Below, one piece after another: positions 1 through 64,000 of a DNA stretch of 64,000 bases. The stretch is from assembly GCA_951406725.2 (NCBI GenBank), contig OX597827.1:82894001-82958000 (forward strand). The letters are read 5' to 3'. The notes beneath the pieces were generated by a model, which was given only the letters and a program-made list of their open reading frames with translations, made no database searches and was not told where the DNA came from. The position numbers and the translations under genes were made by a program. The stretch's first letter is position 1, and the number at the start of each line of letters is the position of its first letter. Origin of the DNA: Octopus vulgaris (taxonomy: Eukaryota).

Positions 1-84
1 CAGATTAAAGAGGTGGCCAGAAGATCGATACCTGACATATATTCCCAGAGAGCTAACCTTAGCAAAAGCATGAGTAAAAACAGC

Positions 85-315
85 AGCAACTACAACCTCC
101 AGATGACTTTGGAATCTCCTGCAACGCTTCTGGATGGTCTCCTTGTTTAAATTGGTGAATGCTGTCATAATCCTTGCCTTCAGTTCACCTTTGGTGTTAC
201 AAGGAGTTTTGTTGGTCTCGTGCTCAACTGAGCCCCACACATAATAATCGAGGGGTTTGCAGTCTGGAGAGTTAGGAGGCCAGATGTTAGGGGTGATGTG
301 GTTGCAGAAATTGTC
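85..315 (-). mobile_element. Tc1/mariner-superfamily transposase C-terminal fragment
   Basis: Minus strand reads DNFCNHITPNIWPPNSPDCKPLDYYVWGSVEHETNKTPCNTKGELKARIMTAFTNLNKETIQKRCRRFQSHLEVVV; contains the WPPxSPDxxPLDY motif of ITm transposases. Confidence 0.85.
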
Positions 316-1394
316 TTATCCAACCATGGCAGATGCTCTGAGTAGCATTGGCAAAAAAAGACATTGCTTTGACTGAGTTGAAGTAGGGCACTGAAAAAAT
401 AATGAGAAAATCTAGATCATGTAATTATCTTATTAATATATTCAATGACAAATAAATTCAGTCCTCAGTTGAAGCTAAAGAGGATTACGGAATATTAATG
501 TGTTTTCAAAAATTTCCCAATAAATTCTGAAACACTTTCAAAATTTTGTGAATGTGTAAATGATGTTTCTCTTTTTTAAAAAGTGACATTAACTGAATTA
601 TTTTCAGATATAGTATTAAATTATCGATAAAAATTATGTTTATGTTGATATATTATATTTAAGAAAAATTTGTTAAAGTTTCTCAAATGTTCTGTTTGCA
701 AACCTTTTCACAGCAACATATATTTAGGTCTGTAGGTGCAGAGGTTGTTGTAGCCATGAATATTATAAACAAAACCTAAACTCAACCAAACGCTTCTGAT
801 AAAAGAATAATTCTTCATTTTCATTGCTAGACATTCTCTTCAAATGCTTTAAGCACAATCTCTTTAATACTTAGGATAATCTAATCTTCAATCAAAATGA
901 TTAACAATCACTTCAGGATTATGTGTTTGGAAGATGTAAACACAAAACCTTCTTTTTTTGTCTTAAAATAGTTTGTTCCTTAAAAAGTTAATCTCCTGTA
1001 TTTCTGTCTGGTTGATTACGTTTTTCAAGTCAGACAAAAAATCAAATTTTACAGATGACATTTGTCCACTAAATACTGCTGCATTCCTTCCCTGAGCATG
1101 TTTCCTCACAAAATTAATTTGACTTTATTAAATCACATCCCATTATACCTCTCTCCCATTCTAGAAGGGACTCAGGTCAGTGAGAGAGCCTCCATGGTGT
1201 CACTTGACTCGTTAGATGTAGCAGGTAAATCTGTCTCAAATCACACCCTACCAACTTAAAGATGAACCAAAACATTGGATGAAGTATGTGATAATCCCAA
1301 ATGGAAGACATTTGATCCTAAGTCTTCAGGATCATCCCCCAAAATTTTGGGCTTTGTATTTAGTTGAATTATTTATGGTGAAAGGTCAAATCTG

Positions 1395-1600
1395 TGTGAC
1401 AATGATGTTGTTTTTATTTTTCGAGCACCATCCAGAGTATTCAAATGGTTCCAAGCAGTGCTGTTTCTGCAAGTGCTCCATCCTTATTGCAGCCCCTATT
1501 TGTTCCAGGTACTTCTCAAGATTTTTACTCACTCTTCCCAGGGCTCCAACAATTATTGCTGCTACTACCACCTTTTACATCAACCACAACAGCTTAACCT
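1395..1600 (-). mobile_element. R4/Dong-like non-LTR retrotransposon 3' fragment (restriction-like endonuclease C-terminus)
   Basis: IIVGALGRVSKNLEKYLEQIGAAIRMEHLQK, then a frameshifted ALLGT-like end; next to an (ATT)n tract. Confidence 0.7.
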
Positions 1601-1620
1601 CCCAACCTAACCTGTCTATC

Positions 1621-1676
1621 ATTATTATTATTATTATTATTATTACTATTATTATTATTATTATTATTCTTATTAC

Positions 1677-1724
<48 letters not shown>

Positions 1725-1747
1725 GATTATTATTATTATTATTATTG
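1621..1747. repeat. (ATT)n microsatellite
   Basis: Directly visible. Confidence 0.97.
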
Positions 1748-1994
1748 AGTGAGTGAGAGAGCAGTGCATATCATCAAAGTGACACTGGGATACAAATATA
1801 CAAAGCCCATCTGATAAGGGTACACCAGGCACATCCATCACAGCCATATGTGTATGACATAGTAATCTCATATCAAGATAAGCAGTGTGTGTATGTTCTG
1901 AGTTCAAATCACACTAAGGATTTTCTCTTTCATCCCTCAATCTTGTTAAGATAAGCCTTCCTTTAAATCTGAGCCTTTGTGTCCATATAAGGAA

Positions 1995-2346
1995 TTTGTT
2001 TCAGTCCTTGGACTGTGGCTATGCTGGGGCAACATCTTGAAGGGGTTTTAGTTAAACAAATTGACTTCACTACTTATTTCAAAGGTCTCTTTTGATGAAC
2101 TACGAAGTTGCAGGAATATAAATAAACCAACACCCCTTGTCAAATGGTTGTGGCGGGAGACAAACACAGACATACTCATGCATGTGCATACACACACACA
2201 AACAACACACACATAGAAGAAGTCACATGCATGTGCATACACACACATACACACATAGAAGAAGTCACTTACCCAAGGTGTTGCACAGTGGGACTGAACC
2301 TAAATCTCCCACAGCTGAAACAGGAGCTTGTTAACCGCACAGCCAT
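1995..2346 (-). mobile_element. tRNA-derived SINE, family A (degenerate)
   Basis: tttcagtccttggactgtggctatgctggggca...cccaaggtgttgcacagtgggactgaacc; homologous to 57132-57548. Confidence 0.75.
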
Positions 2347-2423
2347 TTGAAAAAAAAACGTTAGAACAAAAATTATATAAAAGAAAGCATAATGGTTTAA
2401 TGATTCTTACTTGAGTAACATCT

Positions 2424-2650
2424 TCATCATCATCATCGTCATTCAAAATCTGTTTTCCATGATGGCATGGTTGGATGGTTTGACAGGAGCTGACCAGCTG
2501 GGGAGCTGTTCCAGGCCCCAATTGTCCGCTTTGACAATCCTTTCCTAATGCCAACCACTTTACAGAATGTACTGGGTGCATATTACGTGGCACCAGCACT
2601 GATGCTTTCAACATGGCACCAGCATGGGCGTTTTTTTCATGGCACCATCG
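2424..2650 (-). mobile_element. RTE-tail repeat (LINE 3' end or SINE tail) with (GAT)n tail
   Basis: catcatcatc...ttttccatg...gcatggttggatggtttgac...ttcctaatgccaaccac; family recurs about ten times in the window. Confidence 0.75.
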
Positions 2651-3656
2651 GATCATAATAAAGGTGAAACATTAATACTTTGGCAGATGAATTATTATTT
2701 ATATTTCCTTTCATCAAAATCACTAAACACCTGTAATATGGTGGAAGGAAAAACTTTGGTGACTCTACTTCTTTCTTCTAAAATTTCCTAATCAAGAGAA
2801 TAATTATATTCCATTAATTCCCCCTCTTTAATTACAAAGTAATTCAAAGACAAAATATTCACAACAATGGGTTTCATATTTTCGTTTTTCGTTTTTAATG
2901 TAAAGATTATATTTACAAATAATTTAGAATCTTACGTAAAGTTATTTCAAACATAACTTGAGGTATTTTGTTTGCTTCAACAACCAATATAAAGCTTTGA
3001 TTAACAATTAAATAACGCCTCATCACATGTCATCCGATGACAGTAGAAGGAGTTTGCTTAAACCATCGTATAAAAACAAAACATGACCTTGCTCCTTTTT
3101 GAAATTCTCAGATGTTTTCTCAGTTTTGTTCTTTAGAAGTGATTTAACGAATAATACTCATGGAATCATGAGATTTGTAATTATTGTAAATAAATAAAAT
3201 TTGGAAAAACTGATTAATTTAACTTCAAATTAAATTTGTTTGTTTTTGTTTTTTATTAAAATAATTATTATTGTTATTTTATTACTAAATACATGCACAT
3301 GTGTGCCTGGCTGTCTTTCACATATATTCATGTATGTGTGCACATGCTGCATGCATGCGTGTGTGTGTGTGTGTGTGTGCACATGCTGCATGCATGCGTG
3401 TGTGTGTGTGTGTAATGGGGTGGGTAGAGATAGCAACATTTAAAAGACATGAATTCTTCTTCTTTTAAAACAGCTTCTCTTTATTGTTCTGCAATGCGTA
3501 GCAAAAAAGTTGGGGTAAAACCTGATAAAAACAGGAAAATTCAAACAGCTATTTCCAAAAGTCTGTTTTTCTAGTTTCCAGTAGGGGGGGTAGGTGGGGC
3601 ACAGTGAGTAATATTTACAGCATTTTTAACTCTGAATAAAACATATTTTTCACAAA

Positions 3657-4290
3657 TGTTCACTACTTTACAAAAACTATCAACAGTAGAGTTCGTTAGA
3701 CAAGTAAGACCACGACTATCTATGAGTATCTACTTCATACACTCTCTCTATACTGACCAACATCACCTTATTTATAATGACAAGAACATACCACTTGTCA
3801 CATGGGAGGGGTGTTCTATTATTACTTTTATCCCCACAACATCTCCCCTTTTAAGTTTTTCTTCTTTGCTTAGAGTGTATCATTTTATTTCTTTTAATAA
3901 CAATACTTTTTATATCACTTCACCTCCTTCTTTGAGTATTTTTTCTTAGTTACACATTTAATATTTTTTCCATTTGGAATCTACTTCCAGGAAATCCATA
4001 CATTTTCTTTTTCTTACGCTTGTGCATCTGGGTTCAATCACCTGTGGTGACATTGTACTTAAAAAGAATTTTATAAACATTCCATTGGTTCTTCCATTCT
4101 CATGGGTTCACTCTCAACAAATCTTTGTTACAGTTGGTTCATGTGTCTCTTGTAGACGCCTTTTCTACTTTTTACCAAGAATAGCACTTTTCTTATGTGT
4201 TTGGTGATCATGCCATCTTCCCAACTCGGTTTTCCATTCCTAAATGCTCTCACAAATACATTTTTACCAATTTTGAAAAATCTTGCTGTA
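3657..4290 (-). mobile_element. Gypsy-type LTR retrotransposon 3' remnant: integrase C-terminus, polypurine tract, ~185-bp 3' LTR
   Basis: Minus strand FKIGKNVFVRAFRNGKPSWEDGMI...VYKRHMNQL resembles the GPY/F integrase tail. Purine tract AAAAGGGGAGA (3852-3842) is followed directly by TGTTG at 3841; the putative LTR ends ...GAACA at 3657. Confidence 0.7.
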
Positions 4291-4736
4291 TTTTCCATTG
4301 AGTCAGTAGTTGTAGGGGCACTCAGAGCACTAACAGCCAACTTTGAGAAATATGAAATCAGAATTGACATGAGAGCAGCCTAAAAATGGAAGGACAGTGT
4401 GGATACTTCACTTGTACATACATTTTGAGAAAAGGGATATAGTCAATTAAATTAACCCCAGTACATGACTGGTATAGACCCTGAAATGATGACATGCAGA
4501 ACTGAGCATTTTAATACTGGAGTGAAACCAGTAGTAACATTCAACAGCCACTTTGATGTGGGGCACTGGGTTTACTGTTCAATAACAACAACAACAACAA
4601 TAATAATAATGATGATGATAGTTTTTTATGTTAGCTTAGTCACACATTCAAAGGAGGGTACTGTTGATATCGACCCCAATTCTTGATTAATATAGATATA
4701 TACATACATAAATACATTCATACATACATATACAAG

Positions 4737-4791
<55 letters not shown>

Positions 4792-4963
4792 ACACATTAA
4801 ATAGCACCACTTATCACTACTGTACACATATTAGATATAATATTTTCTAATTTCATGATAACAGAAAAAAGACAAACCAAATTCCGGCACAAACCCAAGG
4901 TTCACAGAACTGTGCTCAATTGGACAGTGAAAAGCACACAATAAAAATAACACTGGCAAAATA

Positions 4964-5045
4964 TTAATAATAATAATAATAACAAGAAGAAGAATAATAA
5001 TAATAATAAGAAGAAGAAGAACAAGAACAATAATAATAATAATAA

Positions 5046-5076
<31 letters not shown>

Positions 5077-5082
5077 AAGAAG

Positions 5083-5118
<36 letters not shown>

Positions 5119-5148
5119 AATAATGATAATGATAATAATAATAATAAT
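4964..5148. repeat. Compound (AAT)n/(AAG)n/(AAC)n microsatellite
   Basis: Directly visible. Confidence 0.95.
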
Positions 5149-5825
5149 GAGAAAAAGGTTAGCAATAAAATGTTGTTAATGAAGTGTGGTGTAGAGGTTA
5201 TTGTGAAAGCTATAAAGATCAGAGAAACCAAAGCTGTTTGGTTACTGACTACAGAATAGTTGTCATATCTTGTGACTTCTAAAACGCTATCATTTATTTA
5301 CTTGCCCATAAGAGAACATTAGTCTCTGCTTACTAGCAACATAAAAAAAGACTATAACATATAATCCACCGATACTTCTGCTTCAATTATGAAGCAATGA
5401 TTTTTATAGCAGACATTTTGGGAAAATATTAGACTTTCTGTGCAATAATTTGTTTTACGACTTCTTTGCTAAAAATCACAGATCTTAATTTCTTCATGAC
5501 TGACTAATTTAGGAGAGAATGATTATTATTGTTGATGGTAATAAATAGAGTGGTGCAGTGGTAGGTTTTGTTCAGCTGCGTTGATTTGGAGTCAAAATAG
5601 TTCCATTCATTGGAGTAGCATCAATAGGAGAAATTCTTATTCCCCTTTAACCATATTTCTAAAGTTCCTATTTAAAAAAACAGACTAGCATCATAACACA
5701 GGGCACTTCATATCATCAACTGTTCTTGGACGAAAATTCAAGGTTTCATGATTATCTTAGAAATCATTGCTACTTTTAGTAAGGATGGCAAATGGCAGAA
5801 AGTTAAGGATTGGCAGAACTTATAG

Positions 5826-5945
5826 ACTGAGGTTGACTTTGCCTTTCATCCTTTCGGGGTCGATAAATTAAGTACCAGTTATGCACTGGGGTCGATGTAA
5901 TCGACTTAACTCCTTTGCCTGTCCTTGTTTGTCCCCCCCCCTATG
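5826..5945 (+). mobile_element. tRNA-derived SINE, family B (partial)
   Basis: gttgactttgcctttcatcctttcggggtcgataaattaagtaccag core, shared with 22630-22860. Confidence 0.8.
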
Positions 5946-6264
5946 GTGTATTGAACTCTTAGAGGAGTCTGCCTGTTCACATCATTATCTGGGTTAATAT
6001 TGCTTTCCATCATTATAAAAAATGGTTTTCTACAGGATTTTCTCCCCAAGAATATTTAGAATAGTGAGTATTTTATGTACAAGGGTTACCCCCAAGTACA
6101 ATGCCAACTCTAACTTGGTTACTGGCCAAGGCTAAGGGATGCCAAGTTCTTCCTGTGTAATCTGCTGCCAGACATTCACAGATTCAAGGGCTACACTGGT
6201 CTAAGCAGAGTAGGGGTCGTACCAATTCCCTGAGTTGTTTATGTCAACAGCCACATACTCATTT

Positions 6265-6302
<38 letters not shown>

Positions 6303-8264
6303 AATTATTACTATTATTATTATTATTATTCTGAAAGCCTCTCAGATAGTTCTTAGTTACCAGTTGTTGTTTACTTGATAGCAGGCAACAACAAATCACC
6401 AAAGGTTTCAAGTAATGCCTTCTCTTGTGACTCAAAGAGACAATACCATCCTTAGAATGTGAGATGTACCCAACAATGCTGTCTTCTGGATCAATTAGAC
6501 TTGAGAAGGGTTGCAGAACAGCAACTGGAGAACCAAAGAGCAAAAGCAAAGAATGTTTAATCATGGAAATGAAAGAAGCATCAGAAAGGAAGCTGAGAAC
6601 AAATTTCAACAAATAATAAAACAAAAAAAGATTGTTGCTGCATCTGACTCTGATTATTTGGTGTGGTGGTCAGATGAGGAAAAGAAAAGAACATGAACTG
6701 AAAGGACATGGACTTTCCCTGATGGCATTGGTGCTACTTGACACCACTTAAGGAAACAAGTGCCATTCTCCACTCCCGACAAGTGATTTAAGGAATGACC
6801 CACAGTGCAAGCTGTGTAAAGGATGTACTCTGTAACCCTCTTTATTATAAAAAAGGACTTTGATGCATCACAACTTTCTAAAAGCTGTTACTAATTTGAT
6901 AAAATGAGCTGTAGAAGGAAAGAAAAGGTAATTCCGAAACAAGGGTCTCACCTGCTCTCATTAATATCCTACAAGATGAAGTCAAAGCATAACGATGAAG
7001 ATGGAATAGAATTGTCATTATAAATAGTTATATGTTGCTTGAGTGGTCGTCTGTAAGTTCCTTTCTTTGGCTTTCATCAACAGGAAATATTTCTGATCAA
7101 AATCCCATAATGTATTCGTTAACATAATTGCCATCCAATCCCTGCTTTATTACTTCGTCAATGCCATTGTTTACCACCAGGATGACTCCCACCCACTTCT
7201 CACTGCCACCTCCCCTACCTCACTACCATATACGCTAATATCACCACCCTTCTTCTCCCACACCTCTCAACCACCAACACCACCACCATGAAAGGGAAAA
7301 CAAACAGATTTCCCTCTGACATGTCTAATCGGGATTCTTTAGTTAGAATTTGTAACCACAATAAATTCAACAAACTCAACAAAAAACATAAAATGCTGAC
7401 ATAAATTTACAAATTATAGAAATAGACAACACAAAATCTCTGCTGGAATTCTTTTAAGTCAGCTGGGGTTTTTTTTTATTTTTTATGCTTTTTCATGTTT
7501 GTTTTCTTTCCACTTTCCCCATCATCACCAAAAACAAAACACTACCTTTAAAGATCAGTTATTTTATAAACAGATAACATATTAGCAGAAAGTAAGGAGA
7601 TGTTGTGTGTATCCCTCTGCTATTATACTCTGAAATTCAAATGAAAGCCATTCATTAATTCAGTCCCTTGACCTGTTCTGCTATTCAGGTGACGATGGAA
7701 GCAGAAACAGGCAGGCTTCTTCAGCAGTTCCACTGCTTTGTATTAGAGGAGGCAAAAATGTCTAATTTACTGTATTTAATGACATTTCATAACTATGCAT
7801 GTTCTTCCAACATGAATCATAGTTACAAGAGGGAGAGAGAGGGAGAGAGAGAGAGACAGACGGACAGACAAACATAGACGAAGAGTGAGGTGAGAGGCAG
7901 AGGTGGGAGGATTAAGGCTTCAAAGCCTTTAAAGCTTGACAAAAATAACTGTAGAGGCTATATTTATGTGTATAAAGAGAACAGCATTAAACAACTTCAC
8001 TGCATTAACAAGCAATGGTCGGCTGTAATTTGCATTTCTACCGTTAATCTGCTGGTTTGTTTTAATATTAGTTTGGTCCTGATTATCTTCTAAAGAATTT
8101 AATGGTTACATTTCTATTGAGACACAGCTAATAATGATGATGATGATGATGATGATGATTTCTTTTCTTAGCCTCAAGGGGCCAAGACATCGATGACAAT
8201 ACAAGGAGGAAAAGCAAACGCACAAAAACAGGGTTTACTTTGAGTAAAAAGGAAGTTTTTTTCA

Positions 8265-8800
8265 TTCACTTGCTTCAGTCATTTGACTGTGGCCATGCTG
8301 GAGCACTGCCTTTAGTCAAACAAATCAATGGCAGGACTTACTCTATTGGTCTCTTTTGTCAAACTACTAAGTTATGGGGGTGTAAATACACCAACATTGG
8401 GTGTAAGCAATGGTAAGGGAACAAACACACACACAAACATATACATACGCACACATATATGTGTGTGTGTGTGTGTGTATAAAGTGGATGAGTTCCTTTC
8501 AAGCATTGGGCCTTACAGAGGCAATGACCAAGACGTTTGGCATTAGGCCCTTCTTGAAAAGAAGACCCATCAAGCTGAGCAAAATCACAGTCATGGCAGA
8601 TATCAGTGTCACACAAATGGCTCTTGTACTGGCGGCACATAAAAGCACCCATTATACTCTCAGAGTGGTTGGCATTAGGAAGGGCATCCAACTGTAGAAA
8701 ACCATTCTAAATCAGACCAGAGTCTGGTGCAGCCTTCCAGCTTACCAGCCCCGGTCAAACTATCCAACCCATGTCAGCATGGACAATGAACATTAAATGA
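8265..8800. mobile_element. SINE family A fragment (-) followed by RTE-tail repeat (+)
   Basis: cagtcatttgactgtggccatgctggagcac..., then an LGLTEAMT-coding RTE end and gagtggttggcattaggaagggcatcc...catggacaatgaacattaaatga. Confidence 0.75.
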
Positions 8801-9961
8801 CATATACACACATATTATTTACCTCTTTTTAACAGAAATAATTTTTCCAAAGCTCATTCTGAGAAAAAATTCGATCCACTGCCATCTTTTGATGTCAAGG
8901 GAAATTTAATTAACTTTCTCATTGTTTCATAAACAGAGGTCTATAACTTTTCTCTTCGCCTTCCTTTCAGTTATTTCCTGCAACAAAAATAGCCTTGGGT
9001 TTTGCCAAATTCTCACTTTTACATTTTTTAGTTGCAGCTGTGATGATAGGTTTAAAAGTTCTGACTATTTTAGTGAAAAATATTCATCAAACCTTAAACA
9101 ATTCTATGGGAAGTATGAGCTGTCCATAAAGAAAAAGTCTGAGATTTTGTGCCTAACTACAGATAGCAAGTCTGTTATAAGAATATATTTCCAACACAGA
9201 AACTTGGAATGCCATGCAAAATCTCAAAGCAGCTCAATATAAAAGAACAATTTGGTGATCATTTACAAAATAAAGACCTCAAAATATCAGAGACATTTCC
9301 TGTCTATCCTGAATGAAAACTTGTAACATTTTTACTCAATTCAAACTTTATCTGTCTGTTGACGTTCTATGTTTCTCCACTGCTGGAAAGGTGGAGGCAG
9401 ATGAGAGATTGGAGGACTGGAAATATAGCATTTTCTTATTCTCTATCAGGAACATATTTGAGTTCCACCTGACATTTCCTACCTAAGCTGGGTACAAGGA
9501 ATGGTTAGATGGTAATAGCATGATTAAAGAGTACTTTCTGTTTTTGTAAATGGTTATTTAATGAACAAGAAGGTCTGCTGAAGTATTTAGTCCAAAGCTC
9601 ACAGAAATAAAACAGGTGAACTTCAAAGCTCCTTTGTCCTTCTATTCTTCTTCTTTCTAGAACAACCTACTTTCAATCACCCAAAGCAATACAACATGGT
9701 TCACCTTGTTAAACTACTTCTGTACTTTATAACCAACAAGGAAGGCTCTTCATGGCCATACAACTTGCTAGAAATATCAGTCAAGTTTTGTTCGTATTAA
9801 TACGAGAACCCTTTTGAATAAAGAAGGACACGTTGAATGAAGTAATCAGTGATATCTTAAAGATGAAATTATCACATTTGCTACCATTTTAGGTTGAAGG
9901 TCTGCTTGGGCAAAACTGACCTGAGGCTAAATCAAGTAACGTAGTCTAGGGTACACATCAC

Positions 9962-9994
<33 letters not shown>

Positions 9995-10425
9995 TTAGCG
10001 TCCATTGTCCATGCTGACATGGGCTGGACAGTTTGACCGGGTTGGCACACTGGAAGGCTGCAACAGACTCCAGTCTTATTTGGCATGGTTTTCTACTGCT
10101 GGATGCCCTTCCTAACGCCAACCACTGTGAGAGTGTAATGGGTGCTTTTACATGCCACTGACGTGGGTGCCATTTGCGTAACACCAGGGTGCTTTTATGT
10201 GCCATTTGTGTGATACCGATATCTGCCATGACTGCAATTTAGCTCAGCTTGATGGGTCTTCTTCTCAAGCAAGACATAATGCCTAAAGTCAGTGTCAAAT
10301 ACCTTCGTGAGGACCAACACTCAAAAGGAACTCAGCCACTTTGCCTCCATGAGGCCCAACACTCGAAAGGTGCCGGTTACCATGATTATGATTTCATTTG
10401 ACTTGATGGATCCCCTCAAGCACAA
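9962..10425 (-). mobile_element. RTE-tail repeat
   Basis: (CAT)n, tttagcgtcc...gctggatgcccttcctaacgccaaccac..., with internal short duplications. Confidence 0.8.
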
Positions 10426-13171
10426 CACACAATGCTTAGAAATGTGGAAATAAAGAAGACTGGGTAGCCATGTGATATTTAGGCCTAAACAGCAACTTCC
10501 GTGTTGTCTTCTCACAGGTCACAGCTTTACGTAACCCTAACATTTCATTCCAGACATGAGCCCCACTCAATGATAAGAAACCTTGAACTCTCCTACAATC
10601 ACATTCAGAAAACCCAGTCAAAACAAAACTCAGGAATCAAACATCTCCACACAAAGCAAGTGCACAACACAATCTTCTTGCTGACCTCAAGCAACACAAA
10701 TACCACCCTTTCCACACCTGAATTGCTAAACTTTACAATCTTTGATAACCTGACATAAATCAGAGTCCTTGTTTTTCTTATCATTCTTTGAGTGTCTCAC
10801 TTCTCTCCACCCCATTACTTGACATGAATTCACTTCTTCTTCCCCAGACCTATGTTCTTCTGGCATTCCCTTCTCATCCTTGTATCATCTTCTACAACTA
10901 ACCTACATTGTTTTAGGTTTTTTTCTCTTTTTTTCCGTTTTAATTTTTTCAGTAGTTTTTTCTCTGTTTTGTCCAATTTTCTAATTTAATTTTGTAAAAC
11001 TAGATTAATAAAAAGAAACTCAATTATAAGAAAAAACCTACATTAACAATATGAGCCCCACCCACTCTCCTTATTCACAGGAAAATCCCAAAAGGCTTTG
11101 GTCTTTGTTCCTTTTCTTTGGACCAATTAATAAATATAAAATGGAAAAATATTCATTTTGATGCAGTTTTAGATAGCAAAGGTTAATCGAAATGTTTTGC
11201 AGTGGAAACTAAAAACGAAGATCTGGTGTTGTAAATATGAGCAGAATAAAGCAATTAGTTTTGGAGAAGTGGAAGCTGTTGAAGGAATGGGGAAACTAGA
11301 AGACATTTTGTTGTTGATGAGAGGTCAAAGGTGAAGTTGGGGGGCAAATTTGACTGTTTTTGTTTGTTTTGTTTTCTAATCTCATTCATTAAAAAGAAGG
11401 AGAATACTAATTGTTCTGCTGATTATAATGAAGATATTAGGTTATTTTAATTGATACTGACTGATTAAAAACAGTTATATTTGATTTAATCAACAGAACA
11501 AGTAGTATTTTTTTATCTTTAGCTTTTTGTTGAGAGAAAATTTTATTGCTTGAGACATTTAACATCTCTCAGTTGCAATAACTTCTTCAGATTCCAGTAA
11601 AACCACATTGTCTTTCACATTTGAATCCTGAAAGAAAAAGACTCAAAGGATCTTTTGTTTGTCTTTTTTTTTTTTTACTAATCATTTGAATGGAATTGGA
11701 ATTCTAAGAACAAATGGATTGAACAAAGCATTGCAGAATAAAATATTTGTTTATTAAAGTCAGATATATTTTTACAGATTTTGAGAAAAAATATGCCCTT
11801 CTTCTTATGAAAATGAGACTTTGGTGTCGAAGAATCAGTTGGTTTCATTTTCAAAGGGTTAAACCACAACATTTCTAGGAGTATCATCAAAGTTTCCCTC
11901 CAAAATGACAATACAAAAGAGGGGCTGGGAATAGGTATGTGAGATGTCAATGGAGATTTTAGTCAATGACCTTCTCCTTAATTCTAGAGATGTAAGGAGA
12001 GATTATAATGAAATCAATCCAATATTTTTTGATATTGATTCAGTGACAGGTTTGGAGAGAAACAACGAAGATTTGCAAATTAATTGTAATGACACATTAA
12101 CTTTGAAAAATCAAAGTCACAAGATATTTCCTTTCCCGCCACAACAAACATCCGGCCATTAAGCGAGCCTTTTCATGGCTGCTCAACCTGCTGAAAATAG
12201 CAATCAAATTTCTGAAATCTTATCCTACCACATTGCTTAATGAAGTCATAGTTCCACCAAGTCTGAAAAAAAGGATGTCTGGAACCTCATTGGCTCTAAA
12301 TCTATTAGATAACAGCCAATGCAGTGTGTTGATCAACAGACAGACAAATATCTTCACAGACACATGTTCACTTGCAAAAAGTGTTTTATTTTGAAAATAA
12401 TGCTTTCGAAAATAAAAATTTAATATTGTAAAAAATTCTTGCAACAAATTTTCTTATATTTTTAACATTTTCCAAAACACAGTTTAAAGATAATCTTCTG
12501 CTGATGAGAAAATATTTTGAACACCAGTTTTGAAAGACTATTAAATAATACAAAAAAAAAAAAAATTAATTAGATGAATGAAAACTCAAATTCTTTGGAG
12601 AATTAATTTCAGAATATTTTTTTTTTCTAAATAGATTAAATCGATTGCCATATGGCTGAGAAGGAATTATTACACAGTTAATGATTAAATAACTAAATCG
12701 AATTGAAATTTGACTGAATAGCTGCTAGTTATGTAACTGAGTCAATGAAGAGTAAGACATGAGGATGCGGTCCTAAAAGTCAGGTTTTCAGAAATGCTTA
12801 GAATAATCCTGTAATGAGATTTCTATAAAAAGAAGACTGAGCACCTGCCACATGGTTGATCAATCAAGATTAACTTGGATTAACATCTAGATGTTGCAAG
12901 CCACTATCAACAAGGCCACCACCACCACTATCATCCTCTTTGTCCTGACCATCATCAATCATCACCATCAGTATCACATTCTATGGTAATGTGAGTTGAT
13001 CTAACCAAAAGTATATGCCAGACTAGAATCAGAAGTCTGTGATTCTTGTGTTCAGTTGAGCAATCTATTATCCTTGCCTTGGTCAGGGATCTACACATTT
13101 TAGCCTAAGATGCATGAAACTGCTTTGAAGCCAGCTAACGTTTACTATTCTTGGTATACAAGCAAAAAATA

Positions 13172-13350
13172 TTCTTTTCTACTATAGGCACAAGGCACAA
13201 AATTTTGGGGGAGGGGGCCAGTCAATTAGATCAACCCCAGTATGTAACTGGGGCAAAGTTGACCTCAGTGGAATTTGAACTCAGAACATAAAGACAGACA
13301 AAAGACCATTAAACATTTTGCCCGAAGTGCTAACGTTTCTGCCAGCCCCC
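13172..13350 (-). mobile_element. SINE family B
   Basis: ggcaaagttgacctcagtggaatttgaactcagaac...gctaacgtttctgccagc (B-box and A-box on minus strand). Confidence 0.8.
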
Positions 13351-13856
13351 CCCCCCCCACCTTATATAAGCACAAAATAATAATAATATGGATTTCTAAC
13401 CGAAGCTCAAGACCAGACGTTTTGTGTTGGGAAGAATTGGTTTCATCAACACCAGTTCTTGATGAGTTTGTGATTTTGCTGAACCGAATCGATCCAGGTT
13501 TCATTACTGACTCAAAGAAAGAGAGCAAAGTCAGGCACTGTACAAATGGTGCAATGTCTGACTCAGTGCTTAGAGTCATCTCTTTACAAATCTGAGATCA
13601 AATCCTGCCAGGATCAACATTTTACTAGGATCAATAAAACAATTACTGGGGGCAATTCAGTCAGGTGTATCGTCATGGCTCAGTGACGAATCATTATCAT
13701 AACTTGATAGATCCAGTGTATGAAAGCAATTGTTGTGAGAGAAATCCCTCACCAAGGAATATCCTTTTGGTTGAAGAAAATTCAATATAATTGATAATTA
13801 TGTAATTATATAACACTGAATGACAATTAGCTATTATAATAACAATTAGCTATCAT

Positions 13857-14190
13857 ATGGCTCAGCGGTTAGAGTATTGGGCTCATAATCATGAGGAAGT
13901 GAGTTCAATTCCCGGACCAGGCTCTGTGTTCTGTTCTTGAGCAAGACACTTTATTTCACGTTGCTCCAGTTCACTCAGCTGTAGAAATGAGTTGTGGTGT
14001 CACTGGGGCCAAGCTGTATCGGCCCCTTTCCTTTGCCATTGGATAACATCGATGGTGGGGAGAAGGGGTGGCATGGTAGGCATGTGTTTTGTCTTCCACA
14101 AAACAACCTTGCTGAGACTTGTGCATTGGAGAGGAACTTTCTAGGGGCAATCACATGGTCATCCATGGCTGAAGGCGGTCTTTACCCTTC
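13857..14190 (+). mobile_element. tRNA-derived SINE, family C (CORE-like)
   Basis: A-box TGGCTCAGCGG, B-box GAGTTCAATTCCC, then cttgagcaagacacttt...cactcagctgtagaaatgag. Confidence 0.75.
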
Positions 14191-14199
14191 TACCCTTTC

Positions 14200-14257
<58 letters not shown>

Positions 14258-14264
14258 CTTTTAT

Positions 14265-14578
14265 TCTTTTACTTGTTTCAGTCATTTGACTGCAGCCATA
14301 CTGGAGCACTGCCTTGAAGAGTTTTAGTCAAACAAATCAACCCCAGGACTTTGTAAGTCCAGTACTTACTCTATTGCTCTTTTTTGCTGAACTGCTAAGT
14401 TACAGGGACATAAACACACCAGCACACACAAAAACATACACAAATATATATAGGATGGGCTTCTTTCAGTTTCCAGCTACCAAATCCATTCGACTCTTGC
14501 CTAAGGTGTCCATGTAGTGGGAATGAAACCAAAACCATGTGGTTGGAAAGCAGGCTACTTACCACACAGCCACACCTA
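14265..14578 (-). mobile_element. SINE family A
   Basis: Homologous to 57132-57548. Confidence 0.8.
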
Positions 14579-14583
14579 GTATA

Positions 14584-14970
<387 letters not shown>

Positions 14971-15457
14971 CATCTATTCAGATAAGCATTTAAACCTTAT
15001 TCAACAGAAATATACTTAGCAGCATGAGAGCTTTCCCAGCAATAAGCCCAAAGTTATTTGCTAACAAAAGTGACTTTAATCTAACTCTTTGTCTCTCCAT
15101 TCTTTATCTATATCAACCTCCCCATCTACTAAATATCTATCAGTTGATTTATCTGTCTCCATTTCTACTGATCTGCCTGTTTACCTGTCAATATATCTAC
15201 CTGTCCATGAAAACAATATCGTTAAGCATCGAAACTGGTTGCAACAACTGAACTAATCTCTTGTTGTTTATTGTCTGTCACACGAGTCCTCTGTTCTGTT
15301 CTATGGCATTTAATGACATTTAACTGCCCAGACGTTAAATTCACACTTTAAGCAAATTACTTCAGATACTCCAACGCATCGACTGAGAGGAGCCAACCAC
15401 GTGCATTCAGCCATGGCTACATTTCTCTCAACAAATTTGGTTTATCACTCCCTATCC

Positions 15458-15820
15458 AAGCATGATCGTTGCCAGACTGGCTACCTGGCCTCCATGCCAG
15501 TGGCACGTAAAAGACACCGTTCGAGCATGATCGTTACCAGTGTCGCCTTACTGGCACCTGTGCCGGTGGCATGTATAAAAAGATTCGAGCTAGGTCATGG
15601 CCAGTACCACCTGACTGGCCCCCGTGCAGGTGGAACGTAAAAAGCACCCACTACACTCTCGGAGTGGTTGGTGTTAGGAAGGGCATCCAGCTGTAGAAAC
15701 TCTGCCAGATCAAGATTGAAGCCTGGTGCAGCCATCTGGTTGCCAGCCCTCAGTTAAAACCGTCCAACCCATGCTAGCATGGAAAGCGGACGTTAAATGA
15801 TGATGATGATGATGATGATA
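15458..15820 (+). mobile_element. RTE-tail repeat with (GAT)n tail
   Basis: aaaagcacccactacactctcggagtggttggtgttaggaagggcatccagctgtagaaac...gcggacgttaaatgatgatg. Confidence 0.85.
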
Positions 15821-16473
15821 ATCTCTTATAACTGGGGTCGGTGTCAGGCTTTGTTGCTTTCTTTTATTTTTTTTTTGTTGTTGTCTGGGAAAGGGACTGA
15901 GCCCCTGGCCTTCATGAGCACTTCAAGGCCTAGCAAGACCAATGCAAACATCTGCCAAATAAAACTTGCAAGGATGGAATTCAAGTGAGCCTCTGGGGCT
16001 GGGGTAAGGTGCTGTATTTTAATCTGGGGATGGACAAGTATTTACACCAACTGAAAGAATGTTGCTTCCAATATTCAGAAGCCAGGGTCTGGGTCCCATA
16101 CCAAAGCAGTTTAAGAGAACTGGTCTCTTGTTTATGACTGACCACTGGAATGTTGATGCTTATTTTACTGTGCTTCCACGGCCAAAAACACTCAAAAATG
16201 GCCACTCAACTGGCCAGAAATATTGACCAGTGCTAAGTATTGATTATAAGAAGAAATTCTGAATTCACTAATAAATGAGAATGATGGTTCCAAATATCCT
16301 TAATTTGACATAAAAACCATCAAAGAAGGGCTGTGCTGTTAAGTAACACCAATGCCAATAGATAGAGCATGTGTGCATGTTTGTGTGTGTGTGTGTGTGT
16401 GTGTGTCTGTCTGTCTGCCTGTCTGTGTCTGCCTATCTGTGTGTGTGTGTGTGTCTGTCTGTGTCTGTGTGTA

Positions 16474-16510
<37 letters not shown>

Positions 16511-17239
16511 ATGCATGCATATATATGTCCTCATACATCATCAGTGTTGTAGACATTAGAACACAACAAATGCACAAAACGTCTTTACTCTCATTATTCA
16601 TTTATCGTTATTCAATTGACGTTCCAGTTGTGGCCTTCTCATCTTTTTATATACAAGACCACATCTTCCATTGTATTAATTAATCTCCTTTTTAATGACG
16701 AAGCGGAATTTGAAAGAAATTTGATTTCATTTGTATTAGAAGAAGTTCCTTCTTCAGAAAACCTGGGAGAGTGTAGCAGTGCACAGCTGCCCACAATCAC
16801 AACTGCATATATCAATGTGGAATATGGTCCTTATCAAGGCAGAGGCACGGTTTGTCTTTGGTGATTTAGATCTCATCCTTTCTTAGACAATATGCAGGCC
16901 TTGTATCTGTTACATCAACAGCAATTGTACAATCAGTGAAGAGCAACCTTCTAAACAGCCCAGAAAAAATCAACAAACTCACTTATTTCTGGGTGAGTCC
17001 TGCAGCAGTTTCTAAATATATATTTTGTAGGCTTACAAGGAGCAAATCCAAATTCTGATCTCAAAGATTATCTCAGGACATTTTATTAAAACTCGTAGCT
17101 TATATTTGTAGTTGCTTGTCTAAAACAGTGAAATACCAGTTTAAAACAGCAGGAGAAATGCTGCTTGTTTTTTCATTGTTTTTTGCTTTGGCTTTTTAGC
17201 TGATGGATGGGGGAAAGTAGAACCTGTATTTATTCAGTC

Positions 17240-17580
17240 CACTCTACAAAGTGGTTGGTATTAGGAAGGCCATCCAGCTGAAAAAACCATACTGAAACAG
17301 ACAGTAGAGTTTAGTGCAGGTTTCTGGTTCACCAACTCCTGTTAAACTGTCCAACCGAAGCCAGCATGGAAACAGGAACATTAAATGATGATGATGATGA
17401 TGATGATGATATCATTGATTGATAACAGAGGTACAAAGTCACAAATTTCGAGGAAGAGAAAAGTCAATGAAATCCTTTCCAATAAAATACCAGGATTTGA
17501 CTGGTGCTTATTTTATTGACCCTTGGAGGATAAAAGACAAAGTTGACCTTGGAAGGATTTGAACTCAAAACATAAACAAC
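17240..17580. mobile_element. RTE-tail repeat (+) followed by degenerate SINE family B (-)
   Basis: gtggttggtattaggaaggccatccagctg...ttaaatgatgatg; then aaagttgaccttggaaggatttgaactc. Confidence 0.7.
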
Positions 17581-17873
17581 TGCAAATAAATTCACAGTTT
17601 TGCATCACTCTTTACATATTTTCCCCCTTTTTGTTTTATTCTTGAATACAGTTCTACCTGATATCAAATTACCGGATGGAAATGGGGGAAACAAGAATTC
17701 TTTGGTAGAAAGACAAAGAATTTTTGAACACAAAACAAAAGTATCAGAAAATAAGAATGAAACAATTATTCTTGGATGATGGCAGGAGTTCAAAAGGTTA
17801 AACAGAAGTTTTCTGAATCAAACACACACACACACACACGTGCACACACACACACACGCACACACACGCACAC

Positions 17874-17939
<66 letters not shown>

Positions 17940-17954
17940 TCTCAATATAACATA

Positions 17955-18191
17955 CAGGGTGGCCAAAAAGAAGGTTTACAGTCATTCAACAATCTCTTTC
18001 GCATTCATATATTAACAGTTTAGATCTTAATTATAAAAGAATATGGAACCCCTATTCTCTGCTAATTTAGTTAATTTTGTCAAGCTCCCTTTTCAGTTTG
18101 TAAGACAGAAATTTAAATGTAAAAAAATGTTTTAAAAGAAATTAGAAATGTCTATGAGATAACTGTAAACCTACTTTTTGGGGCCACCCTG
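17955..18191. mobile_element. Tc1/mariner-type MITE
   Basis: TA|CAGGGTGGCCAAAAAGAAGGTTTACAGT ... ACTGTAAACCTACTTTTTGGGGCCACCCTG|TA: ~30-bp TIRs and TA target-site duplication. Confidence 0.9.
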
Positions 18192-18402
18192 TATATCAGA
18201 AAAAGAAGCACACACTAAAGAATAGAGCAGTAAGTAAGTTTCCCAAAAACGAAAGGCCACAGCCATGTGAACAGCTCAGCAGAGAAACACTGAGACAAAA
18301 GTGATCAAATGGCGAACAGAGAGAAAAGTTATTGAGGAGAGGTTATCTCCCCTGGACCAGAGGCGAAATGGAATCTCGGATCCATTTCGTTAAGGTCTCT
18401 TG

Positions 18403-20693
18403 CAGTGGTCAACAAAGCATTTGTCCCAAGAGAAAGAATACCTGTCTCTTATATGTTTTTCCTTGCAGAGTTAAAAAATAATGTCAAATTATCTGTATCA
18501 TCCACAGTTTCTCTGTTCCACGATATCCCTCTTGGTTCCTGTTACGTGGACTAAATTTTAGTTAAGGTGTCGAAATGTGAAGCTAACGGTTTAAGAAATA
18601 CTCCCAATTTAAATGTTTATGAATAGAAATAAGCAAATGGAATCATAAATCCAGCTATCTGAGTCGTTGAGTCACCGATGCTTTGTCAATATTGTGCTTG
18701 AAGTGTTGGTGTGCGGTTGTGTACTGAGTTTCACATATTCCATTCGCCTTCCTAATGCCAAGAAACTGTATAAACCTCGCAAACAGCTTTTGCTATATTT
18801 GCAGTGAATTAATATTCAAGTCACAAAGATGGCGTTTCATGCTATTGATTAGAAAGTGCTATGAGCATTATTTTGACTGCAAAGGGGGTGACCAGGATAA
18901 AAGCTGGGCCCCTTATGTGTGTTGTGTAACCTGTGTCAGGCTTCTCACTGCATGGGCCAAAGGTTCACACCATATGCCTTTTGCCATCCCTATGATTTGG
19001 AGAGAGCCCAAATATCACACTTCAGATTGCTACATCTGCATGACGAATATACGGGTATAACATCAAAATCCAGGCAGACTGTAAAATATTCTAATTTACA
19101 ATCTGCTATGAGATCAGTAGTTCACAGTCAACACTTACCTGTACCTGACCGTCCAAAACAAATGACACTCAGTGCCGATGAGTGAAGTAATGAAGATGTG
19201 GAGGAAGAAACAGAAGCCATGGACCTTTGAGCCTGACTGTTCTTCAAGTGAACCACATTTGTTGAGTCAGGGAGACCTGAACGATGTTGTGCAGAATTTA
19301 AACTTGTCGAAAAGGTAAGCTGAACTTCTTGGTTCCAGGTTAAAGGGCTGGAATTGTGTAAATTCTTCATCACTTGAGGATGGTGTGGTATTTTGTAATG
19401 ATGTATATTCTGTTATGGAGGAACTTAACCACAAATATAGCATGAATGAGTGGCGTTTGTAAGCTTGAAAGCAGTTTTACTCCCCAATGGAAATTAGTTT
19501 GCTTCTGTTCCTCCGGTCCATGCAGCTGACACGAAGGAAACATGAGGGTACAAAGATTGAGGAACAAAAGTGGAATATTTGTGGAGACCAAAAGGTTGTG
19601 ACATTTTTTTCCTGGGAATGCAGCTAGATTCCACGAAATTTTGTTGCTTTCTCTGAGGGTGGACAGTCAGGATAAGAAAAAATCATTATGAAAAGAATGT
19701 GTGGCCGAAATGATCTCTGACTCCTGGACCGAAGAATGTCTTTAATCCTCCCCTTGTTGATTCTGAGAAAATTTATCTGCCTCCTTAGCATATTAAGCTA
19801 GGATTGATGAAGAATTTCATCAAAGGTATGGATGGAACTGACAAGGGATTCACGAATTTGAAAACTAGATTCCCAAGAGTAAGTGACGTAAAAATCAAGA
19901 AAGGTATTTTTGTTGGGCCCCAGATTAGGGAGCTGATGAGGGACCAAAAGTTTGATGAAGAGTTCAATGATGTTAAAAAAGTTGTGTGGTTGTCATTTAA
20001 GAAAGTTTGCAGAGAGTTTTGGGGGAATCACAGAGCAGAGGACTATTCTGACATTGTGAAAGAATTACTGACATCAAACGAAACGTTGGGATGCAATATC
20101 AGCCCCAAAATTCACCTCTTGAACTCTCACTTGGACTTTTCCCCTGCAAATCATTGGGACTGTCAGTGACAAGCACAATGAGAGGGTTCTCCAGGACATT
20201 CTGAACATGGAAACCTGGTACCATGGAAAATGGAGCTCTGCTATTTTAGCTGATTATTGTTGGTCCCTAAAAAGGGATGTTTCAAAAGCTAAATACAGTT
20301 GAAAATCATTTGCCTCTACCTTTGTAATATCAGCCTGATTTTTGAATTCATAAAATACAATGGTTTAACAATTTATATATCACAGAAAAATGTATGACTT
20401 ATAGAAAAAAATCTGAAAACATATTTGAATTCTGCAGATAAAATGCTATTAAGTTCACCTACTTTTGTTTGTGGGACAATTTTTCATTAATTCTGTTGAC
20501 CAATTATAATTGTCCGCTTTATTTCTGCATTAATATAGTATATTTATTATATGATTTAATTACTCTATCACATAAAAACCATGCCTGATGGGAAAATTCT
20601 AAAAACAGATTTGAAATCTGCGTTAAAAGTAGTATAAAGTTCATTTTGTTTAGTTCATGGGACAGCAAAAAGTTTGAATTTTGTTGACCAGTG
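18403..20693 (+). mobile_element. Chapaev3-like (CMC superfamily) DNA transposon, full length but decayed
   Basis: TIRs CAGTGGTCAACAAA (18403) and TTTGTTGACCAGTG (ends 20693), flanked by TTG/TTA; internal transposase motifs. Confidence 0.75.
18755..20300 (+). pseudogene. Chapaev3-type transposase pseudogene
   Basis: FCYIC...GDQDKSWAP..CCVTC...MPFAIPMIWREP..H..DCYIC N-terminal Zn region; LPP*HIKLGLMKNFIK; IFVGPQIRELM; KIHLLNSHLDF; LADYCW. Multiple stops and frameshifts. Confidence 0.85.
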
Positions 20694-21802
20694 TTATTAG
20701 CTTAAACAGCAAACCGGGAGAGTAATTTTCCAGTCTGCAGCATTTGAAATGAACACATTTTGAGAAAATCTCTTCACGATTATTTAATGCACCAGGCTTA
20801 GCAAAGCTTTTAATACATACGTATGGCAGCTTTATTGTATTGGACTGAGGATTCATAAATCATTTGCAACCAAATTATTGTTGGATGTGTTTAATTAAGT
20901 CAAGCTAAAGATTATGAATTTCATTTGAAATCTATAAAAGAGGGAGCCATATTATTCAATATGGACACAGAGTTTCCACTGAATTTGTTTTAGTAATGTC
21001 CTTGGCTCCTGTCTTGAATGGCTTACATTTAAGAAAATGCTACACTCATTATTTCTTCAATACAAAAAAGATGACACTTTTATGAATGTCTATATTTCCT
21101 TACATCCTCAAAACTATAATAATACATCTGGATAAATTCCACTGTCTGTCTGTATATTATTGTTTAGCTCCATGCTTGGTTTAAACAAACCTCAAAATCA
21201 AAGCTTCTTCAAGTGTGACTATCCTTTCCTTTTATAAATATAGTCTATATAAGGCATTTTTAGCTTTCTATTTTTAAGAAGGTAGACTATGATTTGGCTA
21301 TTATTTCTAGCAGATCTAATATTCACTTGAAATAGTGAGAATGCAGTTGCATGCCATGTCAGTGGTTGTCCTATTGTCATTATTGTTATGGCTTAGTTGT
21401 AAATCAACTTAGATGATCAAAACTGTTCCAGTTGTGACTGTCACATCCTTTCAGACTAGGATCGAACATCTTCCACTTATGACTCTCATATTATTTCAAA
21501 CAAGAGTTTCGAGCGTTAGGTTTTCATCTTTAAAGGATGTTGATGAAAATTTGGCAGCTATTTCTCTTTGGTCCAATCCCAAGCTGAGAATATTTCTTTG
21601 ATTGGTTAGTTTCATTGTTTTAAGCAGTGCAGGAATTTGCATTAATGCTTTTGATGTGTTTTTGCATAAAACCTTCCTAATTAAAAATTATGTAAATAAT
21701 CAATTAGAATTTTAAACAGATTTCTGAAAATGTAACTTTAAACATTTGACAAAATACATGAGTTGTGTAAGCTGTTGAATAAAAATAATGTAAAAAAACT
21801 AT

Positions 21803-21804
21803 AT

Positions 21805-21899
<95 letters not shown>

Positions 21900-21904
21900 T
21901 AATA

Positions 21905-21959
<55 letters not shown>

Positions 21960-22015
21960 TAATAAGTGTAATAATAATAATAATAATTATAGTAATAATA
22001 ATAACAATAATAAGA

Positions 22016-22058
<43 letters not shown>

Positions 22059-22102
22059 CAACAATAATAATAATAATAATAATATTAATAATAATAATAA
22101 GA

Positions 22103-22148
<46 letters not shown>

Positions 22149-22150
22149 GA

Positions 22151-22190
<40 letters not shown>

Positions 22191-22198
22191 TAAGAAGA

Positions 22199-22235
<37 letters not shown>

Positions 22236-22291
22236 CAACAATAATAATAATAATAATAATATTAATAATAATAATAAGAGTAATAATAATG

Positions 22292-22376
<85 letters not shown>

Positions 22377-22398
22377 TAATAATAATCATTATCATTAT
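21803..22398. repeat. Long interrupted (AAT)n microsatellite
   Basis: Directly visible; recurring AAG-AGT and AAC interruptions. Confidence 0.97.
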
Positions 22399-22629
22399 TG
22401 CCTTCATCTAAAGTCTGTTTTCCATGCTGGTTTAGGTTGGATGGTTTAACAAGAAGCGACAAGCCGCAGGGCTGCTGTACTGATCTACAGACTCAGCTTT
22501 AGTATGGTTTCTATGGCTTACTAACACCAATAGAATATACATAACTATGCTATATATTTATGAATTATTATTTATTTATCTATGCATAACATAAACTTCA
22601 TTTGAAATTTAATATATAAAATATATATA

Positions 22630-22860
22630 TTGCTTTACTACCCACAAGGGGCTAAACACAGAGGGGACAAACAAGGACAGACAAAGGGATTAAGCTGATT
22701 ACATCGATCCCAGTGTGTAACTGGTACTTAATTTATCGACCCCGAAAGGATGAAAGGCAAAGTGGACCTCGGCGGAATTTGAACTCAGAACGTAACGGCA
22801 GACGAAATATCGTTAAGCATTTCGCCCGGCGTGCTAACGTTTCTGCCAGCTCGCCGCCTT
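22630..22860 (-). mobile_element. tRNA-derived SINE family B, full length (Meta-domain-like centre)
   Basis: Minus strand: GGCGGCGAGCTGGCAGAAACG (A-box)...GAGTTCAAATTCCGCC (B-box), GCCTTTCATCCTTTCGGGGTCGATAAATTAAGTACCAG, tail ...gccccttgtgggtagtaaagc. Confidence 0.9.
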
Positions 22861-24823
22861 TTATATATAAAATATATAAAATATATAGCATACGAATATG
22901 TATTTGCGTTGTAAACAGCTTGTCCTTATCAAACCAACACATGCCTCACATACAACACATCTACAATATGAAAATTTTGAAATTTAGATATTAGAAAGAC
23001 TTAGCTGTAATATGAAATTATAAAAATGTAAATGCATTCCATCCATGTATTTGATGTGTGAAAAAAAAGACGTGGGGAAGACTCCAGTTTGCTGAGTGCT
23101 CTCCAGAGGAGATTGGTCTATGAGGGGGGTCTTCCCTACTCTTTTTTCTGTACCCAAAGGCATTGAAGAAATGTCTTAACATTCTTATGATTTTATAACA
23201 CAACTATTTCAGTTCTTCTGCTTTGTATAGTGACTGAATATTCTTTGTTATTGATGGGAGAAGGAAATCAAGGTGGCCCCTTCTGAAGGGTGGTCAACAA
23301 CCAGCAAAATGGTCTGTCGGGACTTTCCCTGTCACTTTTGTTAACTACACAGCAAAAACCCACATGGAATATGTTTATATTTTTTTTTATTACCAATCAT
23401 AGCTAAGGTTTCCTGATATTTAAAATTACACACATGTGTGTGTGCATGTGTGTATTCCTTTATACAGCTTTATACAGTTGTGTACATATATATATCTCAT
23501 CATCATCATCATGAGATATATATATATATATATATATGTACACATGCACACACCTATATATTTATATATGTGTGTGTATGCATGTGTGTGTGCATTTGTG
23601 TGTGTGCATGTGAGTGTGCATGTGTGTGTATGTGTATGCATATGTATGTCTGCCTCTCTGTGTGTGTGTGTGTGTGTGCCTGTGTGCTTGTGTGCATGTG
23701 TGTGTGTGTATGTGTGCCTGTGTGCTTGTGTGCATGTGTGTGCATGTGTGTGTGTGTGTGTGAAATCATCATCTCACCTGCTTCATTGTAATGAAAAAAA
23801 CTATTGCCAGATCCTTCCATTCCCGGATATTCAATTCAATGAATCCTATTTCCTGCCAGACAATTCCGTCAGATTCTCAAATGTGAGCAGAAAACTTACG
23901 GTGTCATATTTTATTTCTTATCTGAACCAAAACCGGAAAATATTAATTGAAAGTCACGGCTGTCTTGCCATTGTCAAATGACATTCCGCTGCCATTCACC
24001 TGATAATATACGGTTATTGTTGTTGTGATGCAAAAATGATGTGGGTGTTATCTATCATTTAACTAATTGGCAATTTAAATGAGCAGAACAAATATCTGTA
24101 TAATGTCAAAAGCATTCAATTTTAAGAAATCTCTTCAAATAATAAAGAGAATGATCCAATGGAGAGAAACCTTCCAAAGATTAGAATAAAATTGTTTGGT
24201 ATTAAATATAAACAAATTTTGGTTTTTTTTCTTGTTTCCCTTCTTTTTTTCTTAAGAAAAGGGTTTTTTGTCAACGATTTAATTATTTTTTTCTATTTTT
24301 TTCTCTCATTGACGTTATTTGGTTTTTGATTTTGCTTTTGTTTATTGATTTTGCTTTCTGTGACATTTTATTTATATTTAGAATTCTTAAGAAAATGATG
24401 ACACTAACGAATATTTTTATCTGAAGAAACCTAATAAAATGGCTTTATTGTATAAAGAAAGTAAGTAATGAAAGAAGAAAGAAAAGAAGTGAGGAAGTGA
24501 GGAAGGGAGGGAAAAAGGAAAAGGAGAGAGGGAGAAAGAAAAATGCTTTATTAGAAATATTTGGTATACATGTTATGCCTTCATGGTGCATGTGGTCACA
24601 TGTGGATTCCCATGCACTGGTGGCAGTGATGACAACGACAACAACATCAACATTGATGGTGATGATGATGAGAAGTGGTGGGGTAGCAATGACACTGATG
24701 GTATGGAAAATTATAATGGTAATAAATAAAGGAGGAAAGTGAATAACTACAAAGGAACAATAAGTGAAAGGATCTCATGGCAGAAGACAATGTGAATGTT
24801 GGGAAACCTTACAGATTAGATTA

Positions 24824-25374
24824 CGAGGGTGAGGGAAAAAGTAATGCCATTTTGTTTAGGACAGGTATAATTACCAACACAGGAACATGTATCATACATC
24901 AAAATGAAGCTGGTCCTCTGTGGATCACATCCCTACTTCTCAACATAGTCACCATTTCTCTCAATAGCAATGTTCCACCTTCAAATGAGAGCATGTATCC
25001 CTGTCCCGTAAAATTCTGTTGACTGTTCTTTGAGCCACTTCTTCACTACAGTTTTCACTTCCTTGTCATTGGAATAATGTTTTGCCTCTTTCATGGGGCC
25101 AAAGAGATGATGGTCTGAAGGCGCTAAATTATTCCAGTGATGAGGAAGGGAAAACTGTAGTGAAGAAGTGGCTCAAAGAACAATCAACAGAATTTTATGG
25201 GGCAGGGATACATGCTCTCATTCGAAGGTGGAACATTGCTATTGAGAGAAATGGTGACTATGTTGAGAAGTAGGGATGTGATCCACAGAGGACCAGCTTC
25301 ATTTTGATGTATGATACATGTTCCTGTGTTAGAAAGTATACCCATCCTAAACAAAATGGCTTGACTCACCCTTG
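24824..25374. mobile_element. Palindromic mariner derivative made of two inverted transposase 3' ends
   Basis: TA|CGAGGGTGAG...CTCACCCTTG|TA. The ~255-bp arms are reverse complements; the right arm encodes YSSDEEGKTVVKKWLKEQSTEFYGAGIHALIRRWNIAIERNGDYVEK (mariner C-terminus). Confidence 0.9.
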
Positions 25375-25689
25375 TAGAAAGAGAAATATATTATCATCAA
25401 AAGATATTTTTGTCTAAGTTTAGAAAAAGGACAAAAATCAACTCAAGGTTGAATAAACTAGTTAGGCCTGAATTGGCAAAAGGAAAAACAGTTTTGAGAT
25501 CAGTTTGGGTGCTGAGGGGAAGATGGGCTCGAAGGTTTTGGATAGGGACCCCCCCGCCCCGCCACTGCCCAATTGCTCTGTGACTAATATTTGTTTCAAA
25601 CTTTTGGCACAAGGCCAGCAATTTGGGGGGAGGGGATAAGTTAATTACATCAACCCTAGTGTTCAACTGGGGTTGATGTAATTATGATG

Positions 25690-25995
25690 AACAGAAGAGG
25701 ACTGAGAACCAAGCCCTACTGAACTCCTAGCTGCGCACAGGATTCATGGCTAAACTCCCTATTAACTCTCACTTTATTGATAAGATCTTTTCCTCTGTAA
25801 AGGGCTTACATGGCTCTCACGGGCTATTAATCTACCCCTAGCTTCCTCAGTGATTATTAAACCACAGAGCAACTGACCCTGGCAAAAGCTTTCTCCAGGT
25901 TCATGAATATTAAGTACAGTGGTTTACTTTTAACCAGATATTTCTCCTGCAGTTGCTTCACCATGAAGAGAGCAGCAGACATGAAACCAAACTTC
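25690..25995 (-). mobile_element. RTE-clade LINE reverse transcriptase fragment
   Basis: Minus strand VKQLQEKYLVKSKPLYLIFMNLEKAFARV...LRKLGVD...LVLSPLLF, matching DLEKAFDRV and QGSVLSPLLF RT motifs. Confidence 0.8.
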
Positions 25996-26430
25996 ATCTC
26001 AGAAACAAAACTGATTACTATTATAATGTGCTACTTTATTTAGTAAGGTTGTTGTAACATGTGATGTAATTAGTTTAATATGGAAATTAGCTCACCCTGT
26101 GTGATTTAAAATACATTTTCTTTATGGTCATAAACTGAACTAGTTCACTGTGTACTCCTCTCCACCAAATCCAGCAGGTGCATTCAACCCCCACCTCCTT
26201 TCTCCCAGGACTAAGCATGTTAATTAATCTTTTCTTCCCAGAACTACAATTTCCAGGAACTTTTTCCTGGCTTATAATTTTCCTACTGAGACAAACCTAT
26301 AACAAAGATTATTTGCCAACATAACATGGCAGTCCTGATTTAGGACGAATGTTGCTGGCTATACGACACGATCTGTGTCCTTATATTTTCAAACAAGGGA
26401 ATCTAGCACCCCCACTCAGCTCAAAACAAT

Positions 26431-26477
26431 ATCTGCGTATCACAATTTTTGGGTTATTTCCCTTCATCAGCACAGAA
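26431..26477 (-). ncRNA. Degenerate type I hammerhead ribozyme in a probable Penelope pLTR remnant
   Basis: Minus strand: TCTGTG CTGATGA AGGG-AAATAA-CCC AAAAA TTGTGA TA CGCAGA. Stems I and II are present; the GAAA core lacks its G. Confidence 0.55.
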
Positions 26478-26576
26478 TAATCATTCAGCTAAAGGTGGCT
26501 GAAGGTGCCAAACTCCCGTTCAAAATATATAGTTTTCAAAGTGACAACTAGTCATTGATCTATAAATAAGAACATT

Positions 26577-26713
26577 ACTATTTTTGAATCTCACAACGAG
26601 AGATATTCAGCAACAGTACTTTGGAGTAAAGATTGTAGTGAAGATTGTTTACAACAACCTTTACTCTAAAGTACTGTTGCTGAATATATCTCATTGTGAG
26701 ATTTAAAAATAGT
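26577..26713. repeat. ~60-bp-arm inverted repeat (hairpin)
   Basis: actatttttgaatctcacaacgagagatattcagcaacagtacttt... versus ...aaagtactgttgctgaatatatctcattgtgagatttaaaaatagt. Confidence 0.85.
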
Positions 26714-26986
26714 GAATTCCCAAACTTTTAACAGTTTAAGTTGAGAATGAGGCCCAGCCATGTCCTGATTCTAGTTGCTCTCTCGCCTCCCTTCACCAAA
26801 CAAATGTCAGAACAAAGTTATGAATGTAGCAGGTCACAGGGATCCAACATGAAAGTAATTAACTCAGACTTCTTTTATAAAACCTAAAAGAATAATAAAT
26901 GTATCACCTTGGATGAGACTTAAACTCAAAGAGGAGGTTTGAACTTAACACAAGGCATTTTGTTCAGCAAATCACTAATGCAATGA

Positions 26987-27069
<83 letters not shown>

Positions 27070-27137
27070 CACACACTGTTGTACAAACAGCTGAGTGCAT
27101 TTGATTGACAGAAATTGTGCAGAAACCCATCATATAT

Positions 27138-27181
<44 letters not shown>

Positions 27182-28013
27182 ATCTTTGTTTATGTCCGTC
27201 TCTCACTGCTTCACAAGCAGGGTTTGTTCATGTCCCTTATAACTTAGTAGCTTGGCTAAAAGAGACTAAAAAGTACCAGACTCAAAATAAGTCCTGGGGT
27301 CAATTTAATCACCTTAAACCCTTGAAGGTTGTATCCCAGTCAATGAGTGAAACAAGTAAAAGAATAGACAGACAGACAGACAGACAGATAAACCATTTTG
27401 CCCTGCAAAAGACATGACAACCTGTCTGGTGCTGGTAACACAGCAAGATGCAGCCAATGCACTGAAAGCCCTTTGTAAAGTGCGTTGGGTGCAACTGACC
27501 CTGGCAATTTTTAAAGGAGAAAAATTGCTTTGTTACTGAACAGATTGTAAGTCCAAAATTAGGAGGCGAACCTTTCCATTGGTCATTAAGTAATGGTGTG
27601 AAAATAAGAATTCTTATCTCTACTGGACTGATGTAGTAGTAGTAGTAGTAGTAGTAGACATATTTGACAATGGGAGGGGCAGGGCCAAAGTTTCCAAAAT
27701 AATTCAAGTAAAGCAAATTATCTGCGAGTCATTCTGTACTTTTAATTTTTATGCTACTCCACAGCAGCAGGAACAACAGGTGGACAACTCGTGGCTAGAC
27801 ATGGCATATCTAGACTCTGCCTAGGAGTGTGATATGACATCCACCAAGACTGGGGACAGTAATCTGTATGGCAAAATACAAAAACAAAAAAAATTTATAG
27901 AATGAAAAAATTAAGTTGCTTCAGAGGGACTCCTCCAGGATTAGGGGCCCCTGAAGCTTAGGCTTCATTAGTTTTATGGTAGATCCACCTTTGTATATAC
28001 TCACATGTATCTA

Positions 28014-28080
<67 letters not shown>

Positions 28081-28088
<8 letters not shown>

Positions 28089-28456
28089 ATATATGGATGA
28101 AAACTGTTTGATTCAAATTTGTGGGTACTCTGAGTTTCAAGCATGATGCTAGTCTTCAGCCATTTTGAATTTGAACGAAAGGTGATTATTATTACCATAA
28201 GTTGGGCTGCGATTGGTCGAGGGAGGTCAGGCGGTGTTGTAGTTTGATGTTGGTATATAGGTCACTGATATACTGATATACCAACATCAAACAACAATAC
28301 TGCATGACTTTCCTCAACCAATCACAGCCCACCTTATGGTAATAACAACCAACTTGTTTCATTCAAATTCAAAATAGCTAAAGACTAGCAGCACTCTTGA
28401 AATTCAGAGTACCAACGAATTTGAATCAAGCTGTTTTGATCCCTATATTTACATGT
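28081..28456. mobile_element. Foldback MITE-like element inside (TA)n
   Basis: ~180-bp imperfect inverted arms (tttgattcaaatttgtgggtactctgagtttcaag / cttgaaattcagagtaccaacgaatttgaatcaa), flanked on both sides by long (TA)n. Confidence 0.85.
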
Positions 28457-28461
28457 GTATG

Positions 28462-28526
<65 letters not shown>

Positions 28527-29370
28527 GAAATATTAAAATTACTAAGTCTCTCTAAAAGAGATTACAGCAGCGTTACTGGAAATTAATTGTTATCACCATA
28601 TTAATATGACAGTCTTAAGGCGATGGCCTCATGGAGCTAATCAGCAACAGCTTTAGTCTTATATCTATAAGACTGTCATATTAATATGGCGATAACAATT
28701 AATTTATATATATATATATTTATGTCAGGTCACTTTCGAGTGCTACTGGTAACATACAACCCAGTACAACCTGTTGCATGGTTGGGTCGTCGGCGACTAA
28801 ACCAGCAACCCCACCAAGCTTGCTTGGTGAGGAGGGTGTTTATTGGACACCCTGCGGGATGAAAAGCAAAACCCCTCAAAGGGCGGAGGAACTCTTGAGA
28901 GTCAACAGCTATCCAATATACGTCTTAAGGCTGTATCATGCATGGGGACATAGAAATAATCGGACTGAATACCCGATCGCACGGTTAAACCATTGGGAGT
29001 GAAGGACTCCTAGCCTTTGTTAGGGCATCCTTCTAGGAGAAGGTAACTCAGGTAACTGGGATAACTCCGACATAAAACCTGCGGTTACCGATGATGTTGA
29101 CTTGTTATTCTGTTCAGATTATGACTACTGTTGCTTAGTGAGTGGGATTGACTCAGTGCACAGCCTTTCCTCACTTTAAAAAAAATCCTCTTGCACAGGC
29201 ATTGCACAATAACAACATTGATTAAGCTTCGTGCAATGGCCATACTCGATAACGAGGGGGCAGCCACCATATATATATATATGTATATATCCCGGGTTGA
29301 TTCGGGGTTAACCACAGTAAGTAAGGTACTCAATACATAGCAGAGTAAAATTAATTTATTATATAGAAGG

Positions 29371-29421
29371 AGCTTCTACAGGACTAGTACTGTTTCATTC
29401 AAGAGAAATCTTCAGGAAGCT
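29371..29421 (-). ncRNA. Type I hammerhead ribozyme (Penelope pLTR)
   Basis: AGCTTC CTGAAGA TTTC-TCTT-GAAT GAAA CAG-TACTAGTC-CTG TA GAAGCT: intact core, stems I-III, GUA cleavage triplet. Confidence 0.85.
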
Positions 29422-29810
29422 ATTTAACAAGAATTGTATTAGCATTTATACATTTAGAGGAGTGGTGGTGGGGGACTTTTTGGGGGTAGGCATAGCGCAA
29501 AATATCATACTTGGGGGAGTGGTCAAGGTAATAAAAAAATAAAAAAATAAAAAATAAAAAAATAAAAAGATAAAATAAAAGAATAAAAATAAAAAATATA
29601 AAAAATATAAAAAATATAAAAAATATAAAAAATATAAAAAATATATATAAAAAATATATAAAAAAATATATATATAAAATATATATATAAAAAATATATA
29701 TATATAAAAAAAGGGGGGATAGAGTTATAGGTAAATAAGGAGATTCTCACTTATACCTATACACACATGTATACGTATCTACACACACATACGCACATAC
29801 ACATATATCT

Positions 29811-29869
<59 letters not shown>

Positions 29870-30332
29870 CATACCTACACATACACACATACATACATAC
29901 AAATATACATATACATATATATATATACAATCCAATACAGGCCCATTCCCTAATTTTAATTTTATTATCTTCATTTATTACTTTTGTTATCTTTGATCGC
30001 TAAGGCTAAGAATCCTGGCAATAGCTGCTTGTCCATTTGTCTGTCTACTAGAAGGCAAGTACTCATTCCCGCACGCACACTCATTAGCACGTACATTCAC
30101 CCATTCGTACACTCATACACATACACGTACGCACGCGTTATATTCATACATACAAACATCTACATACGTTCACGTATATACACATACGTACTCGTACCTA
30201 CAGATTCGTGTCTACACTTTAGGAGGCTAGTCTATACATATACACCAATAAATATACATATATATATATATATATATATACCCGCATATACATACACACA
30301 CACACATATATACTCCTACATACAGATACATA

Positions 30333-30372
<40 letters not shown>

Positions 30373-30568
30373 TACATATATATATACATACATACACATA
30401 CATACACATACACACATACACACACATACATACACATATATATACATACACAAACATATATACACACACATATATATACATACACACATACACACATACA
30501 TACGTATACATACCTACATACATCTATACATCCATACTTACATGCATTTATACGCATACACACACCCA

Positions 30569-30611
<43 letters not shown>

Positions 30612-30898
30612 TCACACATACATATACAAATCTACGCACACACATACATACATACACGTATACGCATACACGCACATACACATATACATGCGTACCCATA
30701 CACGTGCACACACGCACGCGCATCCATATAAATACACACACACACATATATATATACACGTGTGCAAGCATACATACATACTCATACGCGCACACATACT
30801 TACAAATACATATATGCACACACTTACACACATATATATACATACACATATACATGCATACATACATATATGCATACATACACACACGCACTCATATA

Positions 30899-30968
<70 letters not shown>

Positions 30969-31031
30969 TATACATACATAGACATATATACACATACATA
31001 CACATACACATACGTACACACACATATACAC

Positions 31032-31071
<40 letters not shown>

Positions 31072-31594
31072 ACGCATACATATATACACATATACATACA
31101 TATACATACACACACACATAAATATATACATATACACTGATACACATACCCATACATACACATGCATATACTTATATTACTACATACTCACATATATAGA
31201 CATATATACATATACACACATACATATATACATGTACATACACATACGCATGCATATATATATATATATACATACATATATATACACATATATATATATA
31301 TATATATATACATACATACACACACACACACACATACATATACACATATACATGTATACATACGCAAAAATGATACGCATATATACACATACACACACAC
31401 AGACAGATGCATATACATACATATATATATATACAAACTACATATCTATATAAATACATACATGATACACATATACACACACATATATATACATTCATGC
31501 ATATACATATACAAGTATACATACACAAACATACACACACACGCGCACACATACATATACACACACACATATACAAATACATACATACACACAT

Positions 31595-31632
<38 letters not shown>

Positions 31633-32318
31633 ATACATGTACACATATACATATGTATATATATATCAACAAGGGGGGTAAAGTTAATTAGTTATTAATC
31701 AATTTCATCAAGTGTTCAGTATGTAAAGGGACCATTATTATTTTGAGTAAACAATGTTAGAGGGAAAAAAATTCTCTAAGTAGTGGAAGAGGCTAAAAAA
31801 CTTTATTGGCTGCTATTTCTAGAAAGTTTAGTATGTGGCAAAGTAATTTATTTTATTTTCCTAAGCCCTAATTATATAATATTTTATACATACATACACA
31901 TACATAAGCACATACATTTACACATACATATGCATATACATATATACACATATACATACAAACACATATACACATATACACACACACACACATACAAGCA
32001 CATACATATATATATACATATATATACACATATATATACACATATATATATATATATATATATACATGCAAACATATATACATATATATTTTTTTACATG
32101 CATACATACACACACACACACATAATACATGCGTATATTCCTACTGTACCCATGCATTTCTATACATATATACATACATACATACGATACACATATACAA
32201 GCGTGCACATATAATATGCGTGCACATATAATATGTGAAAGGTCTTAGGAGAAAAGGTAATCGGGGGTGCTAGGGGAACAGTGGGGTTGGGGGGGGGTTG
32301 TAGGGGGGGGGGTTGTCA

Positions 32319-33409
32319 TCAATCAGGTTGCCGGGTAGGTCTATAGTTCTTGTAGTTCGCATACTTCTTATGCATACAGTTTGGGGAGTGTTCTGAAAAT
32401 TTGTTAAGGAGAGGGCCTTTGGCGAACAAGATCTCTAGGCTCTCTGATATGCATAGGTCACAGCAGGTATGTCCTCCTGTGTACGAGCGCGCCTTCTGTA
32501 GTAGTTTCCACTTGGTCTTGAAGGGGATTGAGTTCCTTTTAAGGTACCAGATGTGGGCGGCGAGGGTAGTTTGGTTGGATTTATCCTGTCGCCGGAACGA
32601 GTGTGTATGTGCATACCAGCGGGTCTTAAAGCTGTTTGACGTCATTCCAATGTAGGATTTACTTTTATCGTCAAGGCCTGATCTTACCTCGCATTTATAT
32701 ACTAGGTCCCTCTGTAGGCAGTTGTTGTTGAGGGGGCAGGTGGTTTTATCATGGCAGTTGCAATTGCTATCGGACGTTGGATGGGCCCCGGAGAAAGTAG
32801 ATATGTTAAGTTTTTTCACATTGTTGTTGGCTAAGTTCCTGGCTAGGTTGGGCGTGGTAGAGTAGGAGAGTCTAATAGTGTTCTTATTTAGGATAGTGTA
32901 GTACTTATGTTGGGTGGGGAAGTGTTTCTGTAGGAGAGTGAAAAAGATCTTAGCTACAGGTGTAGCGACCTCACGGTTGAAGGGGGGTTATACCAGCTAA
33001 TGTGTCTTCGTCTATTTTTCCTGGGTTGGCGTGGGGCTATACTAGTGTAGGTAATCTTATCTTTAAAACCACTGCGGGCCAGGGCCTCGTTGTAATAGGG
33101 GGCTGCGGCCTTAAAGATATCTTCCGTGGCGGACAGGCTAGAGATTCTAATTGAGACACTTTTTACTAGGTTATCTAATATATTTCTGGGGTGGTTGGAA
33201 TTGATATCTATATATCTAAGGGATTCATTTGGTTTGTGGTACGGGTAATAAAGTGAGGTTTTTAAGTCGAGGGTGACATCTAGGAAGTTAGCCTTAGTTA
33301 AGTTGGATTCTAGGGTAATCCTAAGGCCTAAGTTTTTAAAGAAGGTGTGAAGATTTTTCCGGAACCCATCCGTGGTCCTGGGGTTTATATTGTGGAGGGC
33401 TGTATCCAA
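32319..33409 (-). pseudogene. Penelope-like (Naiad) RT C-terminus plus GIY-YIG endonuclease, truncated, one frameshift
   Basis: NFLDVTLDL..YYPYHKPN..YI..NSNHP...WYNPP, then (after +1 nt at the G6 run 32982-32987) FNREVATPVAKIFF...LSYSTTPNL...CNCHDKTTCPLNNNC..LVY..YIGMT..FKTRW..H...CDLC..E...LLN. Confidence 0.9.
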
Positions 33410-33485
33410 TGGGCCTGTATTGGATTGTATATATATATATGTATATGTATATTTGTATGTATGTATGTGTGTATGTGTAGGTATG

Positions 33486-33552
<67 letters not shown>

Positions 33553-33941
33553 AGATATATGTGTATGTGCGTATGTGTGTGTAGATACGTATACATGTGT
33601 GTATAGGTATAAGTGAGAATCTCCTTATTTACCTATAACTCTATCCCCCCTTTTTTTATATATATATTTTTTATATATATATTTTATATATATATTTTTT
33701 TATATATTTTTTTATATATATTTTTTATATTTTTTATATTTTTTATATTTTTTATATTTTTTATATTTTTTATTTTTATTCTTTTATTTTATCTTTTTAT
33801 TTTTTTATTTTTTATTTTTTTATTTTTTTATTACCTTGACCACTCCCCCAAGTATGATATTTTGCGCTATGCCTACCCCCCAAAAAGTCCCCCACCACCA
33901 CTCCTCTAAATGTATAAATGCTAATACAATTCTTGTTAAAT

Positions 33942-33992
33942 AGCTTCCTGAAGATTTCTCTTGAATGAAACAGTACTAGTCCTGTAGAAGCT
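33942..33992 (+). ncRNA. Type I hammerhead ribozyme (inverted pLTR copy)
   Basis: Identical reverse complement of 29371-29421. Confidence 0.85.
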
Positions 33993-34003
33993 CCTTCTAT
34001 ATA

Positions 34004-34047
<44 letters not shown>

Positions 34048-34052
<5 letters not shown>

Positions 34053-34840
34053 TGAAAAGCAGGAGTGAGGTGTTTAATCCTTTCCTGCATGAAAGGAAGT
34101 ACATTCTATCATATCTGCACATCCCACCATGACTGAGATGTGCAGATACGAGGCAGGGGCTCCCACAGGGGATCCCCTACTTCGACCTTCCACAAACAAC
34201 TTTCCATCAATGCCCTTGACCCAGCAAAAAGAGTTTAACCAAAGCATGCACCAATGCATCCATGTATACACACGACCACCCCTACAAAGTGGACACCTCA
34301 CAAACAACTATCCCCGTCACTCCCAATACATAGCCCCGCATATACACAGACACCACATACACACATTACACATTACACACTGCACCCTAATATAACCATC
34401 CCATGACTTTATCTTTTACAGAAAGAAAACAGACCAGTGAACCCAGCTATATATACTTACACCCCTGGAAAGAGTTATACATATGACACCCCTACACATA
34501 TCACACACCCCATCCCTGCAGTGATACCACATTGATAATACACACTTACCCCACTTCAAGATAGGTCATACCAGCTTCCCAGCATACCCAACCAAGTGAC
34601 ATAACTCCTTACCCAATTCCCTGGACCCTTTTTCATTTCAACACCTTTTACACAGCAGCTGCTGACTGGTTGTGCTAATAAACCTTTGACAATAGAGAGC
34701 AGTTGCCGTATTCCTTTCTATATCGGCTATCTCTGATGAGCATAAAGTTATATAATCGGATTGTTACCTAACACTCCATTGTATTCTTTACGCGAAACTG
34801 ATCCGTAAGATCAGCCATGATGGATAATTAATACTATTTA
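34048..34840 (+). mobile_element. Second Penelope-like element 3' end (pLTR)
   Basis: Starts with LKSRSEVFNPFLHERKYILS, resembling the GIY-YIG terminal LNxRSE..CxH segment; ends with a hammerhead; flanked by (TA)n. Confidence 0.7.
34725..34816 (+). ncRNA. Type I hammerhead ribozyme with long loop II
   Basis: GGCTATCT CTGATGA GCATAAAG...CTTTACGC GAAA C-TGATCC-G TA AGATCAGCC. Confidence 0.75.
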
Positions 34841-35135
34841 TATATATATATATATATATACCTATGTATGTATGTATATATATTTTTATATGTGTGTGTG
34901 TGTGTTTGTGTCTGTGTTTGTCCCCCATCACCACTTGACAACCTGCATTGGTGTGTTTGTGTCCCTGTAACTTAGCAGCAAAAGAGACTGATAGAATAAG
35001 TACTCGGCTTAAAAAGTAACCAGGATTTGTTCAACTAAAACCCTTTGAAGTAGTTCTCCAGTCTAAATGACTGAAACAAGTAAAAGAATAAAAGATTGAG
35101 AGAGAGAGAGAGAGAGAGGGAGGGAGAGAGAGAGA

Positions 35136-35175
<40 letters not shown>

Positions 35176-36267
35176 TATTTGAATGAGTGAAATTATTAAG
35201 CGTGGTAAAGATTTTTTTTTATGATGAAATTAAAAATTTCGTCTGCTATTCTGCCAGTGATTGATAAATTTTTTTCATCTTTTAGAAAATCCAGTAATTG
35301 GAATTTAGTCACTCCAGTTTTATAATTTCAAAACCCACTGCTTTTCCATTCAGCGCTTGTTACTTCAGGCGCACCCTCACCTAAAGCTTAATCCACCAAA
35401 GCGAACGAACACACATACACACGCATACTTGCCACTGGTTCTGTATTCTAGCAGTTATCTAACGTAAGGGAAACAACTCTTAAATAATGCTATTTTCGTA
35501 GCCCAAAGCCACCAGTTTCGATTCTACCAGATTCGAGTCTACTTTAACAGGCAAATATTTCATTTATATGATAGTTATTTGATCAATGGCAGAAGGACGA
35601 AAGATCAAAATGCACCTTGGACTCATAACGTAGAGACATGTAACTAAATGCCACACGGTATTTCGTTCAATCTTCTCCATCCAGTGTGTAAAGGTTTTTC
35701 TTGTTTATCACTTTTATGTAAATAAGCAAATAACGAATAGTTAATTCTCAATGCTAATAAACAACTCAGTTTTCGAATGTAATCATTAATTTCCGTAAAA
35801 ATGTTCATTTCTTCATGCTTTGAAGAGAGCAGAAATTGAAGGAGAAAAGAAAGTGAAATGGTGACATATGCTTTGGAGTGAGAGTAGAAAGTGAAGGGGA
35901 AGAAAAAGAGAATGATGTATGTACGTGTATATGAAATGGATGTGTGTGTGCATGCATGTGCATGCGCATGTATATGTGCATGAGAGAGAGAGTGAGTGAG
36001 TGAAGGTGTGTGTTGTCATGTATGTATTTTTTTTGCATGCATGTGTAAGTGGCACTCACTCAGTCTCTCTCTCTCTCTCCCACATACACATTACCTTTCA
36101 TATATACGTACATAAATACATATGCATACATCAAAACTATTGAAAAGGTTGCAATATGCAACGAAAATTTTAGGAAAATAAAAATAAGAAAAAAAGTGGA
36201 AATTTCACCGGTGAGTGTGTTACATTATAAGGCACAAAAAGAAAATGATTCTCCCCAGACACAACAG

Positions 36268-36397
<130 letters not shown>

Positions 36398-36399
36398 TA

Positions 36400-37959
36400 T
36401 GAATTTAAGGTTAAAGTGATATACTAAGGGGATATTATTTTAATATAATGCATATGAGAGATAAGTTATTACAAATTTATTTTAAAAGACCCTTATAAAA
36501 TATTACATGTATAAGTCTAACTAGGGAAATCATTAATATATTTACTAACTTATATGGGTACCATATGGTTAAAAATACATGCCGGAAGCCAGTCGGACCA
36601 AACTCAAAGGAGGGATAAAACATCAAAAGTGACCGTATATATTGTCTCAAAGTGTTTATTTTGGGTGTAAAATTACGCTCAAAATTCCTTCAAATCTATT
36701 ATATCTGACAAAATGCCTAAAATGCAAGATTCCAAGTAATATTGTTAAGTCAATTAATTAATAAACCCCTAAGTCATTTAGTCCTTCAAAATATCTATCC
36801 ATCTATTTATTTATCTAATTACTTTTAATGTTATATTTAAAAGATGCCGTGGAGTTCGGGGTTTATTTATAAATAAAACCAAGGGAGGTAGCTCTAGATT
36901 TAATTAGCTCAACTTATTAATCAGCCAACCAATCAATTAAATTATGAATTCATTAATTGATTAACTAATTAATCAATCAATCAATCCAACCATTGGTTCT
37001 ATAATGGGGTTGCATATCATAGTCTATATTCATATACATAATCATCACCATCATCGTTTAATATCCGCTTTCCACACTAGTATGGGTTGGACGGTTCATC
37101 TGGTGTCTGGGAAGCCAGGAGGCTGCACCAGGCACCAGTCTAATCTGGCAGTGTTTCTACAGCTGGATGCCCTTCCTAACGGCAACCACTCCGTGAGTGT
37201 AGTGGGTGCTTTTTATGTGCCACCAGCACAGGTGCCAGGGAAAGCTGGCAGTGGCCATGATCGGTTGGTGCTTTTTATGTGCCACCAGCATGGAAGCCAG
37301 TCAGGACAGCGCTGGCATCGGCCACATTCGGATGGTGCTTTTTACATACCACCGGCACAGGTATCACAACTACAATTTCCATTTGATATTTATTTCGATA
37401 TATAAATGCAGAAGTAGTATCTATAGTAATAAATACTCCCGTATACATGTATGTATATAATTATATAATTATATCTAACTTAATATATACCTTCATTTAT
37501 ATATATATGTATATATATATCTGCATAATTATCCCATATTACATAATACAATATAATATAGTAACAATGGTTAACTCTAAATAATTATTATTATGTCAGT
37601 TGGGGTATTTTAATACTAGGTTCTATATGTATTTGGAAAAGGTATACCCAATTCTATGAAGACAGAAAACTTTATGTCCCTTAAAGTTGTTAATAAGCGG
37701 AAGTTTAGCCCCAATTAGAAAAAGTATTTCATTAAAGCATAATAAACATTTTCTATTTTTATTATTGTACGCAGGTGCTGATATTAATTTGTAAATTATA
37801 ATTAATTCCCCCATTCTTAAGTTCCCATATGTAACTACTTAACCCTGTAGAATTTCTCCTATTTCTGTTTCTAAATGTAAAGTTGCAACAATTAAGTCTC
37901 TGTTTCATATTGTTTTTTGTTGCACCCACGTATAACTTACTATCATATTGTATACGGTT
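36400..37959 (-). mobile_element. Old Penelope-like element 3' part (GIY-YIG remnant 37623-37959), interrupted by an RTE-tail repeat
   Basis: Minus strand SKLYVGATKNNMKQRLN...RRNSTGLSSYIWELKNGGINY / APAYNNKNRKCLLCFNEILFL..LINN...CLHR. The 3' extent is inferred. Confidence 0.75.
37040..37390 (-). mobile_element. RTE-tail repeat
   Basis: catcatcgtttaatatccgctttcca...gtttctacagctggatgcccttcctaac... Confidence 0.8.
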
Positions 37960-40900
37960 CTACCTCTTCATACTTCACCACCTCATCCCAGGTCTTCCTG
38001 GGTCTACCTCTTCATGCTTCACCACCTCATCCCAGGTCTTCCTGGGTCTACCTCTTCATGCTTCACCACCTCATCCCAGGTCTTCCTGGGTCTACCTCTT
38101 CATGCTTCACCACCTCATCCCAGGTCTTCCTGAGTCTATCTCTTCATGCTTCACCACCTCATCCCAGGTCTTCCTGGGTCTACCTCTTCATGCTTCACCA
38201 CCTCATCCCAGGTCTTCCTGGGTCTACCTCTTCATGCTTCACCACCTCATCGCAGGTCTTCCTGGGTCTACCTCTTCATGCTTCACCACCTCATCCCAGG
38301 TCTTCCTGAGTCTATCTCTTCATGCTTCACCACCTCATCCCAGGTCTTCCTGGGATACCTCTTCATGCTTCACCACCTCATCCCAGGTCTTCCTGGGTCT
38401 ACCTCTTCATGCTTCACCACCTCATCCCAGGTCTTCCTGGGTCTACCTCTTCATGCTTCACCACCTCATGCCAGGTCTTCCTGAGCCTATCTCTTCATGC
38501 TTCACCACCTCATCCCAGGTCTTCCTGGGTCTACCTCTTCATGCTTCACCACCTCATCCCAGGTCTTCCTGGGTCTACCTCTTCATGCTTCACCACCTCA
38601 TCCCAGGTCTTCCTCGGTCTATCTCTTCATGCTTCACCACCTTATCCCAGGTCTTCCTCGGTCTATCTCTTCATGCTTCACCACCTCATCCCAGGTCTTC
38701 CTGGGTCTACCTCTTCATGCTTCACCACCTCATCCCAGGAATTCCTGGGTCTATCTCTTCATGCTTCATCACCTCATCCCAGGTCTTCCTCGGTCTACCT
38801 CTTCATGCTTCACCACCTCATGCCAGGTCTTCCTGAGTCTATCTCTTCATGCTTCACCACCTCATCCCAGGTCTTCCTGGGTCTACCTCTTCATGCTTCA
38901 CCACCTCATCCCAGGAATTCCTGGGTCTATCTCTTCATGCTTCACCACCTCATGCCAGGTCTTCCTGAGTCTATCTCTTCATGCTTCACCACCTCATCCC
39001 AGGTCTTCCTGGGTCTACCTCTTCATGCTTCAGCACCTCATGCCAGGTCTTCCTGAGTCTATCTCTTCATGCTTCACCACCTCATCCCAGGTCTTCCTGG
39101 GTCTACCTCTTCATGCTTCACCACCTCATGCCAGGTCTTCCTGAGTCTATCTCTTCATGCTTCACCACCTCATCCCAGGTCTTCCTGGGTCTACCTCTTC
39201 ATGCTTCACCAACTCATCCCAGGAATTCCTGGGTCTACCTCTTCATGCTTCACCACCTCATGCCAGGTCTTCCTGAGTCTATCTCTTCATGCTTCACCAC
39301 CTCATCCCAGGTCTTCCTGGGTCTACCTCTTCATGCTTCACCACCTCATCCCAGGTCTTCCTGGGTCTACCTCTTCATGCTTCACCACCTCATCCCAGGT
39401 CTTCCTGGGTCTACCTCTTCATGCTTCACCACCTCATCCCAGGTCTTCCTGAGTCTATCTCTTCATGCTTCACCACCTCATCCCAGGTCTTCCTGGGTCT
39501 ACCTCTTCATGCTTCACCACCTCATGCCAGGTCTTCCTGAGTCTATCTCTTCATGCTTCACCACCTCATCCCAGGTCTTCCTGGGTCTACCTCTTCATGC
39601 TTCACCACCTCATCCCAGGAATTCCTGGGACTACCTCTTCATGCTTCACCACCTCATCCCAGGTCTTCCTGGGTCTACCTCTTCATGCTTCACCACCTCA
39701 TCCCAGGAATTCCTGGGTCTACCTCTTCATGCTTCACCACCTCATCCCAGGAATTCCTGGGTCTACCTCTTCATGCTTCACCACCTCATCCCAGGTCTTC
39801 CTGGGTCTACCTCTTCATGCTTCACCACCACATCCCAGGAATTCCTGGGTCTACCTCTTCATGCTTCACCACCTCATCCCAGGAATTCCTGGGTCTACCT
39901 ATTCATGCTTCACCACCTCATCCCAGGTCTTCCTGGGTCTACCTCTTCATGCTTCACCACCTCATCCCAGGAATTCCTGGGTCTACCTCTTCATGCTTCA
40001 CCACCTCATCCCAGGAATTCCTGGGTCTACCTCTTCATGCTTCACCACCTCATCCCAGGTCTTCCTGGGTCTATCTCTTCATGCTTCACCACCTCATCCC
40101 AGGTCTTCCTGGGTCTAACTCTTCATGCTTCACCACCTCATCCCAGGAATTCCTGGGTCTACCTCTTCATGCTTCACCACCTCATCCCAGGAATTCCTGG
40201 GTCTACCTATTCATGGTTCACCACCTCATCCCAGGAATTCCTGGGTCTACCTGTTCATGCTTCACCACCTCATCCCAGGAATTCCTGGGTCTACCTCTTC
40301 ATGCTTCACCACCTCATCCCAGGTCTTCCTGGGTCTACCTCTTCATGCTTCACCACCTCATCCCAGGTCTTCCTGGGTCTACCTCTTCATGCTTCACCAC
40401 CTCATCCCAGGTCTTCCTGGGTCTACCTCTTCATGCTTCACCACCTCATCCCAGGTCTTCCTGGGTCTACCTCTTCATGCTTCACCACCTCATCCAAGGA
40501 ATTCCTGGGTCTACCTCTTCATGCTTCACCACCTCATCCCAGGTCTTCCTGGGTCTACCTCTTCATGCTTCACCACCTCATCCCAGGTCTTCCTGGGTCT
40601 ACCTCTTCATGCTTCACCACCTCATCCAAGGAATTCCTGGGTCTACCTCTTCATGCTTCACCACCTCATCCCAGGAATTCCTGGGTCTACCTCTTCATGC
40701 TTCACCACCTCATCCCAGGTCTTCCTCGGTCTATCTCTTCATGCTTCACCACCTTATCCCAGGTCTTCCTCGGTCTATCTCTTCATGCTTCACCACCTCA
40801 TCCCAGGTCTTCCTGGGTCTACCTCTTCATGCTTCACCACCTCATCCCAGGAATTCCTGGGTCTATCTCTTCATGCTTCATCACCTCATCCCAGGTCTTC

Positions 40901-43900
40901 CTCGGTCTACCTCTTCATGCTTCACCACCTCATGCCAGGTCTTCCTGAGTCTATCTCTTCATGCTTCACCACCTCATCCCAGGTCTTCCTGGGTCTACCT
41001 CTTCATGCTTCACCACCTCATCCCAGGAATTCCTGGGTCTATCTCTTCATGCTTCACCACCTCATGCCAGGTCTTCCTGAGTCTATCTCTTCATGCTTCA
41101 CCACCTCATCCCAGGTCTTCCTGGGTCTACCTCTTCATGCTTCAGCACCTCATGCCAGGTCTTCCTGAGTCTATCTCTTCATGCTTCACCACCTCATCCC
41201 AGGTCTTCCTGGGTCTACCTCTTCATGCTTCACCACCTCATGCCAGGTCTTCCTGAGTCTATCTCTTCATGCTTCACCACCTCATCCCAGGTCTTCCTGG
41301 GTCTACCTCTTCATGCTTCACCAACTCATCCCAGGAATTCCTGGGTCTACCTCTTCATGCTTCACCACCTCATGCCAGGTCTTCCTGAGTCTATCTCTTC
41401 ATGCTTCACCACCTCATCCCAGGTCTTCCTGGGTCTACCTCTTCATGCTTCACCACCTCATCCCAGGTCTTCCTGGGTCTACCTCTTCATGCTTCACCAC
41501 CTCATCCCAGGTCTTCCTGGGTCTACCTCTTCATGCTTCACCACCTCATCCCAGGTCTTCCTGAGTCTATCTCTTCATGCTTCACCACCTCATCCCAGGT
41601 CTTCCTGGGTCTACCTCTTCATGCTTCACCACCTCATGCCAGGTCTTCCTGAGTCTATCTCTTCATGCTTCACCACCTCATCCCAGGTCTTCCTGGGTCT
41701 ACCTCTTCATGCTTCACCACCTCATCCCAGGAATTCCTGGGACTACCTCTTCATGCTTCACCACCTCATCCCAGGTCTTCCTGGGTCTACCTCTTCATGC
41801 TTCACCACCTCATCCCAGGAATTCCTGGGTCTACCTCTTCATGCTTCACCACCTCATCCCAGGAATTCCTGGGTCTACCTCTTCATGCTTCACCACCTCA
41901 TCCCAGGTCTTCCTGGGTCTACCTCTTCATGCTTCACCACCACATCCCAGGAATTCCTGGGTCTACCTCTTCATGCTTCACCACCTCATCCCAGGAATTC
42001 CTGGGTCTACCTATTCATGCTTCACCACCTCATCCCAGGAATTCCTGGGTCTACCTCTTCATGCTTCACCACCTCATCCCAGGAATTCCTGGGTCTACCT
42101 CTTCATGCTTCACCACCTCATCCCAGGAATTCCTGGGTCTACCTCTTCATGCTTCACCACCTCATCCCAGGTCTTCCTGGGTCTATCTCTTCATGCTTCA
42201 CCACCTCATCCCAGGTCTTCCTGGGTCTACCTCTTCATGCTTCACCACCACATCCCAGGAATTCCTGGGTCTACCTCTTCATGCTTCACCACCTCATCCC
42301 AGGAATTCCTGGGTCTACCTATTCATGCTTCACCACCTCATCCCAGGAATTCCTGGGTCTACCTGTTCATGCTTCACCACCTCATCCCAGGAATTCCTGG
42401 GTCTACCTCTTCATGCTTCACCACCTCATCCCAGGTCTTCCTGGGTCTACCTCTTCATGCTTCACCACCTCATCCCAGGTCTTCCTGGGTCTACCTCTTC
42501 ATGCTTCACCACCTCATCCCAGGTCTTCCTGGGTCTACCTCTTCATGCTTCACCACCTCATCCCAGGTCTTCCTGGGTCTACCTCTTCATGCTTCACCAC
42601 CTCATCCAAGGAATTCCTGGGTCTACCTCTTCATGCTTCACCACCTCATCCCAGGTCTTCCTGGGTCTACCTCTTCATGCTTCACCACCTCATCCCAGGT
42701 CTTCCTGGGTCTACCTCTTCATGCTTCACCACCTCATCCCAGGAATTCCTGGGTCTACCTCTTCATGCTTCACCACCTCATCCCAGGAATTCCTGGGTCT
42801 ACCTCTTCATGCTTCACCACCTCATCCCAGGAATTCCTGGGTCTACCTCTTCATGCTTCACCACCTCATCCCAGGTCTTCCTGGGTCTATCTCTTCATGC
42901 TTCACCACCTCATCCCAGGTCTTCCTGGGTCTACCTCTTCATGCTTCACCACCACATCCCAGGAATTCCTGGGTCTACCTCTTCATGCTTCACCACCTCA
43001 TCCCAGGAATTCCTGGGTCTACCTATTCATGCTTCACCACCTCATCCCAGGAATTCCTGGGTCTACCTGTTCATGCTTCACCACCTCATCCCAGGAATTC
43101 CTGGGTCTACCTCTTCATGCTTCACCACCTCATCCCAGGTCTTCCTGGGTCTACCTCTTCATGCTTCACCACCTCATCCCAGGTCTTCCTGGGTCTACCT
43201 CTTCATGCTTCACCACCTCATCCCAGGTCTTCCTGGGTCTACCTCTTCATGCTTCACCACCTCATCCCAGGTCTTCCTGGGTCTACCTCTTCATGCTTCA
43301 CCACCTCATCCAAGGAATTCCTGGGTCTACCTCTTCATGCTTCACCACCTCATCCCAGGTCTTCCTGGGTCTACCTCTTCATGCTTCACCACCTCATCCC
43401 AGGTCTTCCTGGGTCTACCTCTTCATGCTTCACCACCTCATCCAAGGAATTCCTGGGTCTACCTCTTCATGCTTCACCACCTCATCCCAGGAATTCCTGG
43501 GTCTACCTCTTCATGCTTCACCACCTCATCCCAGGTCTTCCTGGGTCTACCTCTTCATGCTTCACCACCTCATGCCAGGTCTTCCTGGGTCTACCTCTTC
43601 ATGCTTCACCACCTTATCCCAGGAATTCCTGGGTCTACCTCTTCATGCTTCACCACCTTATCCCAGGTCTTCCTGGGTCTACCTCTTCATGCTTCACCAC
43701 CTCATGCCAGGTCTTCCTGGGTCTACCTCTTCATGCTTCACCACCTTATCCCAGGAATTCCTGGGTCTACCTCTTCATGCTTCACCACCTTATCCCAGGT
43801 CTTCCTGGGTCTACCTCTTCATGCTTCACCACCTCATCCCAGGTCTTCCTGGGTCTACCTCTTCATGCTTCACCACCTTATCCCAGGTCTTCCTGGGTCT

Positions 43901-46900
43901 ACCTCTTCATGCTTCACCACCTTATCCCAGGTCTTCCTGGGTCTACCTCTTCATGCTTCACCACCTTATCCCAGGTCTTCCTGGGTCTACCTCTTCATGC
44001 TTCACCACCTCATCCCAGGTCTTCCTGGGTCTACCTCTTCATGCTTCACCACCTCATCCCAGGTCTTCCTGGGTCTACCTCTTCATGCTTCACCACCTTA
44101 TCCCAGGTCTTCCTGGGTCTACCTCTTCATGCTTCACCACCTTATCCCAGGTCTTCCTGGGTCTACCTCTTCATGCTTCACCACCTCATCCCAGGTCTTC
44201 CTGGGTCTACCTCTTCATGCTTCACCACCTCATCCCAGGTCTTCCTGAGTCTATCTCTTCATGCTTCACCACCTCATCCCAGGTCTTCCTGGGTCTACCT
44301 CTTCATGCTTCACCACCTCATCCCAGGTCTTCCTGGGTCTACCTCTTCATGCTTCACCACCTCATCGCAGGTCTTCCTGGGTCTACCTCTTCATGCTTCA
44401 CCACCTCATCCCAGGTCTTCCTGAGTCTATCTCTTCATGCTTCACCACCTCATCCCAGGTCTTCCTGGGATACCTCTTCATGCTTCACCACCTCATCCCA
44501 GGTCTTCCTGGGTCTACCTCTTCATGCTTCACCACCTCATCCCAGGTCTTCCTGGGTCTACCTCTTCATGCTTCACCACCTCATGCCAGGTCTTCCTGAG
44601 CCTATCTCTTCATGCTTCACCACCTCATCCCAGGTCTTCCTGGGTCTACCTCTTCATGCTTCACCACCTCATCCCAGGTCTTCCTGGGTCTACCTCTACA
44701 TGCTTCACCACCTCATCCCAGGTCTTCCTCGGTCTATCTCTTCATGCTTCACCACCTTATCCCAGGTCTTCCTCGGTCTATCTCTTCATGCTTCACCACC
44801 TCATCCCAGGTCTTCCTGGGTCTACCTCTTCATGCTTCACCACCTCATCCCAGGAATTCCTGGGTCTATCTCTTCATGCTTCATCACCTCATCCCAGGTC
44901 TTCCTCGGTCTACCTCTTCATGCTTCACCACCTCATGCCAGGTCTTCCTGAGTCTATCTCTTCATGCTTCACCACCTCATCCCAGGTCTTCCTGGGTCTA
45001 CCTCTTCATGCTTCACCACCTCATCCCAGGAATTCCTGGGTCTATCTCTTCATGCTTCACCACCTCATGCCAGGTCTTCCTGAGTCTATCTCTTCATGCT
45101 TCACCACCTCATCCCAGGTCTTCCTGGGTCTACCTCTTCATGCTTCAGCACCTCATGCCAGGTCTTCCTGAGTCTATCTCTTCATGCTTCACCACCTCAT
45201 CCCAGGTCTTCCTGGGTCTACCTCTTCATGCTTCACCACCTCATGCCAGGTCTTCCTGAGTCTATCTCTTCATGCTTCACCACCTCATCCCAGGTCTTCC
45301 TGGGTCTACCTCTTCATGCTTCACCAACTCATCCCAGGAATTCCTGGGTCTACCTCTTCATGCTTCACCACCTCATGCCAGGTCTTCCTGAGTCTATCTC
45401 TTCATGCTTCACCACCTCATCCCAGGTCTTCCTGGGTCTACCTCTTCATGCTTCACCACCTCATCCCAGGTCTTCCTGGGTCTACCTCTTCATGCTTCAC
45501 CACCTCATCCCAGGTCTTCCTGGGTCTACCTCTTCATGCTTCACCACCTCATCCCAGGTCTTCCTGAGTCTATCTCTTCATGCTTCACCACCTCATCCCA
45601 GGTCTTCCTGGGTCTACCTCTTCATGCTTCACCACCTCATGCCAGGTCTTCCTGAGTCTATCTCTTCATGCTTCACCACCTCATCCCAGGTCTTCCTGGG
45701 TCTACCTCTTCATGCTTCACCACCTCATCCCAGGAATTCCTGGGACTACCTCTTCATGCTTCACCACCTCATCCCAGGTCTTCCTGGGTCTACCTCTTCA
45801 TGCTTCACCACCTCATCCCAGGAATTCCTGGGTCTACCTCTTCATGCTTCACCACCTCATCCCAGGAATTCCTGGGTCTACCTCTTCATGCTTCACCACC
45901 TCATCCCAGGTCTTCCTGGGTCTACCTCTTCATGCTTCACCACCACATCCCAGGAATTCCTGGGTCTACCTCTTCATGCTTCACCACCTCATCCCAGGAA
46001 TTCCTGGGTCTACCTATTCATGCTTCACCACCTCATCCCAGGAATTCCTGGGTCTACCTCTTCATGCTTCACCACCTCATCCCAGGAATTCCTGGGTCTA
46101 CCTCTTCATGCTTCACCACCTCATCCCAGGAATTCCTGGGTCTACCTCTTCATGCTTCACCACCTCATCCCAGGTCTTCCTGGGTCTATCTCTTCATGCT
46201 TCACCACCTCATCCCAGGTCTTCCTGGGTCTACCTCTTCATGCTTCACCACCACATCCCAGGAATTCCTGGGTCTACCTCTTCATGCTTCACCACCTCAT
46301 CCCAGGAATTCCTGGGTCTACCTATTCATGCTTCACCACCTCATCCCAGGAATTCCTGGGTCTACCTGTTCATGCTTCACCACCTCATCCCAGGAATTCC
46401 TGGGTCTACCTCTTCATGCTTCACCACCTCATCCCAGGTCTTCCTGGGTCTACCTCTTCATGCTTCACCACCTCATCCCAGGTCTTCCTGGGTCTACCTC
46501 TTCATGCTTCACCACCTCATCCCAGGTCTTCCTGGGTCTACCTCTTCATGCTTCACCACCTCATCCCAGGTCTTCCTGGGTCTACCTCTTCATGCTTCAC
46601 CACCTCATCCAGGAATTCCTGGGTCTACCTCTTCATGCTTCACCACCTCATCCCAGGTCTTCCTGGGTCTACCTCTTCATGCTTCACCACCTCATCCCAG
46701 GTCTTCCTGGGTCTACCTCTTCATGCTTCACCACCTCATCCAAGGAATTCCTGGGTCTACCTCTTCATGCTTCACCACCTCATCCCAGGAATTCCTGGGT
46801 CTACCTCTTCATGCTTCACCACCTCATCCCAGGTCTTCCTGGGTCTACCTCTTCATGCTTCACCACCTCATGCCAGGTCTTCCTGGGTCTACCTCTTCAT

Positions 46901-49900
46901 GCTTCACCACCTTATCCCAGGAATTCCTGGGTCTACCTCTTCATGCTTCACCACCTTATCCCAGGTCTTCCTGGGTCTACCTCTTCATGCTTCACCACCT
47001 CATGCCAGGTCTTCCTGGGTCTACCTCTTCATGCTTCACCACCTTATCCCAGGAATTCCTGGGTCTACCTCTTCATGCTTCACCACCTTATCCCAGGTCT
47101 TCCTGGGTCTACCTCTTCATGCTTCACCACCTAATCCCAGGTCTTCCTGGGTCTACCTCTTCATGCTTCACCACCTTATCCCAGGTCTTCCTGGGTCTAC
47201 CTCTTCATGCTTCACCACCTTATCCCAGGTCTTCCTGGGTCTACCTCTTCATGCTTCACCACCTTATCCCAGGTCTTCCTGGGTCTACCTCTTCATGCTT
47301 CACCACCTCATCCCAGGTCTTCCTGGGTCTACCTCTTCATGCTTCACCACCTCATCCCAGGTCTTCCTGGGTCTACCTCTTCATGCTTCACCACCTTATC
47401 CCAGGTCTTCCTGGGTCTACCTCTTCATGCTTCACCACCTTATCCCAGGTCTTCCTGGGTCTACCTCTTCATGCTTCACCACCTCATCCCAGGTCTTCCT
47501 GGGTCTACCTCTTCATGCTTCACCACCTTATCCCAGGTCTTCCTGGGTCTACCTCTTCATGCTTCACCACCTCATCCCAGGTCTTCCTGGGTCTACCTCT
47601 TCATGCTTCACCACCTTATCCCAGGTCTTCCTGGGTCTACCTCTTCATGCTTCACCACCTCATCCCAGGTCTTCCTGGGTCTACCTCTTCATGCTTCACC
47701 ACCTTATCCCAGGTCTTCCTGGGTCTACCTCTTCATGCTTCACCACCTTATCCCAGGTCTTCCTGGGTCTACCTCTTCATGCTTCACCACCTCATCCCAG
47801 GTCTTCCTGGGTCTACCTCTTCATGCTTCACCACCTTATCCCAGGTCTTCCTGGGTCTACCTCTTCATGCTTCACCACCTCATCCCAGGTCTTCCTGGGT
47901 CTACCTCTTCATGCTTCACCACCTCATCCCAGGTCTTCCTGGGTCTACCTCTTCATGCTTCACCACCTTATCCCAGGTCTTCCTGGGTCTACCTCTTCAT
48001 GCTTCACCACCTCATCCCAGGTCTTCCTGGGTCTATCTCTTCATGCTTCACCACCTCATCCCAGGTCTTCCTGGGTCTACCTGTTCATGCTTCACCACCT
48101 CATCCCAGGTCTTCCTGGGTCTACCTCTTCATGCTTCACCACCTCATCCCAGGTCTTCCTGGGTCTACCTCTTCATGCTTCACCACCTCATCCCAGGTCT
48201 TCCTGGGTCTACCTCTTCATGCTTCACCACCTCATCCCAGGTCTTCCTGGGTCTACCTCTTCATGCTTCACCACCTCATCCCAGGTCTTCCTGGGTCTAC
48301 CTCTTCATGCTTCACCACCTCATCCCAACTCTTCCTGGGTCTACCTCTTCATGCTTCACCACCTCATCCCAGGTCTTCCTGGGTCTACCTCTTCATGCTT
48401 CACCACCTCATCCCAGGTCTTCCTGGGTCTACCTCTTCATGCTTCACCACCTCATCCCAGGTCTTCCTGGGTCTACCTCTTCATGCTTCACCACCTCATC
48501 CCAGGTCTTCCTGGGTCTACCTCTTCATGCTTCACCACCTCATCCCAGGTCTTCCTGGGTCTACCTCTTCATGCTTCACCACCTCATCCCAGGTCTTCCT
48601 GGGTCTACCTCTTCATGCTTCACCACCTCATCCCAGGTCTTCCTGGGTCTACCTCTTCATGCTTCACCACCTCATCCCAGGTCTTCCTGGGTCTACCTCT
48701 TCATGCTTCACCACCTCATCCCAGGTCTTCCTGGGTCTACCTCTTCATGCTTCACCACCTCATCCCAGGTCTTCCTGGGTCTACCTCTTCATGCTTCACC
48801 ACCTCATCCCAGGTCTTCCTGGGTCTACCTCTTCATGCTTCACCACCTCATCCCAGGTCTTCCTGGGTCTACCTCTTCATGCTTCACCACCTCATCCCAG
48901 GTCTTCCTGGGTCTACCTCTTCATGCTTCACCACCTCATCCCAGGTCTTCCTGAGTCTACCTCTTCATGCTTCACCACCTCATCCCAGGTCTTCCTGGGT
49001 CTACCTCTTCATGCTTCACCACCTCATCCCAGGTCTTCCTGGGTCTACCGCTTCATGCTTCACCACCTCATCCCAGGTCTTCCTGGGTCTACCTCTTCAT
49101 GCTTCACCACCTCATCCCAGGTCTTCCTGGGTCTACGTCTTCATGCTTCACCACCTCATCCCAGGTCTTCCTGGGTCTACCTCTTCATGCTTCACCACCT
49201 CATCCCAGGTCTTCCTGGGTCTACCTCTTCATGCTTCACCACCTCATCCCAGGTCTTCCTGGGTCTACCTCTTCATGCTTCACCACCTCATCCCAGGTCT
49301 TCCTGGGTCTACCTCTTCATGCTTCACCACCTCATCCCAGGTCTTCCTGGGTCTACCTCTTCATGCTTCACCACCTCATCCCAGGTCTTCCTGGGTCTAC
49401 CTCTTCATGCTTCACCACCTCATCCCAGGTCTTCCTGGGTCTACCTCTTCATGCTTCACCACCTCATCCCAGGTCTTCCTGGGTCTACCTCTTCATGCTT
49501 CACCACCTCATCCCAGGTCTTCCTGGGTCTACCTCTTCATGCTTCACCACCTCATCCCAGGTCTTCCTGGGTCTACCTCTTCATGCTTCACCACCTCATC
49601 CCAGGTCTTCCTGGGTCTACCTCTTCATGCTTCACCACCTCATCCCAGGTCTTCCTGGGTCTACCTCTTCATGCTTCACCACCTCATCCCAGGTCTTCCT
49701 GGGTCTACCTCTTCATGCTTCACCACCTCATCCCAGGTCTTCCTGGGTCTACCTCTTCATGCTTCACCACCTCATCCCAGGTCTTCCTGGGTCTACCTCT
49801 TCATGCTTCACCACCTCATCCCAGGTCTTCCTGGGTCTACCTCTTCATGCTTCACCACCTCATCCCAGGTCTTCCTGGGTCTACCTCTTCATGCTTCACC

Positions 49901-52515
49901 ACCTCATCCCAGGTCTTCCTGGGTCTACCTCTTCATGCTTCACCACCTCATCCCAGGTCTTCCTGGGTCTACCTCTTCATGCTTCACCACCTCATCCCAG
50001 GTCTTCCTGGGGCTACCTCTTCATGCTTCACCACCTCATCCCAGGTCTTCCTGGGTCTACCTCTTCATGCTTCACCACCTCATCCCAGGTCTTCCTGGGT
50101 CTACCTCTTCATGCTTCACCACCTCATGCCAGGTCTTCCTGGGTCTACCTCTTCATGCTTCACCACCTCATCCCAGGTCTTCCTGGGTCTACCTCTTCAT
50201 GCTTCACCACCTCATCCCAGGTCTTCCTGGGTCTACCTCTTCATGCTTCACCACCTCATCCCAGGTCTTCCTGGGTCTACCTCTTCATGCTTCCCCACCT
50301 CATCCCAGGTCTTCCTGGGTCTACCTCTTCATGCTTCACCACCTCATCCCAGGTCTTCCTGGGTCTACCTCTTCATGCTTCACCACCTCATCCCAGGTCT
50401 TCCTGGGTCTACCTCTTCATGCTTCACCACCTCATCCCAGGTCTTCCTGGGTCTACCTCTTCATGCTTCACCACCTCATCCGAGGTCTTCCTGGGTCTAC
50501 CTCTTCATGCTTCACCACCTCATCCCAGGTCTTCCTGGGTCTACCTCTTCATGCTTCACCACCTCATCCGAGGTCTTCCTGGGTCTACCTCTTCATGCTT
50601 CACCACCTCATGCCAGGTCTTCCTGGGTCTACCTCTTCATGCTTCACCACCTCATCCCAGGTCTTCCTGGGTCTACCTCTTCATGCTTCCCCACCTCATC
50701 CCAGGTCTTCCTGGGTCTACCTCTTCATGCTTCACCACCTCATCCCAGGTCTTCCTGGGTCTACCTCTTCATGCTTCACCACCTCATCCCAGGTCTTCCT
50801 GGCTCTACCTCTTCATGCTTCACCACCTCATCCCAGGTCTTCCTGGGTCTACCTCTTCATGCTTCACCACCTCATCCGAGGTCTTCCTGGGTCTACCTCT
50901 TCATGCTTCACCACCTCATCCCAGGTCTTCCTGGGTCTACCTCTTCATGCTTCACCACCTCATCCGAGGTCTTCCTGGGTCTACCTCTTCATGCTTCACC
51001 ACCTCATCCCAGGTCTTCCTGGGTCTACCTCTTCATGCTTCACCACCTCATCCGAGGTCTTCCTGGGTCTACCTCTTCATGCTTCACCACCTCATCCCAG
51101 GTCTTCCTGGGTCTACCTCTTCATGCTTCACCACCTCATCCCAGGTCTTCCTGGGTCTACCTCTTCATGCTTCACCACCACATCCCAGGTCTTCCTGGGT
51201 CTACCTCTTCATGCTTCACCACCTCATCCCAGGTCTTCCTGGGTCTACCTCTTCATGCTTCACCACCACATCCCAGGTCTTCCTGGGTCTACCTCTTCAT
51301 GCTTCACCACCTCATCCCAGGTCTTCCTGGGTCTACCTCTTCATGCTTCACCACCTCATGCCAGGTCTTCCTGGGTCTACCTCTTCATGCTTCACCACCT
51401 CATCCCAGGTCTTCCTGGGTCTACCTCTTCATGCTTCACCACCTCATCCCAGGTCTTCCTGGGTCTACCTCTTCATGCTTCACCACCTCATCCGAGGTCT
51501 TCCTGGGTCTACCTCTTCATGCTTCACCACCTCATCCCAGGTCTTCCTGGGTCTACCTCTTCATGCTTCACCACCTCATCCCAGGAATTCCTGGGTCTAC
51601 CTCTTCATGCTTCACCACCTCATCCCAGGTCTTCCTGGGTCTACCTCTTCATGCTTCACCACCTCATCCCAGGTCTTCCTGGGTCTACCTCTTCATGCTT
51701 CACCACCTCATCCCAGGTCTTCCTGGGTCTACCTCTTCATGCTTCACCACCTCATCCCAGGTCTTCCTTGGTCTACCTCTTCATGCTTCACCACCTCATC
51801 CCAGGTCTTCCTGGGTCTACCTCTTCATGCTTCACCACCTCATCCCAGGTCTTCCTGGGTCTACCTCTTCATGCTTCACCACCTCATCCCAGGTCTTCCT
51901 GGGTCTACCTCTTCATGCTTCACCACCTCATCCCAGGAATTCCTGGGTCTACCTCTTCATGCTTCACCACCACATCCCAGGTCTTCCTGGGTCTACCTCT
52001 TCATGCTTCACCACCTCATCCCAGGTCTTCCTGGGTCTACCTCTTCATGCTTCACCACCTCATCCCAGGTCTTCCTGGGTCTACCTCTTCATGCTTCACC
52101 ACCTCATCCCAGGTCTTCCTGGGTCTACCTCTTCATGCTTCACCACCTCATCCCAGGTCTTCCTGGGTCTACCTCTTCATGCTTCACCACCTCATCCCAG
52201 GTCTTCCTGGGTCTACCTCTTCATGCTTCACCACCTCATCCCAGGTCTTCCTGGGTCTACCTCTTCATGCTTCACCACCTCATCCCAGGAATTCCTGGGT
52301 CTACCTCTTCATGCTTCACCACCTCATCCCAGGTCTTCCTGGGTCTACCTCTTCATGCTTCACCACCTCATCCCAGGTCTTCCTGGGTCTACCTCTTCAT
52401 GCTTCACCACCTCATCCCAGGTCTTCCTGGGTCTACCTCTTCATGCTTCACCACCTCATCCCAGGTCTTCCAGGTTCCTGGGTCTACCTCTTCATGCTTC
52501 ACCACCTCATCCCAG
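37960..52515. repeat. 44-bp tandem satellite array, ~330 copies, RTE-LINE derived
   Basis: Consensus CTACCTCTTCATGCTTCACCACCTCATCCCAGGTCTTCCTGGGT; reverse complement encodes RGRPRKTWDEVVKH. Confidence 0.98.
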
Positions 52516-53182
52516 AAAGACCTTTGTTTCACCCATTTTTGGTGTAACAAAAATTCCAACCCTAAACACCAGGTGCGCGTATACATTGCTTTTACTCATA
52601 CATGATATTTACCAAATGAACTATGATGAAAGAATATGAGAATGATATAGTATATAGTTTTCTTTTGCAGGATTTCCTTGAGATATGTAATTTATTTTAA
52701 GGGTTACACAAGGGTAAAACGGTTCAGAAACACTGCTATAGAGATATACATGTGGACAATATTGTACGTTTGTAAAGATATTGTACAATATTGACAATAT
52801 TGTACGTTTGGCCGTATAGCCAAAAACGCATGTTATCCTGTAACCAATAGTATACCACAGTAACAACACATGTAGCCATGTTACCATGTGGCAAACCTAA
52901 GCAAAATAACATGTAGGAAGGATAAGTGAGATAATTTGCTTATAAATTAATGGAAGCTGAATAAGTAAATAAGAGTTAATAGACTTGTTTAATTTAAGAA
53001 ATTATTTGGTATGGGGTGGACACCTTAAGGAGGGACTTCAAATATCAGCCACTTAGATACTCTAGCACACACGCCCACACACACACACGTGCACACACAT
53101 ACACACACACACACACACGCACACACACACACACACACGTGCACACACAAAACATCAAACGTTAATTTGTTGACAATCAATA

Positions 53183-53188
53183 TTTATT
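53183..53188 (-). promoter_or_regulatory. Putative polyadenylation signal of the His-rich peptide gene
   Basis: AATAAA on the minus strand ~155 nt after the stop codon. Confidence 0.6.
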
Positions 53189-53340
53189 GAACTGTTGTAA
53201 TATCGGTTATAAAGAGGTGGAAATATGATTATCAGGAACACTGAAGTCTGTCTCTTTAACAATCTTATTTAATGTGTTGCCATTAAATATAACATTATTG
53301 GCTGATCTGGTCATCTTTCCAACATTATTAGCTGATCTGG

Positions 53341-53360
53341 TCAATTCGATGGTTGAGCTT
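53341..53360 (-). CDS. Exon 6 coding part (EAQPSN, stop)
   Basis: gtttatttcctttcAG|AAGCTCAACCATCGAATTGA. Confidence 0.8.
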
Positions 53361-54004
53361 CTGAAAGGAAATAAACAGACAACATGAGAAAAGGGAAAAA
53401 TTGGAAAGGATTAGAAAGAAATTAAATCAGGGGCTAATATTTAGGATTGATGGAACCCTGTGGACATGATAGCACTGTCCAAATTCTTGAGTAGACATTA
53501 TTGTATTATCTCCAAGTGAAAGAACACTGAGACACTCTCTCCACACGCTCACATCTGCAAAATGCATTTACACTGTCAACATCGACTCACTGTGTTTATT
53601 TATTTAATATGGTAGCTTCTCTTCCTGTCCCTTTTCTTTTCCTTTAAACACACACACACTAACACACATTCACACACACACATATATATACACACATTCA
53701 CACATACTAACATGCATTCACACACACACACGTATTTATAAAATATGGTTCCCTTACCTCCTTGATGGTGTGACTCATCTGAAAATATTTAAAGATTCAT
53801 TAATTAAAATTCTTTACCAATTATGACATTGGAAAATCACAAAATCCAAACTTTGCTATTTTGTAAATTTGTGTTTGAGTTGCATAATAGAGGTTTTATC
53901 TCTAATTCATATTTTATACTGTGAAATTTGATTTAATACTAAATCTAATTTTTCCCTGTAAGTTTGGAGCCATACTCCCTAATATTATTATATATATATA
54001 TATG

Positions 54005-54037
<33 letters not shown>

Positions 54038-55322
54038 ATCTATGTTTATATTTATGGTTAACAGTTTTTCTTTTACTCGTGTCTCATTGACTACTCAACT
54101 GTGTCCAAGTTTTGTGTTTTTTCATTTTAGATAATTTTCTTCTTCTTGGATTCTTTTTACCTGTTTTGAACAAAAGAGTTCCTAATTTCGCATTTAATGT
54201 TTCTTGATTTTCAGAGTCTCATTCTCAAGAATTCAATATGTTTGGCATCCGTGTTGTTTCTATAACATTGGTTGAATCCCAGTAGAGTTCCCCACAACAA
54301 ACAAATCAACATGCGACTGCTGAGGTATGGAGCTAAGGGTCAAAAGATCTTTGGCAGGAAACTCTATATGAAGGCAAAGTGTGGCTGTGTGGTAAGATGC
54401 TTTCTTCCCAGCCACACGGTCCTTGGTTCAATTCCACTGCCTGGCACCTTGGGCAGGTGTCTTCTACTATAGCCCCAGTCTGACTAAAAGCTTGGATTTG
54501 GCAGACGGAAACTGAAAGAAATCCATTGTATGTATGTGTTTGCGTGTGTGTGTGTGTGTGTGTATGTGTGGTGTGTGTGTGTGTGTGTGTGTCCGCCGAG
54601 GTTGACTTTGCCTTTCATCCTTTTGAGGTCGATAAATTAAGTACCAGTTGCGAACTGGGATTGATTTAATCGACTGGCCCCCTCCCCCAAAATTTTGGGC
54701 CTTGTGCCTAGAGTAGAAAAGTATATATATGCATATGTGTATACATATGTATATACACACTCATGTACATAGATATTTTGATCGCTTGATGTATCCCTGG
54801 CCAGTCTCCATCTGTGACCCTGGCCCTGCCACCACCACCCTGCCACCCCAGCATGGGTTCTGGTTTCTCAGGCATGTGCTTGAATTACTGTCTCTGCTAG
54901 AAATAGCAGCTAGATCTCCTTCAAATCTACTATCTTGAATAAGCAAAGAAGGGTACATGGAATAATGTAGCTCTTGTCATACTCCTAAAATGTTGGGAAG
55001 GTCACAGCTGGAACCTTATTGATCCAGGGTGACCTTGATTATCTTTGCCCTAGGGTTAAACAGCAACAATATTAATACACTGAGGTGTTCCGTAAAAGAT
55101 AGGACAGGTAAACTAGCTTATGTCAGTTGTGAGGGGTGTATAAAGAAAAAAACGATGTATAAAGTATTGAGGGGTGTATAAAAGAGTGACAGGTGTAGGA
55201 AGATTATACTCACGATCGTGATCATGGTGATGCTGATGGTTTCCATGGTTACAATTTCCTGAAATTAAAGAATACAATAACACTGTCTCAGAAGATCATC
55301 ATTTTTATATTTATCATTCAAC

Positions 55323-55375
<53 letters not shown>

Positions 55376-55395
55376 CATACATGCATATAATAATA

Positions 55396-55435
<40 letters not shown>

Positions 55436-55785
55436 TGTGTACAGTGCTCAGGTGCACTACAACTCATCTAAAGTGTATATATAATCAGGTGTAGTTTCGG
55501 TGGATTTCGGAAAGCATGAGGGCCTTAAAGGATGCAGTGTCATGGCAGTCAACAACTGACACAGGCAGTTTATTCCATGCTTCAGCAACTCTGAGCGTGA
55601 AAAAATGTTTCCGAAAGTCATGGGAGCTGTGTTGTTTTCTGACTTTGTAGGCATGTCCACGTGTGTTGGACACATGGAGATCAAACACGATTAGAGGTTA
55701 TGTTAACCTCATAACTGATAATGATTGATTTGTTGTTAATAATAAATATTTATCAACTTCACAATCTCCATTTTCTTTTTCCTCC

Positions 55786-55824
<39 letters not shown>

Positions 55825-57338
55825 TAGAAGAAATGAGGTACTCAGAAATCTGGATGGTTTTATATTTACAGATATTTATTAGTATGTTACATGTTCTTAT
55901 AAATCATATATCATATATTAGAGCTTTTGTCCATTCTAGTGGGAAGACCCCACTCCTTACATGCTTTTCAGGTTTCAGTAAAACACAGAACCAATCCATG
56001 ACCAATGGAATTCTGGCTTTGTTGACCAAAATGACCAATTAACATTGTAAAGGTATAAAGTAAGAGGACCAAATGGACCCCTATTACCTGTGGTTTACAG
56101 ACAATTTCAGAGCTACTTAACCACCTGAAGATAACTGCTAGGGTTCAGTGAACTAGTTGCTAGGGGTCTGTTCAGGTGGTTGCTAGGGGTTTATTCAACT
56201 GGTTGCTGGAGCACAAAGATAAATGTCTTACCTTCGTGTTGATGGTGATCATGATGGGTGTGTCCATCATCTGGAACTGGTGAAACAAATGTAGAATATT
56301 TTTAATAAGAGAGGAAACAATAGTGTGTGTATGTGTGTGTGTGAATGTGCGTGTGTGTGTGAATGTGCGTGTGTGTGTGAATGTGCGTGTGTGTGTGAAT
56401 GTGCGTGTGTGTGTGAATGTGCGTGTGTGTGCATGCATATCTATGTATGAACATGTGTGTATGTGTATGAATGTATGTGTGTGAGAATGTGTGTGTGAAC
56501 ATGCGTGTGTGTGAATATGTGTGTGCATACGTGTGTATGTGTATGAATGTGTGTGTGTGTGTTTGTGAGTGTGTGTGTGTATGTGAATATGCATGTGAAT
56601 GTGTTTATGTGTGTGTGTGTGAATGTGTGTGTGCATGCATATATGTGTATGAATGTATGTGTGTCAGAATGTGCGTTGAACGTGTGTGTGTGAATGTGTG
56701 TGTGCATGCGTGTGTATGTGTATGAATGAGTGTGTGTGTTTGTGAGTGAGTGTGTGTGTATGTGAATATGTGTGCGAATGTGTTTGTGTGTATGTGAGTG
56801 TGTGTGCAAGAATATGTGTGTGCATGCGCACGTGTGTGTATGAATGTGTGTGTGTGTGTGTGTGTGTGCACACACCCATAAACCCCTAATATTGACCTAA
56901 GCATCACCCTAATGTTAGTCAGAAGGGAGAGGTCTGCTGAGAAGACATTCAAGTTTGGAAAGTGTAAGGAATATGACATTGGAATGATTATGCATCATCT
57001 TGGATTTCCCATTTCCATGGCAACGGGTCAGTGAGACAAACAGACAGACAAATATAAGCAGAGACAGGAAGACACAGAGTGACGTAGACAAACTGATAGG
57101 GATGTGTGTGTGTATAAGTATAGGTATGTTTTTTACTTGTTTCAGTCATTTGACTGTGGCCATGCTGGAGCACCGACTTTTGTCAAGCAAATCAACCCCA
57201 GGACTTATTCTTTGTAAGCCTAGTACTTATTCTATTGGTCTCTTTTGCTGAACTGCTAAGTTACAGGGACATAAACACACCAGCATCAGTTGTCAAACGA
57301 TGTTGGGGGGGACAAACACAGACATACAAACACACACA

Positions 57339-57382
<44 letters not shown>

Positions 57383-57545
57383 TACAACAGGCTTCTTTCA
57401 GTTTCTGTCTACCAAACCCACTCACAAGGCTTTGGCCAGCCTGAGGCTATAGTAGAAGACATTTGCCCAAGGTGCCACACAGTGGGACTGAACCCGGATC
57501 AATGTTGTTGGTAAGCAAACTACTTAACACACAGCCACTCCTGCG

Positions 57546-57613
<68 letters not shown>

Positions 57614-57631
57614 CATAAATATATGCACATG

Positions 57632-57674
<43 letters not shown>

Positions 57675-58134
57675 ATTATCATTAAAATTATAACTTAGGG
57701 TATCTACAAGATACCACCATGCTGAAAATAGCAGCCAGGATCTGACTCTAAAACCACCTTAAGTGTTCATATAGTAAGTGTTCCTTGTGCTATATGAACA
57801 CTTAAGGTGGTTTTAGAGTCAGATCCTGGCTGCTATTTTCAGCATGGCGGTATCTCGTAGTTATAATTTTAATAATAATTATTACCTTTGAAGGTTTTTA
57901 TTTCCATGCTGGCCACTTGATAAGATCGTTATTTAATTTAAATTAACGATCTTATCCTTATTTATATATATATATATAACAATGGAACAAAAACGCAATA
58001 GAGGACAATAAAACATTCGGACAGCCAGATGATACAACGGCAGACAAGAGAAACAAGAATTAGAAGGACTGGCAAAAAAAGACAGCTCATTCTTGGCTTT
58101 CTCTCCTCAGTCAAGTTCCAGAAGTCACGACCAT

Positions 58135-58165
<31 letters not shown>

Positions 58166-58422
58166 ATATATATTTGGGGATCACCTTCGCTCTCCTGTGT
58201 GACTCTTCTGTCCGGTAGTTGCCATGATAGATCGTTAGCCACTACACACATTTTTTTCTCTCCTGTTTCTCTCCTTGTTTCTTTCTGTGTTCCTTTCTGT
58301 AGAAGAGCGTAGGCTCGAAATATAAAAGACTTTTTCAATTCCTGAGCGTTAAACTAATACATCTGTTTGTTGTCTACACCACCTGTCTTCATCATTTGTT
58401 TCTTTCGTGAATTCTCCCCCCT

Positions 58423-58470
<48 letters not shown>

Positions 58471-58845
58471 ACATATATATATCATCATCATCATTTAACG
58501 TCCGTTTTCCATGCTAGCATGGGTTGGATGGTTCGACCAGGGTCTGGTAAGCCATGGAGGCTACACCAGGCTCCAGTCTGATTTGGCAGTGTTTCTACAG
58601 CTGGATGTTCTTCCTAACGCCAACCACTCCGTGAGTGTAGTGGGTGTCTTTTACGTGCCACCGGCACAGGAGCCAGCGCAGGCTGGCAAATTGCGATGAT
58701 CGGTTGGTGCTTTTAGGTGCCACCGACATGGATGCCAGTCAGGTGATGCTAGTATATATATATATATATATATGTATATGTATATGTATTTATTTATGTA
58801 TATGTATATAATGAACTTCTTGTATAAAGTGCTCAGGTGCACTAC

Positions 58846-58886
<41 letters not shown>

Positions 58887-59445
58887 CATGATTACATCTA
58901 AAAGTTGTACTTACGAGGACCAGACTGAACTGTAAAAAGAATAAAAAAGAAAAGGTAAATAAAAATTAACAACAACAACAAAAACGACAGCCACAACCAT
59001 AGGGTCAGAAATTAGGGTGCAGGGGTTGCAAGTGCACTCCCTAAATTTTGCTGGGTGGTGGGCATGGCAATGAAAGTGCTTCAAACATCCTAGGTTAGAC
59101 CTAGATTTGAACCCCTAAGCAAATTTCATTCCTGCACATATAGCCACACAACAGTATTTCTAGCATTAGAAGAAAGTCATAGATTGAAGGGAAGGGTTTC
59201 ACTGATTATTTGAAACCCCTAAGACACCACTGGTACTTTATTCCATCGACTCCCTAGAAAGATGAAAGCAATATTGTCCTCAGCAGAATTTGAACTTGTC
59301 TCAGCCTCAAACACTTCTGCTAATCCAACACTCAGACAAGAACAACAACGACATTTCTTTATTTTTGCCAGAAGGGCAATGGATGAGGGGACATTACCAT
59401 AACAAATTGCAAACAATTTTAGGTTCATCACCATCACCATCATTG

Positions 59446-59476
<31 letters not shown>

Positions 59477-59533
59477 TTAATGCCTGTCTTCGTTGCTCGC
59501 ATGGGTTAAAATGTTTGGCACAAGTTGAACAGA

Positions 59534-59583
<50 letters not shown>

Positions 59584-60236
59584 GAGAAAAGGAGAAACTT
59601 TCAAAATACAACGACCTGGAAATAGAGGTAACCAGAATGTGGAATCTAAAAACAGAAACAATCTCTATCATAGTAGGTGCATTAGGCATGATAAAAAAAT
59701 AATCAGACAAATACATAACAAAAACACCAGGACTTACAAACACATATAACATACAGAAAATTGCACTACTAGGCACTGCACACATCCTATGCAGAACACT
59801 TTCCATACAATAACCATCAGAGCATCACAACAAACCACAGCACATACCCAAGGCACACAGAGCTGTGCTCGGTTGTGAAGTGAAAGCACGACATAAAAAT
59901 AAAACTACGGAATAATAATAATAATTCTTTCTACTGGAAGCACAAAGCCTCGAAATTGAGGGGAGGGATTAAGTTGATTACATCAACCCCAGTGTGTAAC
60001 TGGTACTTATTTAATCAACCCCGAAAGGATGAAAGGCAAAGTCGACCTCAGTGGAATTTGAACCCAGAACATGAAGGCAGGTGAAATGCCACTATGCATT
60101 TCACCTGGCATGCTAACTATTCTGTTAGCTGGTTGCCTTAATAATAATAATGATAATAGACTGAAAGGGGGAGCTCCAGCATGGTCTCAGCCTCTGGTTG
60201 AAACCAGGAAAAGATGAAAGATAAAAAGATATATAT

Positions 60237-60297
<61 letters not shown>

Positions 60298-60337
60298 TCA
60301 TCATCATTTAGCGTCTGCTTTCCATGCTAGCATGGGT

Positions 60338-60376
<39 letters not shown>

Positions 60377-61019
60377 TTTGTGCTGGTTTAGTCATGTGAT
60401 GTGTATGGATGTAGACAGTTGCGTGCAGAAGTGTTGATCACTTAAAGTGGATGGAATTTGTAGAAGAGGGAGACCCAGGAGGACAGGAGGTGAAGTATTG
60501 AAGGCTGATCTCAAAACACTGAGCCTGACGAAGGAGATGACTAAGGACTGAGCAGCTTACTTTACTCAAAAAGACCCACCCACCACAGCAGGGTGCCACA
60601 TGAAAAACACATACTGGTACCATATATAAAGTGCCCAGCACACTTTGCAGGGTGGTTGCTATTAGGAAGGGCACTCAGCCATAGAAACAATGCCAGAACA
60701 GACAATGGTGTGGCCCCTAGCCTTACCAGCACTGGTCAAATCATCTGACCATGCTAGTATGGGTTAAACGATGATATATATATATAACTTAACCATTCAA
60801 TAAATCGAGATCAATAAATAATATATGAAACATTCAGAGTGAGATGAACAAGATTGAATAAAACATATGAAGGCAGTGCCCCAGTATGGGCTTAGCCTAA
60901 TGACTGAAGCAGTAAATTTAAACTTGAGATGAAATAAAGTTTGAGGTGTTAAGGCTCTTCTTACCTCCGACAATCAGGGCAAAAGCCACAAGGAACACAA
61001 GAGCAGCTGTTAGTCTCAT
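53341..61019 (-). CDS. Six-exon gene for a secreted histidine-rich peptide, 66 aa: [66 protein letters not shown]
   Basis: join(61019-60965, 58929-58915, 56276-56232, 55258-55214, 53778-53758, 53360-53341) = 201 nt, open throughout. All introns are GT(A/G)AG...pyrimidine-rich-CAG and phase 1; N-terminus is a signal peptide. Confidence 0.85.
53758..53778 (-). CDS. Exon 5, 21-nt microexon (HESHHQG)
   Basis: aaatattttcAG|ATGAGTCACACCATCAAGGAG|GTAAGG. Confidence 0.85.
54372..54722 (+). mobile_element. SINE family A 5' part fused to SINE family B 3' part (intronic)
   Basis: gtgtggctgtgtggtaag...ggttcaattccactgcctggcaccttgggcagg...(TG)n, then ccgccgaggttgactttgcctttcatcc. Confidence 0.8.
55214..55258 (-). 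CDS. Exon 4, 45 nt ([15 protein letters not shown])
   Basis: tctttaatttcAG|GAAATTGT...CACGATC|GTGAGT. Confidence 0.85.
55388..55690 (-). mobile_element. CR1-clade LINE 3' fragment with (TTA)n tail (intronic)
   Basis: [11 protein letters not shown]...[22 protein letters not shown]....SFK, the CR1 ORF2 C-terminal motif. Confidence 0.85.
56232..56276 (-). CDS. Exon 3, 45 nt ([15 protein letters not shown])
   Basis: tttgtttcaccAG|TTCCAGATGATGG...CACGAAG|GTAAGA; alternative in-frame acceptor 6 nt further in. Confidence 0.85.
57132..57548 (-). mobile_element. tRNA-derived SINE family A, full length (intronic)
   Basis: Minus strand AGGCGCAGGAGTGGCTGTGTG...GGGTTCAGTCCC (B-box), CTTGGGCAA core, internal (TA)n, tail cagtcaaatgactgaaacaagtaaaa. 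Confidence 0.9.
57673..57880. repeat. Near-perfect ~70-90-bp-arm inverted repeat inside (TA)n
   Basis: catgctgaaaatagcagccaggatctgactctaaaaccaccttaagtgttcatatag / ctatatgaacacttaaggtggttttagagtcagatcctggctgctattttcagcatg. Confidence 0.9.
58482..58750 (-). mobile_element. RTE-tail repeat (intronic)
   Basis: catcatttaacgtccgttttccatgctagcatgggttggatgg... Confidence 0.8.
58915..58929 (-). CDS. Exon 2, 15-nt microexon (VQSGP)
   Basis: ttttcttttttattctttttacAG|TTCAGTCTGGTCCTC|GTAAGT; supplies the probable signal-peptidase site VQS/GP. Confidence 0.8.
59581..59925 (+). mobile_element. R4/Dong-like LINE 3' end inserted in (TAA)n
   Basis: [43 protein letters not shown]....[17 protein letters not shown]; (TAA)n on both sides. 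Confidence 0.8.
59926..60137 (-). mobile_element. SINE family B
   Basis: ccccgaaaggatgaaaggcaaagtcgacctcagtggaatttgaacc. Confidence 0.8.
60378..60775 (+). mobile_element. RTE LINE 3' fragment (ORF C-terminus and 3' UTR)
   Basis: [56 protein letters not shown] followed by the RTE-tail sequence. Confidence 0.8.
60965..61019 (-). CDS. Exon 1 coding part (signal peptide [18 protein letters not shown])
   Basis: ATG at 61019; donor GAG|GTAAGA. Confidence 0.85.
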
Positions 61020-61069
61020 TCTAGCTGTTGCTCTCTTCTCAATAATACCAATTCCATAGAGAAGGCACC

Positions 61070-61078
61070 ATATATATG
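61070..61078 (-). promoter_or_regulatory. Possible TATA box of the His-rich peptide gene
   Basis: TATATA-type motif ~50-60 nt upstream of the ATG, at the edge of a microsatellite. Confidence 0.35.
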
Positions 61079-61949
61079 TGTGGTGTGTGTGTGTGTGTGT
61101 GTGTAATGTATGTATGTATGCATGTATGCATGTATGTATGTATGTATGCATGTATGTATGTATGTATGTGTGTGTGTATGTATGTATGTGTGTGTGTATG
61201 TATGTATGTGTCTGTATGTATGTATGTCTGTATGTGTGTATGTATGTGTGTGTGTGTATGTATGTATGTATGTATGTATGTATGTGTGTGTGTGTGTGTG
61301 TATGTATGGTGCTCCATCTCCCCTCTGTCACCTCCTTGTGTCAAATTTCACAAAGACAAAAACAAAATGGATTTTAGTCTACACAGAACAGAGATTAACC
61401 TTTCACCTTGTTTGTCCTGACATCGTCCTACATTTACGGTCTTTCATTGATGATTCACTTTGGACATGACACCTCAGACTGTTTCAGTTAATGGCTTCAC
61501 CATAATGTAAACCATTTCATTGTACAGATGGGAAATGGCAGAGTTTTGCTGTTAAGAAGATCATTTCAAAATTTCTCACAGAACCCTTGGACAAATGTAA
61601 TCAACTCTAGCAGCAAATTGACCAATGACTTGGGAACACAATTTTGTAGATGGAAACTGTGTGGAAGCCTTCTCATCATCATTTAATATCTCTTTCACAT
61701 CTCATTCGAATGCCTTCATTATTACTATCCCCATCATGTCCGCCAAAAGCCGTTGTTTTATTATTATTGGCTTCCAGCTCTATTCTACATAATTGTACCT
61801 TTGAGCTTTGGAAGCTGTCGCTTACAGAAATCCTTAATAACCTTGACACAATCTTGGTTCTCTCCTACTTCCTTTCCATAACCTGAACTTGCTAACCACC
61901 AGCCTTTGTTAAAACACGCACCTTACTAGGAATCAGCTCACAAACTACC

Positions 61950-62428
61950 AAACTACTAGAGTCAGAAAAATGTAAGATTTTGAGGGACTTGCCTATTCAA
62001 ACGGGCAAGACATTAGTAAATAATAGACCAGACATAACAATTATAGATAAGGAAAAGCAAACTTGCTTCCTGATCGACCCATCATACCTGTTTGATTCCA
62101 GGATTGTAAAGAAAGAAGAAAAACAAAAACATGCAATCCCTTAAAATTTGAAATAGGAAGAATTTGGAGCATGAGAACAGTAAAGGTTGTGCCTATAATA
62201 ATTGGTGTGTTGGGGGACAGTAAGCAAAAATGGGTGAAGGAGATTGGAATAGAATGCCCCAGTAGGGCTCCAACAGAAAGTTTGTCTCTTAGGGACAGCA
62301 AGGATTATCAGGAAGGGTCTAAGCACTTGGAAGACTGTTGAAAACTTGTGGATACCTAAGGTTACAGGTAGTATTCCGCTGCCCAGATAAATCCTACCAG
62401 GAATAAGACCGAACCGGAGCTAGACCAA

Positions 62429-62480
<52 letters not shown>
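61950..62480 (+). mobile_element. R4/Dong-like LINE 3' fragment (restriction-like endonuclease) with (TAA)n tail
   Basis: ESEKCKILRDLPIQT...NRPDITIIDKEKQTCFLID...LKFEIGRIW..VKVVPIIIGVLG...QKVCLLGTARII. Confidence 0.8.
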
Positions 62481-62481
<1 letters not shown>

Positions 62482-62849
62482 TGATGATGATGATGATAAT
62501 GATAATAACTAGGATAAGGGAACAATACAAAGATGGACATAAAGTGGGGCGGGGCAGTTACATATAATGAAATGATAAAATAATAAGAAAAAAGCATAAG
62601 TATACAATGAAAAGGAAGGGACATGTATATAGAATAGAAAGGTTTAAAAAATGTGGGTGGGGAGAGGGTGATAGAGATGTGGCCCTTCTGATAGAGGATG
62701 ACTTCTAGGGATAACCGAGGAACCCCATTGTCCGAGATTTCCCTGAACACCAAGGGCAAGTGGCCTCTCCAACTCATAAGTTTACACTTAGAAGGATACT
62801 GAACTCATCTCAAAAAATCGCATCAGTCGGATACTTCCAGTAGTCCGAC

Positions 62850-63510
62850 ACAGTTTTAGCATCATTAAGGGGAATCTTATGGAACTCCAGTGCCAGGACA
62901 GGAAGACAAGAAAACTATTAAACATCTAAGAACATGCACCACCCAAAAGGAGAGGCTGATTGTCTGTGCCTACCTAGAAGTAATGGGGAAAGAGGAAAGA
63001 TGCAGGTAGAACTGTATTGTAAGACCTCCACAATAGCAATGAAGAGGTACTTATGTAGGAGAGAGGACTGGATGCTGCAGCATTTTGGTGCAAACATGAA
63101 AGCAACAAAAAGTCACATTCTACTGTCGAGGAAAACTGCAAATTAGCAAGGGAACTTGGCATTAACCCTGAATTAGATGAAGAACCTGAAACCACTATCA
63201 TGAAAAAGGCAAAACAGATCAAACAGACTGCTAAAAAGAATGAGCGAAAATAAATTGAGGAGTGGTGGAGCCAGAAGCCTCTTCATGGACAGTATGTACT
63301 TTGAAGTTGAAATGCTGATGTAGATCAAGAAACAACCCATCGGTGGCTGAGAAGTTCAGGACTGAAGGTTTCGTATTGGCAGCACAAGACCAAATTTTGC
63401 TTACCAAAAACTATCTGACTAATATTCTTCAAACCGGCTCTGATGCTAAATGCAGATTCTTCAACACATTTGATGAAACAACAAACCATCTCGTTTTGGG
63501 ATGTACATTG
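62850..63510 (+). mobile_element. R4/Dong-like LINE fragment (post-RT region and CCHC zinc knuckle)
   Basis: DRKTRKLL, MHHPK..D.L.LPR..G.RG, KPLHGQY, TEGFVLAAQDQ.L.TKNY, CRF....ET..HLVLGC. Confidence 0.8.
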
Positions 63511-63577
63511 GTGCACATATATATGTATGTGTGTGTGTGTATGTGTGTGTGTGTATGTGTGTGTGTGTGTGTGTATA

Positions 63578-63812
63578 CATCATCATCATCATAATCATTT
63601 AATGTCCATTTTTCCTGCTGGCATGGATTGGTTTAACAGCAAGTAGCAATGTTATGGTCTGCACCAGATTCCGTAGTCTGCTTTGGGTCAGCTTCTCTGG
63701 TTAGGGTTGCTTTCTGGATGCCCTTCTGAATGCCAAACACTGTATTGTGTACTTTTTATGTGCTGCCTTGATTTCGGGATATTAATTCTGTTATTTTGGG
63801 CAGGTCTTCTTG
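63578..63812 (-). mobile_element. Degenerate RTE-tail repeat
   Basis: catcatcatc...tttaatgtccatttt...ctggatgcccttctgaatgcc. Confidence 0.65.
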
Positions 63813-64000
63813 AGTTTACATATAAATAGATATGTCTAAAGACATTTCATTTTATTTCATTGACATTTATCTCTAACTGGATGGAGGACCCTTTTTTTTG
63901 TTGATCTTACCTTAATGGAAAAGTAAACTGTGTGGGGGTGGGGTGAGTATGTGTGTCTGTGTGTGAAGAGCTGTTCTACACACACACACACACACACATT

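What the first reader, a model, noticed from the sequence alone, without database searches (positions are those of the whole stretch)
53758..58929. All internal exons are symmetric phase-1 cassettes: potential combinatorial peptide diversity
Seen: every intron is phase 1 and every internal exon is a multiple of 3 nt (15, 45, 45, 21), so any subset can be skipped in frame. Exon 3 also has tandem in-frame acceptors (CAG TTCCAG, 6 nt apart). Established: schistosome micro-exon genes use this architecture to diversify secreted proteins by exon skipping. Inference: isoforms could tune His number and include or drop the single Cys (exon 4). The two 45-nt His exons may come from exon duplication.
Basis: partly seen in the sequence, partly recalled or inferred. 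Interest (0 to 1): 0.75.

Follow-up and report, generated by a model that had tools for sequence, protein, structure and literature searches.

The report
Hidden octopus histidine-rich secreted peptide gene
A small six-exon gene, likely from an octopus, has tiny exons that all keep the reading frame and likely makes a short secreted metal-binding peptide rich in histidine; the RNA assemblies checked show its last three exons joined in one form only, so mix-and-match exon skipping is possible but not seen.

Summary
A single-copy minus-strand gene has six exons and five GT-AG introns, all phase 1; internal exons are 15, 45, 45 and 21 nt; exon 3 has a second in-frame AG 6 nt in; the one Cys is in exon 4. 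The full form encodes 66 aa: a predicted signal peptide plus a 45-48 aa acidic peptide with 15 His, 8 Asp/Glu, no Lys/Arg and an HExxH motif. It is transcribed: 3 of 4 laid RNA assemblies (three organism labels) join exon 4-5-6, one with a poly(A) tail. Junctions among exons 1-4 and the second acceptor were not tested, and contigs drop rare forms. Exon 3/4 similarity (23/45) is no more than composition gives (p 0.14). It is not a schistosome MEG (6 exons, single copy). Phase-1 introns are known to be enriched in secreted-protein genes. Best reading: a mostly constitutive orphan metal-chelating secreted peptide, found in no protein search (all weak).

The parts
60965..61019 (-). Exon 1, coding part: ATG plus hydrophobic signal-peptide core (18 codons + 1 nt), phase-1 donor
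   Evidence: mean hydropathy 3.3 over 12 residues; donor 7/9 to consensus. Single copy in genome. Splicing to e2 not seen directly.
61020..61066 (-). Inferred 5' UTR (about 47 nt if the X2 contig carries all exons)
   Evidence: Inference from the 207 loose letters of X2's 364-nt contig minus 160 nt of e4+e3+e2+e1; other models give 53-107 nt.
58915..58929 (-). Exon 2, 15 nt, phase 1-1; likely carries the signal-peptidase site
   Evidence: strong acceptor (pyrimidine 0.9, no AG for >78 nt), donor GTAAGT. Cleavage site inferred from the (-3,-1) rule, not run through a predictor.
56232..56276 (-). Exon 3, 45 nt, phase 1-1, 6 His; second in-frame acceptor at 56270 (39-nt form: 64 aa, 16 His)
   Evidence: First AG has an AG-free zone >78 nt, the second only 4 nt; use of the second is untested.
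55214..55258 (-). Exon 4, 45 nt, phase 1-1, 6 His and the single Cys; its last base starts the His of the HExxH motif
   Evidence: its 3' 30 nt are joined to exon 5 in contigs of X2, X10, X16 (table 7).
53758..53778 (-). Exon 5, 21 nt, phase 1-1
   Evidence: Included in 3 of 3 spliced contigs (tables 5 and 8).
53341..53360 (-). Exon 6, coding part: 6 codons and TGA
   Evidence: acceptor confirmed by joint 53360-53758.
53166..53340 (-). 3' UTR (175 nt), AATAAA at 53188-53183, poly(A) site at 53166
   Evidence: X10 contig ends in 18 untemplated T (plus strand) at 53166 (table 7). Single copy.

Best explanation
The stretch is a single-copy, spliced and polyadenylated six-exon gene whose main product is likely one 66-residue precursor, predicted to be secreted as a 45-48 residue acidic, histidine-rich peptide that likely chelates Zn, Cu or Ni outside the cell. 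Shown: exon structure and phases (sequence), e4-e5-e6 splicing and poly(A) (RNA contigs), composition (15 His, 8 Asp/Glu, 0 Lys/Arg, 1 Cys, HExxH, seven HxH). Inferred: splicing of e1-e4, secretion, cleavage within or just before exon 2, disorder, metal binding through His/Asp/Cys, possible Cys-linked dimers. The uniform phase 1 most likely records how the gene was built: a phase-1 intron after the signal peptide admits only 1-1 exons, so later gained or duplicated exons are symmetric whether or not they are ever skipped. Likely role: metal buffering or metal withholding in a secretion.
For:: joint 53360-53758 in X2, X10, X16 (depth 45.8, 18.9, 3.4); loose end = exon 4 in all three; bin depths at the start of exon 6 (24.5, 10.1, 1.83) equal one contig's depth x 15/28, so no second contig was laid there; X2's contig runs unbroken 207 nt upstream of exon 5, enough for all exons plus a 47-nt UTR ending just short of the CA repeat, while an exon-3-skipped form would have to run about 30 nt into that repeat. 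All five donors match the consensus at 7-8 of 9 places. Composition and charge (pI 5.9, about -8 at pH 7.4). HExxH is called the canonical Zn-binding motif of histatin 5 (PMC7559477, passages). Phase-1 introns are enriched near signal-peptide cleavage sites and throughout signal-peptide genes, and 1-1 shuffling dominates in animals (PMC1626468, PMC7259759, passages).
Against: Only contigs, no raw reads; contigs drop rare variants and junction paths may be pruned (assembler behaviour recalled). Junctions e1-e2, e2-e3, e3-e4 were never seen. X10 and X16 contigs stop 61 and 73 nt upstream of exon 5 and only 30 of those letters are shown, so what lies beyond exon 4 in them is unknown (61 is also close to e4+e2). 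7 loose ends and 33 pieces were not shown. X4 gave no cover of the exons. No homologue, tissue or protein evidence was found, so function rests on composition alone. RNA status of X2 and X10 is the tool's guess (their spliced joint and poly(A) support it).
Confidence: 0.6

Rival explanations
1. MEG-like combinatorial skipping: exons 2-5 are skipped in many combinations, giving a pool of peptides with 0-16 His, with or without the Cys and the HExxH motif.
For: 16 of 16 subsets stay in frame without a stop; exons of 15-45 nt lie in the 6-81 nt range given for MEGs (bioRxiv 2023.06.21.545858); signal peptide; second acceptor in exon 3; an earlier unchecked note describes another micro-exon gene in this genome.
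Against: No skip joint in 3 of 3 covering assemblies; same e4-e5-e6 order under three organism labels; only 4 internal exons against 10-20 in MEGs; single copy; exon 2 likely holds the cleavage site.
Confidence: 0.12
2. One dominant form plus one or two minor or tissue-specific variants (6-nt acceptor shift in exon 3, or skipping of exon 2 or 3), largely splicing noise tolerated because the frame is kept.
For: Short exons and a tandem AG often give minor forms (general knowledge, recalled); e5 has the weakest pyrimidine tract (0.55); upstream junctions untested.
Against: No such form seen; first AG of exon 3 has a long AG-free zone and would be met first.
Confidence: 0.35
3. The peptide is a structural or adhesive additive (His-metal cross-links in cuticle, sucker, beak, mucus or egg coat) rather than a soluble metal buffer.
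For: His-rich secreted proteins serve as structural material in squid beak (PMC9068888, passages); single Cys could cross-link.
Against: Very short, acidic, no Tyr/Lys and no chitin-binding or hydrophobic repeats after the signal peptide; beak proteins form a 10-gene cluster in squid and were not identified in O. bimaculoides. Tissue unknown.
Confidence: 0.2
4. The peptide is a pH- or metal-dependent antimicrobial peptide like histatin.
For: Small, secreted, His-rich, HExxH; net charge turns positive at pH 5.5 (+3.7).
Against: No Lys/Arg, net about -8 at pH 7.4-8; no amphipathic segment; no Xaa-Xaa-His at either predicted N-terminus. The Pfam Penaeidin hit (E 0.02, 16 bits, cut-off 25) covers only the signal peptide.
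Confidence: 0.15

Closest known systems
Schistosome micro-exon genes (MEGs)
   Same: Signal peptide followed by short symmetric exons in large introns; short secreted product with no known domain (bioRxiv 10.1101/2023.06.21.545858, first third of text and passages; PMC4350168, passages).
   Different: 6 exons against 10-20; single copy against 35 genes; no isoform pool seen; only 18% of the coding sequence lies in internal exons of 36 nt or less (63% in exons of 45 nt or less); MEGs are described as restricted to flatworms; His-rich acidic composition.
Histatins (HTN1/HTN3)
   Same: Small secreted His-rich peptide with an HExxH Zn-binding motif (PMC7559477, passages).
   Different: Histatins are cationic and histatin 5 has an N-terminal ATCUN site; this peptide is acidic with no Lys/Arg and no ATCUN at the predicted N-termini; no homology. 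A functional analogue at most.
Secreted-protein genes built from 1-1 exons after a signal-peptide exon
   Same: Phase-1 intron at the end of the signal peptide, then 1-1 exons (PMC1626468, PMC7259759, passages).
   Different: Here the 1-1 exons code 5-15 residue low-complexity pieces rather than folded modules.
Squid histidine-rich beak proteins
   Same: Cephalopod, secreted, His-rich (PMC9068888, passages).
   Different: Those form a 10-gene cluster in squid and were not identified in O. bimaculoides; this gene is single copy, tiny and acidic. No sequence comparison was made.
Helicobacter Hpn-type His-rich metal stores (recalled, from no call)
   Same: About 60 residues, His-rich with few Cys, metal chelation without a fold.
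   Different: Bacterial, cytoplasmic, no signal peptide or introns; unrelated.

Membership tests
Schistosome-type micro-exon gene | N-terminal signal peptide | tested here: met
   Exon 1: Arg at 2, 12-residue core of mean hydropathy 3.3. No dedicated predictor available.
Schistosome-type micro-exon gene | Most of the coding region in very small symmetric exons | tested here: inconclusive
   4 of 4 internal exons symmetric; 126/201 nt in exons of 45 nt or less, but 36/201 in exons of 36 nt or less. The 36-nt limit is recalled from DeMarco 2010, which was not held; the 6-81 nt range is met.
Schistosome-type micro-exon gene | 10-20 short exons | tested here: not met
   6 exons, 4 internal against 10-20. 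A further exon between e1 and e4 cannot be fully excluded, but the His-exon scan found none.
Schistosome-type micro-exon gene | Pool of isoforms from exon skipping | tested here: inconclusive
Schistosome-type micro-exon gene | Duplicated multigene family | tested here: not met
   One genomic match each for exon 1 DNA, exon 6/UTR DNA and the exon 1, 3 and 4 peptides; pattern search gave 4 hits: e3, e4 and 2 microsatellites; no paralogue in 100 kb either side. Diverged paralogues could be missed.
Schistosome-type micro-exon gene | Accelerated coding evolution | tested here: inconclusive
   No listed difference in e5 or coding e6 and none in the 30 shown letters of e4 across three organism labels; 3 differences in the 3' UTR. 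Too little sequence, relatives too close.
Histatins | Small secreted His-rich peptide with HExxH | tested here: met
   15 His in 45-48 aa; one HExxH across the e4/e5 junction.
Histatins | Cationic | tested here: not met
   0 Lys/Arg, 8 Asp/Glu, pI 5.9.
Histatins | N-terminal ATCUN (Xaa-Xaa-His) | tested here: not met
   No His at position 3 after either predicted cleavage site in the full form; cleavage sites are inferred.
Histatins | Metal binding and antimicrobial activity shown | not testable with these tools
   Needs bench assay.
Squid histidine-rich beak proteins | Gene cluster expressed in buccal mass; sequence homology | tested here: inconclusive
   Single copy here; tissue not given for the runs; no direct sequence comparison.

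The most novel reading that the evidence does not exclude
An octopus has independently evolved a micro-exon 'metal dial': tissue- or stress-regulated skipping of exons 2-5 and the exon-3 acceptor shift set the number of His (0-16), switch the single Cys on or off, and make or break the HExxH site, whose first His forms only when exon 5 follows an exon ending in C (exon 4 or 2). It would be a free-living, non-parasitic counterpart of schistosome MEG logic used to tune metal binding, in a gene missing from the protein collections searched.
Probability: 0.12. Interest if true: 0.65.

Novelty: new member of a known kind. Interest (0 to 1): 0.33.

Why it matters
The gene is real, expressed and apparently missing from public protein sets, an example of small secreted peptides that annotation misses because of 15-45 nt exons. 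An acidic His-rich secreted peptide is a testable candidate for metal handling in an animal that depends on copper haemocyanin (general knowledge). The architecture alone does not show diversification; it would matter much more if regulated skipping were found.

Tried and rejected
Alternative last exon at acceptor 53554 (42 aa, weak tract): rejected, RNA joins exon 5 to 53360 and no contig covers 53374-53569. Protein searches, each with a single exon plus flanking sequence because the spliced protein could not be used as a query, so all are weak: the search for homologous proteins with exon 1 (near: no candidate; longer: 0 of 51 candidates at E<=10) and exon 4 (no candidate); HMMER over 1.84 billion representatives with exon 4 (0 hits at E<=0.001); Pfam on exons 1, 3, 4 (nothing above cut-off). 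They do not prove absence. Metagenome pattern scan: 0. Exon duplication: e3/e4 23 of 45 identical, p 0.14 against codon shuffles; e5 against e3 or e4 p 0.42 and 0.38: not shown. One search listed 24 runs, 20 holding part of the exon 6 region; only 4 of 24 were laid; unlaid small shares and the 4 zero-share runs are not used as evidence of expression or tissue restriction. X4 had a 0.19 share yet no cover of the exons when laid; unexplained (the tool leaves some records out). Folding and atlas searches were not run (short, low-complexity peptide; only single exons could be given). Literature: 'micro-exon'+'octopus' 0 papers; histidine-rich+octopus+secreted+signal peptide 8, histidine-rich+octopus vulgaris+transcriptome 6, histidine-rich glycoprotein+octopus 5: by search listing none describes this gene; their supplements were not examined and could list it. 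A search for the exon phases of histatin genes gave 0 and 3 listed papers, not read.
Full report
What was checked. The window lies on contig C14 of a 2.80-Gb genome in 227 contigs. The organism is taken to be an octopus from genome size, repeat content and earlier unchecked notes of this scan; no call names it.

Gene structure. On the minus strand there are six coding exons: 61019-60965, 58929-58915, 56276-56232, 55258-55214, 53778-53758 and 53360-53341. The five introns (2035, 2638, 973, 1435, 397 nt) all begin GT and end CAG and all are phase 1. Internal exons are 15, 45, 45 and 21 nt. All 16 of 16 subsets of the internal exons translate without an internal stop. Exon 3 has a second in-frame AG 6 nt in; using it gives 64 aa and 16 His instead of 66 aa and 15 His. 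The single Cys is in exon 4.

Expression. One search listed 24 runs for the exon 6 region; 4 of them, from four organism labels and four studies, were laid on 53150-53980. In 3 of 4 (X2, X10, X16) a contig joins 53360 to 53758 (CT..AC on the plus strand, 397 nt skipped) and continues from 53778 into 30 shown letters that equal the 3' end of exon 4. X10 ends in a poly(A) tail at 53166, 17 nt past an AATAAA. X4 did not cover the exons. The gene is therefore transcribed and spliced, and the last exon is the short one, not the 42-aa candidate at 53554.

Is anything skipped? In each of the three runs the depth in the bin at the start of exon 6 equals a single contig's depth times 15/28 (24.5, 10.1, 1.83), only one joint is listed, and all three contigs pass through exon 5 and past the 45 nt of exon 4 (207, 61 and 73 loose letters). 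A contig broken by exon-3 skipping, the 6-nt acceptor shift or exon-2 skipping would be expected to stop near 45, 84 or 90; none does. X2's 207 letters fit all exons plus a 47-nt 5' UTR; models without exon 3 would push the 5' end about 30 nt or more into the upstream CA repeat, while a model without exon 2 (62-nt UTR) is not excluded. Against this reading: these are contigs, which drop rare variants; only 30 loose letters are shown, so the junctions among exons 1-4 were never seen; 7 loose ends and 33 pieces were not listed. So exon 5 and exon 4 skipping are not major in these samples; the rest is open.

Is the architecture more than chance? With assumed phase-1 frequencies of 0.30-0.55 (illustrative, from no call) five phase-1 introns have probability 0.002-0.05. 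Phase-1 introns are reported as over-represented near signal-peptide cleavage sites and as the commonest phase in signal-peptide genes, and 1-1 shuffling as dominant in animals (PMC1626468 and PMC7259759, passages read). The introns are also not independent if exons arose by duplication or insertion. Symmetry is thus expected from history and does not by itself imply skipping. The duplication of the two 45-nt exons is plausible but not shown: 23 of 45 identical, p 0.14 against codon shuffles, and the flanking introns share only microsatellite.

The product. Exon 1 codes a hydrophobic core (mean hydropathy 3.3); by the (-3,-1) rule cleavage is after residue 18 or 21, so exon 2 likely holds or borders the site (inference). 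The mature 45-48 aa peptide is about one-third His, has 8 Asp/Glu, no Lys/Arg, no dibasic or N-glycosylation site, pI 5.9, seven HxH, five HH and one HExxH formed across the exon 4/5 junction. HExxH is the canonical Zn site of histatin 5 (PMC7559477, passages), but histatins are cationic. The best-supported mechanism is an unfolded secreted chelator of Zn, Cu or Ni; structural or antimicrobial roles are rivals. All function is inferred from composition.

Relatives. The gene is single copy by DNA, by peptide and by a degenerate His-exon pattern (4 hits, being exons 3 and 4 and two microsatellites); a scan of 264 kb around it found no convincing second signal-exon plus His-exon set. No protein relative was found, but each query was one exon with flanking sequence, so these searches are weak. 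Four paper searches (listings only) showed no description of it; supplements were not examined.

Comparison. It resembles schistosome MEGs in plan (signal peptide, small symmetric exons) but MEGs have 10-20 exons, 35 genes and at least 87 proteins mainly from alternative splicing (bioRxiv 10.1101/2023.06.21.545858, first third and passages) and are described as restricted to flatworms (PMC4350168, passages). It is not filed as a MEG, a histatin or a squid beak protein (PMC9068888, passages). An earlier unchecked note (e1-8666857) reports a many-exon micro-exon gene elsewhere in this genome; it is a lead that such designs occur here, not support for skipping in this gene.

Verdict. Observation confirmed; gene real and expressed; combinatorial skipping permitted but not seen where it could be tested. 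New member of a known kind (small secreted His-rich peptide on a 1-1 exon plan), interest 0.33. The boldest reading left open, regulated skipping that tunes metal binding, has probability about 0.12 and would deserve about 0.65.

Noticed in passing
window 37959-52515: 14.5-kb minisatellite, 44-bp unit, 331 copies, 96% matches, starting about 650 bp past the gene's poly(A) site. Of 140 exact genome matches to a 40-letter piece, the 100 listed all lie in this array, so it looks locus-specific.
   Followed up: partly
window 37959-37765 (-): A 65-aa GIY-YIG-like frame (Pfam E 0.034, below cut-off) starts exactly at the end of the minisatellite; likely a remnant of a Penelope-like retroelement from which the array may have grown (inference).
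   Followed up: partly
window 33298-32322 (-): Two overlapping frames (114 and 222 aa) that by eye resemble the end of a Penelope-like element; no Pfam hit above cut-off. By eye it is flanked by a long inverted repeat (about 29400-29940 and 33430-33990).
   Followed up: partly
window 53330: All three RNA contigs read G where the window has A (plus strand), in the 3' UTR; T>C on the transcript, so an allele or assembly difference rather than A-to-I editing.
   Followed up: no
window 53581-53799: Run X2 also has a low-depth (3.4 against 45.8) contig that, by its length and the bin depths, runs unspliced through exon 5: pre-mRNA or DNA.
   Followed up: partly
window 53870-53980: A repeat in intron 4 with very high summed contig depth in RNA runs X2 and X4 (up to 2442): an abundant dispersed element.
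   Followed up: no
L006 (G000:C10, around 91274857): A CAT/CAC microsatellite that translates to a long His run; a decoy for His-rich exon searches, no splice sites seen.
   Followed up: yes
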